Assembly: GCA_036507075.1 (NCBI GenBank) | Contig: DASXQR010000083.1 | Span: forward strand, 64,001-128,000 | Length of the DNA: 64,000 bases | Source of the DNA: Acidobacteriota bacterium | GTDB taxonomy: Bacteria; Acidobacteriota; UBA6911; JACQSX01 | Reading direction: 5' to 3' | Shown here: piece by piece, positions 1 to 64,000 of the stretch | Position numbering within the stretch: position 1 is the first letter of the stretch | Layout: each line of letters opens with the position of its first letter | Notes under the pieces: generated by a model | What the model saw: only the letters and a program-made list of their open reading frames with translations | What the model was told of the DNA's origin: nothing | Databases searched by the model: none | Program-made: the position numbers and the translations under genes

Positions 1-2
1 GC

Positions 3-1901
3 CACCTTTATGAAGCCGCCGCCGCCCACTATCAAGCCACGGGGAAGAAATCGCTGCTTGAGATTGCTCTCAAGACCGCTGAGTTACTCGACAGGACCTT
101 CGGCCCTGGCAAGGAATCCATTTGGCCCGGCCATCAAATTACCGAGATGGGTCTGGTCAAGCTCTACCGCGTCACGGGCGACGAGCGTTACCTGACCCTG
201 GCCAGGTTCCTGCTTGATGCGCGCGGACCGGACGGCACCCGGGGCAGTGGCCGCACATACAATCAATCGCACGCGAAAGTGGTGGATCAAACCGAAGCGG
301 TCGGGCATGCCGTTCGCGCTACTTACATGTATTCAGGCATGGCTGATGTGGCGGCGCTGACGGGCGACGCGTCTTACATTAATGCCATAGGCAAAATCTG
401 GGAGAATGTCGCGGGCAAAAAACTTTACATTACCGGAGGTATCGGCGCTACCGGTTCGGGCGAGGCCTTCGGCATCAACTACCAGTTGCCCAACATGAGC
501 GCCTACAACGAGACGTGTGCCGCCGTGGGCAATGACTTTTGGAATCACCGCCTATTCCTGCTTCATGCCGACGCCAGGTACATTGACGTCATGGAGCGGA
601 CGCTTTTCAACGGCTTGATTTCGGGCGTGTCGCTCGACGGCAAAACATTTTTCTATCCCAACCCGCTGGAGTCTAAAGGTCAGCACCAACGCAGCCCCTG
701 GTTTGGCGTCGCCTGTTGTCCCGGCAATATCACGCGCTTCCTGGCCTCGCTTCCCGGGTATGTCTACGCCCAGCGGGGTGACACGCTCTATGTCAATCTT
801 TACGTGAGCAGCACGGCCGACATAAGCCTGGACAAGGACCGCACAGTGAAATTAATCCAGGAGACGCGCTACCCGTGGGAGGGTGCTGTCAAGATAACGG
901 TCAACCCGGACAAGATTGAGAAATTCACGATCAACATGCGTGTGCCCGGCTGGGCGCGAAATGAAGTTGTACCCAGCGACCTGTACCGCTTCGTGGATAA
1001 GGTCGAAGAGCCGGTTGTGCTCAAGATCAACGGCAAATCCGTCGCCTTCAGACTTGAAAAGGGTTATGCCGGTTTGACTCGCCAATGGAAAAAGGGCGAC
1101 GTGATCGAGCTTGCATTGCCGATGCCGGTCCGCCGGGTCGCGGCCAACGAACAGGTAGCAGCCGACCGCGGGCGCGTGGCGCTGCAGCGCGGCCCGATTG
1201 TTTACTGCGCCGAGTGGCCTGACAATCTGGACAGCCACGTCCGCAATCTGGTGCTGCCCGACACGACGAAGCTGATGGCCGAATACAGACCGGACCTTTT
1301 GAACGGCGTTGTAGTCATCAAAGGCAGGGCGCTGGGTCTGGCTTATGATGGCCAGGGTAAAGCCATTAAGAAGGAGCAGGATTTCACGGCGATTCCCTAT
1401 TACGCCTGGGCGAACCGCGGGCAGGGAGAAATGACTGTCTGGATTCCCAACGACGAGGCAAGCGCCAGACCCTTGCCATTCCCGACGATCGCGACCACCA
1501 GCAAAGTGACCACCTCAGGTCGGAAGAACCCTCGAGCAATCAACGACGGCGAGGAACCTCGCTCATCTGGGGACCCGGATTCCTTCTTCGACTGGTGGCC
1601 CAGGAAAGGCACTACGGAATGGGTCGAGTACGTCTTTGAGAAACCGGCCATGGTTTCGCAAGTCGAGCTTTATTGGTTTGACGACACGGGCCGCGGCGAG
1701 GTTCGAGTGCCCAAGTCCTGGCGCATCCTCTACAAGGATGGCGACGAGTGGAAGCCCGTCGAGAATAACGAACCCTACGGCATCGAGAAAGACCGCTACA
1801 ACAAAACCACCTTCAAGCCTGTCACGACAAGCACCCTCCGCCTTGAGGTCACCCTGCAGCAAACCTGGTCTGCCGGAATCCAGGAGTGGAAAGTAAAGTA
1901 G
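3..1901 (+). CDS. GH127 (DUF1680) beta-L-arabinofuranosidase-like glycoside hydrolase with C-terminal F5/8-type module; 5' end outside the window
   Basis: Frame open from base 3 (HLYEAAAAHYQATGK). GHAVRATY, YNETCAAVG and ACCPGN motifs are typical of GH127. Confidence 0.9.
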   Translation, partial: HLYEAAAAHYQATGKKSLLEIALKTAELLDRTFGPGKESIWPGHQITEMGLVKLYRVTGDERYLTLARFLLDARGPDGTRGSGRTYNQSHAKVVDQTEAVGHAVRATYMYSGMADVAALTGDASYINAIGKIWENVAGKKLYITGGIGATGSGEAFGINYQLPNMSAYNETCAAVGNDFWNHRLFLLHADARYIDVMERTLFNGLISGVSLDGKTFFYPNPLESKGQHQRSPWFGVACCPGNITRFLASLPGYVYAQRGDTLYVNLYVSSTADISLDKDRTVKLIQETRYPWEGAVKITVNPDKIEKFTINMRVPGWARNEVVPSDLYRFVDKVEEPVVLKINGKSVAFRLEKGYAGLTRQWKKGDVIELALPMPVRRVAANEQVAADRGRVALQRGPIVYCAEWPDNLDSHVRNLVLPDTTKLMAEYRPDLLNGVVVIKGRALGLAYDGQGKAIKKEQDFTAIPYYAWANRGQGEMTVWIPNDEASARPLPFPTIATTSKVTTSGRKNPRAINDGEEPRSSGDPDSFFDWWPRKGTTEWVEYVFEKPAMVSQVELYWFDDTGRGEVRVPKSWRILYKDGDEWKPVENNEPYGIEKDRYNKTTFKPVTTSTLRLEVTLQQTWSAGIQEWKVK

Positions 1902-1978
1902 GCCTAACGCTTCTTCGCGAGTTCCCGAATGCAGGCTACCAGTTCGTCCGGATTTTGTTTCAAATTAGCATTCCACTC

Positions 1979-3994
1979 TTAAAATCCGCGCGTCCATCGC
2001 AGCGTGAGCAGATTGGCCTGAAAATTATCTCCCCGTATGAGCTCTTCAATATAGTAAGTGCGCTGCATATCGATCGCGATGCGGCCCGCCCGCGGTAAAT
2101 CATAATAAACGGTTCCCGTCACCAGCGGCCAGGTAATGGGACCATACTTCGGGGGCTCGCCGCTGATTTCTCCCGCACCTGTGGTCCTGACGAAGTTTCC
2201 CGTCAAGTTGATGCCCAGACGCCGCATCGGGTTAGCGGCCACTCCCGCCCGCCATACACGGTTCAGCGTTTGATCCCGCCACAGCGTGGTCAAAGGGGCC
2301 GTGCCCCGCAGGAACGTAACCGACGCGGTGGCAAAAAAACTGTCATAAGCAAATCCGCCATGGACCGCGATGCGGTCGTTGAGCGCGTAGGATACGGCTG
2401 CGGCATTGGAGCGCACATTGTTCCGATAAGCCGTATCGTGCAGCTCGCGGTCACGAACTACGAGGTTATCCTCCACCGAGATTTTTTCCGAAGGCTGAAA
2501 GCGCAGCACCACGCGCGTTCCCCGGTCGACGTGCGGGCTGATGCGCGTGTAAGAACCGCTGCTCACGATGTTATGGAAATCCGCCCGCACGCTCCACAGG
2601 CTGGACGGACGGTAATAGACGCTGGCGATCGGCCAAACGCTCTTGACACGCCGCGTGCGTTGGGGATCGATCCGATTGTCCTCAAGCGCTTTCGTGTCGC
2701 GATTCAAATAGCGAATGCCCGGTCGGATCACGAGCGAGTGCAGCGGAAGAAATTCCAACGCCAGATCGACTTGATGCGTACCCTGCCGCCATTCTGTCTC
2801 CACTTCCTCCGAAGCCGAAGTAGTTGTGTCGCGCAGGCTCTGAAAATGACCCACGCTGTCGACATGAAATCGGGAATAGCGATAATCGGCGTGGAAGTTC
2901 ACCCACTCATTAAGGCTCAGCGAAAGGCCCTGGTCGATGACGTGATTTGGCTCGCTCACCTGGCCTCGTCCCGACATGGAGATGGCATAGGGCGCAAATG
3001 TCGTGCCGGAGCTGTTGGTCCGCGCCGTTCCGATAAATGATGCATCCAGGGTCGCGGGTCCTCGATAGCGATAAAAGATATAACCGCCGCGCAGCTCGGT
3101 ACGCGGGTTCAATTTCCCCGTGTAGGAGAACTCACTCAAGGGGGTCTTCAGTCGCCGAAATTCCGACCATGAAATATTGGTGGCTTGTTCGCGCGCCGTG
3201 GCCGTTTCGTCGACATTGATGCTTCGCTCCGGGGAAGTGAAATTGCGCCCGCTTGAGTTCTGTTCGAAGGTCTGGTAACCGGTACGGTAGTGAAAATTCC
3301 AATCGCGCCATGTATAGCTGGCGCCGGCTGCGAAGCGATTTGCGATTTCATCGAGCGGCACTTCGACGTAATAGGGATTGGCCCTGAGAAACGATCCCCA
3401 GAGGGTCGGAGCTCCGAAATATTCCAGCGTTCGCGTAGTGAAATTAACCCCATCGCGACTGCTGCGGTCGTACTCCAACTCAAATCGAAGATTGTCAGTT
3501 GCGTGGAGCACCAGGCTGGCAGAACCAAAGCGCCGCACGGTCGCCCAGTCATGATTGTTGGTGAGGCTATGCAGTCCCGGCGGCGCCAACACGTTGTCAT
3601 TACGATCCCAGTAAAAGTAGCTTTGGCGGAAGTTGACGCGCAGATCATAAAGGCCGTTCTTTCGCAACGTTAATTGACCGCCGGGATAGGGATCGCCGCC
3701 CAGACCGCTGAGCGTGAGCGTGAAACTGTCGGCAAAGCGCGATGACGAAGTTTCCTTACGCTGACCTGAGAAATCGACATCCAGCAGCCGGAACCCCTTT
3801 TGCAGTCCGAATAACTCCAGAAACTTCTCTCGGCGCCCCCCGACATCGACAAACCGGTATCCGACGGTGACTGACCCCTGCAGATCAAAATCACTCGCCG
3901 CGGGTTGCGCCGGTTCTTGAGCCTGCGCAGAGGCAGAGAGCAGAAGCAGCAGGGCCAGAGTGAGCGAAAAGGGAGCAACAGTTCGCAGTTTCAT
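1979..3994 (-). CDS. Outer-membrane beta-barrel, MtrB/PioB-like porin associated with a decaheme cytochrome
   Basis: Signal peptide, amphipathic beta-strand pattern, C-terminal Phe (LRWTRGF), 9 bp downstream of the decaheme gene. Confidence 0.75.
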   Translation of the reverse strand: MKLRTVAPFSLTLALLLLLSASAQAQEPAQPAASDFDLQGSVTVGYRFVDVGGRREKFLELFGLQKGFRLLDVDFSGQRKETSSSRFADSFTLTLSGLGGDPYPGGQLTLRKNGLYDLRVNFRQSYFYWDRNDNVLAPPGLHSLTNNHDWATVRRFGSASLVLHATDNLRFELEYDRSSRDGVNFTTRTLEYFGAPTLWGSFLRANPYYVEVPLDEIANRFAAGASYTWRDWNFHYRTGYQTFEQNSSGRNFTSPERSINVDETATAREQATNISWSEFRRLKTPLSEFSYTGKLNPRTELRGGYIFYRYRGPATLDASFIGTARTNSSGTTFAPYAISMSGRGQVSEPNHVIDQGLSLSLNEWVNFHADYRYSRFHVDSVGHFQSLRDTTTSASEEVETEWRQGTHQVDLALEFLPLHSLVIRPGIRYLNRDTKALEDNRIDPQRTRRVKSVWPIASVYYRPSSLWSVRADFHNIVSSGSYTRISPHVDRGTRVVLRFQPSEKISVEDNLVVRDRELHDTAYRNNVRSNAAAVSYALNDRIAVHGGFAYDSFFATASVTFLRGTAPLTTLWRDQTLNRVWRAGVAANPMRRLGINLTGNFVRTTGAGEISGEPPKYGPITWPLVTGTVYYDLPRAGRIAIDMQRTYYIEELIRGDNFQANLLTLRWTRGF

Positions 3995-4003
3995 ACCTCC
4001 GCC

Positions 4004-5032
4004 TCATTGTAGAAAGAATGGACTGATATTGGAGCCGTGAATTGTCGCGTGGCAGCGTACACACTCGCCCCGAGTTGCAAAACCCAAGCGGCCGTGCGGC
4101 ACATTAACCGCAAACGGATCGACGTGACACTGCAGGCAGAGAAAACGTCCTTCGCGGCGCAGCAGCATATTTCGTGTCACTGTTCCATGGGGACTGTGAC
4201 AGGCGACGCAGCCTTCCACTTTAACGGCGGCATGCTCGTGGATAAACGGACCCCGCTTTTCCACGTGGCAGCTGACACAGGCCTCCCAATTCGTTTTTCT
4301 CAGTTGCGGCCGGTTCGCGCTGCCGTGAGCGTTATGGCAATCGGTGCATTTCATCAGACCCTCGGGGACTCGATGATGCGTGGGAAGCGCAAACTGTGCC
4401 TGGATAGTACGGTGACAGGTGACGCAAAGCTCCGACTGCGGCTTGCGCAGCAGGCTCTCACTGAGCCAGCGTCGTTCTTCAGGGAGTACAGGTGAACGGA
4501 AAAAGTGCGCCTGCGCTACCGGAGATTCCAAACGCTCGGAATGTTTTTTCTCTTCAATCTGCAAATGCGGGGCATGACACTGTTCGCACGACACCCCGTG
4601 CACCTTGTGTTCCGAGCGCGAGAAGAAATTCTGGTCTTTGTTCGTTGTATGGCACCGGATGCACCGTTCCGCGTTTTCTGTCGGCTTCCCATGAAAAGCA
4701 AAGATCAGCTTCTTCGCCTGCAGAATTTTTGTGTCGTCGGTGCCGGCATCCGTCATGCCATCTGCGTGCGCCTTACCCGGCCCATGGCATGACTCGCAGC
4801 CGGTTCCCGGACCCGTCGCTTTGGCGGATGCGTGGACAGTTTTTGCAAATTGCGCGGCTTCAAGCGCGTGGCAATTCGCACAGGTCTCGGCGCCTGCATA
4901 GTCCGCCGGTTTTCCCGCCAGTGGGGCTTTCCAGGCTGTTGAAGAAGGATGTGCCGTCGCCGGCTGCTTTTGAGGCAGCACCGGCCAGGTCAGCGCGCAC
5001 AGGAGAACGCCGGTGACAATGACTAGCTTCAC
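4004..5032 (-). CDS. DmsE/MtrA/PioA-family decaheme cytochrome c
   Basis: Signal peptide. Ten CXXCH motifs (CANCH, CESCH, CIRCH, CEQCH, CVTCH, CTDCH, CVSCH, CVACH, CLQCH, CVRCH). KRGPFIHEH and C-terminal IHGSN. Confidence 0.92.
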   Translation of the reverse strand: MKLVIVTGVLLCALTWPVLPQKQPATAHPSSTAWKAPLAGKPADYAGAETCANCHALEAAQFAKTVHASAKATGPGTGCESCHGPGKAHADGMTDAGTDDTKILQAKKLIFAFHGKPTENAERCIRCHTTNKDQNFFSRSEHKVHGVSCEQCHAPHLQIEEKKHSERLESPVAQAHFFRSPVLPEERRWLSESLLRKPQSELCVTCHRTIQAQFALPTHHRVPEGLMKCTDCHNAHGSANRPQLRKTNWEACVSCHVEKRGPFIHEHAAVKVEGCVACHSPHGTVTRNMLLRREGRFLCLQCHVDPFAVNVPHGRLGFATRGECVRCHATIHGSNISPFFLQ

Positions 5033-5394
5033 AGCCGTCGCTCCTCGTCAAGTTCCTTGATGGTTCTGCGCAGCCAGCTTCCTAGAGCCTCTTCCAATTC
5101 CTCCTGTGTTCCCCATCGGTAAAGCGCGTGTATCGTCTGACCTGCATCGTTCAATCTGATGAAACGACAAGGGGCGCTTGCCAACCGGCGTTCGCGTGGG
5201 ACGAATCTCATTAACAGACAGTCCACGCAAGGACGGGACCGCATCGGATCGCCGAAGTTCAAACACGTGGGAGAGTCTTCAAAAGTCAGTGCCGGCTTCC
5301 AAGGCGTACGCACCGATCGGCCGTAACCTCCATCCTCAAGGAATCGGAGTTCAAACTTGAGCACGTCCAGGATATCGCGATCGTCTTTTTGCAT
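5029..5394 (-). CDS. Hypothetical cytoplasmic protein with 4 Cys
   Basis: GGAAGGA RBS before the ATG at 5394; stop overlaps the cytochrome start (GTGA). Confidence 0.75.
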   Translation of the reverse strand: MQKDDRDILDVLKFELRFLEDGGYGRSVRTPWKPALTFEDSPTCLNFGDPMRSRPCVDCLLMRFVPRERRLASAPCRFIRLNDAGQTIHALYRWGTQEELEEALGSWLRRTIKELDEERRL

Positions 5395-5424
5395 TTGAAT
5401 CTTCCTTCCCCGGCATGCTGAGAG

Positions 5425-5439
5425 GCAATTTCTATACCA
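5425..5439 (-). promoter_or_regulatory. sigma54 -24/-12 promoter (TGGTATAGAAATTGC)
   Basis: GG-N10-GC with TTGC, just upstream of the RBS and ATG at 5394. Confidence 0.7.
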
Positions 5440-5634
5440 GGCATTTTTGTGCCATAGATCAGAATCAATCGGCGTAGTTCGCATAAATCGGCGCTAGTTC
5501 TTCGATTCGCGGGTCTTAAGATCCACAAGTGGGTCAAAAGGCGCACACAAATAGGGAGAATTTCAGGTCGCGGCCAACTCGCTTGAAAATGTCCAGGAGG
5601 CTTCGCACCCTCCGCGCCCTCGCGGTAGATTCTT

Positions 5635-6294
5635 TCACGCATGACAGGCGGCGGATTCTTCGCATGCCTGCTCAAGCAGATGGCGCGCCTCTTCATCCGT
5701 AACTACCGGAAGGTGCTCATACCATCGCTCCGCGCCGAACGAAACAGGCGGAATGACGGTAACGACTCCGTCAACGTCCGACCGAAACTCGTCCAGAGCA
5801 TCTTGGGAGATCACGGGCGCGGCCACAATCATCCGCGCCGGGGCGCGCTGGCGCAGTGCGGCGATTGCTGCGGCAATGCTCGAGCCATCCGTGAGCCCGT
5901 CATCGACCATTATCACGGTGCGGTCTGCTAGATTGAGCGGTTTTCGGTCGCCGCGGTAAAGTTTTTCACAACGCTCAATCTCCTTCAGTTCATGATTCGC
6001 CACCAAGTCAATCAAACCTTCGGATAACCTGAACATGTAAACGGTGTTGTTCAAAATCCGCGCACCTCCGGTGGCAACGGCACCGAATACAATTTCCTGA
6101 CATCCTGGAAGTCCAAGTTTGCGAACGAGGAAGAAGTCGAGCGGAAGTTCAAGCTTACGCGCCACTTCGTAACCGACAGGCACGCTTTCCGGCGTCAGCG
6201 TGATTGCGACCGCATCTGTGTAATTTATTTCCTGCTTTAGTTTGCGAGCTAGCTTCGTGCCCGCTTCGCGTCGATTGCGGAATTTTTCAGACAT
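5635..6294 (-). CDS. Phosphoribosyltransferase family protein (Rv0571c/Rv2030c N-domain type)
   Basis: FRNRREAG start, LVRKLGLPG, PRPP loop VIMVDDGLTDGSS. Confidence 0.85.
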   Translation of the reverse strand: MSEKFRNRREAGTKLARKLKQEINYTDAVAITLTPESVPVGYEVARKLELPLDFFLVRKLGLPGCQEIVFGAVATGGARILNNTVYMFRLSEGLIDLVANHELKEIERCEKLYRGDRKPLNLADRTVIMVDDGLTDGSSIAAAIAALRQRAPARMIVAAPVISQDALDEFRSDVDGVVTVIPPVSFGAERWYEHLPVVTDEEARHLLEQACEESAACHA

Positions 6295-6307
6295 GGAAAG
6301 CCTCCTT

Positions 6308-6811
6308 TCAATTTCGCGTCCACCAAACGTGGGCGAACTTGTTTTCGTGCGAAAACAGGTACACGACGTCGCCCCCGAAGCTCTTCTGAAGCGCTCCTCC
6401 CAGTCGTTGCGCCAGGTGTTCTGTGGTGGTGGCCACTGTCCACCCCAGCGGACCGGAAAGCTTCCAAGACATCACGCGCGCCAGCGGATTATCCTCCGAT
6501 GCCCTCTCTGCTTCATTTCGCAGCAACGTTTCAACTTCTGCACCATGATCGATCAAAAACATGCCCTGGACGTACAACAGTCCCGAAGGTGTTCCCGATT
6601 TCATTTGGTGGCATGCCGGGCAGACGGTTGCTTTCAGTTCCCGGTCCAGGTGCGGCGCGTGCCTCGCGGGGGTCCAGCGCTGAGCTGAGTAGACTGCCTG
6701 GCAGATCCTGCAAATCAGTGGTTCGCTCGGGTGGCGTACTGGTCTGAGCCCTTCCCCATGGTCCACTCGCTTGGTAAAAGTCGTGTTCGTGTATCGCTTG
6801 GCTGCGTTCAT
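6308..6811 (-). CDS. BCAM0308-like protein (two CxxC)
   Basis: CRICQAVY..RW, CPAC, NPLARVM and TTEHLAQRLGGAL motifs. Confidence 0.75.
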   Translation of the reverse strand: MNAAKRYTNTTFTKRVDHGEGLRPVRHPSEPLICRICQAVYSAQRWTPARHAPHLDRELKATVCPACHQMKSGTPSGLLYVQGMFLIDHGAEVETLLRNEAERASEDNPLARVMSWKLSGPLGWTVATTTEHLAQRLGGALQKSFGGDVVYLFSHENKFAHVWWTRN

Positions 6812-6854
6812 AGTGTTGATCTCTCCCTGGCTTTTGACCTCCAGTGATTCGGTA

Positions 6855-6869
6855 GCACGAACCGTGCCC
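6855..6869 (-). promoter_or_regulatory. sigma54 promoter candidate (GGGCACGGTTCGTGC)
   Basis: GGCAC-N7-GC spacing, 44 bp upstream of the ATG at 6811. Confidence 0.55.
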
Positions 6870-6991
6870 TAAGTTTTCAGGTAAAATGTGAGGGAATCCA
6901 GCCGGTCAGTGGGTGTAATCGCGCATCTCTGGTTGGGAATGCGCAAGAACGGAGCGAACCCGCATCAGTTATTGAAGGCGGCTACGTTGTT

Positions 6992-7086
6992 TTCACCGCA
7001 GAGTCGCAGAGTGCGCCGAGGCATCGCAGAGGCGGGATTGCGGACTCTGCGCGGACTCGGCGAATCTCGGCGTCTCGGCGGTGAAA
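6992..7086. repeat. REP-like imperfect palindrome (TTCACCGCAGAG...CTCGGCGGTGAA)
   Basis: Terminal inverted repeat; related copy at 33899-33990. Confidence 0.7.
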
Positions 7087-7138
7087 GCAATGTGCCGATT
7101 CAAGCATTCCAGAGATTTCAGACCATGACTCTTAACTC

Positions 7139-7888
7139 TCACGAAGACCGCACCGCAAGAACCAGCATGATGACGATACCGGCGGTGACCCACCAGGCGG
7201 CCTGCCGCGGTCCGCACGACCCGTCGTCCAGGGTTTCAGGCAGTAATTCGGCAAAGACCAGGAAGATCATAGCTCCTGCGGCAAAACCTAGTCCTGCCGG
7301 AAGAAGCGGCTGGAAGAAGGAGACTGCGATTACGGCGGGAACAGCGGCAAGAGGCTGGGGAAAACTGGAGAGCACTGCATAATAAGCGCAACGCGACACG
7401 GAAACTCCTTGCGCCCGAAGCGGGAGCGCGATCGCCATCCCTTCAGGAATATTGTGTACTGCGATGGCCAGGGTAATCAGCAGTCCAAATCCGAGCTCGC
7501 CGGTTGCGTAACTAACACCGATGGCGACTCCCTCCGGAAAACTATGAATCGCCATGGCAACGAAGACCAGGATTCCCTTGCGCGAAGCTTCGGCGCTCAG
7601 CCCGGATATTTTCCAGTGGTGACCCTGGAGGGTTCTTGCGGTAAATGACAGGAAGGCCGCTCCCGCCACGATTCCAACAGCCAGTTCCAAAGGGGATCCG
7701 CGTTTCAGCGCTTCTCCGGAAAGACCGAACACGGAAGCCGAAAGCATCATACCTCCCGCAAGGGCAGCAAAGCGCCCCTGCCACTGAGAGGAAGGATTCC
7801 TGACAAACACAAAGGGAAGAGCTCCCAAGCCGGTTGCCAGGTCGGTCAGGATCGCCGCAATGAGAGTCTGGACGATAAGGTCGTTCAT
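7139..7888 (-). CDS. ZIP family divalent metal transporter
   Basis: Multiple TM helices; HSFPEG and HNIPEG motifs. Confidence 0.92.
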   Translation of the reverse strand: MNDLIVQTLIAAILTDLATGLGALPFVFVRNPSSQWQGRFAALAGGMMLSASVFGLSGEALKRGSPLELAVGIVAGAAFLSFTARTLQGHHWKISGLSAEASRKGILVFVAMAIHSFPEGVAIGVSYATGELGFGLLITLAIAVHNIPEGMAIALPLRAQGVSVSRCAYYAVLSSFPQPLAAVPAVIAVSFFQPLLPAGLGFAAGAMIFLVFAELLPETLDDGSCGPRQAAWWVTAGIVIMLVLAVRSS

Positions 7889-7966
7889 GGGAGCAGTCCG
7901 TTGGACCTGCGTGGCTCTTCAACACGGCCACATTGAAACCGGACGACGTTGATTCGTTCAACCATT

Positions 7967-8662
7967 TTACGCGACCGTGCCGAACAGGGAGCCGACAGCC
8001 GCCGTCAGCCCCATCGCAAGTGCACCCCAGAATGTCACGCGCACGGCGGCCGGCCTCACACGGGCACCATCGGTGCGAGCAGCCAGCCCTCCCAGGAGCG
8101 CAAGGAACATCAGCGAAGTTGCGGCCACGACAGGGACTAAGTTCACCAGGGGCGTCATGAAAACGGTTAGCAGGGGCATGGCCGCGCCGAGAGCGAATGT
8201 ACCTGCCGAGGCAAGCGCCGCCTGAACCGGCCGTGCATTGAGAGATTCATATATCCCCAGCTCATCGCGCGCGTGGGCGGCAATTGCGTCGTGAGCCATG
8301 AGTTGCTCAGCAACCTGTTTCGCGAGGGGCGGATCAAGGCCGCGATCGACGTAGATTGCTGCCAATTCCTCTCGCTCGTTCTCCTCGTCAGCATCGAGTT
8401 CCCTACGCTCTCGCTCGAGGTCGGCGTGTTCGGTGTCTGCCTGTGAGGAAACCGACACATACTCGCCTGCAGCCATGGACATTGCTCCAGCGACTAGACC
8501 TGCAACCCCGGCGACCAATACTTCACCACGAGTCGCATGAGCGGCCGCGACACCGACCACCAGGCTCGCAGTCGACACAATACCGTCGTTTGCACCCAGC
8601 ACCGCGGCCCGGAGCCAACCGATACGTTCTGTGCGGTGTTTCTCCTGGTGGTGTCTAAGCAT
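7967..8662 (-). CDS. VIT1/CCC1 family Fe/Mn transporter
   Basis: WLRAAVLGANDG and SMAAGEYVSVSSQ motifs; start placed at MLRHH. Confidence 0.92.
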   Translation of the reverse strand: MLRHHQEKHRTERIGWLRAAVLGANDGIVSTASLVVGVAAAHATRGEVLVAGVAGLVAGAMSMAAGEYVSVSSQADTEHADLERERRELDADEENEREELAAIYVDRGLDPPLAKQVAEQLMAHDAIAAHARDELGIYESLNARPVQAALASAGTFALGAAMPLLTVFMTPLVNLVPVVAATSLMFLALLGGLAARTDGARVRPAAVRVTFWGALAMGLTAAVGSLFGTVA

Positions 8663-8840
8663 TCTGTTTCTCCCGTGCGCAAATCCCGCAGATGATTCGA
8701 TCACCGCCCCCAAGAATGCGGTAGCAGATTCCGCTCCTGATTTCAATGACGTGTCGAGGAAACGGATCGTCTTTGAGTTGTCGACGGGTGTCTTCGGATG
8801 CGCAGAATACCTCCATCCAGCGAAACTCACCTGGCAATGA

Positions 8841-8855
8841 GCAACTTGCATACCA
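8841..8855 (-). promoter_or_regulatory. sigma54 promoter (TGGTATGCAAGTTGC) towards VIT1/ZIP
   Basis: GG-N10-GC with TTGC. Confidence 0.6.
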
Positions 8856-8882
8856 AGCCGTCCGGAAGGAATGTCGGAAATG

Positions 8883-8897
8883 TGGAACACCAGTTGC
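8883..8897 (+). promoter_or_regulatory. sigma54 promoter (TGGAACACCAGTTGC)
   Basis: GG-N10-GC with TTGC, 30 bp before the ATG at 8928. Confidence 0.65.
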
Positions 8898-8927
8898 TTC
8901 AGATATGGATGAAAAGGGAGGTGGCTA

Positions 8928-9296
8928 ATGTTGAACCCTCAAGAAATCGAAGAACTGAATAATCGGCTACATCAGGCAGTGTGTAACATCTGTACCGACC
9001 ACAAGCCGGACGGAAGTTGCTGCTATCCCGACAGATCCAAGTCTCCCCTGTTTGCTCACGTTGAAAGGCTCGTTGATTTGGCACGCGAAGTTCACAGCGA
9101 CCGGATGAAGCCGTACGTGGAGCGGCTCCGCAGCGACGTCTGTACGGTCTGTAATGCGCCGCGCTGGCGCGGTAACTGTCAAGTGACCAGTGAAGGCCTC
9201 TGCGCTGTGGATGCCTATCTCCCGGTGATCATCGAAGAGATTGAGGCATTTCTTGCCGAGAAAGGCAAAAAAGAGAGTCAGGGCTCCAGTGGGTGA
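8928..9296 (+). CDS. Cys-rich putative metal-binding hypothetical protein
   Basis: GGAGG RBS; VCNIC..GSCC and VCTVC..GNC..LC half-repeats. Confidence 0.75.
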   Translation: MLNPQEIEELNNRLHQAVCNICTDHKPDGSCCYPDRSKSPLFAHVERLVDLAREVHSDRMKPYVERLRSDVCTVCNAPRWRGNCQVTSEGLCAVDAYLPVIIEEIEAFLAEKGKKESQGSSG

Positions 9297-9482
9297 TATT
9301 ACCCACAACGCTGGGTGGGAAACACCAGGAAGAGAAGCTTGGCAGGAGGCAATTTTGGTTTTATGAATCCAGCAACACTGATCGTCATTCACATCGTCGG
9401 CATATTGGGAATTTTCATTCTCGGTTACATGGTCGGCTCGCGGGATAGTTGAAGAAAATCGAAAAGCTTGAACCGCGAAGCC

Positions 9483-9627
9483 GCCGCGCGCGTCAGCAAG
9501 CGGACACTCGATGTGACACTTCAAATCAACGCGCAATGACCTGTCCTCCACTTTCAGACAAAACTGAAATTTATTTCATTGAGTGGTATTTGCTAGCTGG
9601 GAGTGTCCGCTTGCTCACGCGCGCGGC
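9483..9627. repeat. REP-like inverted pair (GCCGCGCGCGTCAGCAAGCGGACACTC)
   Basis: 27-bp arms at 9483-9509 and 9601-9627 with one mismatch. Confidence 0.75.
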
Positions 9628-9719
9628 TCGGCTGGCGGCTGCGATCCCTTCCTTCCCCTTCATAACCCTTCCTTCCCCTTCATAACCCTTCTTCCCACCA
9701 CCTAATCCTTCCTTCCTCT

Positions 9720-11090
9720 TTAATCCGGAATCTTGTACTTCCTAACCTTATATCTCAGCGTGTCGCGCGAGATGTGGAGCAGTTTGGCTGCGTTTGTCTT
9801 GTTGCCTCGTGCCATCTGCAGCGACTGCTGGATGAGCCGCTTTTCCACATCGTATAGAGAGGCGCCGCCCGGCGGAAGGCGCCACTCCCCATCCCCTTCT
9901 TCGCCCAGCGGGGCGTTGGCCAAAACGCGGATCGGAAACTGTTCTACATCGAGCTGGTCAGAGTCGGCCAGTATCATGGCGCGCTCGACTGCGTTCTTCA
10001 GTTCGCGAACATTCCCCGGCCAAGAGTACTCGGCCAGTATTTTCTCGGCGCTTCGGGTGAGACCCCGGATCGATTTCTTGAAGGTGCTATTGTAGTGAGC
10101 GATGAAGTGCTTTAAAAGCACAGGTATGTCTTCTTTGCGCTCGCGCAGCGGCGGCAGGCGAATCGGGACAATCGAAAGCCGGTAAAAGAGGTCTTCCCGA
10201 AACGCCTTCTTTCTTACCATCGATTCCAGTTCTCTGTTGGAAGCGGCGACGACGCGCACGTCAATAGGGATGTCCTTGACCCCTCCGATGCGGCGCAGCG
10301 ATCGATCTTCCAGGATCCGCAGCAGTTTTGACTGCAGATGAAGCGGGAGTTCTCCGATTTCATCCAGGAAAATCGTGCCGCCATCCGCCAGCTCGAACAG
10401 TCCCTTCTTGCTGGCTCGGGCGTCGGTGAAGGCTCCCTTCTCATGCCCGAACAGCTCGCTTTCCATCAGCGTCTCGGGAAGGGCCGCGCAGTTTTGAATC
10501 ACCAGCGGGTTGGAGGCGCGGCGGCTGTGATAATGCAATGCCCTGGCGGCAAGATCTTTTCCCGTTCCGCTCTCTCCCTCAATCAGAAGGGTGTGGGTCT
10601 CGCTTGCCGCCAGCTTCCTGATCAAATCTTTGGCCTTGCGAATCTCGGGTGAGTTACCGACGATGTTCTCAATCGAGTATTCCGACTTGATCTCCGAGGT
10701 GACGCGGCCTACCGCCGCTCTCAGGTGCTGCGCTTCGAGCGCGTTCTTCAGTGTGTTCTCGAGCCGCTCGAAGTTGATCGGTTTCTCCAGGAAATCAAAA
10801 GCTCCGAGCTGCAAGGCGCGCACGGCGTCCTCGACGGAACCATGCCCGGTAATCATCACAACGGGGAGGTCGGGCCACTGTTTTTTGATCTTGATGAGCA
10901 ATTCCAGGCCGCGCAGGTCAGGCAGGCGCATATCCAGTGTGAGACCATCGACGGGTTGTGCTTCCAAAGTCTGCAGAGCCGCAACGCCGCTTTCCGCCTC
11001 CAAAACGCCATAGCTCCACGATTCCAGTTTCTGCCGGAGCGACCAGCGCAAGAGCCGCTCGTCGTCAACAATCAATATTGTCTTTGCCAT
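9720..11090 (-). CDS. sigma54-dependent response regulator (NtrC/AtoC/ZraR family)
   Basis: Receiver domain, GESGTGKD Walker A, GAFTDA loop, WPGNVREL, Fis-type HTH. Confidence 0.95.
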
Positions 11091-11094
11091 TGGC

Positions 11095-11772
11095 TTATCC
11101 CTTGACCAGAGTGATTTCAAATCCCTTCCGGCCGGGTAGCACTCGAATCGAGCCCTTCATAGCTGCCAGCCGGCGCGCCACAATGCACAAACCCAACCCG
11201 GCCCGGCCTGAAACGGTTGAGAAGAAGGGCCGGAACAGGTTTGAAACAACCTCTGGTTCCATCACGCGCCTTTTGTTCCGAATCTCTATTTGTACCTTAT
11301 TCCCTCCAGAGTTGACTCGTAACTGCACGGGTCCTCCACCATGCTCGACGCCGTTTTGCAGCAGCTCGAAAAGCACAGATTGCAACATTGCAGCGTCGCA
11401 TCGGAGCTGCAGAGATGCAGGAAGGCGCGACACTCGAATATTTTCTGCGCCATCGGGAAGCATTTCGCGGACCGCGTCCACCACAACGTCCAAGAAAACC
11501 GGTTCCATGTTAGGTGCCGGCTCAGTCGTAAAATCGAGAAACTGTTGCAAGACGCGGTCCACTTTCCGGATCTCCGCATCTATCTCGAAAGTGATCTCTC
11601 GGCCTTCGTTCGAGAAGTGTTCGGTATCCCGGAGCACTTCGACGGCCGCCTTGACTGCCGCAAGCGGACTGCGAATCTCATGAGCCAGTCCTGCTGCCAT
11701 TTCTCGGTCCACCAGCCGGGATTTGCGTGTTCTCTTCCTTCCAGCGGATAACGGGTCGACCCGTCCTCTCAT
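11095..11772 (-). CDS. Short sensorless histidine kinase-like protein with degenerate G1 box
   Basis: H-box AHEIRSPL, N-box, FFST..GLGL; RNKRRVM in place of DxGxG. Start uncertain. Confidence 0.75.
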   Translation of the reverse strand: MRGRVDPLSAGRKRTRKSRLVDREMAAGLAHEIRSPLAAVKAAVEVLRDTEHFSNEGREITFEIDAEIRKVDRVLQQFLDFTTEPAPNMEPVFLDVVVDAVREMLPDGAENIRVSRLPASLQLRCDAAMLQSVLFELLQNGVEHGGGPVQLRVNSGGNKVQIEIRNKRRVMEPEVVSNLFRPFFSTVSGRAGLGLCIVARRLAAMKGSIRVLPGRKGFEITLVKG

Positions 11773-11864
11773 CGGCCCATCTTAACAACTCCGGCGGCGG
11801 CTCCTGTACGTTTTTGGGTGTTTTGAACGATGCGCAGTCCTCCCCGCAGCGAACATCACCTAAC

Positions 11865-12013
11865 TCAGTACCGCGGGCGTCAGCCTGCGCCAGGAGGACG
11901 AAACTATCTCCGCCAACGTCAGAACCGCGGGCGTCAGCCCGCGTCGAAACGCAAGAAATCTGAACCAATTTTATCTTGATGATTAAGCGCGGGCTGACAC
12001 CGGCGGTACTGAC
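11865..12013. repeat. REP-like cluster (TCAGTACCGCGGGCGTCAGCC), two direct copies and one inverted
   Basis: Copies near 11865, 11918 and (inverted) 11988. Confidence 0.65.
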
Positions 12014-12050
12014 TTGGGTAAATACCGCTAAGTGTTAGAATCGCATCCGC

Positions 12051-13295
12051 ATGAACACGGAAATGGTGACTTTTTACGAAATCAAGAACTACCTCCATTT
12101 CTCTGAGCTGGATATTGACACCCTTAAACAGCTCGGTCCCATGTTCCGTCCGCATTTGAAGGAAATGGCAGATCGTTTTTATGCGGAGATTCCTGACCAT
12201 CCGGATGCCTATAAGGTATTCAGCGGTCCTGCGCAAATTGAAAGGCTGAAGGAATCGCTGCAGGTGTGGGGCGCCGGTTTGTTCTCCGGAGATTACGGCG
12301 AGGATTACGCGCGGCAACGCTATCAGATCGGCTATACGCACGTGCGCATCCAGCTTGCGCAAAAATATGTCATCAGCGCCATGGCAGTAGTGCGCGAGTT
12401 CCTGCATGAAAAAATAAACGAGCAGGTCGATGACGCGCTCCTTCGCATGCAAGCTCATATCAGTATCGACAAAGTTCTGGATCTGGATCTGAACCTGATG
12501 TGCGAGGCCTACTTCGCAGCCAGCCTGCAGGCGCTGACCGATATCAACCGTCGGCTGGAAGAAATGAATCAGAAGCTGCGTGAATCCAGCCAGGTGAAAA
12601 GTGAATTCCTGGCCAGGACATCGCACGAATTGCGTACCCCTCTAAGCTCGATACTCGGTTTTATCCGGCTTGTGCTGGACGGCCTTTGTGAGACACGGGA
12701 AGAGGAAATGGATTTGCTTAACGATGCGTTTCAAGCCGCCGAGCATCTGCTTTCCATTGTCAACGACTTGCTGGACGTGGCGCGCATTGAAGCCGGCAAG
12801 CTGCAGGTTCAGGGCAGGCCTGTGGACCTTCGACCCATCCTGGACCAGGTTATTTCGCTGACTGCATTGCAGGCCCAGCAGAAAGGCATCAAGTTGTTAG
12901 ATGAAACGCACGATAAAGACCTGCCAAGAGTCTGGGCCGATCCGGAACGCTTGAAACAGGTAATCATCAACATTGTCGGAAATGCAGTTAAATTTACAGA
13001 CTATGGCTATGTAACCGTGCGTGCTCGATCGGATGATTCCTTCGTGCGTTTTGAAGTGATTGATACAGGGATTGGCATCGAAAGAGAGAGGCAGAGGGAG
13101 CTGTTCGAAAAATTCAAGCAGGTCGACAGTTCGCTGACACGCAGGCACGGCGGGAGCGGGTTGGGACTGGCCATCAGCAAGCATTTGATAGAAACAATGG
13201 GCGGAGCGATCGAATTGTATAGCGAGGGCTTAGGCCGCGGGACCCACCTGCACTTCACCGTTCCTGTTTGGCGAGAGCCTTCGGATGACAAATGA
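12051..13295 (+). CDS. Globin-coupled (protoglobin) sensor histidine kinase
   Basis: N-terminal globin fold (FY..I, IGYTHVRI proximal His), SHELRTPL, NAVKFT, DTGIG, GSGLGL; no TM helix. Confidence 0.9.
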   Translation: MNTEMVTFYEIKNYLHFSELDIDTLKQLGPMFRPHLKEMADRFYAEIPDHPDAYKVFSGPAQIERLKESLQVWGAGLFSGDYGEDYARQRYQIGYTHVRIQLAQKYVISAMAVVREFLHEKINEQVDDALLRMQAHISIDKVLDLDLNLMCEAYFAASLQALTDINRRLEEMNQKLRESSQVKSEFLARTSHELRTPLSSILGFIRLVLDGLCETREEEMDLLNDAFQAAEHLLSIVNDLLDVARIEAGKLQVQGRPVDLRPILDQVISLTALQAQQKGIKLLDETHDKDLPRVWADPERLKQVIINIVGNAVKFTDYGYVTVRARSDDSFVRFEVIDTGIGIERERQRELFEKFKQVDSSLTRRHGGSGLGLAISKHLIETMGGAIELYSEGLGRGTHLHFTVPVWREPSDDK

Positions 13296-13702
13296 AAACA
13301 GTGCTGGTAGTCGAAGACAACCCGCTGATCCTGAAGTTCTATCGCATGGCTCTGGAGCGTCAGGGTGGATTTAGAGTGCGCACCACCGAGAATGTAAACG
13401 AGATAGTTACCCTGGCGCGGTCCAAGAGTGTGGACGCCGTGATTCTGGACATCTCGCTTTCCAATGCCGAGTATCAGGGTAAGAAAATCGATGGCATCCA
13501 AATCGCGAGGATCTTACGCGAGGATCCCGCGTCTGCTGATATTCCGATCCTGGTGATTACTGCGCATGCGATGGAAGGAGACCGCGAGCGCATTATTCTG
13601 GCCACCGGCGCCGACGATTATCTGCAGAAGCCGATCTACGACACACAGAAACTGGTGGCGAAAATCAATGAGTTGATCCGTTCGCGCAACGAGCAGCCTT
13701 AA
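13292..13702 (+). CDS. Single-domain response regulator
   Basis: VEDN, ILD, TAHAM, KP motifs; ATGA overlap with the kinase. Confidence 0.92.
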   Translation: MKTVLVVEDNPLILKFYRMALERQGGFRVRTTENVNEIVTLARSKSVDAVILDISLSNAEYQGKKIDGIQIARILREDPASADIPILVITAHAMEGDRERIILATGADDYLQKPIYDTQKLVAKINELIRSRNEQP

Positions 13703-13902
13703 AGCACTCCACGCGAGTGTAAATCAAGGATGACGTAGGCAAGGTACAACACAAGCCCGGCGATGCCGCAAGTCAGGCCAAGTCCCAGGAACAGCGTGAC
13801 GGTGCGTGGCGTGAACCAGATCAGGGACACAACCATGGTGGCCAGGGCGATCGTGATCAGGATGGCTGAGATTTGCAAGGTAACGGCAGTTAAGGTTTTC
13901 AT
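13699..13902 (-). CDS. Small two-TM membrane protein
   Basis: Two hydrophobic helices; ATGA-coupled to the cytochrome gene. Confidence 0.7.
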   Translation of the reverse strand: MKTLTAVTLQISAILITIALATMVVSLIWFTPRTVTLFLGLGLTCGIAGLVLYLAYVILDLHSRGVL

Positions 13903-14492
13903 CGGTTCTGCGCCTGTTTTTGCTCTGGATGCACCGGTCCGTGACATTGCAGGCAGTCGGTCTCTTTAGCGGCAATCTGCTTTTGCAGATCTGCGTCATG
14001 TTTCTCCAGAAAACGTCGAGATTCTCCGTGGCAGTGGAGGCAATTCTGGAAATTGTAGGTCCCGCGTAACTTAATGGGGAGCCCGTAAGTGCCGGTTTCG
14101 TACTTCCAAACATGCCGAATCCCCGCCATTTTCGCTTTCACGGGACCGAATACTGTGTAATCGGTATGGCACGAGTAGCACTGATTTTCGAGAATGAACC
14201 GATTCTGATAGTGCCTGGAAGCCAGCGTTTCGCTTTTGGGGTTTTTCAGGTCATTAATAAACGGCCCCATTACATGACATGAACCGCAGAACTCCGGGCT
14301 CTTGGCGTTCTCCATTGTCGTATGTGCGCCCAGCCACAGTGACAGTGTAGGAAACACCGCAACTCCAAATAGAAGAAGCCAGTGTCGCTCGGGCGAATTG
14401 GGCCTTTTTGCCACTCGCACCATCCCCACCAGAATCGCCAGCGAGACCAAGCCCACTACCAGAGAGATGGAATGCAGGTTGAGAGTAGTCAT
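13899..14492 (-). CDS. NapC/NirT-like membrane tetraheme cytochrome c
   Basis: Two N-terminal TM helices; FCGSCHVM, CYSCH, CLHCH, CLQCH. Confidence 0.85.
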   Translation of the reverse strand: MTTLNLHSISLVVGLVSLAILVGMVRVAKRPNSPERHWLLLFGVAVFPTLSLWLGAHTTMENAKSPEFCGSCHVMGPFINDLKNPKSETLASRHYQNRFILENQCYSCHTDYTVFGPVKAKMAGIRHVWKYETGTYGLPIKLRGTYNFQNCLHCHGESRRFLEKHDADLQKQIAAKETDCLQCHGPVHPEQKQAQNR

Positions 14493-14969
14493 AAGGAAAT
14501 GGCAGCAGTTTTCGGACCAGATTCTCACTGGCACTCGGTCTTTATTCGAAACGGCGGAGTTACTCGGCGGTTCTACCTGCTTCACAATCTGACGTCTGGG
14601 ATGATTATCTTCAGTTTCCCATTGCTGGCCAACGGTTAATGTAGTCTCTGGTCAGGGTTTCTTCACTACAGCGAAAAACTTCGCGCGCTCATGGGGCCAA
14701 TCGGGCACGGTCGCATGCGTTGGCCGCCGCGTTCTCCCGAGCGGGTCTTTTCGCGCAGAGTCTGGGTGAATTGCCAAAATGGACGGCTGTCAGGATTCAC
14801 TTTTCTGAAAGCTTTGGCCCCCTTGCCGGCTGGGCCGAGTGCCGAATTGCGAGTTTAGGTGCTTCCACACTCGTCGAGCACTGGCCGCCCATGGCTTCTA
14901 TCGCCCTCTGCGTTTTCCGCAATGCGCAATTACTCCCACTGGTGTGAGAAAACACGCGGTTTTTTTTGA

Positions 14970-14984
14970 GCTAAAAAAGTGCCA
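14970..14984 (-). promoter_or_regulatory. sigma54 promoter candidate (TGGCACTTTTTTAGC)
   Basis: Perfect TGGCAC and GG-N10-GC, but about 480 bp from the NapC-like start. Confidence 0.4.
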
Positions 14985-15072
14985 GGCACCACCCACAATT
15001 TCCCGGTGCCGATGATGATCTGTTTTCAGTCAGTTAGTCAGCCCGGGCGGAGGTCGATTCTGTGGTCGCTTC

Positions 15073-15087
15073 TGGCACATGAGTTGC
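15073..15087 (+). promoter_or_regulatory. sigma54 promoter (TGGCACATGAGTTGC)
   Basis: Perfect TGGCAC-N5-TTGC consensus. Confidence 0.75.
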
Positions 15088-15469
15088 TCTCTAAAAAGTG
15101 GCTAGTGAATCTGCTTCACAGCAGAGGCGTAATGAACGCAAAGTTTCCGCTGAGCTTGCGATGGAAACTCTGCGGAAACTCTGCGCTCTTCACACGTGAA
15201 GGACATGTGCACCTCTGAGGCCGCTTCCAGCGGCCTTTCCCGCAGGGGTTTCAGCCCCGGCCTTCCCAGGCCGGGGGTTAAACGCGACCTAAAATTATCC
15301 GAGGCCGTTTTAACGGCCTTTTTCCTTCTGTCCGCCGGCCTTGAGGCCGGCCGACTGCTCCGTCGGATCCTGGGTGCATTCCAATCTACGGATCAAAGTG
15401 CCTTGAGCATGGTGTTCTTTTTTCCTCCGGATGTAGTCACAAACAACAGATTGATCCATAGAATCTGCA

Positions 15470-15784
15470 GCGGCGTGAAGCTGGTTTCCCGCATTTCGGA
15501 CGAATCTATGACCTGAAAAAGGTCCTGAAATCACTTCCTCGACCGGTGCTTATTGGCCCCGCTGCGTTAGGCGGGTTTTCTTGAGCGTTAAGTGCGCCTT
15601 TTCATCCATCCTGAAGGCAAATTACGCGCGTTGGGACTGCAACATCAGCACCACCAAGGACCAGAAGCATGGATCCGATGTCGACCCGTTGAAAGCGGCG
15701 ACAGTCCTGGCGAGGACTGCCATGACTTCAGACGTAAAGCCGGAAACCCTCGAGGCGCAGATCAGAGCCGAAATTGCCAATTAA
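15470..15784 (+). pseudogene. Frameshifted remnant of an unknown gene (copy 1)
   Basis: Paralogous to 17612-17776 plus 24004-24052. Frame ITSSTGAYWPRCVRRVF...WDCNISTTKDQKHGSDV is kept with synonymous and conservative changes. Confidence 0.6.
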
Positions 15785-16370
15785 TTTGAATTGCCGGCGG
15801 GGCGGCGACGAGTAACGAGACAGAGTCGATCTCCCCTTGATTCGTATCAGCTGACGGAACGCTCGGAGAAATATGACCGGCTTTCCCAACGAATGTTCTT
15901 CTGATAAAGTTGATGATCATGATGCCTTCTTGTGTTGCTTGGCGTAAGAAACATCTAGGCCTTAGCGCTGAGAACACGGACCCTCCTTCGGCCGAACCGA
16001 CGCCTTTTTAGTCTCCTTTTACTTTCAGCTTTAGTTGAACTTATTTCTGGCGCAGCAGCCGTTTTCCAGTCTCATACCCGGCCGAGGTGCCTGGAGAGTT
16101 GTGGAGGATTCCGTGGATCTAGCAACGATAATTGTGATCGTTCTTGGCGTTGCCTTTCTTTGCTTTGTGTTTTGGCTCGCGACTGTGAGCAGGAGGGATC
16201 CGAAGCAATAAGGAATAAAGCGAGAACACTCCGGCAGTATCTGTGAGAAAACTCAAGAGGGACCAGCCTGCTATGACCTGTCAGCCTGATCCCCGAGGTT
16301 GGTGAATGTTTACGTTTATCGAAGAGCAGGGAAAAGAGGCACACTGCAATCGTCCCCAAAGTATCAAAAA

Positions 16371-17519
16371 ATGGGTTGTCTACTAAGACTGGCACTGGAT
16401 AATTCGCTGCCTCTGCTGGCCGGAACATCGGCGGCCCTTCTATGGGCAAATCTCGACCCCGGAGTCTACCAATCGGTGTCGGAACCGTTGCATTTTGTCG
16501 TAAACGAAATCGGAATGGTATTCTTCTTCGCCCTGGCCGCAAAGGAAGTCTGCGAAGCGTTGTTGCCCGCAGGACCCTTGGCGTCGTTGAGCCGAGCCGC
16601 CCTGCCGTTGATGGCGACAGTGGGAGGAATGGTCGGCCCCGCCAGCCTCTATCTTCTCGGTGCCTGGTTCTTCGGACATAATGAGTTAGCAAGGGGCTGG
16701 GCGATTCCTTGCGCGACTGATATCGCATTCAGCTACTTGACAACGCGAGCAATATTTGGGGCGAAGCATCCGGCAGTCATTTTCCTGCTGTTGCTGGCAC
16801 TTGCTGACGACGCATTGGGACTCGTCATTCTCGCCTCGTTTTATCCGACTTCCAGCATCAATCTGTTCTGGCTCGCTCTGCTCGCAGGCGGAGGAGTCGG
16901 GCTCGGTCTGCTCCTAAAAAAGACCGGATGGCAATCCTTTTGGATCTATCTATTCGGGCCGGGTGTACTAACCTGGATCGGCTTCTATCTTGGTGGAATT
17001 CATCCAGCGCTGGCTCTTGTCCCAGTTGTATTTTGCATGCCGCATGAGTCCAGGGATCTCGGGATCTTTGACGACCGCGAGGTTGGTCAGAGCGATACAC
17101 TCAGCAGATTAGAGCGCTGGTGGAAAGATCCCGTCCAGGTCATATTAGGCCTTTTCGGCTTTGCCAACGCGGGAGTAGAGCTGACTGCTACCGGGCCCGC
17201 GACATGGCTTGTGCTGGGCGGACTGCTGCTCGGCAAACCTCTTGGCATTCTTCTAGCGACGCGGCTCGGAGCATTATTCGGATTGCGTCTGCCGGACGGG
17301 ATCGGTTGGAAAGATCTGAGCGTGGTTTCTGCTGCGGCAAGCATTGGGTTCACTGTCGCGCTTTTTGTCTCCACGGTGGCGTTTGCATTCGGTACGGCGC
17401 TGGACCACGCAAAAATGGGCGCGCTGCTGAGCCTTGTTGCAGCACCTCTTTCCATAATTCTGGCAAAAATTCTGGGAGTGAAAAAAAGGAGACTTCATCG
17501 TCTTTTTCAATTCTCATAA
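16371..17519 (+). CDS. nhaA: Na+/H+ antiporter NhaA
   Basis: GWAIPCATDIAF, LALADDALG, FANAGV, GKPLG and SIGFTVALF motifs. Confidence 0.92.
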   Translation: MGCLLRLALDNSLPLLAGTSAALLWANLDPGVYQSVSEPLHFVVNEIGMVFFFALAAKEVCEALLPAGPLASLSRAALPLMATVGGMVGPASLYLLGAWFFGHNELARGWAIPCATDIAFSYLTTRAIFGAKHPAVIFLLLLALADDALGLVILASFYPTSSINLFWLALLAGGGVGLGLLLKKTGWQSFWIYLFGPGVLTWIGFYLGGIHPALALVPVVFCMPHESRDLGIFDDREVGQSDTLSRLERWWKDPVQVILGLFGFANAGVELTATGPATWLVLGGLLLGKPLGILLATRLGALFGLRLPDGIGWKDLSVVSAAASIGFTVALFVSTVAFAFGTALDHAKMGALLSLVAAPLSIILAKILGVKKRRLHRLFQFS

Positions 17520-17611
17520 TGCTCCACACCGCTTTCGGCGCTTTACTGACATGGCGAGCGACCGCCTGAAGCAACGCAAATCAGATGCCAGGATTTCCGT
17601 CGGAGTGCTAC

Positions 17612-17776
17612 AGAGGCGGGAAACAGGTTTTCCAGCATTGCGGGCGAATCTACAACCTTGAAAAAGGCCTGAATCACGGCCTCAACCGGTCCTTATTGGC
17701 CCCGCTGTGTCAGGCGGATTTTCATGAGCGTTCAGTGCGCCTTTTCACCCATGCTGGAGGCAAATCACACGCGTTG
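17612..17776 (+). pseudogene. Left half of the split remnant (copy 2)
   Basis: Similar to 15470-15633; similarity stops abruptly at 17776. Confidence 0.6.
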
Positions 17777-17863
17777 CGGCCCGTTGACCGATCCCACAGC
17801 GCGGAATCTCCTTGCCCGAAGCGTGAATAGAAGCTAATTTTCACACGGGGTAAAGTCCCGTAT

Positions 17864-17878
17864 TGGATCGCGAGTTGC
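17864..17878 (+). promoter_or_regulatory. sigma54 promoter candidate (TGGATCGCGAGTTGC)
   Basis: GG-N10-GC with TTGC directly before the operon; the -24 box deviates from consensus. Confidence 0.4.
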
Positions 17879-17901
17879 GTTACTGTAGTGTCGAAAAATC
17901 T

Positions 17902-18333
17902 ATGAAACGAAGCGAAAAGCTAAGAAAGTTGTCCGAAGATCACCATCATGGTCTGGTGGTGGCGATGGTCCTAAAGGGTGAAAGAAAGCTTCCCGAGGCG
18001 CTCGGCTGGAATGGGCCTCTGCGCACGATCCGTGCCCGCCTGCTGTCCTTTTGGGATACAGACCTGCAAAAACATTTTCGGCAGGAGGAAGAGGAAGTAT
18101 TTCCCGCCGCCGATTTAATCTCACCCGCCGCGCATGCACTTTGCGAGTCTCTCCGCTCTGAGCATCAGGTAATCAGGCAGCAGATCGGTAATATCCGAGC
18201 TGCTAACGAAAAGGATCTGGCGCCGTTACTGGCCGGTCTGGGAAATATTCTGGAACAGCACATCCGAAAGGAAGAGCGCGAGCTGTTTGAGCTGATAGAA
18301 GCAGCGGGTGTGGAGGATATGAAGGACAGCTGA
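17902..18333 (+). CDS. Hemerythrin-like (HHE) domain protein
   Basis: LSEDHHHGL, HFRQEEE..FP, EH and HIRKEERELF motifs. Confidence 0.85.
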   Translation: MKRSEKLRKLSEDHHHGLVVAMVLKGERKLPEALGWNGPLRTIRARLLSFWDTDLQKHFRQEEEEVFPAADLISPAAHALCESLRSEHQVIRQQIGNIRAANEKDLAPLLAGLGNILEQHIRKEERELFELIEAAGVEDMKDS

Positions 18334-19370
18334 TGTTCAGGACGATCAATATCCGCGCATTGGCAGTCGCTGCGCTGACAACACTTATTCTGGTGCTGAT
18401 GATCGTCGCCGGTTCGCGCAATCTTCAGAACTTCGACGCAGCGCTTGTCGGTTATCTGTTCGCCACGATTTTTGCGGTTTTTGGAATCACCTACCGATAT
18501 GCGGTCTGGCTGCAAAGACCCCCTACACGCTTGTACTGGCGCCGCGGTTGGCAACTGCTGTTTTCGCGGCATCTGGTCGGCGGCGTCAAAGCTATTATCC
18601 GAAGCATAACGACCGACTACATAGCACAGCGGTTCATCGCCAGAAGATCGTGGCCCCGGTGGGCGGTTCATTTTCTGCTCGCTTGGGGATGTATCATCGC
18701 GTTCGCGGTCACCTTTCCGCTTGTTTTCGGGTGGATTCATTTTGAGACTCTCCCAGGATCTCCGATTCAATATCGGACCTTCATCTTTGGGTTTCCAGCG
18801 ATGCGTTTCTATGTTCAATCGGTGCTGGCGTGGAACATATTCCACGCTCTCGACTGGGCGGCCGTGATGGTGGTTGCCGGCGTCGTTTTCGCCGTCAGAA
18901 GACGACTCGTCGACCCCGGCCTGCTTGCAACGCAGACATTTTCTCGTGACTGGCTGCCACTCATAATTCTGTTTGCGGTCTCGATCACGGGTCTTCTTCT
19001 GACGGCGAGCGCGATGTGGATGAAAGGGGCGCACTACAGCTTTCTGGCGCTGACGCACGAAATTACAGTGATTTTCTTCTTAATCTGGCTGCCCTTCGGG
19101 AAGTTCTTTCATATTTTCCAGCGCCCGGCTCAATTGGGAGTTTCCGTCTACAAGCAGGCAGGCAGTGATCTGCCTGCAGCACGGTGCGCGCGCTGCGGAA
19201 CAGAATACGCCTCAACCCTGCATGTGAACGATCTTAAACAAGTAACAAAAGAACTTGGGATGGATTACGAATATTCCTCAAACGACCATCATCTTGATCT
19301 CTGCCCTGCCTGCAAGAGGGCTCGCTATGCCGAGTCTCACATGCAGGCGAAGAGAGGGCAAGCGTTCTAA
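18333..19370 (+). CDS. NarI/DsrM-like polytopic membrane protein with C-terminal CxxC..CxxC
   Basis: About 7 TM helices; H-x17-H pair ending PFGKFFH; CARC and CPAC tail; TGATG coupling. Confidence 0.7.
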
Positions 19371-19377
19371 ATCACTT

Positions 19378-21549
19378 ATGGCAAAACTGCCTCAGACCGG
19401 AGACGAATTAATCAAGATTTACGGACCCCACCTGAATTACCCGCGCAAGGAGTCGGGCGTCGCTTCCGATGTACCTGACCATCTGGTTCAAACTCATTGC
19501 TGCTTCTGCGGAATGCAGTGCGGTATCCAGCTCAAGGTTAAGGACAATCGCGTTGTCGGTTTTGAACCCTGGGAAGAATTCCCATTCAACGAGGGGCGGT
19601 TGTGCCCGAAAGGTGTGCAGCGTTATTTGCAGAACGAGCACCCGGACAGGCTGCTGCACCCGCTGATCCGCTCTGACGCGGGATTCCGGCCTGGAAGCTG
19701 GGACGAAGCGATGACAAAGACGGCGGCTGAAATCCGCCGCATCCAGGACAAATACGGCAAGAACGCTTTCGCGATGCTTTCCGGTGTGTCGCTGAATAAT
19801 GAGAAATCTTATCTGGTCGGCAAGTTTGCCCGCGTGGCACTGCAAACCGCCAATCTTGATTATAACGGCAGGCTCTGCATGGTGAGCGCAGGGGCGGGAA
19901 ACAAGAAAGCCTTCGGCATCGACCGCGCCGCCAACCCCTGGAGCGACTTGCTGCACAGTAATCTGATTTTCATCGCCGGCAGCAACGTGGGCGAGTGTTT
20001 TCCCACTTTGACCGATTACATCTGGAAGGCGCGCGATCGCGGCGCTCGTCTCATTGTTGTAGATCCGCGCGAGACCCCGGTAGCGCGCACCGCCGATCTT
20101 CATGTGGCGATCCGTCCGGGAAGAGACCTGGCCCTGATGAATGCAATCCTGAGCCTGCTTATTCAGTGGAACCGCCTGGACCACGAGTTCATCGCTCATC
20201 ACACCACCGGATTTGAAAGCGTGCGCCAGGCGGCCACTGAAATGAGCCTCTCGGACGCGGCTCACCTGTGCGGCGTTCCCGAGGGCCAGATAATCAAGGC
20301 TGCACAAATGTGGTCGGATGCCAAAAACTCCATCCTGCTGCATGCGCGCGGGATCGAACACCATACCAAGGGCGTGGACAACGTACTCAGTTGCATCAAC
20401 CTGGTCCTGGCAACCGGCCGGCTTGGACGTAAGGGATGCGGCTACGGAACGATCACCGGCCAGGGCAATGGACAGGGAGGCCGCGAGCACGGCCATAAGT
20501 GTGACCAGCTTCCTGGAAACCGCGACATAGAGAACCCCGAACACCGCAAATACATCTCTGACGTCTGGGGCATTCGGGAAGAAGACCTTCCGCGTAAGGG
20601 ACTGAGTGCGCAGGAAATCGTGGATGCGATACATAAAGGCGAGATCCGCGGCCTGCTCTCCATCTGTTTTAACCCGCTCGTATCGCTTCCCGACACCAGC
20701 CACACGCGCCAGGCACTGGAGAAACTCGAGTTCTATGCCGCAATCGACTTTTTCCTGAATGAGACGGCGCATCATGCCGACGTGGTTTTCCCGGGTTCGC
20801 TGCACGAGGAGGACGATGGCACCAGCACCAGCGCTGAGGCGCGCGTGATTCGCTGCCGTAAAGCCGTCGATCCTCCCGGTGAGGCGCGCCAGGATTGGAA
20901 GATTCTCTGCGAGATAGCCGATCGACTCGGCCGTGGAAAGCATTTTGATTACCAGTCATCGGAGCGGATTTTTGAGGAACTGAGAATCGCCTCGCGCGGC
21001 GGAACGGCAGATTATTACGGCATCACTTATGACAAGATTGAGAAAAACTACGGAGTCTTCTGGCCCTGTCCTTCGGAAGATCATCCCGGCACTCCGCGCC
21101 TGTTTGAGGACCGGCGCTCGTATCATCCGGACGGAAAGTTTCATTTTCAAGCCGTCCGTTACCGTCCATCGGCGGAAGAGACTGACGCCGAATTTCCGGT
21201 TGTTCTAACTACCGGCCGCGTAGTGTCGCAGTATCTCAGCGGAACGCAAACGCGTCGCATCGGGATGCTCGTAGATCAGTATCCTGAGCCCAGGCTGGAG
21301 ATACATCCTCATCTGGCGGCGCGCTATGGAATCGCCACGGGCGACTTGGTCAGAGTGACCAGCCGGCGCGGCAGCATGGAGCTGCCGGCCCTGGTCACAG
21401 AGACCATTCGAGCCGATACGGTCTTCATTCCATATCATTGGCCTGGAAAGCAGGCGGCCAATCAGTTGACGCAGCGCGCGCTCGATCCTGTTTCCAAAAT
21501 CCCTGAATTCAAGGTTTCCGCAGTCCGGTTGCAGAAGGTGGCGCGATGA
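19378..21549 (+). CDS. Molybdopterin oxidoreductase, NasA/NapA-type nitrate reductase catalytic subunit (cytoplasmic)
   Basis: CCFCGMQC...LCPKG 4Fe-4S, RLCMVS Mo-Cys motif, [14 protein letters not shown] end; no Tat signal. Confidence 0.88.
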
Positions 21550-22112
21550 GCGAAGCGGAATTCTTCGTTGACCCGCAACGCTGCATCGGGTGCCACGCGT
21601 GCGAAACGGCATGTGCGGAATGCGGCACGCACAAAGGTCTGCCGATGATCCACGTCGACTATGTAGACCGGTCGAGATCGACACAGACCGTTCCAATGGT
21701 CTGCATGCATTGCGAAGACCCCGCCTGTGCTCAGGTATGTCCTGCGTACGCCATTCAAAAAACCGCCGATGGGGTAGTGCACTCAGCGACGACGCCGCGC
21801 TGCATCGGGTGCTCAAACTGCGTGCTCGCTTGTCCGTTTGGAGTACCGAAGTACATGGCAGGAATGGACCTGATGATGAAATGCGACATGTGTTATGACC
21901 GCACTTCGATAGGAAAGCGGCCGATGTGTGCGACGGTCTGTCCCACGGGCGCGCTCTGGTACGGTTCGCGTGAACAGCTTCAGAAGGAGCGCAGGAGCGT
22001 TCCAGTGAATCAGTTCCGGTTCGGCGGTCAGTTGGTACGTACAAGAGTTCATGTGATGGTCCACTCAGGCGAGACGCTGGTGCAGATAAAGGGAGTGAAT
22101 TTGCGAGGGTAG
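21546..22112 (+). CDS. DmsB/NrfC-like 4Fe-4S electron transfer subunit
   Basis: [46 protein letters not shown]. Confidence 0.92.
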
Positions 22113-22637
22113 GTGACGGATATGAGACCCCAATCGGTTGAGACTCCCAGGTCGGCGGAGCCCAAATGGAAAAATGATTTTCCGCTGGATTACGGCGAAG
22201 ATGAACACGTTAGTCGCCGCGAGTTTGCCAAGTTTCTGGTACTCACAAGTTTGGGTCTCTTTGTCGGAAATTGCTGGATTGCGTTAAAGCAATGGTTCGG
22301 CCCGTCGAAAGGCGGCTTTCCTCAAATACGGATTGCCGCATTGGATCAGATTCGCATTGGAGAAATGCTTCAGTTCCGATACCCCGATGAAAAGTCACCG
22401 GCCATTCTGATCAGGCTTTCGGAAACAGAACTAGTCGCCTATGGGCAGAAGTGCACCCACCTGTCCTGCGCGGTTTACTGGGAACCGGGGGATGGAAGGA
22501 TCGCCTGTCCCTGCCATCACGGCTTTTTCGATGTGCGCGATGGCCATGTTTTGGCCGGCCCGCCGCCCCGTTCCCTGCCGCGCATTCCGCTCAGAATCCA
22601 GGGAGCAGACATCTTTGCCACGGGAGTGGAAATATGA
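22113..22637 (+). CDS. Membrane-anchored Rieske 2Fe-2S protein
   Basis: SRREF followed by a TM helix; CTHLSC and CPCHHG boxes; GPPPRSL. Confidence 0.92.
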   Translation: MTDMRPQSVETPRSAEPKWKNDFPLDYGEDEHVSRREFAKFLVLTSLGLFVGNCWIALKQWFGPSKGGFPQIRIAALDQIRIGEMLQFRYPDEKSPAILIRLSETELVAYGQKCTHLSCAVYWEPGDGRIACPCHHGFFDVRDGHVLAGPPPRSLPRIPLRIQGADIFATGVEI

Positions 22638-22864
22638 GTGATATTAAGGACGCGCAGAAGAACATTACTGCCCAGAAGCGCAATGCCATTCTGGCTGGAA
22701 TCATCAGCATTCTTTGCATATTCGTGATCGCCCAGGTGTGGTTGCTAACCGCCGCTCTGGAAGCTTACCTGGCTGGAAACCCGGACGTTGCCATACCTGC
22801 GGCACTGGTCGCGGCAGGTTGCTTTGCGCTTGCCGCAGGATTGCTTCGGTACCTGCCTGATTAG
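22634..22864 (+). CDS. Small two-TM protein (DUF6755-like)
   Basis: ATGA overlap with the Rieske gene; QVWLLTAALEAYLAG. Family name recalled, not searched. Confidence 0.75.
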   Translation: MSDIKDAQKNITAQKRNAILAGIISILCIFVIAQVWLLTAALEAYLAGNPDVAIPAALVAAGCFALAAGLLRYLPD

Positions 22865-22886
22865 CTAGTTGCTAATGAAGGTTGTG

Positions 22887-24065
22887 ATGAAAGACTCGAA
22901 CAGGAACTTGACGCTCTCCACGCTTGCCTTTGCTGTGACCTTTTCCTGTTGGGGCTTGATCGCTGCGCTGGCGCCTCTCTTCAAGACCTCATTCGGTTTG
23001 AGTGCGACACAGGTTGGAATAATGGTGGCGATACCGGTCCTTCTCGGGTCTGTAGGGAGGTTGGGCGCAGGGTGGCTTGCGGACCGTTTCGGAGCAAGAA
23101 GCGTTATGGCGTTCCTGCTGATTTTTGGAACGATCCCACCGCTTGCGCTGAGCTTTGTTCGTTCTTACGAAGCGGTCCTCTTCTGGGGTTTTTTCCTCGG
23201 CGCGGCGGGAACTTCGTTCCCCGTCGGAGTCGCGCTTGTGTCGCGTTGCTTCCCAAAGGAGCGGGCCGGGTTTGCCCTGGGTGTTTACGGGGCAGGTAAC
23301 ATCGGGCAGTCGATCGCCGTGTTTTTTGCGCCGGTGCTGGCGCGCGGCGTCGGTCCGGATTGGACTTTCCGGGCATTTGCGCTGCTATCGGCCCTCGGCG
23401 GGATGCTGGTCTGGCTCCTGATGAAAGAACCTGACCACGGTCGTCCTCAAATGAACTGGCGTGAAACGGCGGCTGTTTTTCGCGAGAGGAAAACCTTTAT
23501 TCTGAGTCTGTTCTATTTTTTGACTTTTGGCGGCTTTATCGCGCTTGGGATCTTTCTGCCCACATTGTTGCGTGAAATGTTCAGCCTTTCAGCCGCTGAC
23601 GCCGGCGCGCGAACCGCAGGGTTTGTGCTTGTCGCCACACTTGCGCGTCCTCTGGGTGGATGGCTCAGCGACAGTTGGGGAGGTCAGCGGATGCTCATGT
23701 TCGTCTTCGGAGGACTTGCAGCCATAGCGTGGTTGATGTTCAGTCACAACATAGTCCTTTTCACCTTTTCGGCCCTCGGCTCCGCCCTGTTGCTGGGCCT
23801 GGGCAATGGTGCCGTTTTTAAACTGGTGCCCGAGTACTTTCCGGTACGCACCGGCACGGTAACCGGCATCGTGGGCGCAACGGGTGGATTGGGCGGGTTC
23901 TTCCCACCACTGGTGCTGGGCATGTTCCGAGACCAGTTTGGAAGTTACGGCCCTGGATTTTTGCTGCTCAGTGCGTTCGCCGCGGCATGTCTGTTGATCA
24001 ACTGGACTGCAACATCAACACCGGCAAGGACCAGAAACATGGATCCGATGTCGGCGCGGCGATGA
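22887..24065 (+). CDS. narK: NarK/NasA-family nitrate/nitrite MFS transporter
   Basis: MFS topology; GSVGR, GAGNIG, FGGF, ARPLGGWLSD, GNGAVFKLVP and GGLGGFFPP signatures. Confidence 0.88.
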   Translation: MKDSNRNLTLSTLAFAVTFSCWGLIAALAPLFKTSFGLSATQVGIMVAIPVLLGSVGRLGAGWLADRFGARSVMAFLLIFGTIPPLALSFVRSYEAVLFWGFFLGAAGTSFPVGVALVSRCFPKERAGFALGVYGAGNIGQSIAVFFAPVLARGVGPDWTFRAFALLSALGGMLVWLLMKEPDHGRPQMNWRETAAVFRERKTFILSLFYFLTFGGFIALGIFLPTLLREMFSLSAADAGARTAGFVLVATLARPLGGWLSDSWGGQRMLMFVFGGLAAIAWLMFSHNIVLFTFSALGSALLLGLGNGAVFKLVPEYFPVRTGTVTGIVGATGGLGGFFPPLVLGMFRDQFGSYGPGFLLLSAFAAACLLINWTATSTPARTRNMDPMSARR

Positions 24066-24375
24066 TTAGAACCACAATCATGGTGCTGGTAACCTGATCC
24101 CTCATCCTGCGTGGCCGCCGGCAGCCATCACCAGAGTTGGGATCGCATTCCTGGTGGGTAAGGCACCGGCAGCGGGCTTTCGGGGAAGCTCTTGCCAAAC
24201 GGGAGGAGCGTGGGCGGCATCAGTGATTCCATACGAGCATCATGCCCTCGATCAATGCCATTATTGCAATGCCGGCGGCGAAATGCGCTGAGGCGCGATC
24301 TGCCGCCGGTATTTTTTGAGAGAAGGCGGCCGGATGGAGAAAGTACTAAAGATTCTCCTCAGGTAAATCGTCATC

Positions 24376-24792
24376 TCAGAAGACGTGTTTCACGTTCTCG
24401 CCTTGAATCATTACCTCCTCGATTGTCGTCTCCTTTGCCGGATTGGTGCCAAACCGAACTTCGGTGGCCTTTGCTTTTATCTCCAGAGGCTGGACATGAC
24501 ACTTCAGTCTCGTGATCTCCTTGTCTGTGGGTTTCTCCCACCCGGCGTGACGGCGCTCAACGATCGGCTTAAAGATGATACTGTGGCTCTCACCGACCGA
24601 TTTGTGCTGAAGCTGATAGAGACCCGGTTGTAACAGGACTTCTCCTACGCGGACTGGCGAGCTGAAAGTGATCTCGCCCTTATTTCCCACGCGCACGGTC
24701 CCGGGCCGCTCGGCTAACAGTGGAATACAAAAGCTTCCCAGAAGAGTCATAAGCAAAGCCCCTTTTGAAAAGTATTTCTTTCCGTAATTCAT
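24376..24792 (-). CDS. Secreted hypothetical beta-rich protein
   Basis: Signal peptide, GAGAGG RBS, sigma54 promoter upstream. Confidence 0.7.
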   Translation of the reverse strand: MNYGKKYFSKGALLMTLLGSFCIPLLAERPGTVRVGNKGEITFSSPVRVGEVLLQPGLYQLQHKSVGESHSIIFKPIVERRHAGWEKPTDKEITRLKCHVQPLEIKAKATEVRFGTNPAKETTIEEVMIQGENVKHVF

Positions 24793-24842
24793 GAATCCTC
24801 TCTTTCCTTTCTGTGTATCACCTTGCTTCATCCGGATGAATA

Positions 24843-24857
24843 GCAATCGCGATGCCA
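24843..24857 (-). promoter_or_regulatory. sigma54 promoter (TGGCATCGCGATTGC)
   Basis: Near-perfect consensus 50 bp upstream of the ATG at 24792. Confidence 0.75.
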
Positions 24858-24978
24858 GTTTGGTCCGCGGTTGTTTGCCCGGGAATTTCGGATAGAGGGT
24901 CTGGAGTGCCGAAGGAAAGTACTGCGTGAAATCGCGCATCACTGCGTGTTTTCCAGCAGGCACCCGAAAAGCGCGGCG

Positions 24979-27342
24979 TTAATACGGCCACTTCCAGTCG
25001 CGAATCTCAGGCATGTCGTCGCCGTATTTACAAATGTACTGCTTATGTTCGAGGAGCTTGTCACGCATGGCTTGCTTGACATAGGCAGCCTTTGAACCTA
25101 ACTTCGGTAGGCGCTCTATAACGTCTTCAACCAGGTGGAAGCGGTCGAGGTCGTTAAGAACCGTCATGTCAAACGGCGTCGTGGTCGTGCCCTCCTCTTT
25201 GTATCCACGCACGTGAAGGTTGCGGTGATTTGTGCGACGGTAGGCCAGCCGGTGAATCAACCAGGGATAACCATGAAAGGCGAACACGACAGGCCTGTCA
25301 GTTGTAAAGAGCGAATCGAAATCTTTGTCAGACAACCCGTGCGGATGCTCCCGCGCGGGTTGGAGTGTCATCAAATCGACGACGTTGACCACGCGAACCC
25401 GTAGTTCCGGAAAGCGGTGACGGAGGATATCCACCGCCGCAAGTGTTTCCAGCGTCGCAATGTCGCCGGCACACGCCATCACAACGTCCGGCTCTGCACC
25501 TTCGTCGTTGCTTGCCCATTTCCAAATGCCTATACCTGCGGTGCAGTGTTTGATGGCGGCATCCATATCGAGATATTGCAGCGCAGGTTGCTTGCCCGCC
25601 ACAATGACATTCACGTAGTGGCGGCTCCTCAGGCAATGGTCCGTCACGGAGAGGAGCGTGTTGGCGTCGGGCGGAAAATAGACACGAACGATTTCCGCCT
25701 TCTTGTTGACGACATGATCGATAAAGCCGGGATCCTGGTGGCTGAAGCCGTTGTGATCCTGCCGCCAGACATGCGAGGTGAGCAGATAGTTGAGAGAAGC
25801 AATCGGACGGCGCCACGGAATATGACGCGTCACTTTCAGCCACTTGGCATGCTGGTTGAACATGGAATCAACGATGTGAATAAACGCCTCGTAACAGGAG
25901 AAAAAGCCATGCCGACCGGTGAGCAGGTAACCTTCCAGCCAGCCCTGGCACATATGTTCGCTCAAGACCTCCATTACCCGCCCGTCAGGTGAGATATGGT
26001 CGTCGCCGGGCGAAATACTGCCGGTGAAAACTCGGTCGGTCACCTCAAACACTGCACCCAAGCGGTTTGAGGCTGTTTCGTCCGGGCCCATCAAGCGGAA
26101 ATTACGACTTTCGGCGTTACACTTGATAACGTCGCGAAGGAATCGTCCCATCACGCGTGTGGCTTCTGCCTCCAGGGTGCCTGGGTTCGGGACATCGACG
26201 GCGTAGTCGCGAAAATCCGGCAGCTTTAAATCCTTAAGGAGCAGCCCTCCATTGGCGTGGGGGTTGGCACCCATGCGAAGCCTTCCTCGGGGCGCAAGTT
26301 CTGCAAGCTCCGGCACAAGCCGCCCGTTTTCATCGAATAGTTCTTCGGGCTTGTAGCTGCGCATCCACTGTTCAAGCATCTTTAGATGTTCCGGCTTGCT
26401 TGCCAGCTCTGCCAGCGGAACCTGGTGGGAGCGGAACGAATTCTCTGTTGGCAAACCATCAACGATCTTTGGCCCGGTCCAACCTTTTGGCGTACGCAGC
26501 ACGATCATCGGCCACCGCTGACGGCGGAAGAAGCCATTGGTTCGGGCGTCTCTCTGAATTGCCTGGATCTCGGCGAGCACTGAGTCGAGTGTGTGCGCCA
26601 TGAGTTGATGCATCTTTTCCGGCTCGTTGCCCTCGACAAAGTATGGCGTGTAGCCATAACCGACAAAAAGGCTTGTCAGCTCTTCGTCGTTGAGCCGCGC
26701 CAGGAGGGTGGGATTGGCAATCTTGTAGCCATTCAAATGCAGAATGGGCAAAACGGCGCCGTCATGCACCGGATTGAGGAACTTGTTGGAATGCCAGCTC
26801 GCGGCCAGGGGGCCTGTCTCCGCTTCACCGTCGCCGATGACGCAAGCTGCCAGTAAGTCGGGATTGTCGAACACGGCACCGTAGGCGTGAACCAGCGCGT
26901 AACCAAGTTCGCCACCTTCATGGATTGATCCGGGGGTTTCCGGTGCCACGTGGCTCGGAATGCCGCCGGGGAATGAAAACTGTGTAAAAAGCTTTTTCAG
27001 CCCCTCGGTATCCTGCGAGATGCTGGGATAAACCTCGCTGTATGTTCCCTCCAGGTAAGTGTTGGCGACCAGACCGGGGCCGCCATGGCCCGGGCCGGTG
27101 ATGTAGAGAACATTCAGATCATGCGCCTTAATCAGGCGATTAAGATGCGCGTAAATGAAATTAAGCCCCGGCGTCGTCCCCCAGTGGCCAAGCAGTCTCG
27201 GCTTGATGTGGCAAAGCTCCAGGGGCTTACGCAGCAGAGGATTGTCGTACAGGTAAATTTGACCAACCGAAAGATAATTCGCCGCTCGCCAGTAGGCATT
27301 TATCTTCCGTACTTCCTCTGCAGTTAAGGGTGTTTCTTTCAT
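24979..27342 (-). CDS. xfp: Xylulose-5-P/fructose-6-P phosphoketolase
   Basis: [24 protein letters not shown] and [12 protein letters not shown] motifs. Confidence 0.97.
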
Positions 27343-27521
27343 CTCACGATAACGCTCTGCTGGAGCCGATGTAAATCTTACGCAACTTTCCTGCCAGAAA
27401 CGCCGCCTACGAACTGGTCCTCTGCCGAATGCTTTCAGCCTGCGCAAGAATTACGAGTGTATTCCTTACGGTTGGGTTACATCACCTAACTTCTGGCGGG
27501 AAAGAAAAGGAAAAAGGGAGA

Positions 27522-27594
<73 letters not shown>

Positions 27595-27751
27595 ATAGAT
27601 GAGTACAACCTGGACGACGAAAAAGTTTGATCATACCCAAAGCGAAACGCAGTCGCAAGGGGCCGAACGCGCATTAGGTTGACCGCTGTCAAGTTGAGCC
27701 GCTAAACTTAGCCGCGGTTTAACACGAATTGCACGGATCTTTGAGCCTTAT

Positions 27752-28423
27752 ATGAGTACACGAGTGCTACTGGTTCGACATGGTGCTACCGAGTTGAGCC
27801 CGGAAGATCGCTTTGCGGGTTCCACCGATGTTCTTCTTTCCGAAGAAGGGCAGCGCCAGGCATCGGAGCTGGCGGCGCGATTGTCCGGCCTTCGGCTGGC
27901 TGCGGTGTATTCCAGCCCTCTGCAGCGCTCCCTCCGGACCGCGGAGATTCTGGCGGCACCCCACAGTCTGGCTGTGACGCAGATCAAGGACTTCCGTGAG
28001 ATTTCTCATGGCCGATGGGAGGGTCTGACTCGCGGGGAAGTGGAGAAGAGCTTTGCTCAGGAATACTTGTCCTGGGATGCAGATCCGTTCACTTTTGCGC
28101 CTCTCGGAGGGGAAACCGGTCTCAGTGTTCTGGCTCGGGCCCTCCCTGCGCTTCGCGAAGTAGTTCTAAAACACGAGCGCCAAACCGTGCTGATCGTGTC
28201 GCACAAGTCCACGATTCGGCTTCTTATCGGAAGTTTCCTCGGATTTGATTTACGAGAGTATCGCGACCGCCTGGATCAGCAGCCCTGTTGCTTGAACGTA
28301 TTGGACTTCAAGGATCCGGCGCGCATGCGCCTGATGCTCTTCAATGACATTTCGCACTACCATGACCATCCCAAAACTCCCAAAGCTGTGCTCTCCAAAT
28401 CGTGGGATGCGCTCAAAAAATGA
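27752..28423 (+). CDS. Histidine phosphatase family protein
   Basis: LVRHG, SSPLQR, E..HGRWEG and VSH motifs. Confidence 0.92.
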   Translation: MSTRVLLVRHGATELSPEDRFAGSTDVLLSEEGQRQASELAARLSGLRLAAVYSSPLQRSLRTAEILAAPHSLAVTQIKDFREISHGRWEGLTRGEVEKSFAQEYLSWDADPFTFAPLGGETGLSVLARALPALREVVLKHERQTVLIVSHKSTIRLLIGSFLGFDLREYRDRLDQQPCCLNVLDFKDPARMRLMLFNDISHYHDHPKTPKAVLSKSWDALKK

Positions 28424-28463
28424 ATGGAGTTAAAACATCACCACAAAGGCACAACGGGGCAGA

Positions 28464-28555
28464 GCCGCAACCAAACACGTCATCGGTCATTAGTCATTAG
28501 TTCGTCGGTTAAAGAATCTTGCTAAAAAAACAAGAAGATCGCCAACTTGTTACAC
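28464..28555 (+). repeat. Dispersed ~92-bp element, copy 1
   Basis: GCCGCAACCAAA...AAAGAATCTTGCTAAAAAAACAAGAA...AACTTGTTACAC; close copy at 36154-36244. Confidence 0.85.
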
Positions 28556-28672
28556 AAAGGGCACAAATATTCTTTCGAAACTTCTGGACGATTCGTTCGT
28601 ATTAATTTGGATGAATCACGTTCTACTGATCGGGATGGCCGGGTTGGCAGGAACGTGGAAAAGGAGCTCAAG

Positions 28673-30607
28673 GTGAAGCTTTTTTCCCGAATTCTTATCT
28701 GCTCTTTCCTGTTCTCGGCCGCCGCCGCCCAGGTGCAGGAAATCATTCCCGGTGACAATCTGGTCTTGGACGGAATTCCAAAAATTCCGGCCAGTCTGAC
28801 CGAGTCAGTAGATCGTTATACGCAGGCGCGCTCAGCCACGCTGGTCGACTGGCACCCCGTGCGCCGGGAAATGCTGATCCGCACGCGATTTGCTGATACC
28901 TTCCAGATTCACCTGGTGAAAATGCCCGGCGGAGCCCGCACGCAGATGACGTTTTTTGCTGAGCCGGTCAATGTCGCCTCCTTCCAGCCCAGGCAGGGTG
29001 ACTACTTCGTTTACTTAAAAGATGCCGGCGGAAACGAGTTCTACCAGATCTACCGTCTCGATCTGTCCACGGGAAAAAGCGCTCTGCTCACCGATGGGCG
29101 CTCCCGGAACATATTGGGACGCTGGTCTTCTGGCGGCGATAGAGTGGCGTACACGTCCACCCGGAGAAACGGAAAGGATCTTGATATTTATGTCGTAACC
29201 CCCACCGATCCGAAGAGCGATCGGAAGCTGGTCGAATTGCAAGGCGGCGGTTGGGACGTGCTTGACTGGTCGCCCGACGATCGCAAACTCCTGGTGATGG
29301 AGCTCGTCTCCGCCAATGAGAGTTATCTCTGGTTGTTCGATTCCTCATCTGGTGAAAAAACACTCCTCACGGCCAGGGAGCAGGGGGAAAAGGTAATGTA
29401 CCGAGCCGGTCGTTTTTCCACGGACGGCAAGGGGATTTACGCGGCGACAGATTTCGGTTCGGACTTCCAACGCCTCGCTTACATCGATCTGGCGACAAAA
29501 AAGCCGTCGTTCTTGACGACGCATATCCCGTGGGACGTTGAAGAATTCGATCTGTCTTCGGACGGGAAATGGATTGTATTTGCAACCAATGAAGATGGCG
29601 CCAGCGTGCTGCGGCTGCTGGATACGGCGAACCGCCGTGAGAAACCGCTGCCCAAACTTCCCAACGGGATGATAACGGACATCAAGTTTCATCCGAACGG
29701 AAAGGAATTCGGTTTCAGTTTTTTGTCTGCGCAGGCGTCGGATGTTTATTCCGTGGACATCCGCATAGGAAAGCTGGAGCGCTGGACGTCGAGCGAAATG
29801 GGTGGCTTGAATCCGGAAAATTTTCACAATCCGGAGCTGGTCCGATGGAAGAGCTTCGACGGCAAAATGATTTCCGGATTTGTTTACAAGCCGATGCAGG
29901 GCTTTACCGGCAAGCGGCCCGTGATGATCGAAATACATGGCGGTCCCGAGGATCAGTTCCGTCCTCGCTTCCTCGGCAGGCGAAACTATTTCATCAATGA
30001 GATGGGGGTTGCTCTGATTTACCCCAATGTTCGAGGCTCTTCCGGTTACGGAAAGAGCTTCCTGAAACTCGATAATGGGACGCTGCGCGACAACTCATAC
30101 AAGGACATTGCGGCGCTTCTGGACTGGATTCGAACACAGCCGGATCTGGATGCCGACAGAGTTCTGGTGACAGGCGGAAGCTATGGCGGTTTCATGACGC
30201 TGGCAGTGGCGACAAACTACAGCGATCGGATCCGATGCGCTTTGGATATTGTCGGGCCTTCAAATCTGGTTACGTTCCTGGAAAGAACGGAGAGCTATCG
30301 GAGAGATCTGCGGCGCGCCGAGTATGGCGACGAGAGGGATCCTTCGATTCGGGAGTACCTTGAAAAAATCGCCCCGATGAATCATGCCTCCGATATCAGG
30401 AAGCCTCTCTTTGTCATTCAGGGAAAGAATGATCCCCGCGTTCCGGCAAGTGAGTCAGAGCAGATCGTTCAGACGGTAAAAAAGAATGGCACGCCGGTCT
30501 GGTACCTGATGGCTAAAGACGAAGGTCACGGATTTGCGAAAAAGAAGAACGTGGATTTTCAGTTCTACGCAACGATCCTGTTCATGCAGGAGTACTTGCT
30601 AAAGTAA
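28673..30607 (+). CDS. S9 family (prolyl oligopeptidase/acylaminoacyl) peptidase, secreted
   Basis: AAGGAG RBS plus GTG, signal peptide, beta-propeller, GGSYGG, NDPRV, DEGHGF. Confidence 0.92.
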   Translation: MKLFSRILICSFLFSAAAAQVQEIIPGDNLVLDGIPKIPASLTESVDRYTQARSATLVDWHPVRREMLIRTRFADTFQIHLVKMPGGARTQMTFFAEPVNVASFQPRQGDYFVYLKDAGGNEFYQIYRLDLSTGKSALLTDGRSRNILGRWSSGGDRVAYTSTRRNGKDLDIYVVTPTDPKSDRKLVELQGGGWDVLDWSPDDRKLLVMELVSANESYLWLFDSSSGEKTLLTAREQGEKVMYRAGRFSTDGKGIYAATDFGSDFQRLAYIDLATKKPSFLTTHIPWDVEEFDLSSDGKWIVFATNEDGASVLRLLDTANRREKPLPKLPNGMITDIKFHPNGKEFGFSFLSAQASDVYSVDIRIGKLERWTSSEMGGLNPENFHNPELVRWKSFDGKMISGFVYKPMQGFTGKRPVMIEIHGGPEDQFRPRFLGRRNYFINEMGVALIYPNVRGSSGYGKSFLKLDNGTLRDNSYKDIAALLDWIRTQPDLDADRVLVTGGSYGGFMTLAVATNYSDRIRCALDIVGPSNLVTFLERTESYRRDLRRAEYGDERDPSIREYLEKIAPMNHASDIRKPLFVIQGKNDPRVPASESEQIVQTVKKNGTPVWYLMAKDEGHGFAKKKNVDFQFYATILFMQEYLLK

Positions 30608-30761
30608 GACTGGTTTTCTTTGAAACGCCAAGACACCAACATATTGGGTCCGGACAGAGACCGCGGCGGTTTGATGCCGAGTGATAGTGCCTTGGTGGTT
30701 GGTTCGTGAATGGGGTCCGCGGACCCTGGGAATTCCGCGGCGTTACGAAAACGGATAAGAA

Positions 30762-30968
30762 TCAAATCTTCACGACGTTTTCGGCCTGGTCACCCTTGGG
30801 ACCACGTGTCACCGTGAACTCAACTGCCTGACCTTCCGCCAGGGTCTTGAATCCGGACCCTTGAATAGCGGTGTGGTGAACGAACACGTCTTCGCCAGAC
30901 GCACGTTTGATAAAGCCATAGCCTTTTGCGTCGTTAAACCACTTCACTGTTCCTTGTTCTCTGCTCAT
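30762..30968 (-). CDS. cspA: Cold-shock protein
   Basis: [15 protein letters not shown] and DVFVH motifs. Confidence 0.95.
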
Positions 30969-31256
30969 GTTATTTCCTTTGCTACCTGTTACGGTGGTTC
31001 TTGTTGGTTGAAACTTACTTCTTGTCCGTTTTCGTAAGATCAGGCAAACAAAAAAGAGCTGCGAAACTCCCAGGGTTTCGTAGCTCTCGTGTGTTATCCT
31101 TACAAAAACCTGACCAAGACGGCACCAGTCTAGGCAAATCGTCAATCACAGGTCAATCGAAATCTGCCAGATTTTCTTCGCGTTGTTCAGCCAAAAAAAT
31201 GTGAACGTCGTCACGACACGCTGCCGCATTGCCAAACGCGCAGCGGTGAAAAATGG

Positions 31257-31427
31257 GACACGAATTAGCACGAATTTCACGAATTTCACGAAGTCACCTT
31301 AGCGATCAGGAAATTAATTAGAAGGATCTCGAACTTAATGCAGAGCGATACAAGGTCATCGAAATAATGATTCCTGCAGTGATTCAAAGAGATTCGTGGA
31401 ATTCTTGGAATTCGTGAAATTCGTGCT
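31257..31427. repeat. CACGAATT short-period inverted repeat element
   Basis: Tandem CACGAATT units at about 31260-31290 mirrored by AATTCGTG units at about 31390-31427. Confidence 0.7.
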
Positions 31428-31433
31428 CAACTC

Positions 31434-32288
31434 TCACCGGCCCATCAACAAACCGTAGATCCGATCCAGGTCATCGTTGTTGAAATAAAAAATTTCGACT
31501 TTTCCTCCTTTGCCTTTCTTTTTGATTGCCACTTTGGTTCCGAATCGGATTCGCAGCTTTTCTTCTGCTGCTTTTACGTTGGGATCCATGTGAATGCGTC
31601 GCTGGGGCTCCTTGTCGGACGCTCCCAGAAGCTGACGAACCAACCTCTCGGTATTACGGACCGACAGCTCTTTTTCGATAATCTGCTGTGCCGCCTGGAC
31701 CTGGGCTTTCGGGTCTTCCAAAGCCAACAGGGCGCGGGCGTGGCCCATTGTTAACTTGTTTTCTATCAACAACTTACGCACCTTTTCAGCCAGCTTCAGA
31801 AGCCGCAGTGCGTTGGCCACAGTGGCCCGATTCTTCCCTACTCTTTGTGCAATGTCCTCTTGAGAGAGTCCAAAATGCTCCCAAAGATATTGGTAGGCCT
31901 TCGCCTCTTCAATGGCATTGAGCTCGTCGCGTTGAATGTTCTCGATCAGCGCGATTTCCAGGCTTTTTTCCTCGTCAACATTTTTGAGAATCGCCGGCAG
32001 TTTTGGAATTCCCGCCATTTGCGCCGCCCGCCAGCGGCGCTCGCCTGCAATAAGCTCGTAGCGCGTCCCTATCTGCCGCACCACCACAGGCTGCACCACC
32101 CCATTTTGTTTAATTGATGCTGCCAGCTCGGCCAGCCTGTCCGGATCAAACTCCGATCGCGGCTGGTAACGGTTCGGCGAGATCAGGTCGATGTCGATTT
32201 CACGCAGATTTCCCTGCGCGGGCACCGACGCGATGCCGGCTGCAGGGATCAGCGCTTCAATTCCCCGTCCCAGTACTTTTCTTTTCAT
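31434..32288 (-). CDS. parB: Chromosome partitioning protein ParB
   Basis: LGRG N-terminus, QPR, GERRWRA, ENIQR, HTH. Confidence 0.97.
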   Translation of the reverse strand: MKRKVLGRGIEALIPAAGIASVPAQGNLREIDIDLISPNRYQPRSEFDPDRLAELAASIKQNGVVQPVVVRQIGTRYELIAGERRWRAAQMAGIPKLPAILKNVDEEKSLEIALIENIQRDELNAIEEAKAYQYLWEHFGLSQEDIAQRVGKNRATVANALRLLKLAEKVRKLLIENKLTMGHARALLALEDPKAQVQAAQQIIEKELSVRNTERLVRQLLGASDKEPQRRIHMDPNVKAAEEKLRIRFGTKVAIKKKGKGGKVEIFYFNNDDLDRIYGLLMGR

Positions 32289-33042
32289 GATCGAGGATTT
32301 CCTTGGCTAAGTTGATGTACGAGACAGCTCCGCGGGACCTGGCGTCATAAATCAGAATGGGCTTGCCGAAGCTGGGTGCTTCGGCGAGACGAACATTCCG
32401 CGGAATGACGGTTTGAAAAACTTTTCCATCGAAGTGAGCTCGCAAGTCGTTCTCCACCTGCTGGCTGAGATTGAGACGCTCGTCGTATAAGGTCAAAACA
32501 ATTCCCATTACAACCAATCGGGGATTAAAAGCCGTTTTCACACGCTCGACCGTATCCACCAGATCCGACAATCCTTCCAGGGCAAAGTACTCGCATTGAA
32601 TGGGAATCAGGACCTCATCAGCCGCCACCAGCACATTTAAGGTAAGCAATCCCAGCGAAGGAGGTGAATCGATCAGGATCACATCGAAATCCGGCCTTAA
32701 AGAATCGAGCACTTGCCGCAGGACAAATTCCCGCCCCTCCAGGTCGGCCAGTTCCAGCGTGGCGCCCACCAGGTCTTTGCCTGCCGGCAGCAGAAACAGG
32801 GTAGCAACTTCGGTCGGCTGAATAGCATCGCGGACCGGGAAGCCCCGCATTAACACGTCGTAGAGGGTCGGGCGGCCCTGATTCCGGTCAAAGCCCAGGC
32901 CGCTGGAACAATTTCCCTGCGAGTCGCAGTCCACGACCAGCACCTTTAATTCAGCGGCTGCCAGTGAGGCTCCCAGGTTAATTACGGTAGTAGTTTTGCC
33001 GACGCCGCCCTTTTGGTTGGCAACAGCCAGGATTTTTTGCAT
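32257..33042 (-). CDS. parA: Chromosome partitioning ATPase ParA/Soj
   Basis: NQKGGVGKTT, DSPPSLG, QCEYFALEG and RLAEAPSFG motifs. Confidence 0.97.
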   Translation of the reverse strand: MQKILAVANQKGGVGKTTTVINLGASLAAAELKVLVVDCDSQGNCSSGLGFDRNQGRPTLYDVLMRGFPVRDAIQPTEVATLFLLPAGKDLVGATLELADLEGREFVLRQVLDSLRPDFDVILIDSPPSLGLLTLNVLVAADEVLIPIQCEYFALEGLSDLVDTVERVKTAFNPRLVVMGIVLTLYDERLNLSQQVENDLRAHFDGKVFQTVIPRNVRLAEAPSFGKPILIYDARSRGAVSYINLAKEILDHEKKSTGTGN

Positions 33043-33084
33043 GTGCGTCGTTCTGCGGATTATTTGTACCAGAAGTATCGGCAA

Positions 33085-33100
33085 TGTTCCACGTGAAACA
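33085..33100. promoter_or_regulatory. parS site TGTTCCACGTGAAACA
   Basis: Matches the canonical TGTTNCACGTGAAACA, upstream of parA. Confidence 0.92.
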
Positions 33101-33123
33101 GCGGAGCTCACCGTCGTGCATGG

Positions 33124-33139
33124 TGTTCCACGTGGAACA
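33124..33139. promoter_or_regulatory. parS site TGTTCCACGTGGAACA
   Basis: Perfect 16-bp palindrome. Confidence 0.92.
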
Positions 33140-33144
33140 ATGGG

Positions 33145-33765
33145 TCAGCGTTTAGTCTTTCGCGCCAGCAGAAGGGTGCGATTTTCAGAACGGGGGATCG
33201 GGATGCGCTGGATGTCGCATCCTTCCAACGTCTTCTCGGTTCGCTCGCCGGCCCCCTGAAAGCAGAGGTAGAGGCAAGCAGGAGAGGTGTTTGCTTTCAG
33301 GAAATTAAAGTCTTTCGGTTCCAGCTTGAGTCCGCGCCAGCAAACCACATCGGCCTGCTGCAGGAACGGTGCCGATTCGACCAGCCGCAAAGGATAGATT
33401 CCCACATGCAAAAGATCCAGGCGGCGGGCCACCTCCCGCTGAAAAAGGATCTTCTTCTTTCGTGAATCAATCGAGACCAGTCGGAAGGCGGGGCGAACGA
33501 TCTTCATAGCCAGCCCGGGAAATCCAGCGCCCGAACCCACGTCGACTACCCGAACATTACCCGAGGGAAGTTGTTCGGCGGCAAAGAAGGATTCCAGGAA
33601 ATGCAGACGGATGGCATCTTCCTCGTTATGGATACTGGTGAGGTTCACCTTCCGGTTCCACTTTGTCAGCAGATCCAGATAAATCTGCACCTTAGCCAAG
33701 TGTTCCGGGCTCAGCGCAAGTCTAAAAAAAGATGCTTCCGTCTCGATCCAGTCTGTAGTGACCAC
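33145..33765 (-). CDS. rsmG: 16S rRNA m7G527 methyltransferase
   Basis: WNRKVNLT, HFLES, DVGSGAGFPG; located between mnmG and parA. Confidence 0.93.
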   Translation of the reverse strand: MVTTDWIETEASFFRLALSPEHLAKVQIYLDLLTKWNRKVNLTSIHNEEDAIRLHFLESFFAAEQLPSGNVRVVDVGSGAGFPGLAMKIVRPAFRLVSIDSRKKKILFQREVARRLDLLHVGIYPLRLVESAPFLQQADVVCWRGLKLEPKDFNFLKANTSPACLYLCFQGAGERTEKTLEGCDIQRIPIPRSENRTLLLARKTKR

Positions 33766-33898
33766 GGATAAGGATTATAGCGGCTGAGTAAGTCCCGCTT
33801 GCCGTTTATTGAGCAGCTTGCTGCCTCGGTCGTCAAAGAAAGGAATTTCACTGCCGAAAACGCACGGCGGCATAGCCACAAGCAAAGGTGCTGCCGCA

Positions 33899-33990
33899 TT
33901 CACCGCAGAGCCGCAATGAACACCGAGTTTCCGCAGAGATTCCATTGCTAACTCTGCGGGGCTTGCCGTCCTCGGCGACTCTGCGGTGAA
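33899..33990. repeat. REP-like palindrome (TTCACCGCAGAG...CTCTGCGGTGAA)
   Basis: 12-bp perfect terminal inverted repeat; relative at 6992-7086. Confidence 0.75.
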
Positions 33991-34157
33991 TGCGAGGCTC
34001 CGAATCAGTAGCTGGACCATTTGGGCAACACGCCCTTAAAAGCCGAGACTACTGCGAGTCCGTTGAAGCGTACTCTCAGCAGCGAACGGAATATTCTGGC
34101 TGGGATCTTCGTAGAAAGCGAAGAATTCGGAGTATAGACAACGACTTACAGAACTTC

Positions 34158-36047
34158 TCAGCTGGCGGCGGCGCGGCGGCGGCGATCCAGTTCCAACTGA
34201 ACGTTGATGATCGAAACCGCAGCAGGCGTGATACCGGAAACGCGCGAAGCTACTCCCAACGTCACTGGTCGAAGGCGCGAGAGTTTTTCGACTATCTCGC
34301 GCGACAGGCCCGGAACATGAGCGTAGTCAAAATCGGGTGGAATCCTGCGCTGCTGAACTCCTTTGATCTTTTCCACCTCTGCAAGCTGCTGGCGGATGTA
34401 CCCTTCGTACTTAATCTGAGTTTCAACGATGGAGGCTTCTTCATCGCTCAGCCCGATTCCACAGTCCCCCAGCATGCTGCGAAAGGCGCCGATGGCAAAT
34501 TCCGGTCTTTTGAGCAACTGTTCCAGCGAAACTCCCGCCGGGATATCGCGCTGGACATGTTCAGATAATTGCTGCCTGTAGGGAGAAGCTTCTTTCAGGA
34601 TCGTGCGCCTAAGGTGGTCTGCCGCAGCGTCAACCCGAACGTACTTTTGCCGGCACTCCTCGTCACGGTCCGGACTCACTAGGCCAAGCGCTAAACCTTT
34701 ATTTATCAGACGCTTATCAGCGTTATCGATTCTCAAGAGGAGGCGGAATTCTGCCCTGGACGTGAACATTCGATAAGGCTCGTCGACGCCTCTGGACACC
34801 AGGTCGTCGCACAGAATCCCGATATAGGCCTCCGAACGATCCAGGAAAAACGGATCCTGATTGCGAACCTTCAGCGCTGCATTGATCCCGGCAATGATTC
34901 CCTGCGCGGCGGCTTCCTCATATCCCGTTGTCCCGTTGATTTGACCGGCGTGAAACAGATTCTCTATTTGCCTGGTCTCGAAAGATGCCGACAGATTTGT
35001 CGGCTGCATGAAGTCGTACTCAATGGCATAACCCGGACGGATCATTTCTACTTGTTGCATGCCGGGAATCGACCGCAGCATTTCCAGTTGAACATCAATG
35101 GGCATGCTGGTGGAAAGTCCATTCACATAAACCTCGTTTGTTCCAATCCCTTCCGGCTCAAGGAAAATCTGGTGCCGCTCTTTGTCGGCAAACTTTACGA
35201 TCTTGTCTTCGATAGAAGGGCAGTAGCGAGGCCCGATCCCCTGAATTTGCCCGCTGTACAATGGCGATCGGTGGATATTCCGCCGAATGACCTCATGCAG
35301 CGCGGGAGGCGTGTAGCCGATATAACAGGGAAGCTGCGGCTGCAGCGGCTGCTTGCTGGTGTAGCTGAACAAGGTTGGCCTGGCGTCGCCGTGCTGGATT
35401 TCGAATTTGGACAAATCGACGGTGCGGCCGTCGATCCGCGGCGGCGTGCCGGTTTTTAACCGTCCCATCGGGAAGCCGAGACGCTGGAACGATTGCGCCA
35501 GTTTGAGGGAAGCGATTTCGCCTGACCGGCCGGCGGAATAACGACGTTCTCCAATGTGAATCAAACCGTTCAGGAATGTACCCGTCGTAACGATCACAGC
35601 GCTGGCTCCGATCCGGCGCCCGTCGATCAGTTCCACACCCACAACCCTGTCTTCACGAATGATGAAATCGGTGACTTCTGCCTGTTTCAAAAACAGGTTG
35701 GGTTCCAGCTCGAGGCGGCGCCTCATCTCCCGCCGATAAAGCGCACGATCGGCCTGCGCACGCGGAGACTGAACCGCAGGGCCACGGCTGCTGTTCAGGA
35801 CCCGAAACTGAATGCCGGCCCGATCGATCACCTCGGGCATCGCTCCGCCCAGACAATCCAGCTCGCGCACCAGATGCCCCTTGGCGATTCCTCCCACGGC
35901 CGGGTTGCACGACATCTGGCCGATAGTATCCAGATTGATGGTGAACATGGCCGTGCGCATGCCCATTTTGGCGGCAGCCAGCGCAGCCTCACATCCAGCA
36001 TGACCGCCGCCGATCACCACCACATCGAAGGACTCATGAAAATACAT
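34158..36047 (-). CDS. mnmG: tRNA U34 modification enzyme MnmG/GidA
   Basis: GGGHAGCEAA, MSCNPAVGG, GPRYCPSIEDK and AGQINGTTGYEEAAAQG motifs. Confidence 0.98.
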   Translation of the reverse strand: MYFHESFDVVVIGGGHAGCEAALAAAKMGMRTAMFTINLDTIGQMSCNPAVGGIAKGHLVRELDCLGGAMPEVIDRAGIQFRVLNSSRGPAVQSPRAQADRALYRREMRRRLELEPNLFLKQAEVTDFIIREDRVVGVELIDGRRIGASAVIVTTGTFLNGLIHIGERRYSAGRSGEIASLKLAQSFQRLGFPMGRLKTGTPPRIDGRTVDLSKFEIQHGDARPTLFSYTSKQPLQPQLPCYIGYTPPALHEVIRRNIHRSPLYSGQIQGIGPRYCPSIEDKIVKFADKERHQIFLEPEGIGTNEVYVNGLSTSMPIDVQLEMLRSIPGMQQVEMIRPGYAIEYDFMQPTNLSASFETRQIENLFHAGQINGTTGYEEAAAQGIIAGINAALKVRNQDPFFLDRSEAYIGILCDDLVSRGVDEPYRMFTSRAEFRLLLRIDNADKRLINKGLALGLVSPDRDEECRQKYVRVDAAADHLRRTILKEASPYRQQLSEHVQRDIPAGVSLEQLLKRPEFAIGAFRSMLGDCGIGLSDEEASIVETQIKYEGYIRQQLAEVEKIKGVQQRRIPPDFDYAHVPGLSREIVEKLSRLRPVTLGVASRVSGITPAAVSIINVQLELDRRRRAAAS

Positions 36048-36153
36048 GGCAGAGAGAAATTATAGCGGAAAAACGAGTGTCGAGTGTTGAGTGGTCTAGT
36101 TTGTGCTGCCCATCGAGGAAGGCCCTCACCACAGAGGCACAGCCCGGCCGCAG

Positions 36154-36244
36154 GCCGCAACCAAACGCGTTATCGGTCATTAGTCATTGGTTCATTAGTT
36201 AAAGAATCTTGCTAAAAAAACAAGAAATTGCCAACTTGTTACAC
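36154..36244 (+). repeat. Dispersed ~92-bp element, copy 2
   Basis: Close copy of 28464-28555. Confidence 0.85.
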
Positions 36245-36442
36245 GACGCGGCAGAGCCGCAACCAAGAAACCGTGCACGAAACGTCAACGACTACGTCTA
36301 ACGCCTACGAGCACGAGCACGACAACCTCGACGCCCTACGGTCACGAGCCTAGAGTGGCCGTCAGGCCACAACCAACGGTGATGGGACAAAACCTATGTG
36401 GCTTTGCCGCCAGCTCTTGCGGAAAGGCTTTGCCTTTCCGCA

Positions 36443-36554
36443 TGAGTTGACGGCAAAGCCGCTATCCCCGTCCGATTCTTTCGTGGGACGTGGTCGTTTG
36501 AGTTGGCGGCAAAGCCGCTATCCGCGTCCGATTCTTTCGTGAGACGTGGTCGTT
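36443..36554 (+). repeat. 56-bp tandem duplication
   Basis: 36443-36498 versus 36499-36554, three mismatches. Confidence 0.85.
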
Positions 36555-36672
36555 GACGTGAACGGTTTTGAAAAACTTTGCCAAAATAAACCAAGGTTGC
36601 CAACGTGCTTCACAGAGAACACGAATCAGTTACTTGTCACTGCTAACTGGCCGCTGGTAACCTGCCATTTAT

Positions 36673-38040
36673 ATGGATTCCATAGTGGCCCTGGCCACGC
36701 CACCCGGACATTCTGCCCTTGCCATTATTCGCGCGAGCGGACCGGAGGTCGGTACTTTTCTCAAGCGGCTCGCAAACCGGAACTCATTCCAGCCGCGTCA
36801 CGCGACGCTGGCCGATTTGCACGATCCCAGCACCGGCGAGAAGATCGATCATTGCGTAGTCCAATTTTTTCCAAGCCCCCACTCGTACACGGGCGAAGAT
36901 TTATGTGAAATTTCTTGCCACGGCTCACCGGTGCTGATCAGCCGGCTGCTCGAGGCTGTTCTACACCTTGGCGCGCGATTGGCAGAGCCCGGAGAATTCA
37001 CCCTGCGCGCTTTCCTCAACGGGAAAATGGACCTGGCGCAGGCCGAGGCGGTGCGGGACCTGGTGGACGCGCGCACCGAATACCAGGCGCGGATCGCCCG
37101 CGAGCAGTTGGAGGGAAAACTCTCGGCCGCGCTCCAGCCCTTAAAACAAAAGCTTGTTGACGTCATTTCATTCCTGGAAACGGCTGTCGAGTTTGTGGAA
37201 GACGACGTGGGCGAAATTTCCCGCTCCGCTCAGGCAGAGAATCTGCAGCAGATCTGCCAGGATCTGCAGAAGATGGAGGCAAGCTACAGCTTCGGCAGGT
37301 TTATCCATGATGGCTTTCAGCTCGCCATTATCGGAAGGCCCAACGTGGGCAAATCAAGTTTGTTCAATGCCTTGCTTCAGAGTGATCGCGCCATAGTCAC
37401 CGAGATCCCGGGCACGACGCGCGATTTGATCACTGAATCGATGCATGTAGAGGGCGTCCCTGTCAGGCTGATTGACACGGCGGGAATCCGCTCGTCCTCG
37501 GATCGCATCGAGCAGATTGGGATCGAACGCTCGCATCAGGCCGCCGGCGACGCCGACGTTCTATTGGTCGTGCTGGACGCGACCTCTCCGGTGACAAGCG
37601 AGGATGAAGAATTATTGAAACGCCTGCAGAGCCAACCGGGAATTGTCGTATGGAACAAAATCGATCTGGCAGAACCGCAGCAGGCAACTGTTGGCAGGCG
37701 CCCGGCCGTCGATAAAGAGGCCATCCACATCAGTAAGGTCTCAGCGTTGAAGGGTGAAGGACTCAATGAACTGCGCCAATCCATTCACAGACTGCTTTCA
37801 CAAAATGCAATCGCCGGCCAGCAGGGAATTATCGTCACCAACCTGAGACACAAAATCTGTATGGCACAAACGCGCGTCGCCCTTGAAGAAGGATGCCGCG
37901 CGCTGCGTGAAAATCTGTCCGAGGAATTTGCGCTTTATCACATTCGATCGGGATTGCAGCGTCTCGGAGAGATCACCGGTGAAACCACGGTGGAAGACAT
38001 TCTGGATAATATATTTTCCACCTTTTGTATCGGGAAATGA
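36673..38040 (+). CDS. mnmE: tRNA modification GTPase MnmE/TrmE
   Basis: [37 protein letters not shown]-terminal FCIGK. Confidence 0.98.
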
Positions 38041-38073
38041 CCGCCCTTGCCTTCGTGTTATAGTTTCATCGCG

Positions 38074-38427
38074 ATGCGTAATTCCACGCGTGTGCTGCTG
38101 TTTATTTCCGACAAGACTCTGATGAAGACGCTCACCGAGGATCTCCGCCGGGCGGGCTACCTGGTGGACCGCTGTGAATCGCTGGAAACGTGCGAGCGTG
38201 TGAATTCGTTTTATGATCACGACGTTGCGTTCCTCCAGGCTGACGGAGACGATCTGGATACGATCCAGGCAGCAGCGAGCTTTGTGACGCCCGGGGCGCG
38301 CATCGTTGTCGTTCTGAACGATCAAGACCCAGGCGTCATCGAGCATCTGGAAATGCATGGAATGCAGGTGGCGCATTTTTCCGGCGATTCTCTGGAATTG
38401 CTCGAATTGCTCGAGGAAGAGGAATAG
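38074..38427 (+). CDS. Degenerate receiver-like protein
   Basis: Alternating beta/alpha CheY-like layout without the canonical acidic pocket or KP. Confidence 0.6.
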   Translation: MRNSTRVLLFISDKTLMKTLTEDLRRAGYLVDRCESLETCERVNSFYDHDVAFLQADGDDLDTIQAAASFVTPGARIVVVLNDQDPGVIEHLEMHGMQVAHFSGDSLELLELLEEEE

Positions 38428-38448
38428 GCGCCGCCTGCTGCGGCGAGT

Positions 38449-38789
38449 GGGCGGGTTTCGGGTTTGCGGGTTCGCGAGTTTGCGAGTACCGGGTTTGCGA
38501 GTTCCGGGTTGGCGAGTTTCGGGGTTGCGGGTTGCGGGTTTGCGAGCGGGTTACAAACGAGTTACGGATTGGCGATCTCACGATTCGATTGAAAAATTCA
38601 AAGCTGAAAATCGCTTCGGAATGTTGAATCTATGTTTTCTCAATTGGCAATTCTGAACCCGTAACTCGCCAACCCGCAACTCGCCAACCCGCAACTCGCC
38701 AACCCGCAACTCGCCAACCCGTAACCCGCCAACCCGCAAACCCGCAAACCCGTAACCCGCAAACCCGCAAACCCGAAACTCGCAAAACC
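38449..38789. repeat. 7-8-mer (GGGTTGC/AACCCGC) repeat arrays in inverted orientation
   Basis: G-rich array at about 38449-38560 and complementary C-rich array at 38656-38789; relative at 59160-59232. Confidence 0.85.
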
Positions 38790-38796
38790 TAAATTT

Positions 38797-39798
38797 TCAA
38801 CCGCACAGATTGTCGCTTAATTCCTGCAATGCCCGGCGCGTGAACACGCGCACCATTTCCTTGCGCCAGCTCATATCGAGATCCGTGTTGTCCAGCGGTT
38901 TGGCGCGCTTCCAGGCAGCCTCTGCGGCCTGCTCGATCACTTCGCAGTTCAGCCGAGCGCCTCTGAACAGTTTACGAGCCGCCTCCACTTCGAACGGATA
39001 AGAAGCGACCGCGGTGATGGCGATTCGACCTTGCTCGATCACGCTCCGCTCCGCAGCGCTGGGACGAAGCCAGATGGCGACGCCCAGGATCGGAAAATCA
39101 ATGGCGCCGCGACGACGCAGTTTCTTATAGACCATGAGATCCGTGCTGACCGCGGGCAGGTGGATTTCCGTGAGCAGCTCGTCAGGTCTTTTGGAAAGAA
39201 ACTCGATGCCGTCGTTGCGATAGAGCTCGGCTGCAGGAATCAGACGGTCACCCTGCTTGGACAACAACCGCACCTTCGCTCCCAGAGCAATCATCACCGG
39301 CGCCAGATCCGATGAAGCGACCGCCCAGCAGCGCGGGCTGGACGGCGCCACCCAGCAGACGTGGCCGTCCTTCTTCATGCAGAAGTCAATCGCCTTGCGC
39401 CATTCGTATGTCTGATCATAATAGGTGCATCTTGTGTCCACACAGAGATTGCCCCCGATGGTGCCGGCGTTCCGCAAGGGAGGAGAAGAAATAGCGCGGG
39501 CCGCGGCTGCAACCGCCGGATAGCGGCTGCACAGCATCGGATTGCGCTCCAACTCGGCCAGCGTAACGCGCGCGCCGATCACTATTCCCTCTTCCGGCTC
39601 GCCCGCGACTCGATGAAGCGCGCCCAATCGCCTGAGACTGATCAAGGTCCGAGGCGCGAGTTGTCGCCGTTTCATTTTGGGAAATAGATCGGTGCCTCCG
39701 GAAACCACGGCGCAGGCGGGGGCTTCCGCATGAAGAATCGCAGCAACTTCTTCTGTGGTGGCTGGCTGAAAGTAATCAAAACTTGGAAGTCGCAGCAT
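38797..39798 (-). CDS. Xanthine dehydrogenase family FAD subunit, HcrB-like with 4Fe-4S insert
   Basis: GGTDL; GTIGGNLCVDTRC..Y.Q...WR....C.K..G..C.......RC insert. Confidence 0.88.
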   Translation of the reverse strand: MLRLPSFDYFQPATTEEVAAILHAEAPACAVVSGGTDLFPKMKRRQLAPRTLISLRRLGALHRVAGEPEEGIVIGARVTLAELERNPMLCSRYPAVAAAARAISSPPLRNAGTIGGNLCVDTRCTYYDQTYEWRKAIDFCMKKDGHVCWVAPSSPRCWAVASSDLAPVMIALGAKVRLLSKQGDRLIPAAELYRNDGIEFLSKRPDELLTEIHLPAVSTDLMVYKKLRRRGAIDFPILGVAIWLRPSAAERSVIEQGRIAITAVASYPFEVEAARKLFRGARLNCEVIEQAAEAAWKRAKPLDNTDLDMSWRKEMVRVFTRRALQELSDNLCG

Positions 39799-39824
39799 GT
39801 TCGTCCGTTGTCAGTGGTCCGTTG

Positions 39825-42245
39825 TCAGTCATCCCGCATCCTGAACACTGCGGGAGGTTGTTTCACTGCCGTGCCGTCGCCGCCTTCCCAGGGCGGGGGC
39901 ACGATGCGCACCTCTCCAAAATCCAGCGGCGGAAACTCACCCGGTCCGAACCTTGCCGGCTTGCCGGCATTTTTGGCCCTCAAAGCCTTGAGCACTTTTT
40001 CCGGAGTGATCGGGATCTCATCGATCCGAACGCCGACTGCGTCGTAGACGGCATTGCAGATTGCCGGCATGACGGGCAGCAGCGGACCCTGGCCCAGCTC
40101 CTTGGCGCCAAACGGCCCGTTTGAATCCGGAGATTCCACCAGGTAAGTCACCACGTTGCACATATCCATGGTAGTGGGGCTTTTGTAATCCAGCATCGAC
40201 GGAATCTGATGAACATTTCGCCTGAAAACCTGCTCCTCCATGAGCGCTTCGCCCAGTCCCATGTACACGCTTCCCTCTGCCTGGCCGATCGCAAGCAGGG
40301 GATTGATCGCCTGGCCGAGATCGTGAGCAATCCAGATGCAAGGCACTGTTACAATTCCTGTCTCCACATCGACGTTCACTTCTGCCACGCAGGCGGTAAA
40401 GCTGTAGGCCGGCGACGGCCCTACGCCGCCTCCTTTGTAACGGGCCGCGGACGCCGGTGGCTTGTAGCTCCCTACGGTCCCGATCGTTCCGAACATCGCC
40501 TCGGCAAGCTGCACCGCTGCGGCAAATGTGATTTCCCTGGCCGGATCTTCCGCGTCGAAAATTTTCCTGCCGCCGGCAATCAGTTGCGATTTAGGAATCT
40601 TCCACTTCACCGAAACAGCATCGAAGAGAATTGCGCGCGCGCGTTCTGCCGCCTGCACCGCTGCATTTCCCGTCATCAGCGTGACGCGGCTGGAATAGCT
40701 GCCCAAATCGACCGGCGTAAGATCCGTGTCGGCGGTCACCACTCGAATGTCCAGCGGATCAATGCCGAGAATTTCGGCGACGATATAGGCCAGCACCGAA
40801 TCGGAGCCTTGACCGATATCCGTGCTGCCGCAAAAGCAGGTGACGCCTCCAGAGCGATCCAGTTTCAATTGCACGCCGGACTGCGGCATGTCATTCCAAT
40901 AAATCGGCAATCCCGCCCCGCTGATATAGGCGCTGCAGGCCAGACCGACTCCTGCGCCCGTGGGAAGCTTCCGAAACTTCTTCGACCAGCCGGAACCTTG
41001 CAGCACTTTCTCAATGCACTCGCGCAGAGCGCACGAGCCCACGCGCATCCAGTTGGCCGTGAGTGAATGGGGCTGAACCAGGTTCTTCAACCGCAATTCC
41101 GCCGGATCTATTCCGAGCCGCTCGGCGGCTTTGTCCATCTGGATCTCCAATCCAAAGCGGGGTTGCGGCGTTCCATGGCCCCGTTTCGGCCCGCATGGCG
41201 GCTTATTTGTAAACACGCGAGCTCCGCGAAATCGATAGCGCGGAATCTGGTAGCTGACCGTTTGAAGCGCTCCCGTGTAATAGGTGCTCGCCACTCCGTA
41301 GCTCCCATAGGCGCCGCCGTCGAGAATCGTCTGGAAATCCAGGCCGGTAATCGTGCCGTCCTTATTGATCCCGAGACGCGACCGCATCAGCACCGGGTGG
41401 CGCCCGCGGTGGCAGTAAAAAACTTCTTCCCGCGTGAGCGTGATCTTCACCGGGCGCCCTGTCTTGCGCGCCAGCGCTGCGGCAACGATCTCGTGGCTGA
41501 AAGGATCGCTCTTGCCGCCAAAACCGCCGCCGTTCGGCATGGCGATGACGCGCACGTGAGCGGCCGGCATTTCCAAAACCTTTGCCACGGCACGATGCAC
41601 GTAATGCGGCGTCTGGGTTGAAGACCAGACCGTGAGCTTTCCGTCGGATTCCAGTTTTGCCGCCGCCGAATGCTGTTCCATCGGAAGGTGGGTGCTTCCC
41701 TGGTAAAAGAAGAGATCGTCCAGGACGAAGTCGGAATCGCCCAGAGCCTCCTCTACATCTCCGAACTGAAGCGCGACTTTCTTATGAATATTGCCCTCGG
41801 CGGCATAGTCATGAATTTGCGGAGATTGAGTCGCCAGCGCCTTTTCAATCGACAGAATCGGCTCCAGGGGTTCATAAGAAACTTCGATCAGGCGTGCCGC
41901 TTCTTCCGCGGTTTCTTCGTCCACGGCGGCGACAGCGGCAACCGGGTCACCTACGAAACGGACTTTATCGATGCAAAGGGCGTGCTCGTCTTCACTCACC
42001 GGCAGAATTCCAAAGGGGATGGGCAGTTCATTTCCCAGCAGGAACGCCTTTACTCCTTCCATGCGTCTGGCTCGGGACAAGTCAATTCCGCGGATCAACG
42101 CGTGGGGTTGGGTAGAGCGGACCAGTTTGGCGAAAAGCATTCGGGGGAAGAATAGATCGTCGGCAAATTTTGTCTCGCCGGTGCATTTGGCGCGAGCGTC
42201 GACTTTGGGAAGGGGTTTGCCGATGATTTTGTAGTTGGTGGTCAT
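39825..42245 (-). CDS. Xanthine dehydrogenase family Mo-binding subunit, HcrA-like
   Basis: GGGFGGK, RGHGTPQ, DIGQGS, GSYSSR and GPFGAKELG motifs. Confidence 0.9.
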   Translation of the reverse strand: MTTNYKIIGKPLPKVDARAKCTGETKFADDLFFPRMLFAKLVRSTQPHALIRGIDLSRARRMEGVKAFLLGNELPIPFGILPVSEDEHALCIDKVRFVGDPVAAVAAVDEETAEEAARLIEVSYEPLEPILSIEKALATQSPQIHDYAAEGNIHKKVALQFGDVEEALGDSDFVLDDLFFYQGSTHLPMEQHSAAAKLESDGKLTVWSSTQTPHYVHRAVAKVLEMPAAHVRVIAMPNGGGFGGKSDPFSHEIVAAALARKTGRPVKITLTREEVFYCHRGRHPVLMRSRLGINKDGTITGLDFQTILDGGAYGSYGVASTYYTGALQTVSYQIPRYRFRGARVFTNKPPCGPKRGHGTPQPRFGLEIQMDKAAERLGIDPAELRLKNLVQPHSLTANWMRVGSCALRECIEKVLQGSGWSKKFRKLPTGAGVGLACSAYISGAGLPIYWNDMPQSGVQLKLDRSGGVTCFCGSTDIGQGSDSVLAYIVAEILGIDPLDIRVVTADTDLTPVDLGSYSSRVTLMTGNAAVQAAERARAILFDAVSVKWKIPKSQLIAGGRKIFDAEDPAREITFAAAVQLAEAMFGTIGTVGSYKPPASAARYKGGGVGPSPAYSFTACVAEVNVDVETGIVTVPCIWIAHDLGQAINPLLAIGQAEGSVYMGLGEALMEEQVFRRNVHQIPSMLDYKSPTTMDMCNVVTYLVESPDSNGPFGAKELGQGPLLPVMPAICNAVYDAVGVRIDEIPITPEKVLKALRAKNAGKPARFGPGEFPPLDFGEVRIVPPPWEGGDGTAVKQPPAVFRMRDD

Positions 42246-42299
42246 AAGGAAAAAGCTTTCACCACAGAGACACAGAGGACACAGAGGCCGAGTGCCAGG

Positions 42300-42785
42300 C
42301 TAGGTGACAGGATCTAACCCTCGCATTCTCAAGGCGGCCAACTCGACGGCCTCGTAGATTTTCAGGTAACCGGTACAGCGACAGAGATTGCCCGCCAAAG
42401 CTTGTTCTATCTCTGAGCGTGAGGGCGCGGCGGTTCCTTCCAGTAATCCCCTGGCGGCAAGTAAGAATCCCGGTGTGCAGTAACCGCATTGAGCGGCCCC
42501 CAACTCAGCGAAGGCTTCCTGAAGAGGATGGAGACGGCCGGCCAGCGACATTCCCTCGATGGTGACAATTTCACAATCCTGACATTCCACGGGCAGCATC
42601 AGACAAGAGAGAACCGGCTTTCCGTCAATCAGGACAGTGCAGGTACCGCACTCGCCTACTTCACAGCCGTGCTTGGTTCCGGTAAGGCCAAGATCCTCAC
42701 GCAGCACTTCGAGAAGCGTCTTTTGCACAGGGGCGGCTACCTGGATTCCCTCTCCATTTATCTGCAGATGGAAGAGTTGTTTCAC
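42300..42785 (-). CDS. 2Fe-2S subunit, HcrC/CoxS-like
   Basis: GCEVGECGTC, QCGYCTPG, NLCRCTGY; GTG start overlaps the TetR stop. Confidence 0.92.
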   Translation of the reverse strand: MKQLFHLQINGEGIQVAAPVQKTLLEVLREDLGLTGTKHGCEVGECGTCTVLIDGKPVLSCLMLPVECQDCEIVTIEGMSLAGRLHPLQEAFAELGAAQCGYCTPGFLLAARGLLEGTAAPSRSEIEQALAGNLCRCTGYLKIYEAVELAALRMRGLDPVT

Positions 42786-43426
42786 CTCCGACGCCTCCTG
42801 TCGTTCGCGCTCTGACTTCGTGGAATCCTCCGGCGCAGCAGACCGCCGACGAGCAAGTCGGCAAACTCCCCGGCAATCTGGTCTACTGACATCGGACCGC
42901 CTGGCCGGTACCACTGCGCCGTCCAGTTAAGCGCTCCGAGAACGGCCCATGCCGCGGCGCGCACATCGCACACGCGGAAGACCCGCTCCTGAATCCCCCG
43001 TTGGATCACCCAGCGAATCAGGCGCTCGTACCGGTCGCGCTTTTTGATGATGCTGCGCAGCAGCCCGGAAGGCAGATCGCGAAAATCGATGTGTGCTGCC
43101 GAAGCCTGCATTTCATCCAGCATGCAGCCGAGCTGGGCACGGATAATTTCCCGTAACTGCGCGTCGGCCCGCTTCTCGCGCCGCAGCACCTGCCTGGCCT
43201 CGGCCAGCATCATGTTCAGCGAATATTCCTGACAGAAATAGAGAAGTTCATGTTTGGATTGAAAGTAGTAGTACAGATTCCCCTTGGTCATCTGTATCCG
43301 CTCGCCGATCTCTTTCATGGTGGACACGGCAAAACCATGCCGGCTGAATTCACGGGCCGCCGCGCGCAGAATCTCAACGCGGTTGGACTCGTAGCGCCGG
43401 TACCGGCCCCGCGATTTTGACTGCAT
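42782..43426 (-). CDS. TetR family regulator (KstR2/PaaR-like C-terminus)
   Basis: HTH TKGNLYYYFQSK; LNWTAQWYRPGG. Confidence 0.92.
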   Translation of the reverse strand: MQSKSRGRYRRYESNRVEILRAAAREFSRHGFAVSTMKEIGERIQMTKGNLYYYFQSKHELLYFCQEYSLNMMLAEARQVLRREKRADAQLREIIRAQLGCMLDEMQASAAHIDFRDLPSGLLRSIIKKRDRYERLIRWVIQRGIQERVFRVCDVRAAAWAVLGALNWTAQWYRPGGPMSVDQIAGEFADLLVGGLLRRRIPRSQSANDRRRRR

Positions 43427-43571
43427 GGTCTAATTTTAACTCTAAGGTCAAATTACACGAAGCACTTTCGACTCTCCAGTCCGAAAGTTCACAAGCTTGG
43501 TGCCTTGGTGGTAAAAGAACTTGAACCACCAAGGCACCAAGCCAGTTCCCGTCGGGGTTTTAGCCGATATC

Positions 43572-44234
43572 ATGAAACCGGATCTTTTCGCCTGGAACCC
43601 GCCGCCGCGATCGTCCTTTCTTCCCCGGGAATTGAAGCTTATAGATTCGCTGCGCACTCCGCGCCGGTTACAGCAGTGGCTGCGAGCCCTGCCTTACAAC
43701 TGGGAGAAACGACGTGAGACGCTGCGTTCCTTTCGCGAAGTGGTCCGCCTGGGCACAGCGCACTGTCTTGAAGCCGCGCTGGCGGCAGCCGTGATCCTCG
43801 AGCAGCACGGATATCCTCCGATCCTGCTCAGCTTTGAATCCGCCGACAAGCTGGACCATGTGCTTTTTGTGTTCAAGCAACGCGGAAAATGGGGCAGCGT
43901 GGCTCGATCCCGCGACGCAGGTCTGCACGGCCGCCGGCCGATGTTTCGCTCAGGCCGGCATCTGGCGTTGAACTATTTCGATACTTATGTTGACTTTACG
44001 GGCCGCATCACCGCCTACGCACTGGTGAATTTGAATTGGCTGGGAAGCTATGACTGGCGTCTCTCGAAAAAGAACATGTGGAAGGTGGAACAGTATCTGA
44101 TCGACTTTCCGCACAAGCCAATTTACTCGTCCGACCGGCGATATCAGAGACTTTTGCGCAGGTATCTCGATTTCAAGAACCGATACCCCGATCGGCAGGC
44201 TGTCTATTACCCCAGCCGCCCGCTTTGGTGGTGA
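43572..44234 (+). CDS. Hypothetical protein, transglutaminase/papain-like
   Basis: AHCLEAAL and DHVLFVF...WG suggest a Cys-His dyad. Confidence 0.65.
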   Translation: MKPDLFAWNPPPRSSFLPRELKLIDSLRTPRRLQQWLRALPYNWEKRRETLRSFREVVRLGTAHCLEAALAAAVILEQHGYPPILLSFESADKLDHVLFVFKQRGKWGSVARSRDAGLHGRRPMFRSGRHLALNYFDTYVDFTGRITAYALVNLNWLGSYDWRLSKKNMWKVEQYLIDFPHKPIYSSDRRYQRLLRRYLDFKNRYPDRQAVYYPSRPLWW

Positions 44235-44310
44235 TTGCAGATCCTGTGATCGCGCCCACTTGGAGCGGCCCCAGGAAACCTGTAAGATGAATGGGCGCCA
44301 GGAGGCCGTC

Positions 44311-44727
44311 ATGAGCCGATTCGCAATAACGCTATTACTCTTATCCCTGCTGACCTGCGGCGCTTTTGCCGATCATCGGGTCCATGGAATCCGAGGCAAA
44401 AAGGTAAAGTACACGACGGCCAATCCGAAAATAACAAAGGAAATGGCCCGGCAGGTCAAGCTTCGCGACGGCTTTGCCGCCGAGGACAAAAAAAGGGTAG
44501 TCCGGTTCGTGATTCCCCCGCGGCTGGGCGGATTGGGAGATTTCAATAATCTGCAGACGTTCAGCAAAGGGGAAGCCGAACGGCGCAAAAAAGTGGAAAA
44601 GGAAGTAATCAAGAAATTCGAAAAGGGCGAAATCTCGCTGGGCGACGCTCAGGCTCGCGTGCTTCACTGGAAGGAATACTCAACCATCCAACGCCAGCAG
44701 AAGCAGATGGTCCGAATACGACAGTAA
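44311..44727 (+). CDS. Secreted basic hypothetical protein with HNH-like remnant
   Basis: AGGAGG RBS, signal peptide, FVIPPRLGG...NNL motif. Confidence 0.7.
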   Translation: MSRFAITLLLLSLLTCGAFADHRVHGIRGKKVKYTTANPKITKEMARQVKLRDGFAAEDKKRVVRFVIPPRLGGLGDFNNLQTFSKGEAERRKKVEKEVIKKFEKGEISLGDAQARVLHWKEYSTIQRQQKQMVRIRQ

Positions 44728-44737
44728 CCTGTTCTTC

Positions 44738-45421
44738 CTATTTCTTTTGCGGGAGCTCTCTGCGAAGGAATTCTATCGTCCTTTTCCACGCATCAGCGGC
44801 TGCATCTTTGTTATAAACCTCCGAGCGCTCATCGTTGAAGAAGGCGTGCTGTACCCCAGGGTAAATATGCATCTCAGCGCGTTTTCCATTCGCTTTCAAA
44901 TCCTTCTCCAGTTGGCGGACGCTGTCGGGTGTTACAAACGTGTCTTTCTCGGCGTACAAACCCAGCACCGGCGCTTTTAAGTTCCTAATGTCCGGCTTGA
45001 CGTTGGGATGACCTCCATAAAAGACAACACAGGCGCCCACTTCAGGGTTCTTTGAGGCCGCAAACAGCGACAGCGCGCCGCCCATGCAAAACCCTACCGT
45101 CCCCACCTTATCGCTGCTCACGCGGGGATTTGCGAGCAGATAGTGAATGGCGCCTCGCAAGTCCTTCTCGGCCTCGTCGATTCGCATGCTCATCATCAGT
45201 TTGCCCGCTTCATCCGGGGACTTGGTGGATTTGCCGTGATACAGGTCAGGAGCAAGGGCAACAAACCCCTCCTGCGCGAAGCGATCTGCAACCTTCTTGA
45301 TATGGGGCACAAGACCCCACCATTCCTGAATCACGACCACACCGGGACCTTTCCCCCCGGGCAAAGCCAGGTAACCTGAAGCGTTCCGGCCGTTTGATTT
45401 GAATTGAACCAGTTCTCCCAT
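44738..45421 (-). CDS. Dienelactone hydrolase family protein
   Basis: QEWWGL, GFCMGG and HAFFN motifs. Confidence 0.93.
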   Translation of the reverse strand: MGELVQFKSNGRNASGYLALPGGKGPGVVVIQEWWGLVPHIKKVADRFAQEGFVALAPDLYHGKSTKSPDEAGKLMMSMRIDEAEKDLRGAIHYLLANPRVSSDKVGTVGFCMGGALSLFAASKNPEVGACVVFYGGHPNVKPDIRNLKAPVLGLYAEKDTFVTPDSVRQLEKDLKANGKRAEMHIYPGVQHAFFNDERSEVYNKDAAADAWKRTIEFLRRELPQKK

Positions 45422-45551
45422 GAGAGCCTCTCTGTTCTTCACATACGCCTGAATATGAGTATACTGAAAGACTTCAGGCATTCACATCTCAGGTTGTTCT
45501 GACTGCTGACGGGACGTTATGAACGCTGAAAGGTTTTAGGAGGTGGCTTCA

Positions 45552-46550
45552 ATGCTTCGAAAAGTTTCCCTGGCAATCGTGGCACTTGGCCTGTGCATCT
45601 CGCTCGCAAAGGCCGACTTTCACTACAAAGAAACAACCAAGCTGGAAGGCGGAATGCTCGGCGGAATGGTCAAAATCATGGGCCGTCTGGGCGGGCAAAA
45701 GATCGACGACGTGCCTTCTGCAATCTACATCAAAGGCGACCGGCTCCGGCGCGAGGATCCTACACACATTCAGTTGATACGGCTGGACAAGGAAGACTTT
45801 GTCGATATCAATCTCAAGGAAAAAACGTACACCATTTTGACTTTCGAGCAGATGCGGGCCCAGTTCGATGAGGCTAATCGCAAGATGCGCGACCGCCGGC
45901 CGAGTAATCAAGACCCCAACGTCACTTTGAAAATGGACTTCAAGGAAAGCGGAAAAACGGACAATGTAGCCGGCTACAGCGCGAAAGAATACATCATGGA
46001 ACTCAGGATGCGGGCAGAAGACAAAGAAAAGAACCAGTCAGCCGAAACGGTAATGAACGGCAGCGTCTGGCTCACCAAAGATGTGCAGGGCTATGATCAG
46101 GTGCGCGATTTCTACCAAAAGTTTGGCCAGAAGTTTGGGCGGGTCTTTGCCGGAATGGGACAGGCGATGGCGAACAATCCGCAGTTCGGCGAGGCGCTCC
46201 AAAAATTCGCGGCCAAGGCCCATGCAATGAACGGCGCACCCGTCCTAACAGTGATCACGTTCTCGGCTGTAGGAGATCCCAACGCACAGGCTCAGCAGGG
46301 GCAGCAACCCCAGGCGAAGGAGGGCGAAGGGGCGTCGGTACCCAGCCTCGGGAAAATCTTCGGCGGGTTCGGCAGGAAGAAAAAGGAAGACAAGAAGGCC
46401 GAGTCCCAGCCTGAATCGTCTGCCCAGCCTCCGGCAGGTGGTCTGGTGCTGTTTAAGTCGCGAACTGAAAGCCGCGACTTCTCCAACAGCCCGGTGGATT
46501 CTTCACTGTTTGACATTCCCGCCGGTTACCGGCAAATTTCAAAGCAGTAA
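45552..46550 (+). CDS. Secreted hypothetical protein (DUF4412-like)
   Basis: AGGAGG RBS, signal peptide, C-terminal FDIPAGY. Confidence 0.75.
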   Translation: MLRKVSLAIVALGLCISLAKADFHYKETTKLEGGMLGGMVKIMGRLGGQKIDDVPSAIYIKGDRLRREDPTHIQLIRLDKEDFVDINLKEKTYTILTFEQMRAQFDEANRKMRDRRPSNQDPNVTLKMDFKESGKTDNVAGYSAKEYIMELRMRAEDKEKNQSAETVMNGSVWLTKDVQGYDQVRDFYQKFGQKFGRVFAGMGQAMANNPQFGEALQKFAAKAHAMNGAPVLTVITFSAVGDPNAQAQQGQQPQAKEGEGASVPSLGKIFGGFGRKKKEDKKAESQPESSAQPPAGGLVLFKSRTESRDFSNSPVDSSLFDIPAGYRQISKQ

Positions 46551-46564
46551 AGCAGGGCCGTGGA

Positions 46565-46632
46565 GAGACGGCCTGAGGGCCGTCTCAGGGGAGTTTTACA
46601 TTTGTGAGTAGAGACGGCCTGAGGGCCGTCTC
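46565..46632. repeat. Two identical 22-bp REP hairpins GAGACGGCCTGAGGGCCGTCTC
   Basis: 46565-46586 and 46611-46632, between convergent genes; the second has a GTAG leader. Confidence 0.8.
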
Positions 46633-46645
46633 TCCGCTCCCAATT

Positions 46646-47866
46646 TCACTGGGCGTATTTTCGCTCGATCTCAGCCAAATCCTTCCTCAGGATTTCATCA
46701 GCCAGATAGCCCGGATACTCGCGAACCAGTTTTCCGTCCGGGGCAAAAAGATAGCTGGTCGGGTAAGCGAAGATTTTGTATTGCTCCTCGATTTTTCCCG
46801 CCGGGTCAAGGGCCACCGGATAATCCATCTTCATTTCCTTGATGAAAGCACGGATATCGTTCAGCTCGCTTTGTTCAGCGATTCCAATGATTTCGAAATG
46901 ACCCCTCTTTTCCTGGTAGATCTTCAGTAACCCGGGGATTTCGGCCTTGCACGGCGCGCACCAGGTCGCCCAGAAATTAACCATCACGATCTTGCCCTTG
47001 AAATCCGCCAGCCGGCGGGTAGAGCCGTCCAGAAACTCCGCCTTGAAGTCATACTTTCCAACTTTGAAATCCGCCGGCCTCAGGGAAACCGCACCGGAAC
47101 CAGAAGCGGCTGAAGTGGTCACAGTCGTTTTGGACACTGCCAGGTTTTCCAGGTTCAAAAAAGCAAGCCTGTTGGCGATCAGGGATAAATGATCGGTGAA
47201 AATCAGCACGCCGATGAACAATAGAATGACTCCACTTGCGATCTCGAGTTTTCGAAGATGAACGCGTACCTTCTTAAAAGTGGCCAGAAACTGGTTGAGA
47301 AAAAGAGCGGCCAGGATGAAACCGATCCCCAGTCCGATCGAATAGAGCGTTAGCAAGAAAACCCCCCGTGTAACAGAAGCGCTGACTGCGGCAAGAGCAA
47401 GAATACCTGCCAAGACTGGCCCCACGCACGGCGTCCAGCCGAAACCAAAGAAAATTCCCGCGGCCATGGCGCCGAGAAAACCGCCGGTCTTCTCCTGCCC
47501 GTGTATTTTTTTGTCGTAGAGAAGAAACGACAGACGGTAGACGCCGATGAGGTGAAGCCCCAGCAAAACGATAATCACGCCGGCAATTCGACCGAGCAGC
47601 TTCAAATTCTCGCGAAGAAAATTCCCCACCGTGGTTGCCGTGGCGCCCAGCGTTATAAACACAATAGAGAAACCGATCACAAAGGCTACGCTCCTGAGGA
47701 ACGCGAGCCAAACCACTTTCTGCCGCCGTTCCGAAGCGGTCAGATCCTCAAACGAGAACCCGGTAATAAAAGAAAGGTAACCCGGTACAATCGGCAGCAC
47801 GCAGGGCGACACAAACGAGAGCGCACCGGCCAGGAAGGCGGTCAAAAAGTCTATGTTCGAGCCCAT
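46646..47866 (-). CDS. CcdA/DsbD transmembrane domain fused to TlpA/ResA thioredoxin (cytochrome c biogenesis)
   Basis: SPCVLP and WTPCVGP in the TM domain; NFWATWCAPC. Confidence 0.92.
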   Translation of the reverse strand: MGSNIDFLTAFLAGALSFVSPCVLPIVPGYLSFITGFSFEDLTASERRQKVVWLAFLRSVAFVIGFSIVFITLGATATTVGNFLRENLKLLGRIAGVIIVLLGLHLIGVYRLSFLLYDKKIHGQEKTGGFLGAMAAGIFFGFGWTPCVGPVLAGILALAAVSASVTRGVFLLTLYSIGLGIGFILAALFLNQFLATFKKVRVHLRKLEIASGVILLFIGVLIFTDHLSLIANRLAFLNLENLAVSKTTVTTSAASGSGAVSLRPADFKVGKYDFKAEFLDGSTRRLADFKGKIVMVNFWATWCAPCKAEIPGLLKIYQEKRGHFEIIGIAEQSELNDIRAFIKEMKMDYPVALDPAGKIEEQYKIFAYPTSYLFAPDGKLVREYPGYLADEILRKDLAEIERKYAQ

Positions 47867-47983
47867 ATCAATCCTCTGACGCTAAATCGCGGCTTTGGTT
47901 TGACCAAAGTCCGTAACGCATAATGTCATTCAAATTCTTAGATATTTGAGAGACGATTGCAAGATTTCGTTCGTGGGGTACTT

Positions 47984-48355
47984 GTGAAGCGCGCTTACAC
48001 CATTGTCTCCTGGGTTGCGGTCGTCGTTTGGATGGGGGCGCTCTTCATCTCATCTTCCCATCCGGTGCCTGAGAAGGTCGGGCTCATTCCGGACAAGGTT
48101 CTGCACTTTGCGGCTTACTTTGCCCTCGGTCTCTTATACGTAAATGCCCTCACCAACGGTTTCGCAAAACCAATGCGTTGGCGTGAGGCACTGCTGGCCA
48201 TTGGCCTTTCCACAATCTTTGGGGTTTTTGACGAGTGGCACCAGAGTTATGTTCCCACACGATCCATGTCTTTTCTGGATGTCGTGTTCGATTTTCTGGG
48301 ATCTTCATCCGCGGCAGCCTGTTTGCTCTGCTTTAGAAGAATTCGAAACGGGTAG
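47984..48355 (+). CDS. VanZ family membrane protein
   Basis: DKVLHFAAY, DEWHQSYVPTR..S..D motifs. Confidence 0.88.
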   Translation: MKRAYTIVSWVAVVVWMGALFISSSHPVPEKVGLIPDKVLHFAAYFALGLLYVNALTNGFAKPMRWREALLAIGLSTIFGVFDEWHQSYVPTRSMSFLDVVFDFLGSSSAAACLLCFRRIRNG

Positions 48356-48365
48356 ACCGAAAGCG

Positions 48366-48600
48366 CGCGACCGTAAGCCCGGACTATTCATAAATCTTCA
48401 CCGCCAAGAACGCCAAGAGCGCTAAGAAAAGCGGCAAGGACGGGGGCTGAAAACTTGAAGCATGAAGACTACCGAGATGAAAAGAAAAGGTTAATGACCT
48501 TCATGCTTCAAGTTTTCAGCCCCCGTCCTTGCCGCTCTCTTGGCCTTCTTGGCGGTCTTCGCGTTAAGTCTTTTATGAATAATCCGGGCTTACGGTCGCG
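48366..48600. mobile_element. Nested palindromic MITE-like element
   Basis: Outer inverted repeat of about 29 bp; perfect 38-bp inner inverted repeat at 48430-48467 and 48499-48536. Confidence 0.6.
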
Positions 48601-48617
48601 GTGCGGCGGCGGCTGGA

Positions 48618-49010
48618 TCAGAAATTTGCTGCCTGCGCCTGTTGCTGCTGCTCCTCCTGCTGCTGCTCAAAGACTTCCTGGCAGGCGGTACACCGAGGCG
48701 CCCATGGAACTGCCTCCAGCCGCTTTGCGGGAATCTCCTCGCCGCAATCTTCGCACTTGCCGTATGTTCCATCATCGATACGGCGCAGGGCCGCTTCGAT
48801 GGCAACGAACTGCGCTCTTTCCACGTCGCTCAATTTATAGAGGAACTCCTTGGTGTAACTGCTCAGAGCCATGTCTCCGCTGTCGGCGGTTTCCGACCAC
48901 AAGTTCTCATCACGACCCTGATCGGTCACTCTTTGCATCTTAGCCACGATTGCCCGACGAATGCCTGTCAGATGGTGCCGGTGTTTTTCAAATTCGTTTT
49001 TCTTCTTCAT
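48618..49010 (-). CDS. dksA: DksA/TraR C4 zinc-finger regulator
   Basis: DSGDMA coiled-coil tip; YGKCEDCGEEI...RLEAVP...CTAC. Alternative start at 49019. Confidence 0.88.
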   Translation of the reverse strand: MKKKNEFEKHRHHLTGIRRAIVAKMQRVTDQGRDENLWSETADSGDMALSSYTKEFLYKLSDVERAQFVAIEAALRRIDDGTYGKCEDCGEEIPAKRLEAVPWAPRCTACQEVFEQQQEEQQQQAQAANF

Positions 49011-49061
49011 CACTTCCATCCTTCTCTCGCTCCTGCTTTTCCAAGTTGTCGTACCCAAGAA

Positions 49062-49076
49062 GCACTTTATGTGCCA
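49062..49076 (-). promoter_or_regulatory. sigma54 promoter (TGGCACATAAAGTGC)
   Basis: Perfect TGGCAC and GG-N10-GC, upstream of dksA. Confidence 0.65.
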
Positions 49077-49273
49077 CTTCGACGAAAGCACCTTCATAGG
49101 CTTGAGATTCCCGTCGGAGAGATAAGTTTTGAATATTTTTTTCCGAGAATTCGAAAGACTGGCTGTTCTGTAAATTTTTCCGTTCCAGCGGCAAAATCCG
49201 GCCCATTTAAGAAATTTTTGAAAATGTCATTTCTCGGCTCGCGGAGTATTAAAATAAGAGGAATGGAGTACGA

Positions 49274-50065
49274 ATGACACGCAGTTCCAGCCTCCTGACG
49301 TTCGCCGCCTTTTTCCTGCTGGCAAATGCCGGCTGTGGCAACCGTATTTCAAAGGTTACGCGGGTTACCGTAGCGCCGGACCAGTTAACCAGGGCCAGCG
49401 CAATTATTCGGGAGGCTGACGGCCTGATGGCGCGGGGAGAAACCTATGCAGCGCTGATCAAGTATCTTGACGCCGCCAAGCTCAATCCTAACAGCGAAAT
49501 CGTGTTCAACAAGATCGCCATTTCCTACACAAAGTTGAACTATTACGACCGCGCCACAGAGGCGGCCATACGGAGCCTGGGCTTGAACCCGAAATATCCG
49601 TTCGGCTATAACACGCTGGGAACAATCCAGTTGGTGCAGCACAAAGCCGGCGCGGCGATAAGGAATTTCCGACGCGCTATAGGGCTGAACGGCAAAGTCG
49701 CGTTTTTTTACCTCAATCTGGGAAATGCCTACCTGGAGCAAAAGAACAGCGACAAGGCAATGAAGGCCTTCCATGAGGCCTTGACCATTGATCCCGACGT
49801 CATGAACCGGCAGGCAGGTGTCGGGGTACAGGCTGCGTCGGCGCAATTCAACGACGCCAGGCGAAACTATTTTATGGCGCGCGTGTTTGCCGAAAGGGGC
49901 CAGGACCTGCTGGCGCTGGAGCTTCTGAAAAGAGCTTTGTCCGGCGGTTTTACCGACGTCGAGCGGATCATGAAAGATAAGGAATTCAACCGGCTCCGCG
50001 GAACCAAGGAATTCAAGGATTTGCTCGAAGAGTACGGCCTGGCCGCCAAAACCGCCAAAAGTTGA
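49274..50065 (+). CDS. TPR-repeat lipoprotein
   Basis: Lipobox-like NAGC; several TPR motifs. Confidence 0.85.
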   Translation: MTRSSSLLTFAAFFLLANAGCGNRISKVTRVTVAPDQLTRASAIIREADGLMARGETYAALIKYLDAAKLNPNSEIVFNKIAISYTKLNYYDRATEAAIRSLGLNPKYPFGYNTLGTIQLVQHKAGAAIRNFRRAIGLNGKVAFFYLNLGNAYLEQKNSDKAMKAFHEALTIDPDVMNRQAGVGVQAASAQFNDARRNYFMARVFAERGQDLLALELLKRALSGGFTDVERIMKDKEFNRLRGTKEFKDLLEEYGLAAKTAKS

Positions 50066-50111
50066 GCGCGAATTTGACGAAGTTATTTAGAAAATTCGTG
50101 GCCGACCCCCT

Positions 50112-50963
50112 ATGCAGCTATTAAAAGCGACCCTGGATCAATACGCGAGAAGTTTTCCCTATCAGCTCAGGCTGACGAGCGATCCCGTTCAGTATGTTTA
50201 CCGCTATTCTGACGATCGCGATCGCGAGGTGGCGGCGCTCTTTTCGGCCGCCTTTGCGTATGGAAATGTGGTTCAGATCCTGAAAAGTCTGAAAGTACTC
50301 TTCCGTTTGATGGGCAAAAGTCCTTACCGGTTTGTGATGAGTTTTTCGGGGCCGGATCGAAAACCGCTGCGGAGCTTTTATCACCGGTTCAACACCGGGA
50401 CAGACGTGGCGGCTCTGTGCCTGGCGCTGCAGCGGACTTTTAATGAATTCGGCAGCCTGCAGAATCTGTTCCTTTGCGGACATCAATCAAATGCAAGAAC
50501 CATCGAGGATGGACTTTCCCGTTTTGTGGCAAATCTGTTGGCGCGGGTCCCGCCTGAGATTTACGGGCGGGTCGAGCTGCCGCATGACGCGGGCGTACGT
50601 TTTCTGCTGTCTTCACCTGAATCTGGAAGCGCCTGCAAACGCATGAATCTGTTCCTGCGCTGGATGGTGCGCCCAGCGCCGGTCGATTTCCGGCTGTGGA
50701 AGCGCGTGCGCCCCGACCAACTGGTGCTCCCGGTTGACACTCACATAGCCCGAATTGGGCGTTACATCGGGCTCACTCCACGAAAAAATATCGGCTGGAA
50801 GATGGCCCTGGAAATGACGGAGGCATTGCGGGCGCTCGATCCCGTTGATCCGATCCGTTATGACTTCGCGCTCTGTCACCTGGGAATTATGCGCGGTTGT
50901 CCGGCCCGTTTCGATAAGCGCAAGTGTCAGGAATGCCCGATCCGGGATATCTGCACGCTGTGA
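50112..50963 (+). CDS. TIGR02757/DUF2400 family protein (HhH-like)
   Basis: SACKRMNLFLRWMVR, PVDTH, DPIRYDFAL; C-terminal Cys cluster. Confidence 0.9.
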   Translation: MQLLKATLDQYARSFPYQLRLTSDPVQYVYRYSDDRDREVAALFSAAFAYGNVVQILKSLKVLFRLMGKSPYRFVMSFSGPDRKPLRSFYHRFNTGTDVAALCLALQRTFNEFGSLQNLFLCGHQSNARTIEDGLSRFVANLLARVPPEIYGRVELPHDAGVRFLLSSPESGSACKRMNLFLRWMVRPAPVDFRLWKRVRPDQLVLPVDTHIARIGRYIGLTPRKNIGWKMALEMTEALRALDPVDPIRYDFALCHLGIMRGCPARFDKRKCQECPIRDICTL

Positions 50964-51048
50964 CGGCCAGTCCGTTCTTGGCGGTGAAGATTCTCGAATG
51001 ATCCGGACTGGCCGCCCCTACAGGTGCCTGATCCTTTACAATGGTTCG

Positions 51049-51723
51049 ATGCTGCGTCTGACATTGGCGGTCTTACTGCTTTCGGGAACGTTGGCGTCAG
51101 GACAGGATCCCGAGGACAGATCGCGGCAGAAGGCGCCCAAAATCGCTCCCGAAGACTTCAAGGAATATATGGATCTTGTTCGGACGCGGGCGCAGAATCT
51201 GCCGGAATCCCGCGATTTGGAAGCCGCCACACGCAATAGTTTCGAACGGATTTATCTGCACCAACTGCGTTCCAACTTTCAGAGCAAACCGTCGCCCCGG
51301 CGCGTGATGGAAAAGATTAAGGGGATCTTTCGCGAGTTTGACGCCGCGCAGCGAACGCTCAGAACTCTGCGCGGGAACGTGCCTGCTGCTTCCAGTCGTG
51401 AAATGAACAAGATCATGGACCGGCTCGATCATTCCGCTCGGACCATTCAGGGGGACTTCGAGGAATACTTTACCGAACTCAATCGAGGCTCTTTGAACAT
51501 AGAAATTCCGCAACTGGGAGAGGACGCGCAGCAGTGGAGATTCTATCTGGTGCGGGTAGATCAGTGCTTCAGCATTCTCAACGAGCAGCTCCAGCAGTAT
51601 TTTTTCCGCCCGGAACCCGGCCGGGTGGCGGTTCAGGACTATCGAAATCCCGGAGTTGCCACAATCACCAAAGCCATCCGCCAACTAACAAGGATTTACC
51701 GCGAAAGACTAAAAGTGCGGTGA
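51049..51723 (+). CDS. Secreted helical hypothetical protein
   Basis: Signal peptide; TGATG overlap with the next gene. Confidence 0.7.
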   Translation: MLRLTLAVLLLSGTLASGQDPEDRSRQKAPKIAPEDFKEYMDLVRTRAQNLPESRDLEAATRNSFERIYLHQLRSNFQSKPSPRRVMEKIKGIFREFDAAQRTLRTLRGNVPAASSREMNKIMDRLDHSARTIQGDFEEYFTELNRGSLNIEIPQLGEDAQQWRFYLVRVDQCFSILNEQLQQYFFRPEPGRVAVQDYRNPGVATITKAIRQLTRIYRERLKVR

Positions 51724-52592
51724 TGATTTATTTCGGCACTGCAGGATGGGTTTACCGCGACTGGGAAGGCAAATTCTATCCTCAAAAAAAGCCCCGGGGA
51801 TTCGATCCTCTGCTTTATCTCTCAAAATACTTTGACACGGTGGAGATCAACAGTTCGTTTTATTATCCGCCCCAGCCCGAAGCAGTGGCAAAGTGGGTTC
51901 AGCGCGTGCAGGAGAACAAGAAATTTCGATTCACCGCAAAATTGTGGAAGAAATTTACGCACGAAAGAAGCTTCACCGAGGCCGACCTGGACGAATTCAA
52001 GCGGGCGATCGATCCGTTGCTCTCCGCCGGGAAGCTGGGAGCCATGCTGCTGCAGTTCCCCTGGTCCTTTAAGAACGAGGATCAGAGCCGGGACTACCTT
52101 GTGCGGCTCATCGAAAACTTTCCTGATTATCCGCTGGTACTGGAAGTGCGTCACGAATCCTGGAATCTGGAGGCCACCTTCGACCTGCTGCGGCAAATGG
52201 GCGTCGGTTTCTGCAACATTGACCAGCCTCGCATCGGCAGATCTCTGCGCCCTACGGCTGCCGTAACCTCGGGGATCGGGTACTACCGGCTGCACGGGCG
52301 AAATTACAAGGACTGGTTTCGAAGCGACGCAGACGTGAACGAACGGTACGACTATCTTTATTCCAGCGAGGAATTGCAGGAGGCCGAGGAATTGACCGCC
52401 GCGATCTCCGAGCGCGCCAGAGACACCTATGTCATTTTAAACAACCATCGCAATGCGCAGGCGCCTGGCAATGCGCTCGAGTTAAAGAGTCGTGTTGCGG
52501 GTCGAAAAGTGATCGGGCCGGAGACGCTGCTCCAGACGTTCCCCAACCTGAAAGATTTTGCCGAGCCGGAGCAGGCGGGATTGTTTGGCTGA
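51723..52592 (+). CDS. DUF72 family protein
   Basis: GTAGW, VEINSSFY, LQFP, EVRH, YYRLHGRN and YDYLYS motifs. Confidence 0.92.
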   Translation: MIYFGTAGWVYRDWEGKFYPQKKPRGFDPLLYLSKYFDTVEINSSFYYPPQPEAVAKWVQRVQENKKFRFTAKLWKKFTHERSFTEADLDEFKRAIDPLLSAGKLGAMLLQFPWSFKNEDQSRDYLVRLIENFPDYPLVLEVRHESWNLEATFDLLRQMGVGFCNIDQPRIGRSLRPTAAVTSGIGYYRLHGRNYKDWFRSDADVNERYDYLYSSEELQEAEELTAAISERARDTYVILNNHRNAQAPGNALELKSRVAGRKVIGPETLLQTFPNLKDFAEPEQAGLFG

Positions 52593-52653
52593 TGCTTAGG
52601 GCTAAAAGACTGCTTCCCTTTGTGCCTTGGTGCCTTTGTGGTAAAAAGCTCTT

Positions 52654-53439
52654 ATGGCGCACCTGGTCACTTTAATCACCGATTTTGGTCTGCGTGAATA
52701 CTTTGTGGGCGCCATCAAAGGCGCCATGCTGTCGATCAACCCGGACCTGAGCATCGTTGACATCTCTCATCAGATCAATTCGCACGACATCCTGGAAGCC
52801 GCTTTTACGATTCGCTGCGCTTATTCCGCTTTTCCACCGCGTACCATTCACTTAGTGATCGTGGATCCAGGAGTCGGATCTCGGCGCAGGGCACTGATTG
52901 TGGCAACGGAAAACTACTACTTCATCGGGCCGGATAACGGGATTTTCTCGTTGATATACGAGGCTGAACCGGTTCAGCGCGTCGTCTCCATTACCTCTGA
53001 GCATTATTTTCGAAGACCGGTGAGCCGTACATTTCACGGCCGGGACGTTTTCGGCCCGGTAGCGGCCTGGATGGCGCGAGGAATTGAAATCGGAAAGTTT
53101 GGCGAAGAGATTTCCGACTACACAAAACTGACCCCGCCTAAACCGAAAAAAGGCGCCGATGGCAAAGTGCAGGGAATAATTCTGCACATCGACAAGTTCG
53201 GCAACCTGATTACCAATATCGACCAGACCGCGCTGGGGAAGTTGGGAACGCCTGCAAAGTTCACCGTCGCCGGAAAGGAAGTCGCTTCAATTGTCGGCAG
53301 CTACGCAGAGGGTCAACCGGGAGAACCCTTTGCGCTGGTGGGCAGCGCCGGCTTTTATGAGATTTCCATGCAGAAGAGTTCTGCCGCCAAAGCCCTCCAG
53401 GCCCAGCGGGGGGCGGAAGTCGTTGTCCAGTTGAGTTAG
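52654..53439 (+). CDS. DUF62 SAM hydroxide adenosyltransferase family
   Basis: TDFG, VDPGVG, GPDNG, TFHGRDVF and DKFGN motifs. Confidence 0.92.
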   Translation: MAHLVTLITDFGLREYFVGAIKGAMLSINPDLSIVDISHQINSHDILEAAFTIRCAYSAFPPRTIHLVIVDPGVGSRRRALIVATENYYFIGPDNGIFSLIYEAEPVQRVVSITSEHYFRRPVSRTFHGRDVFGPVAAWMARGIEIGKFGEEISDYTKLTPPKPKKGADGKVQGIILHIDKFGNLITNIDQTALGKLGTPAKFTVAGKEVASIVGSYAEGQPGEPFALVGSAGFYEISMQKSSAAKALQAQRGAEVVVQLS

Positions 53440-53642
53440 AACTTCTGGCACCCATCAGTGGATTCCGTGAGCGTGGAGGTGGCCGTTAACGTCTATCGTT
53501 GACGTGCACGTGCTCGTGGCCGTCCTCGGCTTTTTCTTTGGTTGCAGCCTACGGCTGGGTTGTGGCTCAGCGGGGAACGCAAGGTGGCCGTCTTCACACC
53601 CCAGGCTTCATTCTTCACCCGGGGCTGTCTTATACTGGTCTC

Positions 53643-54800
53643 ATGAATCCCGTTTACCTGGACAATTCTGCCTCCACGCCGGTTGATCCGCAGGTGGTGG
53701 AAGCCATGCTGCCGTATTTCACAGAGATTTACGGCAACGCTTCTTCCATTCACACCTACGGTCAGCGGGCTCGGGCGGCAGCCGAGGAGGCGCGCGGGCA
53801 AATCGCCCGCCTGGTGGGCGCCGGCGCAAAGGAAGTAGTGTTTACCAGCGGTGGAACCGAGTCGGACAATACAGCGCTTCGCGGCGTTGCTTACCAGCAG
53901 CGCGACCGGGGTAATCACATCATCACCTCACAGATTGAGCACCCCGCTGTGCTCAGCACATGCAAGGCGCTGGAGTTGGAAGGCTTCGAGGTGACTTATC
54001 TACCCGTCGAGCCATCGGGACTTTTGGATCTGGATCGGCTGCGGGCTGCCATCACTCCCCGAACAACGCTGATTTCGATCATGCACGTCAACAATGAAAT
54101 CGGCACCATCCAGCCGCTGGCAGAAATCTGCGATCTGGCCCATGGCCAGAAGATTCTGGTGCATTCCGACTGCGTTCAATCGCTGGGGAAGATTCCCATT
54201 GACCTGGGCAGCCTTCCTCTGGACCTGGCTTCATTTTCCGGGCACAAGCTCCATGGTCCCAAAGGAATCGGGGCTCTGTTTGTGCGTAAGAACGTGCGAT
54301 TAAGGCCCTTCATGCTCGGAGGCAGTCATGAGCGAAAGCGGCGCGCTGGGACCGAGAACGTGCCTGGGATCGTCGGTTTCGGAAAGGCGGCGGAGCTTGC
54401 CGGCCGTCACCTGGACGAAATGGCAACTCGCGTAAGAGGGATGCGCGACCGGCTGGAAACCGCGCTGCTGCAGATAAGCGGGACGATCCGGAACGGCGAC
54501 GAGAAGCAGCGGGTTCCAAACATCTCCAACTTAAGTTTTGAGCACACCGAAGGGGAAGGCCTCCTGATCTCGCTCGACCTGGAAGGAATTGCCGTATCAA
54601 CTGGCGCTGCCTGCTCTTCGGGATCGCTCGAACCCTCGCATGTCCTTGTAGCCCTCGGACGCGACAAGCGCGATGTTCACGGCTCGCTGCGCTTCAGCTT
54701 CAGCCGGATGAATACCGAAAATGATCTGCAGCGCGTGCTCGAGGTTCTTCCGACCATCGTGCAAAGGATGCGCTCGATGAGCCCCTCCTTTTCCGCATAA
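53643..54800 (+). CDS. iscS: Cysteine desulfurase (group I)
   Basis: YLDNSAST, SGHKLHGPKG and STGAACSS motifs. Confidence 0.93.
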   Translation: MNPVYLDNSASTPVDPQVVEAMLPYFTEIYGNASSIHTYGQRARAAAEEARGQIARLVGAGAKEVVFTSGGTESDNTALRGVAYQQRDRGNHIITSQIEHPAVLSTCKALELEGFEVTYLPVEPSGLLDLDRLRAAITPRTTLISIMHVNNEIGTIQPLAEICDLAHGQKILVHSDCVQSLGKIPIDLGSLPLDLASFSGHKLHGPKGIGALFVRKNVRLRPFMLGGSHERKRRAGTENVPGIVGFGKAAELAGRHLDEMATRVRGMRDRLETALLQISGTIRNGDEKQRVPNISNLSFEHTEGEGLLISLDLEGIAVSTGAACSSGSLEPSHVLVALGRDKRDVHGSLRFSFSRMNTENDLQRVLEVLPTIVQRMRSMSPSFSA

Positions 54801-55180
54801 TGGAAAATTCCGCTTACTCTCCCGGGTTGCTGGAACACTACCGCGCGCCGCGCAATGTAGGTGTGCTGCCGGATGCCGACGGAACAGCGACTCGGCAAAA
54901 TCAAGTCTGCGGGGATGTCCTTCAGTTCTTCGTCCGGCTGTCGGGCGAGACGGTTGACGAAGTGCGCTTCAAGGCGGAAGGATGCATTCCAACCGTTGCT
55001 CTGGCTTCCTACACCACTGAATGGCTGCGGGGAAAAAAGAAAGGCGAGATCGAACGACTCGATCTCGCCCACTTTGAGGACGCGCTGGGAAGCCTGCCGC
55101 CGCACAAAATTCATGCCGCGGCGCTGGTTGTGGAAACTCTCCGCGCCGCGCTGTGCGACTGCGGAAGAAATCCCCACTAG
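54800..55180 (+). CDS. iscU: IscU/NifU-N-like scaffold lacking the third Cys
   Basis: PRNVG, CGD, GC, LPPHKIHA; coupled to iscS. Confidence 0.82.
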   Translation: MENSAYSPGLLEHYRAPRNVGVLPDADGTATRQNQVCGDVLQFFVRLSGETVDEVRFKAEGCIPTVALASYTTEWLRGKKKGEIERLDLAHFEDALGSLPPHKIHAAALVVETLRAALCDCGRNPH

Positions 55181-55208
55181 AGTTTTTCGCAGCCGGGCAC
55201 CAGCGCTC

Positions 55209-55661
55209 TTAGCTCACCGAAACCGGAATCTGGCGCGGTTTTGCCTTCTCCGATTTCGGCAGAATCACCGACAAAACGCCGTTTTTGAGGGTGGCCTTGA
55301 TCTTGTCGGCTTCAACTGTCGGCGGAAGAGTAAACACCCTTTGGAACCGGCCATAAGCCCGCTCCACTCGATGATACTCGTCCCGGTCGGCCTTCTGTTC
55401 GAATTTGCGCTCGCCGCTGATCGTCAGATTGCCCCCCTCGACGCGAATGTCAATCTGGTCTTTCTCAAAACCGGGAACCTCAGCGATGAACTCAATCGCC
55501 TCGGGCGTTTCTCGGACATCAACGGGCGGCACAAATGCCATTGGGCTTTCCGTCGTATCGTCCTGCCAGTTGCGATTGAAAGCCTGATCAAACCAGCGGT
55601 TTACCGATCCCAGGGTGAACAGGTCGCCATAAGGTGAAAAGTTAAATCTAGTCAGTTGCAT
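55209..55661 (-). CDS. Hsp20/alpha-crystallin small heat shock protein
   Basis: PPVDV, ERAYGRFQRVFTLP and NGVL motifs. Confidence 0.93.
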   Translation of the reverse strand: MQLTRFNFSPYGDLFTLGSVNRWFDQAFNRNWQDDTTESPMAFVPPVDVRETPEAIEFIAEVPGFEKDQIDIRVEGGNLTISGERKFEQKADRDEYHRVERAYGRFQRVFTLPPTVEADKIKATLKNGVLSVILPKSEKAKPRQIPVSVS

Positions 55662-55734
55662 AATTTTCCTCCTTTCCCGAAATATTTTCTTCTCGTACAC
55701 CCAATTTCTAAGATCGGCGAGAGCTGCTGTCAAA

Positions 55735-55843
55735 CCCTGGCCCCATTCAAAAAAACCTAAAGCGCTAAGAACGCAAAGAACGCCAAGGCTATTCTTAGCG
55801 CTCTTTGCGTTCTTGGCGGTTAGGTCTTTGAATGAGGCCAGGG
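55735..55843. mobile_element. MITE-like palindrome CCCTGGCCCCATTCAAA...TTTGAATGAGGCCAGGG
   Basis: 17-bp inverted repeat with one mismatch enclosing AAGAACGC repeats, as in 48366-48600. Confidence 0.55.
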
Positions 55844-56161
55844 GGCTGAAAAAGGAAGGGTGCCGGTAGAGGGTCCGATTACAAAAATCCAGAACCTTTC
55901 CCGACACCCTTAGGAGGTGAATGGGTTATTCAATGTATTAGACGAAGAAACTCCCCTTCTGGTTCCACCCTTTTGAAAATTTATCTTTCCTTGAACTTTT
56001 TTTCGTGGAAAACGGCATTGGCCAGTTATGTGCTTGTATAGCCTGACGTCACAACAAACTAGGAAATGGTACGGGTTCCCGAAAGCTTGCCGGGTTTCGG
56101 GAAATCGTTGAGGTTAGGGCTTTTAAGCAGCGAAAACAACAGCAGAAAGAGGGGAAACCAC

Positions 56162-56407
56162 ATGTCAGAACGCTATGTCCTGTTGGCGCGAGTTGGGAAG
56201 AAATTGCAGCTGTTTTCTTTGATTACCAATGAGAAACCGACCTCCATCGTGCGCATCGGATACCGGATGCTCAAGGCCAAATGCGGGGAAATGCCCGTTA
56301 AGATCCTGATGGTTCTGGATCTGCCAACCTGGGTTTCCGATGTCTGTCACGCGGGACCGTCCGAAGCCAAAACGGCAGGCGCAAGCTTACTGACAGCTAA
56401 CCTGTAA
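56162..56407 (+). CDS. Small hypothetical protein
   Basis: AGAGGGG RBS; weak sigma54-like TGGCCAGTTATGTGC at 56019-56033. Confidence 0.45.
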   Translation: MSERYVLLARVGKKLQLFSLITNEKPTSIVRIGYRMLKAKCGEMPVKILMVLDLPTWVSDVCHAGPSEAKTAGASLLTANL

Positions 56408-57173
56408 TCCCGAGGATGTTGAATCCGCCATCGACGTAAATCACTTCGCCCGTGATTCCGCGCGACAAGTGGCTGCAGAGGAAAAGGGCTGTATCGGCTA
56501 CTTCACTCACATCAGTGTTTTTGCGCAGCGGCGCATGCTCGCGATGGTATTGAAGAATAGTGGTGAAACCGGACACTCCTCTGGCCGCCAGGGTGGAGAT
56601 GGGGCCCGCCGAAATTGCGTTCACTCGAATCCCGCGCGGGCCGAGATCGTGTGAAAGATATCGCACGCTGGACTCAAGCGCCGCCTTGGCAACACCCATG
56701 ACGTTGTAATGGGGCACCACCCTTTCGCCTCCCAGATAGGTGAGCGTTACAATGCTTCCGCCTGCACTCATCAGCGGCGCGGCGCGGCGCGCAAGCGCCG
56801 TAAGAGAGTAGGCGCTGATTTCGTGCGCCAGCCTGAAACCATTCCTTGAAGTGTTGAGGAATTCGCCTTCCAGGTCCTCCCGCAACGCATACGCCACTGC
56901 ATGCACCAGAAAATCGATTTTTCCGAAGCTCTTCTCCAGCAGGCCGAAAGACTGATCAATCTGTTCGTCCGCGGTCACATCGCAGGGGAACAGGATCGGA
57001 TCCTGCAGTTCGGCGGCAAGCTCGCGCACATTTCCTTCCAGCCTCTCACCCTGATAATTGAGCGCCAGCCGTGCTCCCGCGCCCGCCAGGGCTTTGGCAA
57101 TTCCCCACGCGATGCTGCGCTTGTTGGCCACGCCAAAAACGACGCCATGTTTTTCCCTTAACAAGTCATGCAT
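56397..57173 (-). CDS. fabI: Enoyl-ACP reductase
   Basis: GVANKRSIAWGIA, YNVMGVAKAALE and SAGPI motifs. Confidence 0.96.
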   Translation of the reverse strand: MHDLLREKHGVVFGVANKRSIAWGIAKALAGAGARLALNYQGERLEGNVRELAAELQDPILFPCDVTADEQIDQSFGLLEKSFGKIDFLVHAVAYALREDLEGEFLNTSRNGFRLAHEISAYSLTALARRAAPLMSAGGSIVTLTYLGGERVVPHYNVMGVAKAALESSVRYLSHDLGPRGIRVNAISAGPISTLAARGVSGFTTILQYHREHAPLRKNTDVSEVADTALFLCSHLSRGITGEVIYVDGGFNILGITG

Positions 57174-57188
57174 TCAGAGTGCTCCGGC

Positions 57189-59108
57189 CTATTCTTCTTC
57201 AGAAATGCTTCCCGGTTCGAGCGTCGAAGTGTCACCGTATGACTCGCCGCGCTCGCGCGCTTTCAGAAGACGACGCATGATCTTGCCGCTGCGAGTCTTG
57301 GGAAGCCGGTCCAGAAAATCGATCTCTTCGGGGCGCGCGATCTTCCCGATCTGCTCTGCCACATGCTCTTTTAACTGCTCGACCAGGGCAGCGCTCTTTT
57401 CAAAGCCCGGCCGCAGAGTCACGAATGCTTTGGGAACTTCTCCCTTGACATCATGCGGTTTTCCGATCACGGCAGCTTCAGCAACCGAGGGATGATGCAC
57501 CAGCGCGCTCTCGATTTCCATCGTTCCCAGTCGATGGCCGGCAACGTTAAGCACGTCATCCATTCTGCCCATCACCCGAATATAGCCGTCCGAGTCGCGC
57601 ACGGCGGCATCGCCCGTCGTATAGACCCCGGGCACGATGCTCCAGTACTGCTGCTTGTAGCGCTCCGGATCCTTGTAGATGGAAGCCAGCATCGCGGGCC
57701 ACGGCTTTCGGATCACCAGGTAGCCGCCCACGTTGGCCGGCTGTGAGTTTCCGTCCCGGTCAACGACATCGGCAACAATTCCGGGAAACGGTTTGGCAGC
57801 TGATCCGGGCTTGAGCGGATAGCTGGGGAGCGGGGAAATCATGATCTGCCCGGTTTCAGTCTGCCACCAGGTGTCCACTATGGGACAGCGTTCTCGTCCG
57901 ATATTTTTGTAATACCAGATCCAGGCTTCAGGATTGATCGGCTCTCCCACGGTTCCCAGCAGCCGCAATGAAGAAAGGTCGTGTTTCCTGGGCCATTCCT
58001 CGCCGTACTTCATGAACAAGCGGATTGCCGTGGGCGTGCCATAGAGGACGTTGATCCGGTGGCGCTCAACGATCGACCACCAACGGTCGGGTTGCGGGTA
58101 GTCGGGAGCGCCTTCACAGATAAACTGTGTCGCGCCGTTCAGCAGCGGCCCGTACACAATGTAACTGTGACCCGTCACCCAGCCTGGATCGGCGGGGCAC
58201 CAGTAGAGATCGGTCTCCTTTAGATCGAAAATCCACTTGGTGGTGATGTAAGTTCCCACCATATAGCCGCCATGACGGTGCAGGATTCCTTTCGGCTTGC
58301 CGGTCGAACCGGACGTGTAGAGGATGTAAAGCAGGTCGTTGGAATCCATATGTTCGGTTGAACACTCTATGGATTGATCGCGCAGCGCGTCCTCCCAATT
58401 AATGTCTTTGGGTCCCGCCGGGACTCCCTTGCCTGTGCGGCGAACTACGATTACATGTTCGATCGTGGGACAGAGATTGACGGCCTTGTCGGCATTCTCT
58501 TTTAGAGGAACGATCCCGCTGCGGTAATACGCTCCATCGGCAGTGATCAGGACCTTGGCCTCTGCGTCATCAATTCGATCCCGCAGCGCTTCAGCGCTGA
58601 ATCCGCCGAATACGACGTTGTGCACGGCCCCGATTTTGGCGCAGGCAAGCATCGAGATCGCGATTTCGGGAATAACCGGCAGATAGATGGTCACACGGTC
58701 GCCGCGCTTGACGCCCATTCCTTTCAAGGCGTTGGCCAGGCGATTCACCTCGCAATAGAGCTGGTGATAGGTGATGGTGCGCCGGTCCCCGTTCTCTCCT
58801 TCCCACAAGAAAGCCACCTTGTGCCTGCGCCATGTGTTGATGTGACGATCCAGGGCATTGTGGACAATGTTGCAGCTTGCTCCAACGAACCATTTCGAGA
58901 ACGGATAATCCCATTCCAGCACCCTGTTCCAGGGTTTGTACCATTCGAGATCGTGAGCCACTTTCTCCCAGAACTTTTCGATGTCTTTGACCGATTCGTC
59001 GTAGAGCCGCTGGTAATCAGGGACCCAGGCGTTACGGACGAATTCCGCGGGCGGTTTGTATATGCGGTCTTCATGAAGCACAGACTCCAGAGTGAGCTTT
59101 TCACTCAT
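57189..59108 (-). CDS. acs: Acetyl-CoA synthetase
   Basis: [20 protein letters not shown] and [11 protein letters not shown] motifs. Confidence 0.96.
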
Positions 59109-59263
59109 AGCAAACTCCTACGATTCTCCTGCTGTTCTCAAAAATCGACAATCGAAGCTACGGGTTTACGGGTTCCGGGTTGCGGGTTTGGAAATTCGAA
59201 ATTCAGTTCTCGGAACCCGAAACTCGCAACCTTGATCGCCAATCTATAGTAAAAAAGGGGTGA

Positions 59264-59336
59264 AGCCACTGATAGGACTTGAACCTACAACCTCGGCTTT
59301 ACGAAAGCCTTGCTCTACCGATTGAGCTACAGTGGC
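59264..59336 (-). tRNA. tRNA-Thr (CGT)
   Basis: GCCACTG/CAGTGGC acceptor stem, TTCGTAA loop, TTCAAGT. Confidence 0.92.
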
Positions 59337-59440
59337 TCATTCTCGGAACCATCAAAAAAATTTATTCTATACGAACCGGCAAAATAGTGTCGAGTGACGA
59401 TTAGAGAGCCTCCGCAAAAAACGCGACTCTCCCGCCGGGC

Positions 59441-60670
59441 CTAGGGACGTCTGCGGGTCCTGGGTGACGCCGCCTTCACAGCCACAGTCCAGCTGCGCTG
59501 ATCCAATAGTTGGTGCTGAGGGTCCGATTGCACCAGAAAAGTAGGGTCGAAGACTTCTACGGTGACGTTGTGAATTCCTTCGGTCAGCGTTTGAGTGTTT
59601 AGGGCGAATGACTCAACTGTCGTTTCCTGCGAGACAATTCCGTCAACACTCCAGCGAACGCGGAGACTGTGCTTCAGGGGCTTCATCGTGATGGCACTGA
59701 ACCGGAGTAATTGTCCTTTGGTCGCTGGGAGAGTTCCCGGTTCCGGTGATGCAGATTCTATGGGCCGCACGCGATTATAAATCGATAAAACAATGGCTTC
59801 CTGACAGACTTCACAGAATGGGTAATTCAGGTCACGCATGCGACAACTCAGTTTGGGCCGGTACCAGCCCGTTGAGTTGTACCGCGCGCCTTCAAAGAGT
59901 CCCACGACATCGGCGTAGTCTGTGCTCGCGGGAGTCGGGATCGGCGCTGACGACGGGATCCACGCCCGCCATTTGATGAATTCACGGCGCGTTTCCTGCG
60001 TAGTATTCGGCTCCTCCTTGACCGGATCGGGATCGCAAGGGAAAGGGTCATTGTATTCATCGCCAAGACCGGCCAGCGCATGACCAAACTCATGGAAAAC
60101 AACTTGTCCCGCCGCGCTGTTGACGGAGACAACAACACCTCGCTTATCTCCCCAACCACCGTAGACCGGATCATTTACCACTACCAGGGGAAGCGCCGAT
60201 CCCGCAATGTAATTGGCGATCAGCGTATTCACCTTTCCAAAGCCACGATCCGGGTCGGAATCGCGGTCGTTGGGCGGAATCGTGAGCCCGTGTGGCAGGC
60301 AGTAACTGTCGTAGGTGCTGTTGAAGTATGTATCTCGAAACACGTTAGCAGATGGATGATCTGACCCACTCTCCTTTGAAGCCACTGCAATAGTGAAAGC
60401 GTTGAAATATGTGGCGTAGTCCTCGAGCACCTCGGCATTCAGCATAAAACTGAGAAGCGCCTGGCTGTCCGCTGTAAACTGCGACAACTGAGATTCGGAA
60501 TAACCCTCGGACAAAAATACCAGGTTGATCCGCTTTTCGGGAGGGCCATTCAACAAAAGCGGCTGCATCGTCGGCACGGTGACCAGCTGTACGCTGGCCG
60601 TGGCCGATTGGAACAACGGGGCGGACAAGCACAAGCCACCGATCAATAAAACAACAACAAACTTCTTCAC
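59441..60670 (-). CDS. M64 family (IgA peptidase-like) secreted metallopeptidase
   Basis: Signal peptide, SEGY, HEFGHALAGLGDEY, FEGA, CRMR..FCEVC. Confidence 0.9.
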   Translation of the reverse strand: MKKFVVVLLIGGLCLSAPLFQSATASVQLVTVPTMQPLLLNGPPEKRINLVFLSEGYSESQLSQFTADSQALLSFMLNAEVLEDYATYFNAFTIAVASKESGSDHPSANVFRDTYFNSTYDSYCLPHGLTIPPNDRDSDPDRGFGKVNTLIANYIAGSALPLVVVNDPVYGGWGDKRGVVVSVNSAAGQVVFHEFGHALAGLGDEYNDPFPCDPDPVKEEPNTTQETRREFIKWRAWIPSSAPIPTPASTDYADVVGLFEGARYNSTGWYRPKLSCRMRDLNYPFCEVCQEAIVLSIYNRVRPIESASPEPGTLPATKGQLLRFSAITMKPLKHSLRVRWSVDGIVSQETTVESFALNTQTLTEGIHNVTVEVFDPTFLVQSDPQHQLLDQRSWTVAVKAASPRTRRRP

Positions 60671-60692
60671 AATGTAACCACCCACAGCCCGG

Positions 60693-60782
60693 CGCTGCCC
60701 TGTGGTGGACATGCCTGTCGTAAGTGAGCGCAACCCAGATGTTGATATCAGGGAAAAGAAATAACCTCGAAGATTTTGTCAT
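60693..60782 (-). pseudogene. VapC/PIN toxin N-terminal fragment
   Basis: FPDINIWVALTYDRHVHH is a PIN N-terminus; similarity is lost after about 30 aa. Confidence 0.7.
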
Positions 60783-60951
60783 TGTCGAGTTGGAGCGTTC
60801 CCGGCCGCTTGGACCTTATGATCGGAAGCTTGACCCTTCTCCGAGACTTGCGCGGGCTCCCTTTCAGGACCTGCTCGACACCGCGAAGAATTAATTCCCT
60901 AGCCGAACTACCTTCGCTGGCTGCCCGGCTTTTCAGGCGCCGATAAACGGG
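60748..60951 (-). pseudogene. RHH-type antitoxin lacking its start
   Basis: PVYRRLKSRAASEGSSARELILRGVEQVL...VKLPII...IFEVISFP*; no in-frame start codon. Confidence 0.7.
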
Positions 60952-60958
60952 CGGTGTG

Positions 60959-61050
60959 GGGTCAGGTCTTCAGAATTCATTTTTTGGATGGATTTTAAAG
61001 CTGGAAGCCGCTTTCAGATGTGCAAAAAATGAATTCTGAAGACCTGACCC
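60959..61050. mobile_element. 92-bp element with perfect 28-bp inverted repeats (GGGTCAGGTCTTCAGAATTCATTTTTTG)
   Basis: Arms at 60959-60986 and 61023-61050. Confidence 0.7.
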
Positions 61051-61291
61051 TTCCGTCGCCTTATTGACAGTCCGTACATAGCGGCTGCTGAGATTTTGAT
61101 GGCTGAGCATAGCCAGAACGATCAGGAGATTGAAACCAAGATCGATGAGCTTAGTAGTCAAAGTACCAGTTTCGGCGCATTGATGTTTTTGGCCGAGAGA
61201 CATCGGTGTTGCCGGTGAGAGATTGGCGGCCAAGCCGAAGAGTTTCTGTCGGCCGCATCGCGACGAGCTCTGGCACTCGTCACTCGCAAAT

Positions 61292-61317
61292 AAAAAAGGC
61301 CTCCCTTGCAGGAGGCC
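61292..61317 (-). terminator. Intrinsic terminator
   Basis: GGCCTCC/GGAGGCC stem followed by T6 on the minus strand. Confidence 0.75.
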
Positions 61318-61342
61318 CTTGCAAACGAATTGCTTCTGCTTG

Positions 61343-61912
61343 CTAGCGTTGTTTGTTGCGCGTCAGTAGATCGTAAACCAAGCCTGCGCCGGCGCCTGAA
61401 AGGCCTCCGACGACTGCGCCTTTCTTTCCGCCCGCGACGGCTCCGATCACCGCTCCGCCGGCAGCACTTCCACCGACGATGATGGCCGACTTTTTGAGCG
61501 ATCTCTTCTGGCGGTACGTCCGATCTTCAGCAGTGCTGGCGTACGCGCCTCTGGAAGCGGCACGATAAGGCGCCGAGCTGTAGCGCGGAGTGGTCCTGTA
61601 GACAGTTCTCTGGACAACGGGAACGTTGGCAGAACCCTGATCATAAACACGCGGCCGGACCATCGGCGTTTCAAATCCGACCGGTGCATAACCGGTTCGG
61701 TCCACGGCAACCGTGTCACCCACCAGCGATTGAGATCGATTCACAGGGACGATCAATTGTCCCTGGCTGCCATCGGCAAACCAGACCGGAATTGTCTGAT
61801 GTTCCTGGCTGACCAGCGGCGCCGCAGCACTCTGCGTGGTTGCCTTCTGGCCACAACCGACAGCGAAAATAACCAATACCAGCGTGAAGACAGCAATATG
61901 CACTTTTTTCAT
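61343..61912 (-). CDS. Lipoprotein with glycine zipper
   Basis: GGAGG RBS, lipobox AVGC, GGAVIGAVAGGKKGAVVGG. Confidence 0.85.
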   Translation of the reverse strand: MKKVHIAVFTLVLVIFAVGCGQKATTQSAAAPLVSQEHQTIPVWFADGSQGQLIVPVNRSQSLVGDTVAVDRTGYAPVGFETPMVRPRVYDQGSANVPVVQRTVYRTTPRYSSAPYRAASRGAYASTAEDRTYRQKRSLKKSAIIVGGSAAGGAVIGAVAGGKKGAVVGGLSGAGAGLVYDLLTRNKQR

Positions 61913-61980
61913 AATTCAACCTCCAATCTCTCTTGAATGTGAGATGCGGCAAGATCGCGAATGTTTCATTTAGAACACCT

Positions 61981-62049
61981 CACCACAAAGACACAAAGGC
62001 ACAAAGCCTTCACTGCGAATCTCTTTGTGCCTTTGTGTCTTCGTGGTGA
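61981..62049. repeat. CACAAAG-period palindrome
   Basis: CACCACAAAGACACAAAGGCACAAAG...CTTTGTGCCTTTGTGTCTTCGTGGTG; half or whole copies near 28440, 42260, 43500 and 52620. Confidence 0.8.
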
Positions 62050-62057
62050 AAGAATTC

Positions 62058-63998
62058 TTACTCGAGTTTTCGAAAAGCGCTTTTATCGATTTTCAACATG
62101 CTCCAGGCGAGCCAGTCGGCGCGTGTGTCCTTATCGGGGCCGGCATTGCATTCCAGGACCAGACTGTTTCCGCTGCCGGCAAAACGTCGCAGCGGCAGAT
62201 GATAATCCATCCAGTGACGATGATCGGGAATCCTGGCGGATTGCAGGTAGCGATCGATCAGGGGAACTAACTTTCCGTTCCGCTCCAAAGACAGCATCGC
62301 CTCGAAACCATCTCCGCTGTCAAAGACTGACGCAATGCCAACATGAAGCACAGAGTCCTGGTCGATTTCCGGCAAGGGAAGTCGCAGCCGGGTACCGGCG
62401 ATCGTTACCAGTGTTTTTCTTCTCTCGCCGTCCCTGAGCAGATATATTGGAAAAACGCGCCCGCCATTGGGAGTACGGAATTTTTCAAAGCTCGGATAGT
62501 ACTGCGCTCGATCCTCCTCAATCTGTCCGTTCAGCGCCGGTTCCAGTAATTCGACATTCCGTCCCTGCCAGTAATCAGGCAACAGGTCGAAATTACCCTC
62601 CCACAGACCGTAGACAAAGTAGTTCGGGATGGGAGCGCCGGTGTTGGCGGGCAGCTTTTCGCCCGAATCTTCAAAACGCATCGCGAGAGTCGGATCTTCG
62701 TAAAAGATCCGCAACAAGCTGTGACGATCGAAGTACCAGATGCTGTTTGCTTCCTTGGACTTTCTCAGGTGAATCACCGATCGCGGCAACAAGACAGGAT
62801 GGTGCCGGCGGAACGCTTGATGGAAGTTCCAGGCCACTCTCGATCCGTGGGGCGCCCACGATCGGTGCTCAAACCTCCAGATAGTCAGGTAACTCATCAG
62901 CAAGTTGAGGCCTGCCATCAGGACCATCAAAGCCTTCCTGCGAGAGGTCGTGGGCCATCGCGCCACAAAAACTCCCACCAGCGCGCTCAGCGGCACAAGC
63001 GGCATGTACAAGTGGTGAGGGTAAGGCGGCTCGACGACCAGAAGCACCGGCAAGAGAAACGCCACCGCCCAGATCAAAAACCAGAGCGAAAAATGCCCAT
63101 CCGTCTTTCTCTTCCAGACGAACGAGAGGAACAAAAGCGCGGCAGCTCCCTGGAAAAGGGCCAGGAACTGATGGACTCCCTCCAGCACGTCCCTGGGAAA
63201 GTGCGCGTCAATATTGAAAGCCCAGAGGAGAAACTTGTAGTTGGACAGCAGATTCGTCGGATGCAGCGAAAGATGGAAAGGATGCGTCGGAGAAGCAGGA
63301 TCCAGCCTTCCCTTAAGAATGACGAGAAAGAGGACGTAAATCACCGACAGTACGACAAAGGGCACGACGGGACGCAACCGTGCAACCAGCACGGTCCGGT
63401 CTTTTCCAATCGCGCCCCCGCCGCTCTCTGCAGCCAGCATACACAGCGCCAGCAAAGCGACGGGGATCATAACGGCTGTTTCCTTGCTCAGGAGCGCAAT
63501 CGCATAACAGCCCACCGCCACAGCAAGAAAAAATGATTCCTGCGAGCGGAGAAATTGCAGAAATGACGCAATGATCAGCAGCGTCAGAGTGGAAAACAGC
63601 CAGTCGGGAAGAAATGACGCGTCGTAACTGATGAAATACGCCACGCTGTGCAGGGCGAAAAATACATAACCCGCCGCTGCTGCTTTTTCATCCCTCAGCA
63701 GCCGGCGCAGCAGACCAAAAACCCCCAGCGAGATCAATGCGTGAAGGATAAATCCGACAATGTGGTAGCGCCGCGGACTCAAACCCCCGATGGGGTAGAG
63801 CAGGAAGGTGAATACCGGATAAGTGACCGGGCGGTATTGGCCCACATCATCCGGCTTCAGGAAGCTGGCTTTGATGGCTCCCAGCGTTTCCGTGCGGCGG
63901 CTCAGATAATAAAGACTGTCGCCGCAAAAAAAATTGTTCCACGAGACCGAATAGAAGACCAGCTGCAGCAGCAGGACCAGCGGGATAAACAGACGCGG
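62058..63998 (-). CDS. GT-C (ArnT/PMT-like) membrane glycosyltransferase; 5' end outside the window
   Basis: Frame open to the window edge; YRP and SKET motifs, many TM helices, soluble C-terminal domain. Confidence 0.75.
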   Translation of the reverse strand, partial: PRLFIPLVLLLQLVFYSVSWNNFFCGDSLYYLSRRTETLGAIKASFLKPDDVGQYRPVTYPVFTFLLYPIGGLSPRRYHIVGFILHALISLGVFGLLRRLLRDEKAAAAGYVFFALHSVAYFISYDASFLPDWLFSTLTLLIIASFLQFLRSQESFFLAVAVGCYAIALLSKETAVMIPVALLALCMLAAESGGGAIGKDRTVLVARLRPVVPFVVLSVIYVLFLVILKGRLDPASPTHPFHLSLHPTNLLSNYKFLLWAFNIDAHFPRDVLEGVHQFLALFQGAAALLFLSFVWKRKTDGHFSLWFLIWAVAFLLPVLLVVEPPYPHHLYMPLVPLSALVGVFVARWPTTSRRKALMVLMAGLNLLMSYLTIWRFEHRSWAPHGSRVAWNFHQAFRRHHPVLLPRSVIHLRKSKEANSIWYFDRHSLLRIFYEDPTLAMRFEDSGEKLPANTGAPIPNYFVYGLWEGNFDLLPDYWQGRNVELLEPALNGQIEEDRAQYYPSFEKFRTPNGGRVFPIYLLRDGERRKTLVTIAGTRLRLPLPEIDQDSVLHVGIASVFDSGDGFEAMLSLERNGKLVPLIDRYLQSARIPDHRHWMDYHLPLRRFAGSGNSLVLECNAGPDKDTRADWLAWSMLKIDKSAFRKLE

Positions 63999-64000
63999 CT

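Follow-up and report, generated by a model that had tools for sequence, protein, structure and literature searches.

A split repeat beside a nitrate-reductase-like operon in an Acidobacteriota genome: a possible local exchange of neighboring segments

Overview

The 64,000 nucleotides of Acidobacteriota DNA analyzed here (the window) contain two copies of a short repeat, one of them divided by a block that carries a nitrate-reductase-like operon. Our preferred reading, to which we give a probability of about 0.4, is that a 48 bp piece of the repeat (called S2) and the adjacent operon exchanged order by three break-and-rejoin steps without loss, in a one-off local rearrangement; regain of the operon from a relative is nearly as likely as this swap. 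As it stands, the finding amounts to one rearrangement scar in a single assembly from a soil Acidobacteriota, and it reveals no new mobile element or gene. The features discussed below are as follows.

9720–13702, both strands: regulator cluster (Pfam, NCBIfam, and synteny at 45–77% identity)
13699–14585, minus strand: NapC/NirT-like multihaem cytochrome c gene and a small membrane ORF, opening the 4.2 kb stretch that parts regulators from operon here and is absent in the same-family genome G001
15218–15456, minus strand: 3′ stump (15313–15456) of an IS200-like Y1 (HUH) transposase gene with REP-like hairpins, stopping 9 bases short of copy 1 on its left side
15465–15692, no strand assigned: copy 1, unbroken (A, S2 and 11 more bases), defined by alignment and without recognized coding or RNA identity
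16299–17519, plus strand: NhaA-type Na+/H+ antiporter gene between the two repeat copies (PF06965; below NCBIfam cut-offs)
17608–17776, no strand assigned: A′, the left part of copy 2
17777–17787, no strand assigned: first 11 bases of the block, beginning with CGGC, the apparent continuation of copy 2 beyond S2
17864–17878, plus strand: predicted sigma-54-type −24/−12 site, found by a pattern scan with the consensus and located 23 bases ahead of the hemerythrin start codon (ATG at 17902)
17902–24065, plus strand: operon for hemerythrin, a membrane protein, a NasC-like molybdopterin oxidoreductase, a 4Fe-4S protein, a Rieske protein, DUF6755 and a NarK-like MFS transporter (Pfam, NCBIfam)
24004–24051, plus strand: S2, the putatively displaced 48 bp middle piece of copy 2, forming 16 in-frame codons of the narK tail (44/48 matches to 15634–15681; reading frame; tail profile)
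24052–24062, plus strand: second CGGC (24052–24055) and a 7-mer (24056–24062) that is also present in copy 1 at 15695–15701

Two copies of the repeat and cover of the junctions

In BLASTN comparisons within the window, the left half of the repeat pairs 15465–15633 with 17608–17776 (83.6% over 171 columns, E 5e-42) and the right half pairs 15634–15683 with 24004–24053 (92% over 50, E 3e-13). The two halves abut in copy 1 at 15633/15634 with a gap of 0 and an overlap of 0, and in copy 2 they lie 6,227 bp apart (17777–24003), so the exact split described in the original prediction holds. BLASTN found no further copy of either half in the 6.1 Mb genome, and the halves are thus not independent high-copy repeats. 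Genome-wide, repeats make up 13% of bases, and low-copy split pairs number 18.

The right junction (24003/24004) recurs across other assemblies: it is crossed by one Logan contig of run X1 (19917–25744, with one differing letter), X1 possibly being the source sample, and all four narK cluster members, which come from assemblies of NCBI, Logan and JGI, have the same tail, one of them with a residue change elsewhere. Junction support had been proposed as a check for both ends, and it was obtained for this one; the left junction (17776/17777) was uncrossed among the 31 pieces listed, with 4,330 further pieces beyond those. The unbroken point of copy 1 is crossed without differences by a 224 bp contig of run X3, whose left side is only 24 bases, below the 31-base rule. 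Of 973 words sampled from 15000–24500, 0.99 are present in X1 and 0.94 in X2, and no RNA data set was listed among the matches. An assembly error at the left junction, with S2 really lying on both sides of the operon, would agree with the absence of a crossing contig among those listed, but there is no homology at this point on which an assembler might slip, and X1, of which about 90% was read, with one continuous hole from ~15300 to 19900, contains nearly all of the sampled words; we regard such an error as very improbable.

The repeat has no recognizable gene or RNA identity

The repeat was originally read as part of a split gene (YWPRCVRR..CAF..WDCN..KDQKHGSDV). Searches with this frame do not bear that out, since the peptide has no informative relative among 1.84 billion protein representatives (three hits, one to the repeat's own copy and two to repetitive proteins of 1,100 residues); in 400 genomes of the phylum there were three weak hits (E 0.002–0.009). 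Ten of the 17 substitutions between the copies fall at the first codon position of this frame and five at the third, a pattern unlike selection on it. Two frames have an excess of third-position substitutions, and each contains a TGA in both copies. The antisense and third frames, with stops written as X, found no relative among 332 and 43 longer candidates, respectively (weak tests), and 1 and 3 hits, the chance level, in 136 genomes of the class; a selenocysteine reading of the shared TGA was unsupported by these frame searches and was rejected. Six-frame comparison with Pfam gave nothing over cut-off, Rfam gave no match, and the atlas gave no feature hit. Fold stability is not unusual (z between −1.4 and +0.4), and terminator-like hairpins in both copies are at the expected number (3 found, 2.8 expected). 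Likenesses to a serine recombinase, a dif site and a universal stress protein, seen by eye, were dropped. Because these searches gave neither a protein nor an RNA relative for the repeat, no gene is demonstrably split at this locus.

The narK tail

The narK frame runs through the right half of the repeat to a stop at 24063–24065; S2 makes up 16 whole codons, and its removal preserves both frame and stop. The original suggestion that the narK C-terminus is read from target sequence agrees with the tail profile: scored with a profile built from 116 homologous tails, the tail reaches −18.7 bits, where those tails themselves have a median of +11.4 (not leave-one-out) and 80% of random genomic peptides equal or exceed it. 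The four nearest narK relatives (66–68% identical) have a tail that differs from the Asn onward. By the profile, the tail is foreign to narK. Counted from the anchor Cys it spans 25 residues, which is usual for homologous tails. That length, and an exact fit that comes free, would suit a history in which a second copy of the operon was deleted and left copy 1 as its scar, A′ being the operon's own flank and the right half narK's own tail; such a history is nevertheless highly unlikely, as the tail misfits the family profile in the narK frame and also in the frame of the original peptide (−5.9 bits), and the 11-base match described next would go unexplained.

The block begins with the end of the repeat

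The first 11 bases of the block match 15682–15692 at 10/11 positions and continue copy 1 where the right half ends. Only 2 of 400,000 random 11-mers match as well at the exact place; the chance is 5e-4 within 15670–15700 and 5e-3 anywhere in 15465–15800. A comparable match at the block start occurs in 1 of the 12 low-copy split pairs tested (6 pairs with reversed order were left out), and the rest reach 5–7/11. The block's first four bases (17777–17780) are identical to 24052–24055 (CGGC), so that block start and right-half end overlap by 4 bases; the genome frequency of this 4-mer is 0.0098. Copy 1 further contains the 7-mer that follows position 24055 (chance 0.002). When A′, S2 and the block start are joined, they align to copy 1 without gaps for 7 bases further than the originally proposed join. 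With gaps allowed, the remaining operon leader is no more similar to the DNA downstream of copy 1 than chance would give (69% of random windows). The order in copy 2 is A′, the 11-base end piece with the operon, S2, and that in copy 1 is A, S2, end piece. Since the block start continues copy 1 at the right-half end, the unsplit order should have been A′, S2, operon.

Under the swap, the ancestor would have carried A′-S2-operon, in which the repeat formed the upstream flank of the operon itself, and two neighbors, the 48 bp S2 and the 6,227 bp operon, would have traded places in one balanced event. This would require three breaks on one strand (A′/S2, S2/operon and narK end/CGGC), rejoined with no base gained or lost; in the simplest wording, S2 would have jumped in frame into the end of narK, 6.2 kb away. 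The outcome would be a NarK cytoplasmic tail 16 residues longer and the absence of 48 bp about 115–160 bases upstream of the predicted sigma-54 start.

The operon appears to be a resident of the region

The regulator cluster includes a sigma-54-dependent response regulator and a histidine kinase on the minus strand and a protoglobin-sensor histidine kinase and a response regulator on the plus strand. These lie 4.2 kb upstream of the operon here, versus ~0.2 kb in G001, where the response regulator ends that far before the hemerythrin gene, all 11 genes match at 45–81%, and the same −24/−12 pattern stands at the same distance before the hemerythrin ATG. The operon is carried by one of four same-family genomes, and the synteny is that seen in this one relative. 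Because synteny with the regulators and the spacing of the sigma-54-type promoter are shared with G001, the operon is probably a long-standing resident of the region and not foreign DNA dropped into a gene. GC3 of the operon genes (0.57–0.67) matches that of flanking genes (0.57–0.70), and nhaA and the gene after the operon show synteny in 0 of five relatives.

The operon shares its core genes with NasC-like molybdopterin oxidoreductase operons that include NarK, 4Fe-4S and Rieske proteins, and these core genes recur in many metagenome loci and, together with narK, in 40–53 of 83 loci examined. Unlike those operons, it scores under the cut-offs for both NasC (847 bits, its best hit; NCBIfam NF047855 cut-off 1100) and NarK (222 bits; NCBIfam cut-off 312), and a nitrate activity is suggested by gene content.

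The original prediction had 17777–24003 acquired as one block by an unspecified mechanism, taken here as a foreign 6.2 kb insert placed exactly into an unrelated gene. The zero gap on copy 1 and the foreign narK tail would fit this, but the block start belongs to the repeat, synteny and promoter spacing are common to G001, GC3 is like that of the flanks, the target has no gene identity, and on its right side the block stops in ordinary coding sequence, where no element end is present. We consider acquisition of this kind quite improbable; re-acquisition from a close relative is a different matter and is weighed below.

Candidate enzymes

As had been noted earlier, the block contains no transposase: its seven ORFs are metabolic, with no transposase or integrase gene among them, and self-comparison of the window found no repeat between the block ends (terminal repeats or att duplication). 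A classical IS, a composite transposon and an integrase-borne island were rejected on these grounds. The operon was also rejected as an IS200/IS605 element, as the 4-mers differ on both strands and hairpin ends are lacking; its left end has a weak likeness to local hairpins that 4.6% of random windows reach (a comparison chosen after the fact), and its right end has none.

Tying any enzyme to the junctions is only a guess. They fit a rule reported for IS608, in which insertion occurs 3′ of a tetranucleotide equal to the left cleavage site and the donor site is resealed with nothing added or removed (PMC3201880), and because of this fit the leading guess is a Y1 (HUH) transposase working away from its own element, with Ku/LigD end-joining second. 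Given the inferred ancestor, GCCG would lie 5′ of both the S2 donor and landing sites on the minus strand, the donor would be scarless, and excision and insertion would involve no gain, loss or duplication (ungapped alignment, frame kept). Like IS608 in that source, S2 would have no inverted repeats and no target duplication; unlike IS608, it is 48 bp long, exists in two copies, and has no subterminal hairpins, guide sequence or transposase. S2 forms no stable hairpin (z −0.3 and +0.3) and does not resemble the hairpins of the local Y1 element.

The genome has 12 Y1 transposase matches, including one stump 2.3 kb away. Intact copies of the stump's element on C223 and C32 (PF01797, NF033573) encode an enzyme that scores above the cut-off of the IS200 model (66 versus 55 bits) and below that of the REP model (22 versus 80 bits). 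TnpA-REP has been reported to cleave at a distance from its hairpin and to recombine strands in vitro (PMC3333891), and this genome likewise has a Y1 element with repeated flanking hairpins, one stump of which abuts copy 1; however, cleavage by TnpA-REP is described at CT or CA dinucleotides near a REP (PMC3333891, PMC8266576), whereas at this locus 2.4 kb separate the left junction from the closest hairpin. Ku and two LigD polymerase domains are encoded, and bacterial NHEJ can capture DNA in a break without homology, but the captured fragments described in PMC6379672 were changed at both ends, mainly by deletions, and the three joints here would be lossless. No TnpB domain was found in the genome, and two IS91-type fragments have no link to the repeat. 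The more specific proposal, that a hairpin-bound Y1 (HUH) transposase peeled an ordinary 48-base piece of chromosome, lacking element ends, from upstream of the operon and pasted it in frame into a gene 6 kb away by means of a shared tetranucleotide alone, is unlikely.

Evidence against the swap and competing histories

Several observations count against the swap. No ancestral allele was seen in any collection searched, and the empty-site allele suggested earlier did not appear either: DNA searches of 60 relatives gave just three 28–31-base hits, exact patterns had no match in metagenome contigs and one each in genome and viral contigs, which ran no further than 19–24 bases, plasmids gave one 35-base hit, and narK-neighbor loci had neither allele; these collections may omit records very near this genome. 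Without S2, narK would stop 9 residues past its last conserved Cys, a length so short in only 1 of 116 homologous tails (median ~23). The 7-mer match after 24055 must be coincidence under the swap, S2 lacks a stable hairpin, none of the 13 flanks read of the nearest Y1 element (the one family covered) ends in the shared 4-mer, synteny comes from one relative, and the left junction has no independent cover.

A homology-anchored regain is nearly as probable. Here, a recipient with A′-S2 and the downstream DNA but no operon would have received it from a close relative whose repeat copy lacked S2; pairing would occur via A, homology would end at the start of S2, and the far end of the fragment, cut in the narK tail, would be joined there, pushing the resident S2 behind it. 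The exact fit then is the end of homology, the cut tail is accounted for, and both short copy 1 matches (at 17777 and 24056) are covered. A′ could serve as anchor, and ComEC and DprA are present (as they are in 10 and 11 of 14 control genomes). A model with one homologous anchor and one illegitimate end, shifting a resident piece downstream, was proposed for effector-immunity arrays (PMC5361080), and homology-facilitated illegitimate recombination as described there and in PMC6382021 similarly leaves one non-homologous joint with resident sequence behind the block. In contrast to those cases, no donor allele was found here in the collections searched, and the narK/S2 joint has no shared bases. 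The regain also requires three prior events (operon loss, S2 loss in the donor, and a second small loss in the recipient no more than 4 bases away from the first), published accounts describe such a process as rare, and the joint of 17776 to 24004 was absent among the 15 joints listed (106 further).

A history in which S2-operon was duplicated in tandem, the second copy of the operon collapsed and the first S2 was then lost would use steps that are each a common type of event, would make a short ancestral tail unnecessary, and would suit the repeat content and split pairs of this genome. Its last deletion, on the other hand, must start at the exact duplication-start base and end within 4 bases of the other, with no sequence mark at either place, and this route is improbable.

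Implications

The case stands alone, lacking both another example and an ancestral allele. It carries a caution, in that what looks like an exact "insertion into a paralogue" can result from a swap of neighbors, and the first bases of a presumed insert should be checked against the target. A narrow literature search, which does not show that the process is unreported, found no Y1 transposase that carries DNA other than its own element into a reading frame. If the HUH reading of the swap were true, this would be a natural case of such movement, and enzymes of this type would be scar-free shufflers of short host segments that could add peptide pieces to proteins and shift the spacing of enhancers.

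The split repeat and its junctions

A repeat that is unbroken in one copy is divided in the other by a nitrate-reductase-like operon:

15465–15692, copy 1, unbroken
17608–17776, left part of copy 2 (A′)
17777–24003, block carrying the operon
24004–24051, displaced 48-bp right part of copy 2 (S2)

In both the window self-comparison and a whole-genome search, 15465–15683 matches 17608–17776 (83.6%, 171 columns) and again 24004–24053 (92%, 50 columns). The two matches abut on copy 1 at 15633/15634 with neither gap nor overlap, so the exact split without a lost base stands as first described, and the whole-genome search found no further copy of either half in the 6.1-Mb genome. The right junction (24003/24004) is spanned by a 5.8-kb contig of sequencing run X1, possibly the source sample, and the narK tail is identical in all four members of its narK cluster, from three sources. 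Among the 31 contig pieces listed (about 90% of X1 covered) none spans the left junction (17776/17777), where the X1 pieces leave one uninterrupted hole. The rearrangement is real and unusually clean, and an assembly error is very improbable; the weights given to this and the other competing readings are judgements, none of them computed.

No known gene was recognised in the repeat. It had been read as a split paralogous gene, but protein searches in that frame, the antisense frame and the third frame found no relatives, nor did DNA-level and Rfam searches, and of the 17 substitutions between the copies (two ungapped blocks) 10 hit the first, 2 the second and 5 the third codon position in the proposed frame. 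Frames that turn this bias into a third-position excess contain TGA in both copies. The repeat could be the decayed remnant of a coding sequence, or regulatory DNA lying upstream. An IS200-like transposase gene, reduced to its 3′ stump, adjoins the left end of copy 1.

The operon and its surroundings

The 6,227 bases between the halves encode a hemerythrin, a membrane protein, a NasC-like molybdopterin enzyme, a 4Fe-4S protein, a Rieske protein, DUF6755 and a NarK-like transporter; there is no mobility gene among them, in line with the earlier remark that no transposase is visible. In G001, a relative from another genus of the same family whose operon is split over two contigs, counterparts of the four regulators at 9720–13702 directly precede the hemerythrin gene (gap ∼0.2 kb), and 11 of 11 genes match at 45–81% identity. 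A sigma-54-type pattern, expected by chance once per 11 kb of strand, lies 23 bases before the hemerythrin start in both genomes, and GC3 gives no separation of the operon from its surroundings. These features mark the operon as apparently resident, and the left end of the block belongs to the repeat (see below), so that acquisition of 17777–24003 as a foreign block within an unrelated gene, in the sense of the original prediction, is highly unlikely. The operon was found in one of four same-family genomes (two of the four are 63% and 77% complete), and the synteny evidence therefore depends on one genome.

The stretch that is additional here relative to G001 (13.7–17.8 kb) holds a cytochrome c gene, the transposase stump, copy 1, nhaA and A′. 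A short ORF of ∼32 codons (∼16114–16212, + strand) lies immediately before nhaA; it is preceded by or contains no named domain but has a site resembling a ribosome-binding site and a single hydrophobic stretch.

The regulators, which include a protoglobin-sensor kinase, a response regulator and a sigma-54 activator, are linked to the hemerythrin/NasC-like operon (17902–24065) with its conserved sigma-54-type promoter, and this linkage suggests that oxygen or NO sensing may control the operon. Among 80 distant metagenome loci they rarely adjoin it (2–4 of 83 loci per gene, G001 counted). The 345-residue membrane protein (18333–19370) belongs to no Pfam family, weakly resembles QmoC/TcuB, carries a Cys pattern at its C-terminal end, and accompanies narK in 53 of the 83 loci.

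NarK tails after the last conserved Cys share a short pattern, hydrophobic then basic (116 distinct tails, 119 homologues). The window tail scores −18.7 bits on the 116-tail profile, against a median of +11.4 for the homologues from whose own tails that profile was built, and 80% of the random genomic peptides sampled (20,000) equal or exceed the window tail's score. The tail is thus foreign, as had been proposed; this speaks against reading copy 1 as the scar of a deletion, which we consider very unlikely. S2 makes up 16 whole narK codons, and its removal preserves frame and stop.

Transposase-related and other repeats

Repeats make up 13% of the genome. An IS200-like Y1 transposase gene family carries repeated GC-rich hairpins on both sides; two members are intact, three are cut inside the gene at differing points and one is a derivative without the gene. 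It passes the IS200 model and fails the REP-transposase model, yet its build resembles a REPtron.

Repeat and segment features (C, contigs of the window's genome)
Y1 family: C223:19150–20110; C32:1–720; C201:22580–22970; C24:5860–6410; C193:10460–10710; window 15218–15456
Second hairpin family (∼75 bases, dozens of genomic copies): window 15115–15190, 33899–33994, 6979–7102
Other zero-gap insertions/deletions relative to a paralogous stretch: C29:18384–19033 (650 bases); C152:33438–34353 (916); C2:19312–19710 (399); C30:11118–11245 (128)
Long intergenic palindromic elements: window 38443–38789, 48366–48600, 55735–55843, 60959–61050
Another two-copy repeat (87%): window 28438–28555 and 36126–36244

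None of the four zero-gap segments contains a Y1 transposase.

Probable order before the split and its possible origin

Bases 17777–17787 match 15682–15692 at 10 of 11 positions, in register where the right-half match stops, and 17777–17780 is identical to 24052–24055. Such an 11-mer match arose in 2 of 400,000 random genomic 11-mers at the exact place and in 5 of 10,000 within 15 bases; the genome has 18 low-copy split pairs, and of the 12 checked this pair alone continues at the block start. With S2 set between A′ and 17777 the alignment to copy 1 is ungapped through 15692, whereas across the originally predicted join the match fails after 15685; beyond 15692 an additional 8 of 17 bases match, which is borderline (0.05). 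Together with S2 being in frame, the block-start match and this alignment make A′, S2, operon the most likely order before the split. The displaced piece may be described equally well as S2 or as the operon.

We tentatively favor a local swap in which S2 and the operon exchanged order (probability about 0.4). All three breakpoints would have been reused, pointing to break-and-rejoin rather than copying. Were S2 the mover, on the minus strand, the same tetranucleotide would precede the donor and target sites, and the donor would have closed cleanly without duplication; in these three respects the move agrees with the IS608 rule as described in PMC3201880. REP-associated enzymes, by the account in PMC3333891, cleave at a distance from their own hairpin and swap strands, and the genome has 12 Y1 matches. 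It also encodes Ku and LigD, which according to PMC6379672 can capture fragments in breaks, generally with end loss. HUH-type (Y1) shuffling of a host segment is distinctly unlikely, and so is duplication followed by two deletions. Against a swap stand the lack of a hairpin in S2, the absence of the shared 4-mer from the 13 examined flanks of the local Y1 element, the implied ancestral narK without S2, whose tail is so short that only 1 of 116 homologues matches it, and the 7-mer at 24056–24062 that also matches copy 1 (chance 0.002). The last two are better accounted for if the operon was regained from a relative without S2, anchored in the left part of the repeat, a type of model that PMC5361080 puts forward for displaced modules elsewhere; it requires several prior events, and we consider it somewhat unlikely. 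The split represents neither a new element nor a new gene: it is a one-off, local event in the flank of a resident operon.

Follow-up and report, generated by a model that had tools for sequence, protein, structure and literature searches.

In marker-gene surveys, a nitrate reductase is classed as Nas, Nap or Nar from its catalytic subunit, and enzymes of the assimilatory type need stronger reductants than quinol. A nasC gene linked to Fe-S and Rieske genes is mentioned in passing for Bacillus bataviensis by Heylen et al. 2012 (PMC3475470). Beyond this mention, our literature searches, to which most subscription papers were closed, found no characterisation of such a system and no paper on DUF6755 or PF20540. 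A survey of Acidobacteriota genomes gives nrfAH in 23, with napAB or narGHI alongside in only 11 (PMC8100337).

We analysed a window of 64,000 nucleotides from an Acidobacteriota bacterium (GCA_036507075.1 DASXQR010000083.1:64001-128000). A first-pass annotation, made from the sequence alone, had read a six-gene cluster at 18333..24065 as a quinol-coupled, possibly Q-cycle-like, membrane-bound nitrate reductase outside Nas, Nap and Nar, and knew of no characterised counterpart. All six reading frames are intact, and directly upstream lies a hemerythrin gene that this annotation had overlooked:

17902..18333, + strand: hemerythrin-domain protein, 143 aa (PF01814, E 1.8e-16)
18333..19370, + strand: NarI-fold membrane subunit, 345 aa, six predicted membrane helices
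19378..21549, + strand: Mo-bisPGD/[4Fe-4S] catalytic subunit, NasC-related, 723 aa, no signal peptide
21546..22112, + strand: four-cluster Fe-S subunit, DmsB/FdnH-like, 188 aa
22122..22637, + strand: AioB-like Rieske protein, 171 aa (alternative GTG start at 22113)
22634..22864, + strand: DUF6755 two-helix membrane protein, 76 aa (PF20540, E 4.9e-18)
22875..24065, + strand: NarK-like nitrate/nitrite MFS transporter, 396 aa (start possibly 22869 or 22887)

The genes are tightly coupled, as first described, with short or overlapping junctions throughout the operon. The stop of the hemerythrin gene overlaps the start of the membrane gene (TGATG), the membrane and Mo genes are 7 nt apart, the Mo/Fe-S and Rieske/DUF6755 junctions are ATGA overlaps, the Fe-S/Rieske gap is 0-9 nt depending on the start chosen, and at least 4 nt separate the DUF6755 and NarK genes. 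In the synteny survey that had been proposed as a check, the core gene order was kept in 59 of the 61 loci with enough flank; the cluster is therefore not a product of chance. The small transmembrane protein proved to be a DUF6755 protein, whose gene is also present in 59/61 long loci, and is likely a core small subunit. The hemerythrin protein is an accessory member of the operon, likely an O2/NO-binding or Fe-S repair protein.

Judging from sequence comparisons, the operon probably encodes a membrane-bound, quinol-fed, cytoplasm-facing nitrate reductase that serves respiration or redox balancing, not assimilation. The catalytic subunit has no twin-arginine motif in its N-terminus and carries the previously noticed RLCM motif at residues 165-168. 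It scored 846.8 bits against the NasC family (NF047855, cut-off 1100, a weak test that a nirBD-linked Deinococcus enzyme also fails with 663), 249 against NapA (TIGR01706, cut-off 930) and 625 against TIGR01591 (cut-off 666). NarG was not among the best 25 of its 27 NCBIfam matches, and TIGR01580 (NarG) had no match in this genome. The top PDB sequence matches are formate dehydrogenases (FDHs). The FDHs shown in our alignment have Cys/Sec-His (or Gln) and RGQ/RGH, whereas all cluster sequences shown have Cys-Met and TGQ..GGRE, with Met in place of the His that follows Cys/Sec in FDHs and Thr in place of the Arg of RGQNN. In the tree, the cluster sequences formed a clade (UFBoot 96) sister to the nirBD-linked Deinococcus NasC (100), outside the FDH clade (97) and outside the NapA clade, and the grouping with FDHs that would have spoken against a nitrate reductase did not appear. 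This tree omitted 10 redundant cluster sequences as well as cyanobacterial NarB, B. subtilis NasC and haloarchaeal NasA, and its root, a 751-aa protein from genome G063, is a long branch, from which we draw no order of events. The subunit thus has the features of a Nas-type enzyme, a Cys-ligated Mo subunit with nitrate-type motifs and a predicted cytoplasmic location. Its nearest named family is assimilatory NasC, which counts against a respiratory role.

A search for the membrane gene yielded 414 genome loci, and 31 of the 251 sampled Acidobacteriota genomes carry it; the operon also occurs in records labelled Planctomycetes, Myxococcales, Acidimicrobiia, Chthonomonadales, Deinococcus and Brevibacillus. 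Within a carrier set of 31 genomes at least 90% complete, NrfA was present in 20, full NarG in 9 and NapA in 1, while a NIR_SIR domain was present in 15 and absent in 16; it was also absent in 17 of 40 further carriers, for which completeness was not reported. Since 9 carriers keep NarG, the operon is not simply a NarG substitute. NrfA occurs without NarG, NapA or NIR_SIR in G061, G063 (a single contig), G089, G098, G216 and G252, and neither NrfA nor NIR_SIR is found in G078, G082, G083, G233 and G266. These carrier counts are not independent, because 12 carriers belong to one family and all 20 negative genomes come from the class of the window, whereas most carriers are from other classes. 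The window holds no nitrite reductase or cytochrome b/c1 gene, in line with the earlier reading, and genome-wide searches detected a NirA/Sir-type gene on contig C163 as the only siroheme reductase, a single cytochrome b on contig C59, and no NrfA, NirK or NirB.

Around 104 loci, the neighbours included RIC (34), Crp/Fnr (25), hemerythrin (21), YwiC (12), Rrf2 (10), nrfA (8), NosZ (6) and qNor (3), with a bc-type cytochrome b near 5 and no cytochrome c gene conserved. In L150 and L151 nrfA lies directly upstream in the same direction, and nrfAH shares a gene run with the operon in relatives. NirA and NirD were found in none of the 104 loci, and NirB in none above 150 bits, nor did any locus show the NirA/NirBD and NADH or ferredoxin donor partner of a Nas system. 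In Brevibacillus, the copy sits among NarK, heme radical SAM genes of the Ahb/NirJ type and a regulator that its sequence identifies as Crp-type. FNR boxes were not enriched upstream: they numbered 29 in this window against 25.3 expected, none of them before the hemerythrin gene, and 8 at two mismatches upstream of 89 relatives against 11.3 in shuffled sequence. Sigma-54-like sites were enriched (8/89 loci against 2.2 shuffled), which fits either nitrogen or NO control.

These data bear on the alternative that the enzyme is an assimilatory nitrate reductase, taking electrons from the membrane, or from ferredoxin via the Fe-S subunit, and passing its nitrite to a NirA-type enzyme, at least where carriers resemble this genome. 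The NasC ancestry of the catalytic subunit, the combination here of a NirA/Sir-type gene with no NrfA, and the sigma-54-like sites all speak for it, and the similar Bacillus bataviensis linkage was taken as an alternative assimilatory system by Heylen et al. 2012 (PMC3475470). We nevertheless regard it as unlikely, given the many carriers devoid of a NIR_SIR domain and the absence of nirA, nirB and nirD from the loci. Moreover, 10 of the 20 cluster-less genomes also encode a NIR_SIR protein in this length range (751-776 aa), so the copy in this genome need not be a partner of the operon.

The membrane subunit, named 'MFS transporter' in databases, gave an AF2 model with a pLDDT of 95.8, whose best fold match was EtfD (Z 11.6), with NarI (1q16_C) at Z 10.7 over model residues 35-303. 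Alignment to NarI with hhalign reached a probability of 91.7 over residues 174-275, and 54 of 123 homologues matched PF02665 at E<=0.01. Single-sequence searches with the protein retrieved nothing from Pfam or the PDB, and Foldseek gave no match at E<=0.001, NarI being top-ranked all the same. No match to PF00033 (bc-type cytochrome b) was obtained. The His pair 18 residues apart that had suggested a NarI/DsrM-like protein is H242/H260, which aligns with H187/H205 of E. coli NarI, and the CxxC..CxxC tail consists of C285, C288, C324 and C327. In a diverse alignment, H113, H242 and H260 occur together in 107 of 111 rows, and T127 (His+14) is near-invariant (Thr in 102/111). Position 123 (H113+10), the place of the fourth NarI heme ligand (H66), is Ala, Ser or Gly, and the subunit therefore does not carry the four His of the two bis-His hemes of NarI. 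H171 (81/111) and H136 (69/111) are less well kept; we discarded a four-His diheme reading based on these two residues, whose apparent invariance among 80 close relatives did not extend to the diverse alignment. By topology rather than residue-level alignment, H113 would correspond to NarI H56, and the His pair of the proximal heme appears to be retained. The three His and the small or hydroxyl residue at His+14 follow the EMO/HdrE pattern, by spacing only. Fusions of NarK to the membrane subunit are common among relatives: 1779 homologues are long, and MFS_1 is present in all of the top 120, which suggests an N-in topology and, we infer, a cytoplasmic four-Cys tail. Apparent fusions of the membrane and Mo subunits (P0209, P0239 and P0264) were set aside as topology evidence, as P0209 and P0264 contain long garbled stretches and P0239 a garbled junction, as from frameshifted assemblies.

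The Fe-S subunit has 16 cluster cysteines plus C26, kept in 65-67 of 67 proteins, and its best match is DmsB, as the earlier description of a four-cluster DmsB-like subunit anticipated. The Ser and Tyr of Rieske box 2 raise the potential. At these positions, in the bc1 register, the Rieske protein has Gly for Ser in 72/73 aligned proteins, bearing out the missing Ser noted before, and Phe for Tyr in 73/73. Its SRREF anchor motif (SRREFAK) has the RR invariant in 73/73 and is the only Tat motif among the subunits; TatC is present in the genome. The protein has an anchor helix (26-59) and a linker, and the disulfide cysteines C116/C131 are kept in 73/73. AioB is its best family (TIGR02694) and accounts for its top four PDB sequence matches and top ten fold matches. 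AioB binds its Mo subunit directly in the periplasm, a relationship that counts against a cytoplasmic active site. The transporter, already recognised as NarK, is NarK-like, matching TIGR00886 at E 1.3e-65 with a score (221.9) below the cut-off (311.7). A NarK or SLAC1/TDT gene is found in 64 of 72 long loci, and the operon hints at a role for bacterial SLAC1/TDT proteins in nitrate or nitrite transport.

One could argue from this Rieske protein that the enzyme faces the periplasm, its Tat signal co-exporting the Mo and Fe-S subunits as in AioBA and the membrane subunit feeding them from outside. We consider this improbable, since H113/H260, the heme with a full set of ligands, would lie on the cytoplasmic side together with the four-Cys tail, the Mo subunit does not resemble AioA, and the frequent NarK fusions and transporter genes would be needless for an outside active site.

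The chances are slimmer still that the Rieske protein is an entry port for periplasmic cytochrome c electrons, from a bc complex or ACIII, in a complex that oxidises no quinol. AioB-type Rieske proteins do exchange electrons with cytochrome c (title of PDB 8ed4), this genome has a bc-type cytochrome b, and the distal NarI His ligand is missing. However, such a path would run uphill, because the Rieske protein has neither potential-raising residue and EMO-type hemes are of low potential (-80 and -220 mV; bioRxiv 10.64898/2026.08.18.745454), and the loci share no conserved cytochrome c gene. A substrate other than nitrate, such as formate or another oxyanion, with NarK merely a neighbour, is very unlikely: the FDH matches, the TIGR01591 score and TDT-family neighbours named tellurite/dicarboxylate transporters favour it, but the FDH His and Arg are absent, the subunit lies outside the FDH clade, and NarK fusions and nrfAH in the same gene run speak against it.

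In the quinol-fed, cytoplasm-facing nitrate reductase that we propose, nitrate would enter and nitrite leave through NarK, whose place is taken in other carriers by a SLAC1/TDT channel. Quinol would be oxidised at the outer face by a distal heme site built around H242, where, by analogy with EMO, T127 might contribute to a twin heme, and electrons would pass from the quinol pool through the NarI-fold heme b subunit and the four-cluster Fe-S subunit to the NasC-type Mo subunit, which is predicted to reduce nitrate to nitrite in the cytoplasm. The H113/H260 heme and the four-Cys tail would mark where the Mo and Fe-S subunits dock on the cytoplasmic side of the membrane, a placement based on the absence of a signal peptide, the N-in topology and the NarI homology. 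The Tat-anchored Rieske protein would face outward as a second electron port beside the distal site. Nitrite may go to NrfAH in many carriers; others, this genome among them, may excrete or assimilate it. The active-site residues, the tree, the NarI fold, the NarK fusions and the dissimilatory context thus favour the quinol-coupled enzyme first suggested, while a Q-cycle in the classical sense is unsupported, because a cytochrome b lies near only 5/104 loci and the His pattern is the three-His one of EMO/HdrE/EtfD, not the NarI diheme set; the operon has no bc-type cytochrome b with Qo and Qi sites.

A more speculative possibility, to which we give little weight, is a fourth prokaryotic nitrate-reductase architecture, in which one outer quinol site on the NarI/EMO-type subunit would split electrons without a bc-type cytochrome b. 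One would go to the AioB-like Rieske protein, and on to cytochrome c, NrfA, NosZ or an oxidase, and the other through a low-potential twin heme (H242/T127) inward to the NasC-type subunit, which, in common with assimilatory enzymes, would require a stronger reductant than quinol. If true, this enzyme would give nrfA-positive bacteria that have neither narG nor napA the nitrate step they otherwise lack for DNRA.

Gene surveys would tally this operon as assimilatory NasC, with its anchor annotated as an MFS transporter. If the enzyme is dissimilatory, current counts underestimate nitrate respiration and DNRA among abundant bacteria of soil and sludge, and the enzyme could fill part of the gap left by nrfAH without napAB or narGHI (PMC8100337). 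A second, testable case of the twin-heme cofactor would also come with this operon, as would a function for DUF6755.

Compared with known systems, the operon resembles NarGHI plus NarK of E. coli (PDB 1Q16) in its NarI-fold anchor with H242/H260 matching H187/H205, its Fe-S wire subunit, its inferred cytoplasmic active site and its NarK link. It differs in having a 723-aa NasC-type catalytic subunit with Cys167-Met168, against a NarG of about 1200 aa with an Asp ligand, in a membrane subunit with no His at the H66 position but an extra N-terminal helix and the four-Cys tail, and in the added Rieske and DUF6755 proteins; no narJ was seen. Assimilatory NasC (NF047855; the nirBD-linked Deinococcus aquaticus enzyme, L156) is the nearest relative, with common Cys-Met and 12-letter protein motifs, but the operon enzyme scores below the family cut-off, adjoins no NasB/NirBD or nirA, has membrane, Fe-S and Rieske partners, and half of its carriers have no siroheme nitrite reductase. 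Unlike Nap, its Mo subunit has no Tat signal of its own. With the EMO/HdrE/EtfD membrane domains (PDB 9OJN; bioRxiv 10.64898/2026.08.18.745454) it shares the best fold match, the three-His pattern and the 18-residue spacing, and the His+14 residue is A101 in SaEMO, Ser in the HdrE model and mostly Thr here. In contrast to those proteins, it has no fused Hdr-type cluster domains, its predicted flow is outward-to-inward, to nitrate, it has a Rieske partner, and its twin heme is suggested by spacing only; EtfD, with the same His pattern, has one heme. AioAB is similar in Rieske fold and sequence, in the Tat anchor on the Rieske protein and in a signal-less Mo subunit of the same broad clade. However, AioA has no amino-acid ligand, whereas in the operon Mo subunit a Cys is the ligand and a 4Fe-4S motif is present, and the operon has a separate four-cluster subunit and a NarI-type anchor, with no arsenic genes recurring nearby. 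Finally, haloarchaeal Nar (PMC2483277) is likewise a nitrate reductase operon with a Rieske gene (NarB) and a proposed Q-cycle coupling, but is built on NarG and a bc-type cytochrome b (NarC), neither of which is in this operon.

Six intact genes were found on one strand at 18333-24065, as the first-pass annotation had described, and every motif that it named was present in the ORFs. Neighboring genes of this set overlap or are separated by gaps within about 10 nt, with a hemerythrin gene running into the first start codon; seven genes therefore probably make up the operon in the window. The features of the region are:

12051-13702, + strand, protoglobin-domain histidine kinase, about 4 kb 5' of the operon, overlapped by a small response-regulator-like ORF
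13899-14585, - strand, NapC/NirT-family membrane cytochrome c with four CxxCH motifs
16299-17519, + strand, NhaA-type Na+/H+ antiporter, 5' of the operon
17902-18333, hemerythrin gene, overlapping the start of the membrane gene
18333-24065, one strand, the six genes:
membrane protein, 345 aa, no Pfam match in a single-sequence search
molybdopterin protein, 723 aa, the Mo catalytic subunit
four-cluster Fe-S protein, 188 aa
Rieske protein, 171 aa
DUF6755 protein
NarK-like transporter
24979-27447, - strand, phosphoketolase-like gene (as read from its sequence), 3' of the operon

The protoglobin-domain kinase is a candidate O2/NO sensor, and was not seen as a repeated neighbor of the operon in the first 80 loci. 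As partners for the NapC/NirT-family cytochrome, the genome has neither nrfA nor napAB. The NhaA-type and phosphoketolase-like genes are ordinary neighbors that are not kept with the operon.

The operon is real, conserved and widespread. Relatives of the membrane protein occupy 414 places in the genome collection, of which we retained the best 80, and at 90% identity the protein family falls into no fewer than 6073 clusters. Within the window's phylum, 31 of 251 genomes carry the membrane gene, which is split in two of them. The DUF6755 marker was found in 2 of 31 closer relatives, and the operon is therefore patchy. Gene-order conservation was assessed wherever a locus extended 4.5 kb or more downstream, which gave 61 loci, one of them rearranged: genes for the Mo, Fe-S and Rieske subunits are in all 61, and the DUF6755 gene is in 59. 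The operon is also found on Deinococcus and Brevibacillus plasmids. Deinococcus records name the membrane gene ‘MFS transporter’, a label that likely stems from a common fusion: there are 1779 long homologues, and the best 120 all contain an MFS domain (120/120), many being named NarK/NNP. MFS proteins end in the cytoplasm, so the fusion to NarK/MFS would place the membrane subunit N-in. An additional gene separates those for the Fe-S and Rieske subunits at L004:11900-13400, L026:12408-13724 and in locus L063. It is unannotated and signal-peptide-like, encodes 439 aa and has no Pfam match, and its family was seen in 4 loci.

Regarding the catalytic subunit, its best family is the assimilatory NasC, at 846.8 bits (cut-off 1100), followed by formate dehydrogenase (FDH) alpha, at 625 (cut-off 666). 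In the active-site alignment, Cys-Met and TGQ(G/A)NGQGGRE are found in every cluster sequence shown; Cys-Met, TGQ and (G/A)RE also mark the NasA, NasC and NapA references, and the FDH references have Cys/Sec-His (Gln in one) with RGQ/RGH. An IQ-TREE phylogeny (LG+G4, 33 sequences, 702 columns), with thinly sampled references and an unreliable root, grouped the cluster enzymes in one clade (UFBoot 96), separate from the FDHs (UFBoot 97), AioA, proteobacterial NasA and NapA. Its sister is a Deinococcus enzyme adjoining nirBD (UFBoot 100), a position in keeping with the first-pass reading of a nitrate reductase. Elsewhere in the window's genome, on contig G000:C157 (locus L084), an FDH alpha gene has an in-frame TGA (selenocysteine) at the ligand position and is followed by an Fe-S subunit gene.

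The AlphaFold2 model of the membrane subunit, built with 123 sequences, reached a pLDDT of 95.8. Among known folds it came closest to EtfD of M. smegmatis (Z 11.6; 229 aligned, rmsd 4.7) and then to NarI of E. coli (Z 10.7; 181 aligned, rmsd 4.6), with the next fold at 7.9. For a helical bundle such Z values are moderate, but they agree with the sequence evidence. The NarI Pfam family was matched at E<=0.01 by 54 of the 123 homologues, and in the profile alignment H242/H260 align with NarI H187/H205. Among the 111 aligned rows that span the region, H113, H242 and H260 occur together in 107, T127 in 102, H171 in 81 (Asn in 25) and H136 in 69, while the position of NarI's fourth ligand is occupied by Ala, Ser or Gly. 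The available text of a 2026 preprint describes three His ligands in the twin-heme enzyme EMO: H87/H251 hold the proximal heme and H233 the stacked distal twin heme, whose other axial site is A101 (Ser in a HdrE model). The membrane subunit matches its spacings of +14 and +18. EtfD, in the part of its description available (PMC13083937), binds one heme with an identical arrangement of His residues, so the number of hemes here may be one, two or three. Residues 280-334 resemble the HycF tail (Z 6.1; profile E 0.034). In five homologues (P0026, P0046, P0079, P0084 and P0132), three of the four tail cysteines are replaced (C,T..S,G), and the putative tail metal site is therefore dispensable in one lineage.

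Gene order, motifs, fold, fusion and co-occurrence together favor, though with a good share of doubt, a quinol-fed, cytoplasm-facing nitrate reductase. In the complex that the subunits would form, quinol would give up its electrons at the outer site on the NarI-fold subunit; they would cross via the distal site and a heme presumably bound by H113/H260 to the Fe-S subunit, then to the Mo centre; and the reduction of nitrate imported by NarK would take place in the cytoplasm, so that the whole would form a redox loop of the NarGHI kind.

We then looked at the neighbors in a set of 104 loci, which includes short and near-duplicate ones and two fetched since nrfA was already known to be adjacent. 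These comprised NarK (44), SLAC1/TDT (38), RIC (34), Crp/Fnr (25), hemerythrin (21), YwiC (12), Rrf2 (10), NrfA (8), NosZ (6), cytochrome b (5) and qNor (3). Among the 72 loci of at least 12 kb, where kin are not independent, 33 had only NarK, 29 only SLAC1/TDT, two had both and eight neither. Because the SLAC1/TDT-family gene takes NarK's place behind the operon (e.g. L048:12675-13694), these bacterial TDT proteins may move nitrate or nitrite. In loci L150 and L151, nrfH-nrfA come immediately before the membrane gene and are co-directional with it, forming a candidate compact DNRA operon. A search of the 300 nt 5' of the membrane gene in 89 related loci, with several motifs tried, gave sigma-54-like sites (one mismatch) in 8 loci versus 2.2 in shuffles (maximum 3, 10 shuffles), and CRP-like sites in 3 versus 0.4.

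An operon serving assimilation fed from the membrane is an unlikely alternative, though the foremost one, and genome content speaks on both sides. Comparing 31 carriers with 20 listed non-carriers (of 220), which differ in class and with 12 carriers from one family, we found NrfA in 20/31 versus 4/20, full NarG in 9/31 versus 1/20, NapA in 1/31 versus 0/20 and the NIR_SIR domain in 15/31 versus 15/20, with NirK above cut-off in none of either group. Six carriers have NrfA without NarG, NapA or NIR_SIR; in four of them the NrfA match spans a stop, with open frames still of 492-528 aa. One of these six carrier genomes, G063, has as its other Mo proteins an FDH-type protein of 910 aa, one of 751 aa that lacks nitrate-type motifs, and a weak match of 502 aa. 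Among 40 further carriers, of unreported completeness, 17 are without NIR_SIR. The window's genome (95.7% complete) yielded no NrfA, NirK, NirB, NarG or NapA, and its one NirA/Sir-type gene, for a 764-aa protein, lies on a different contig (L092:9152-11446, G000:C163); this gene content counts against a dissimilatory reading, and nitrite made in this genome's host may be excreted or assimilated. The 764-aa protein has a long C-terminal extension, and its gene adjoins genes that, judged by their sequence, resemble those for purine degradation; of 20 genomes lacking the operon, 10 have proteins in the same length class. Among the neighbors in the 104 loci, NirA, NirD and strong NirB were absent.

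The role of the Rieske protein is likewise a prediction. Its disulfide cysteines are invariant, and Gly and Phe stand at what we take to be the positions of Ser and Tyr, residues that raise the potential. The first-pass annotation had considered a Q-cycle-like complex; a classical Q-cycle was not borne out, and in our view it is doubtful that quinol electrons are divided at a single site between the Rieske protein and a twin heme of low potential. The predicted structure has an anchor helix (26-59), a linker and a head, and arsenite oxidase AioB provides the nearest Rieske sequences and folds. The twin arginines are invariant (73/73) within RRxFxK, and TatC is encoded in the window's genome. 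Export of the enzyme in the AioBA style is nevertheless improbable, and turnover fed by cytochrome c slightly more so. A PxWxxDFP motif is conserved before the twin arginines (22161-22184 in the window); this segment would stay cytoplasmic and may attach to either the Fe-S or the Mo subunit. A substrate other than nitrate is scarcely credible: the best PDB matches of the catalytic subunit are FDHs, and its active-site residues set the cluster enzymes apart from these.

The operon is apparently unstudied, with no characterisation found in the mostly open-access literature searched. The accessible text of Heylen et al. 2012 (PMC3475470) reports a 729-aa B. bataviensis nasC linked to iron-sulfur and Rieske genes, far from nirBD, and reads it as alternative assimilation; the likeness to our operon is by description, and that text mentions no membrane subunit. 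NasC/NasA are treated as exclusively assimilatory in the portion available of Wells et al. 2023 (PMC10100899). Our operon differs from Nas in its partners, and is not Nap, FDH, Aio or a Q-cycle complex. Haloarchaeal Nar likewise has a Rieske protein, but, in the partial account available, alongside NarG and a cytochrome b of the bc type. The operon would work like NarGHI, yet it is not a member of that family.
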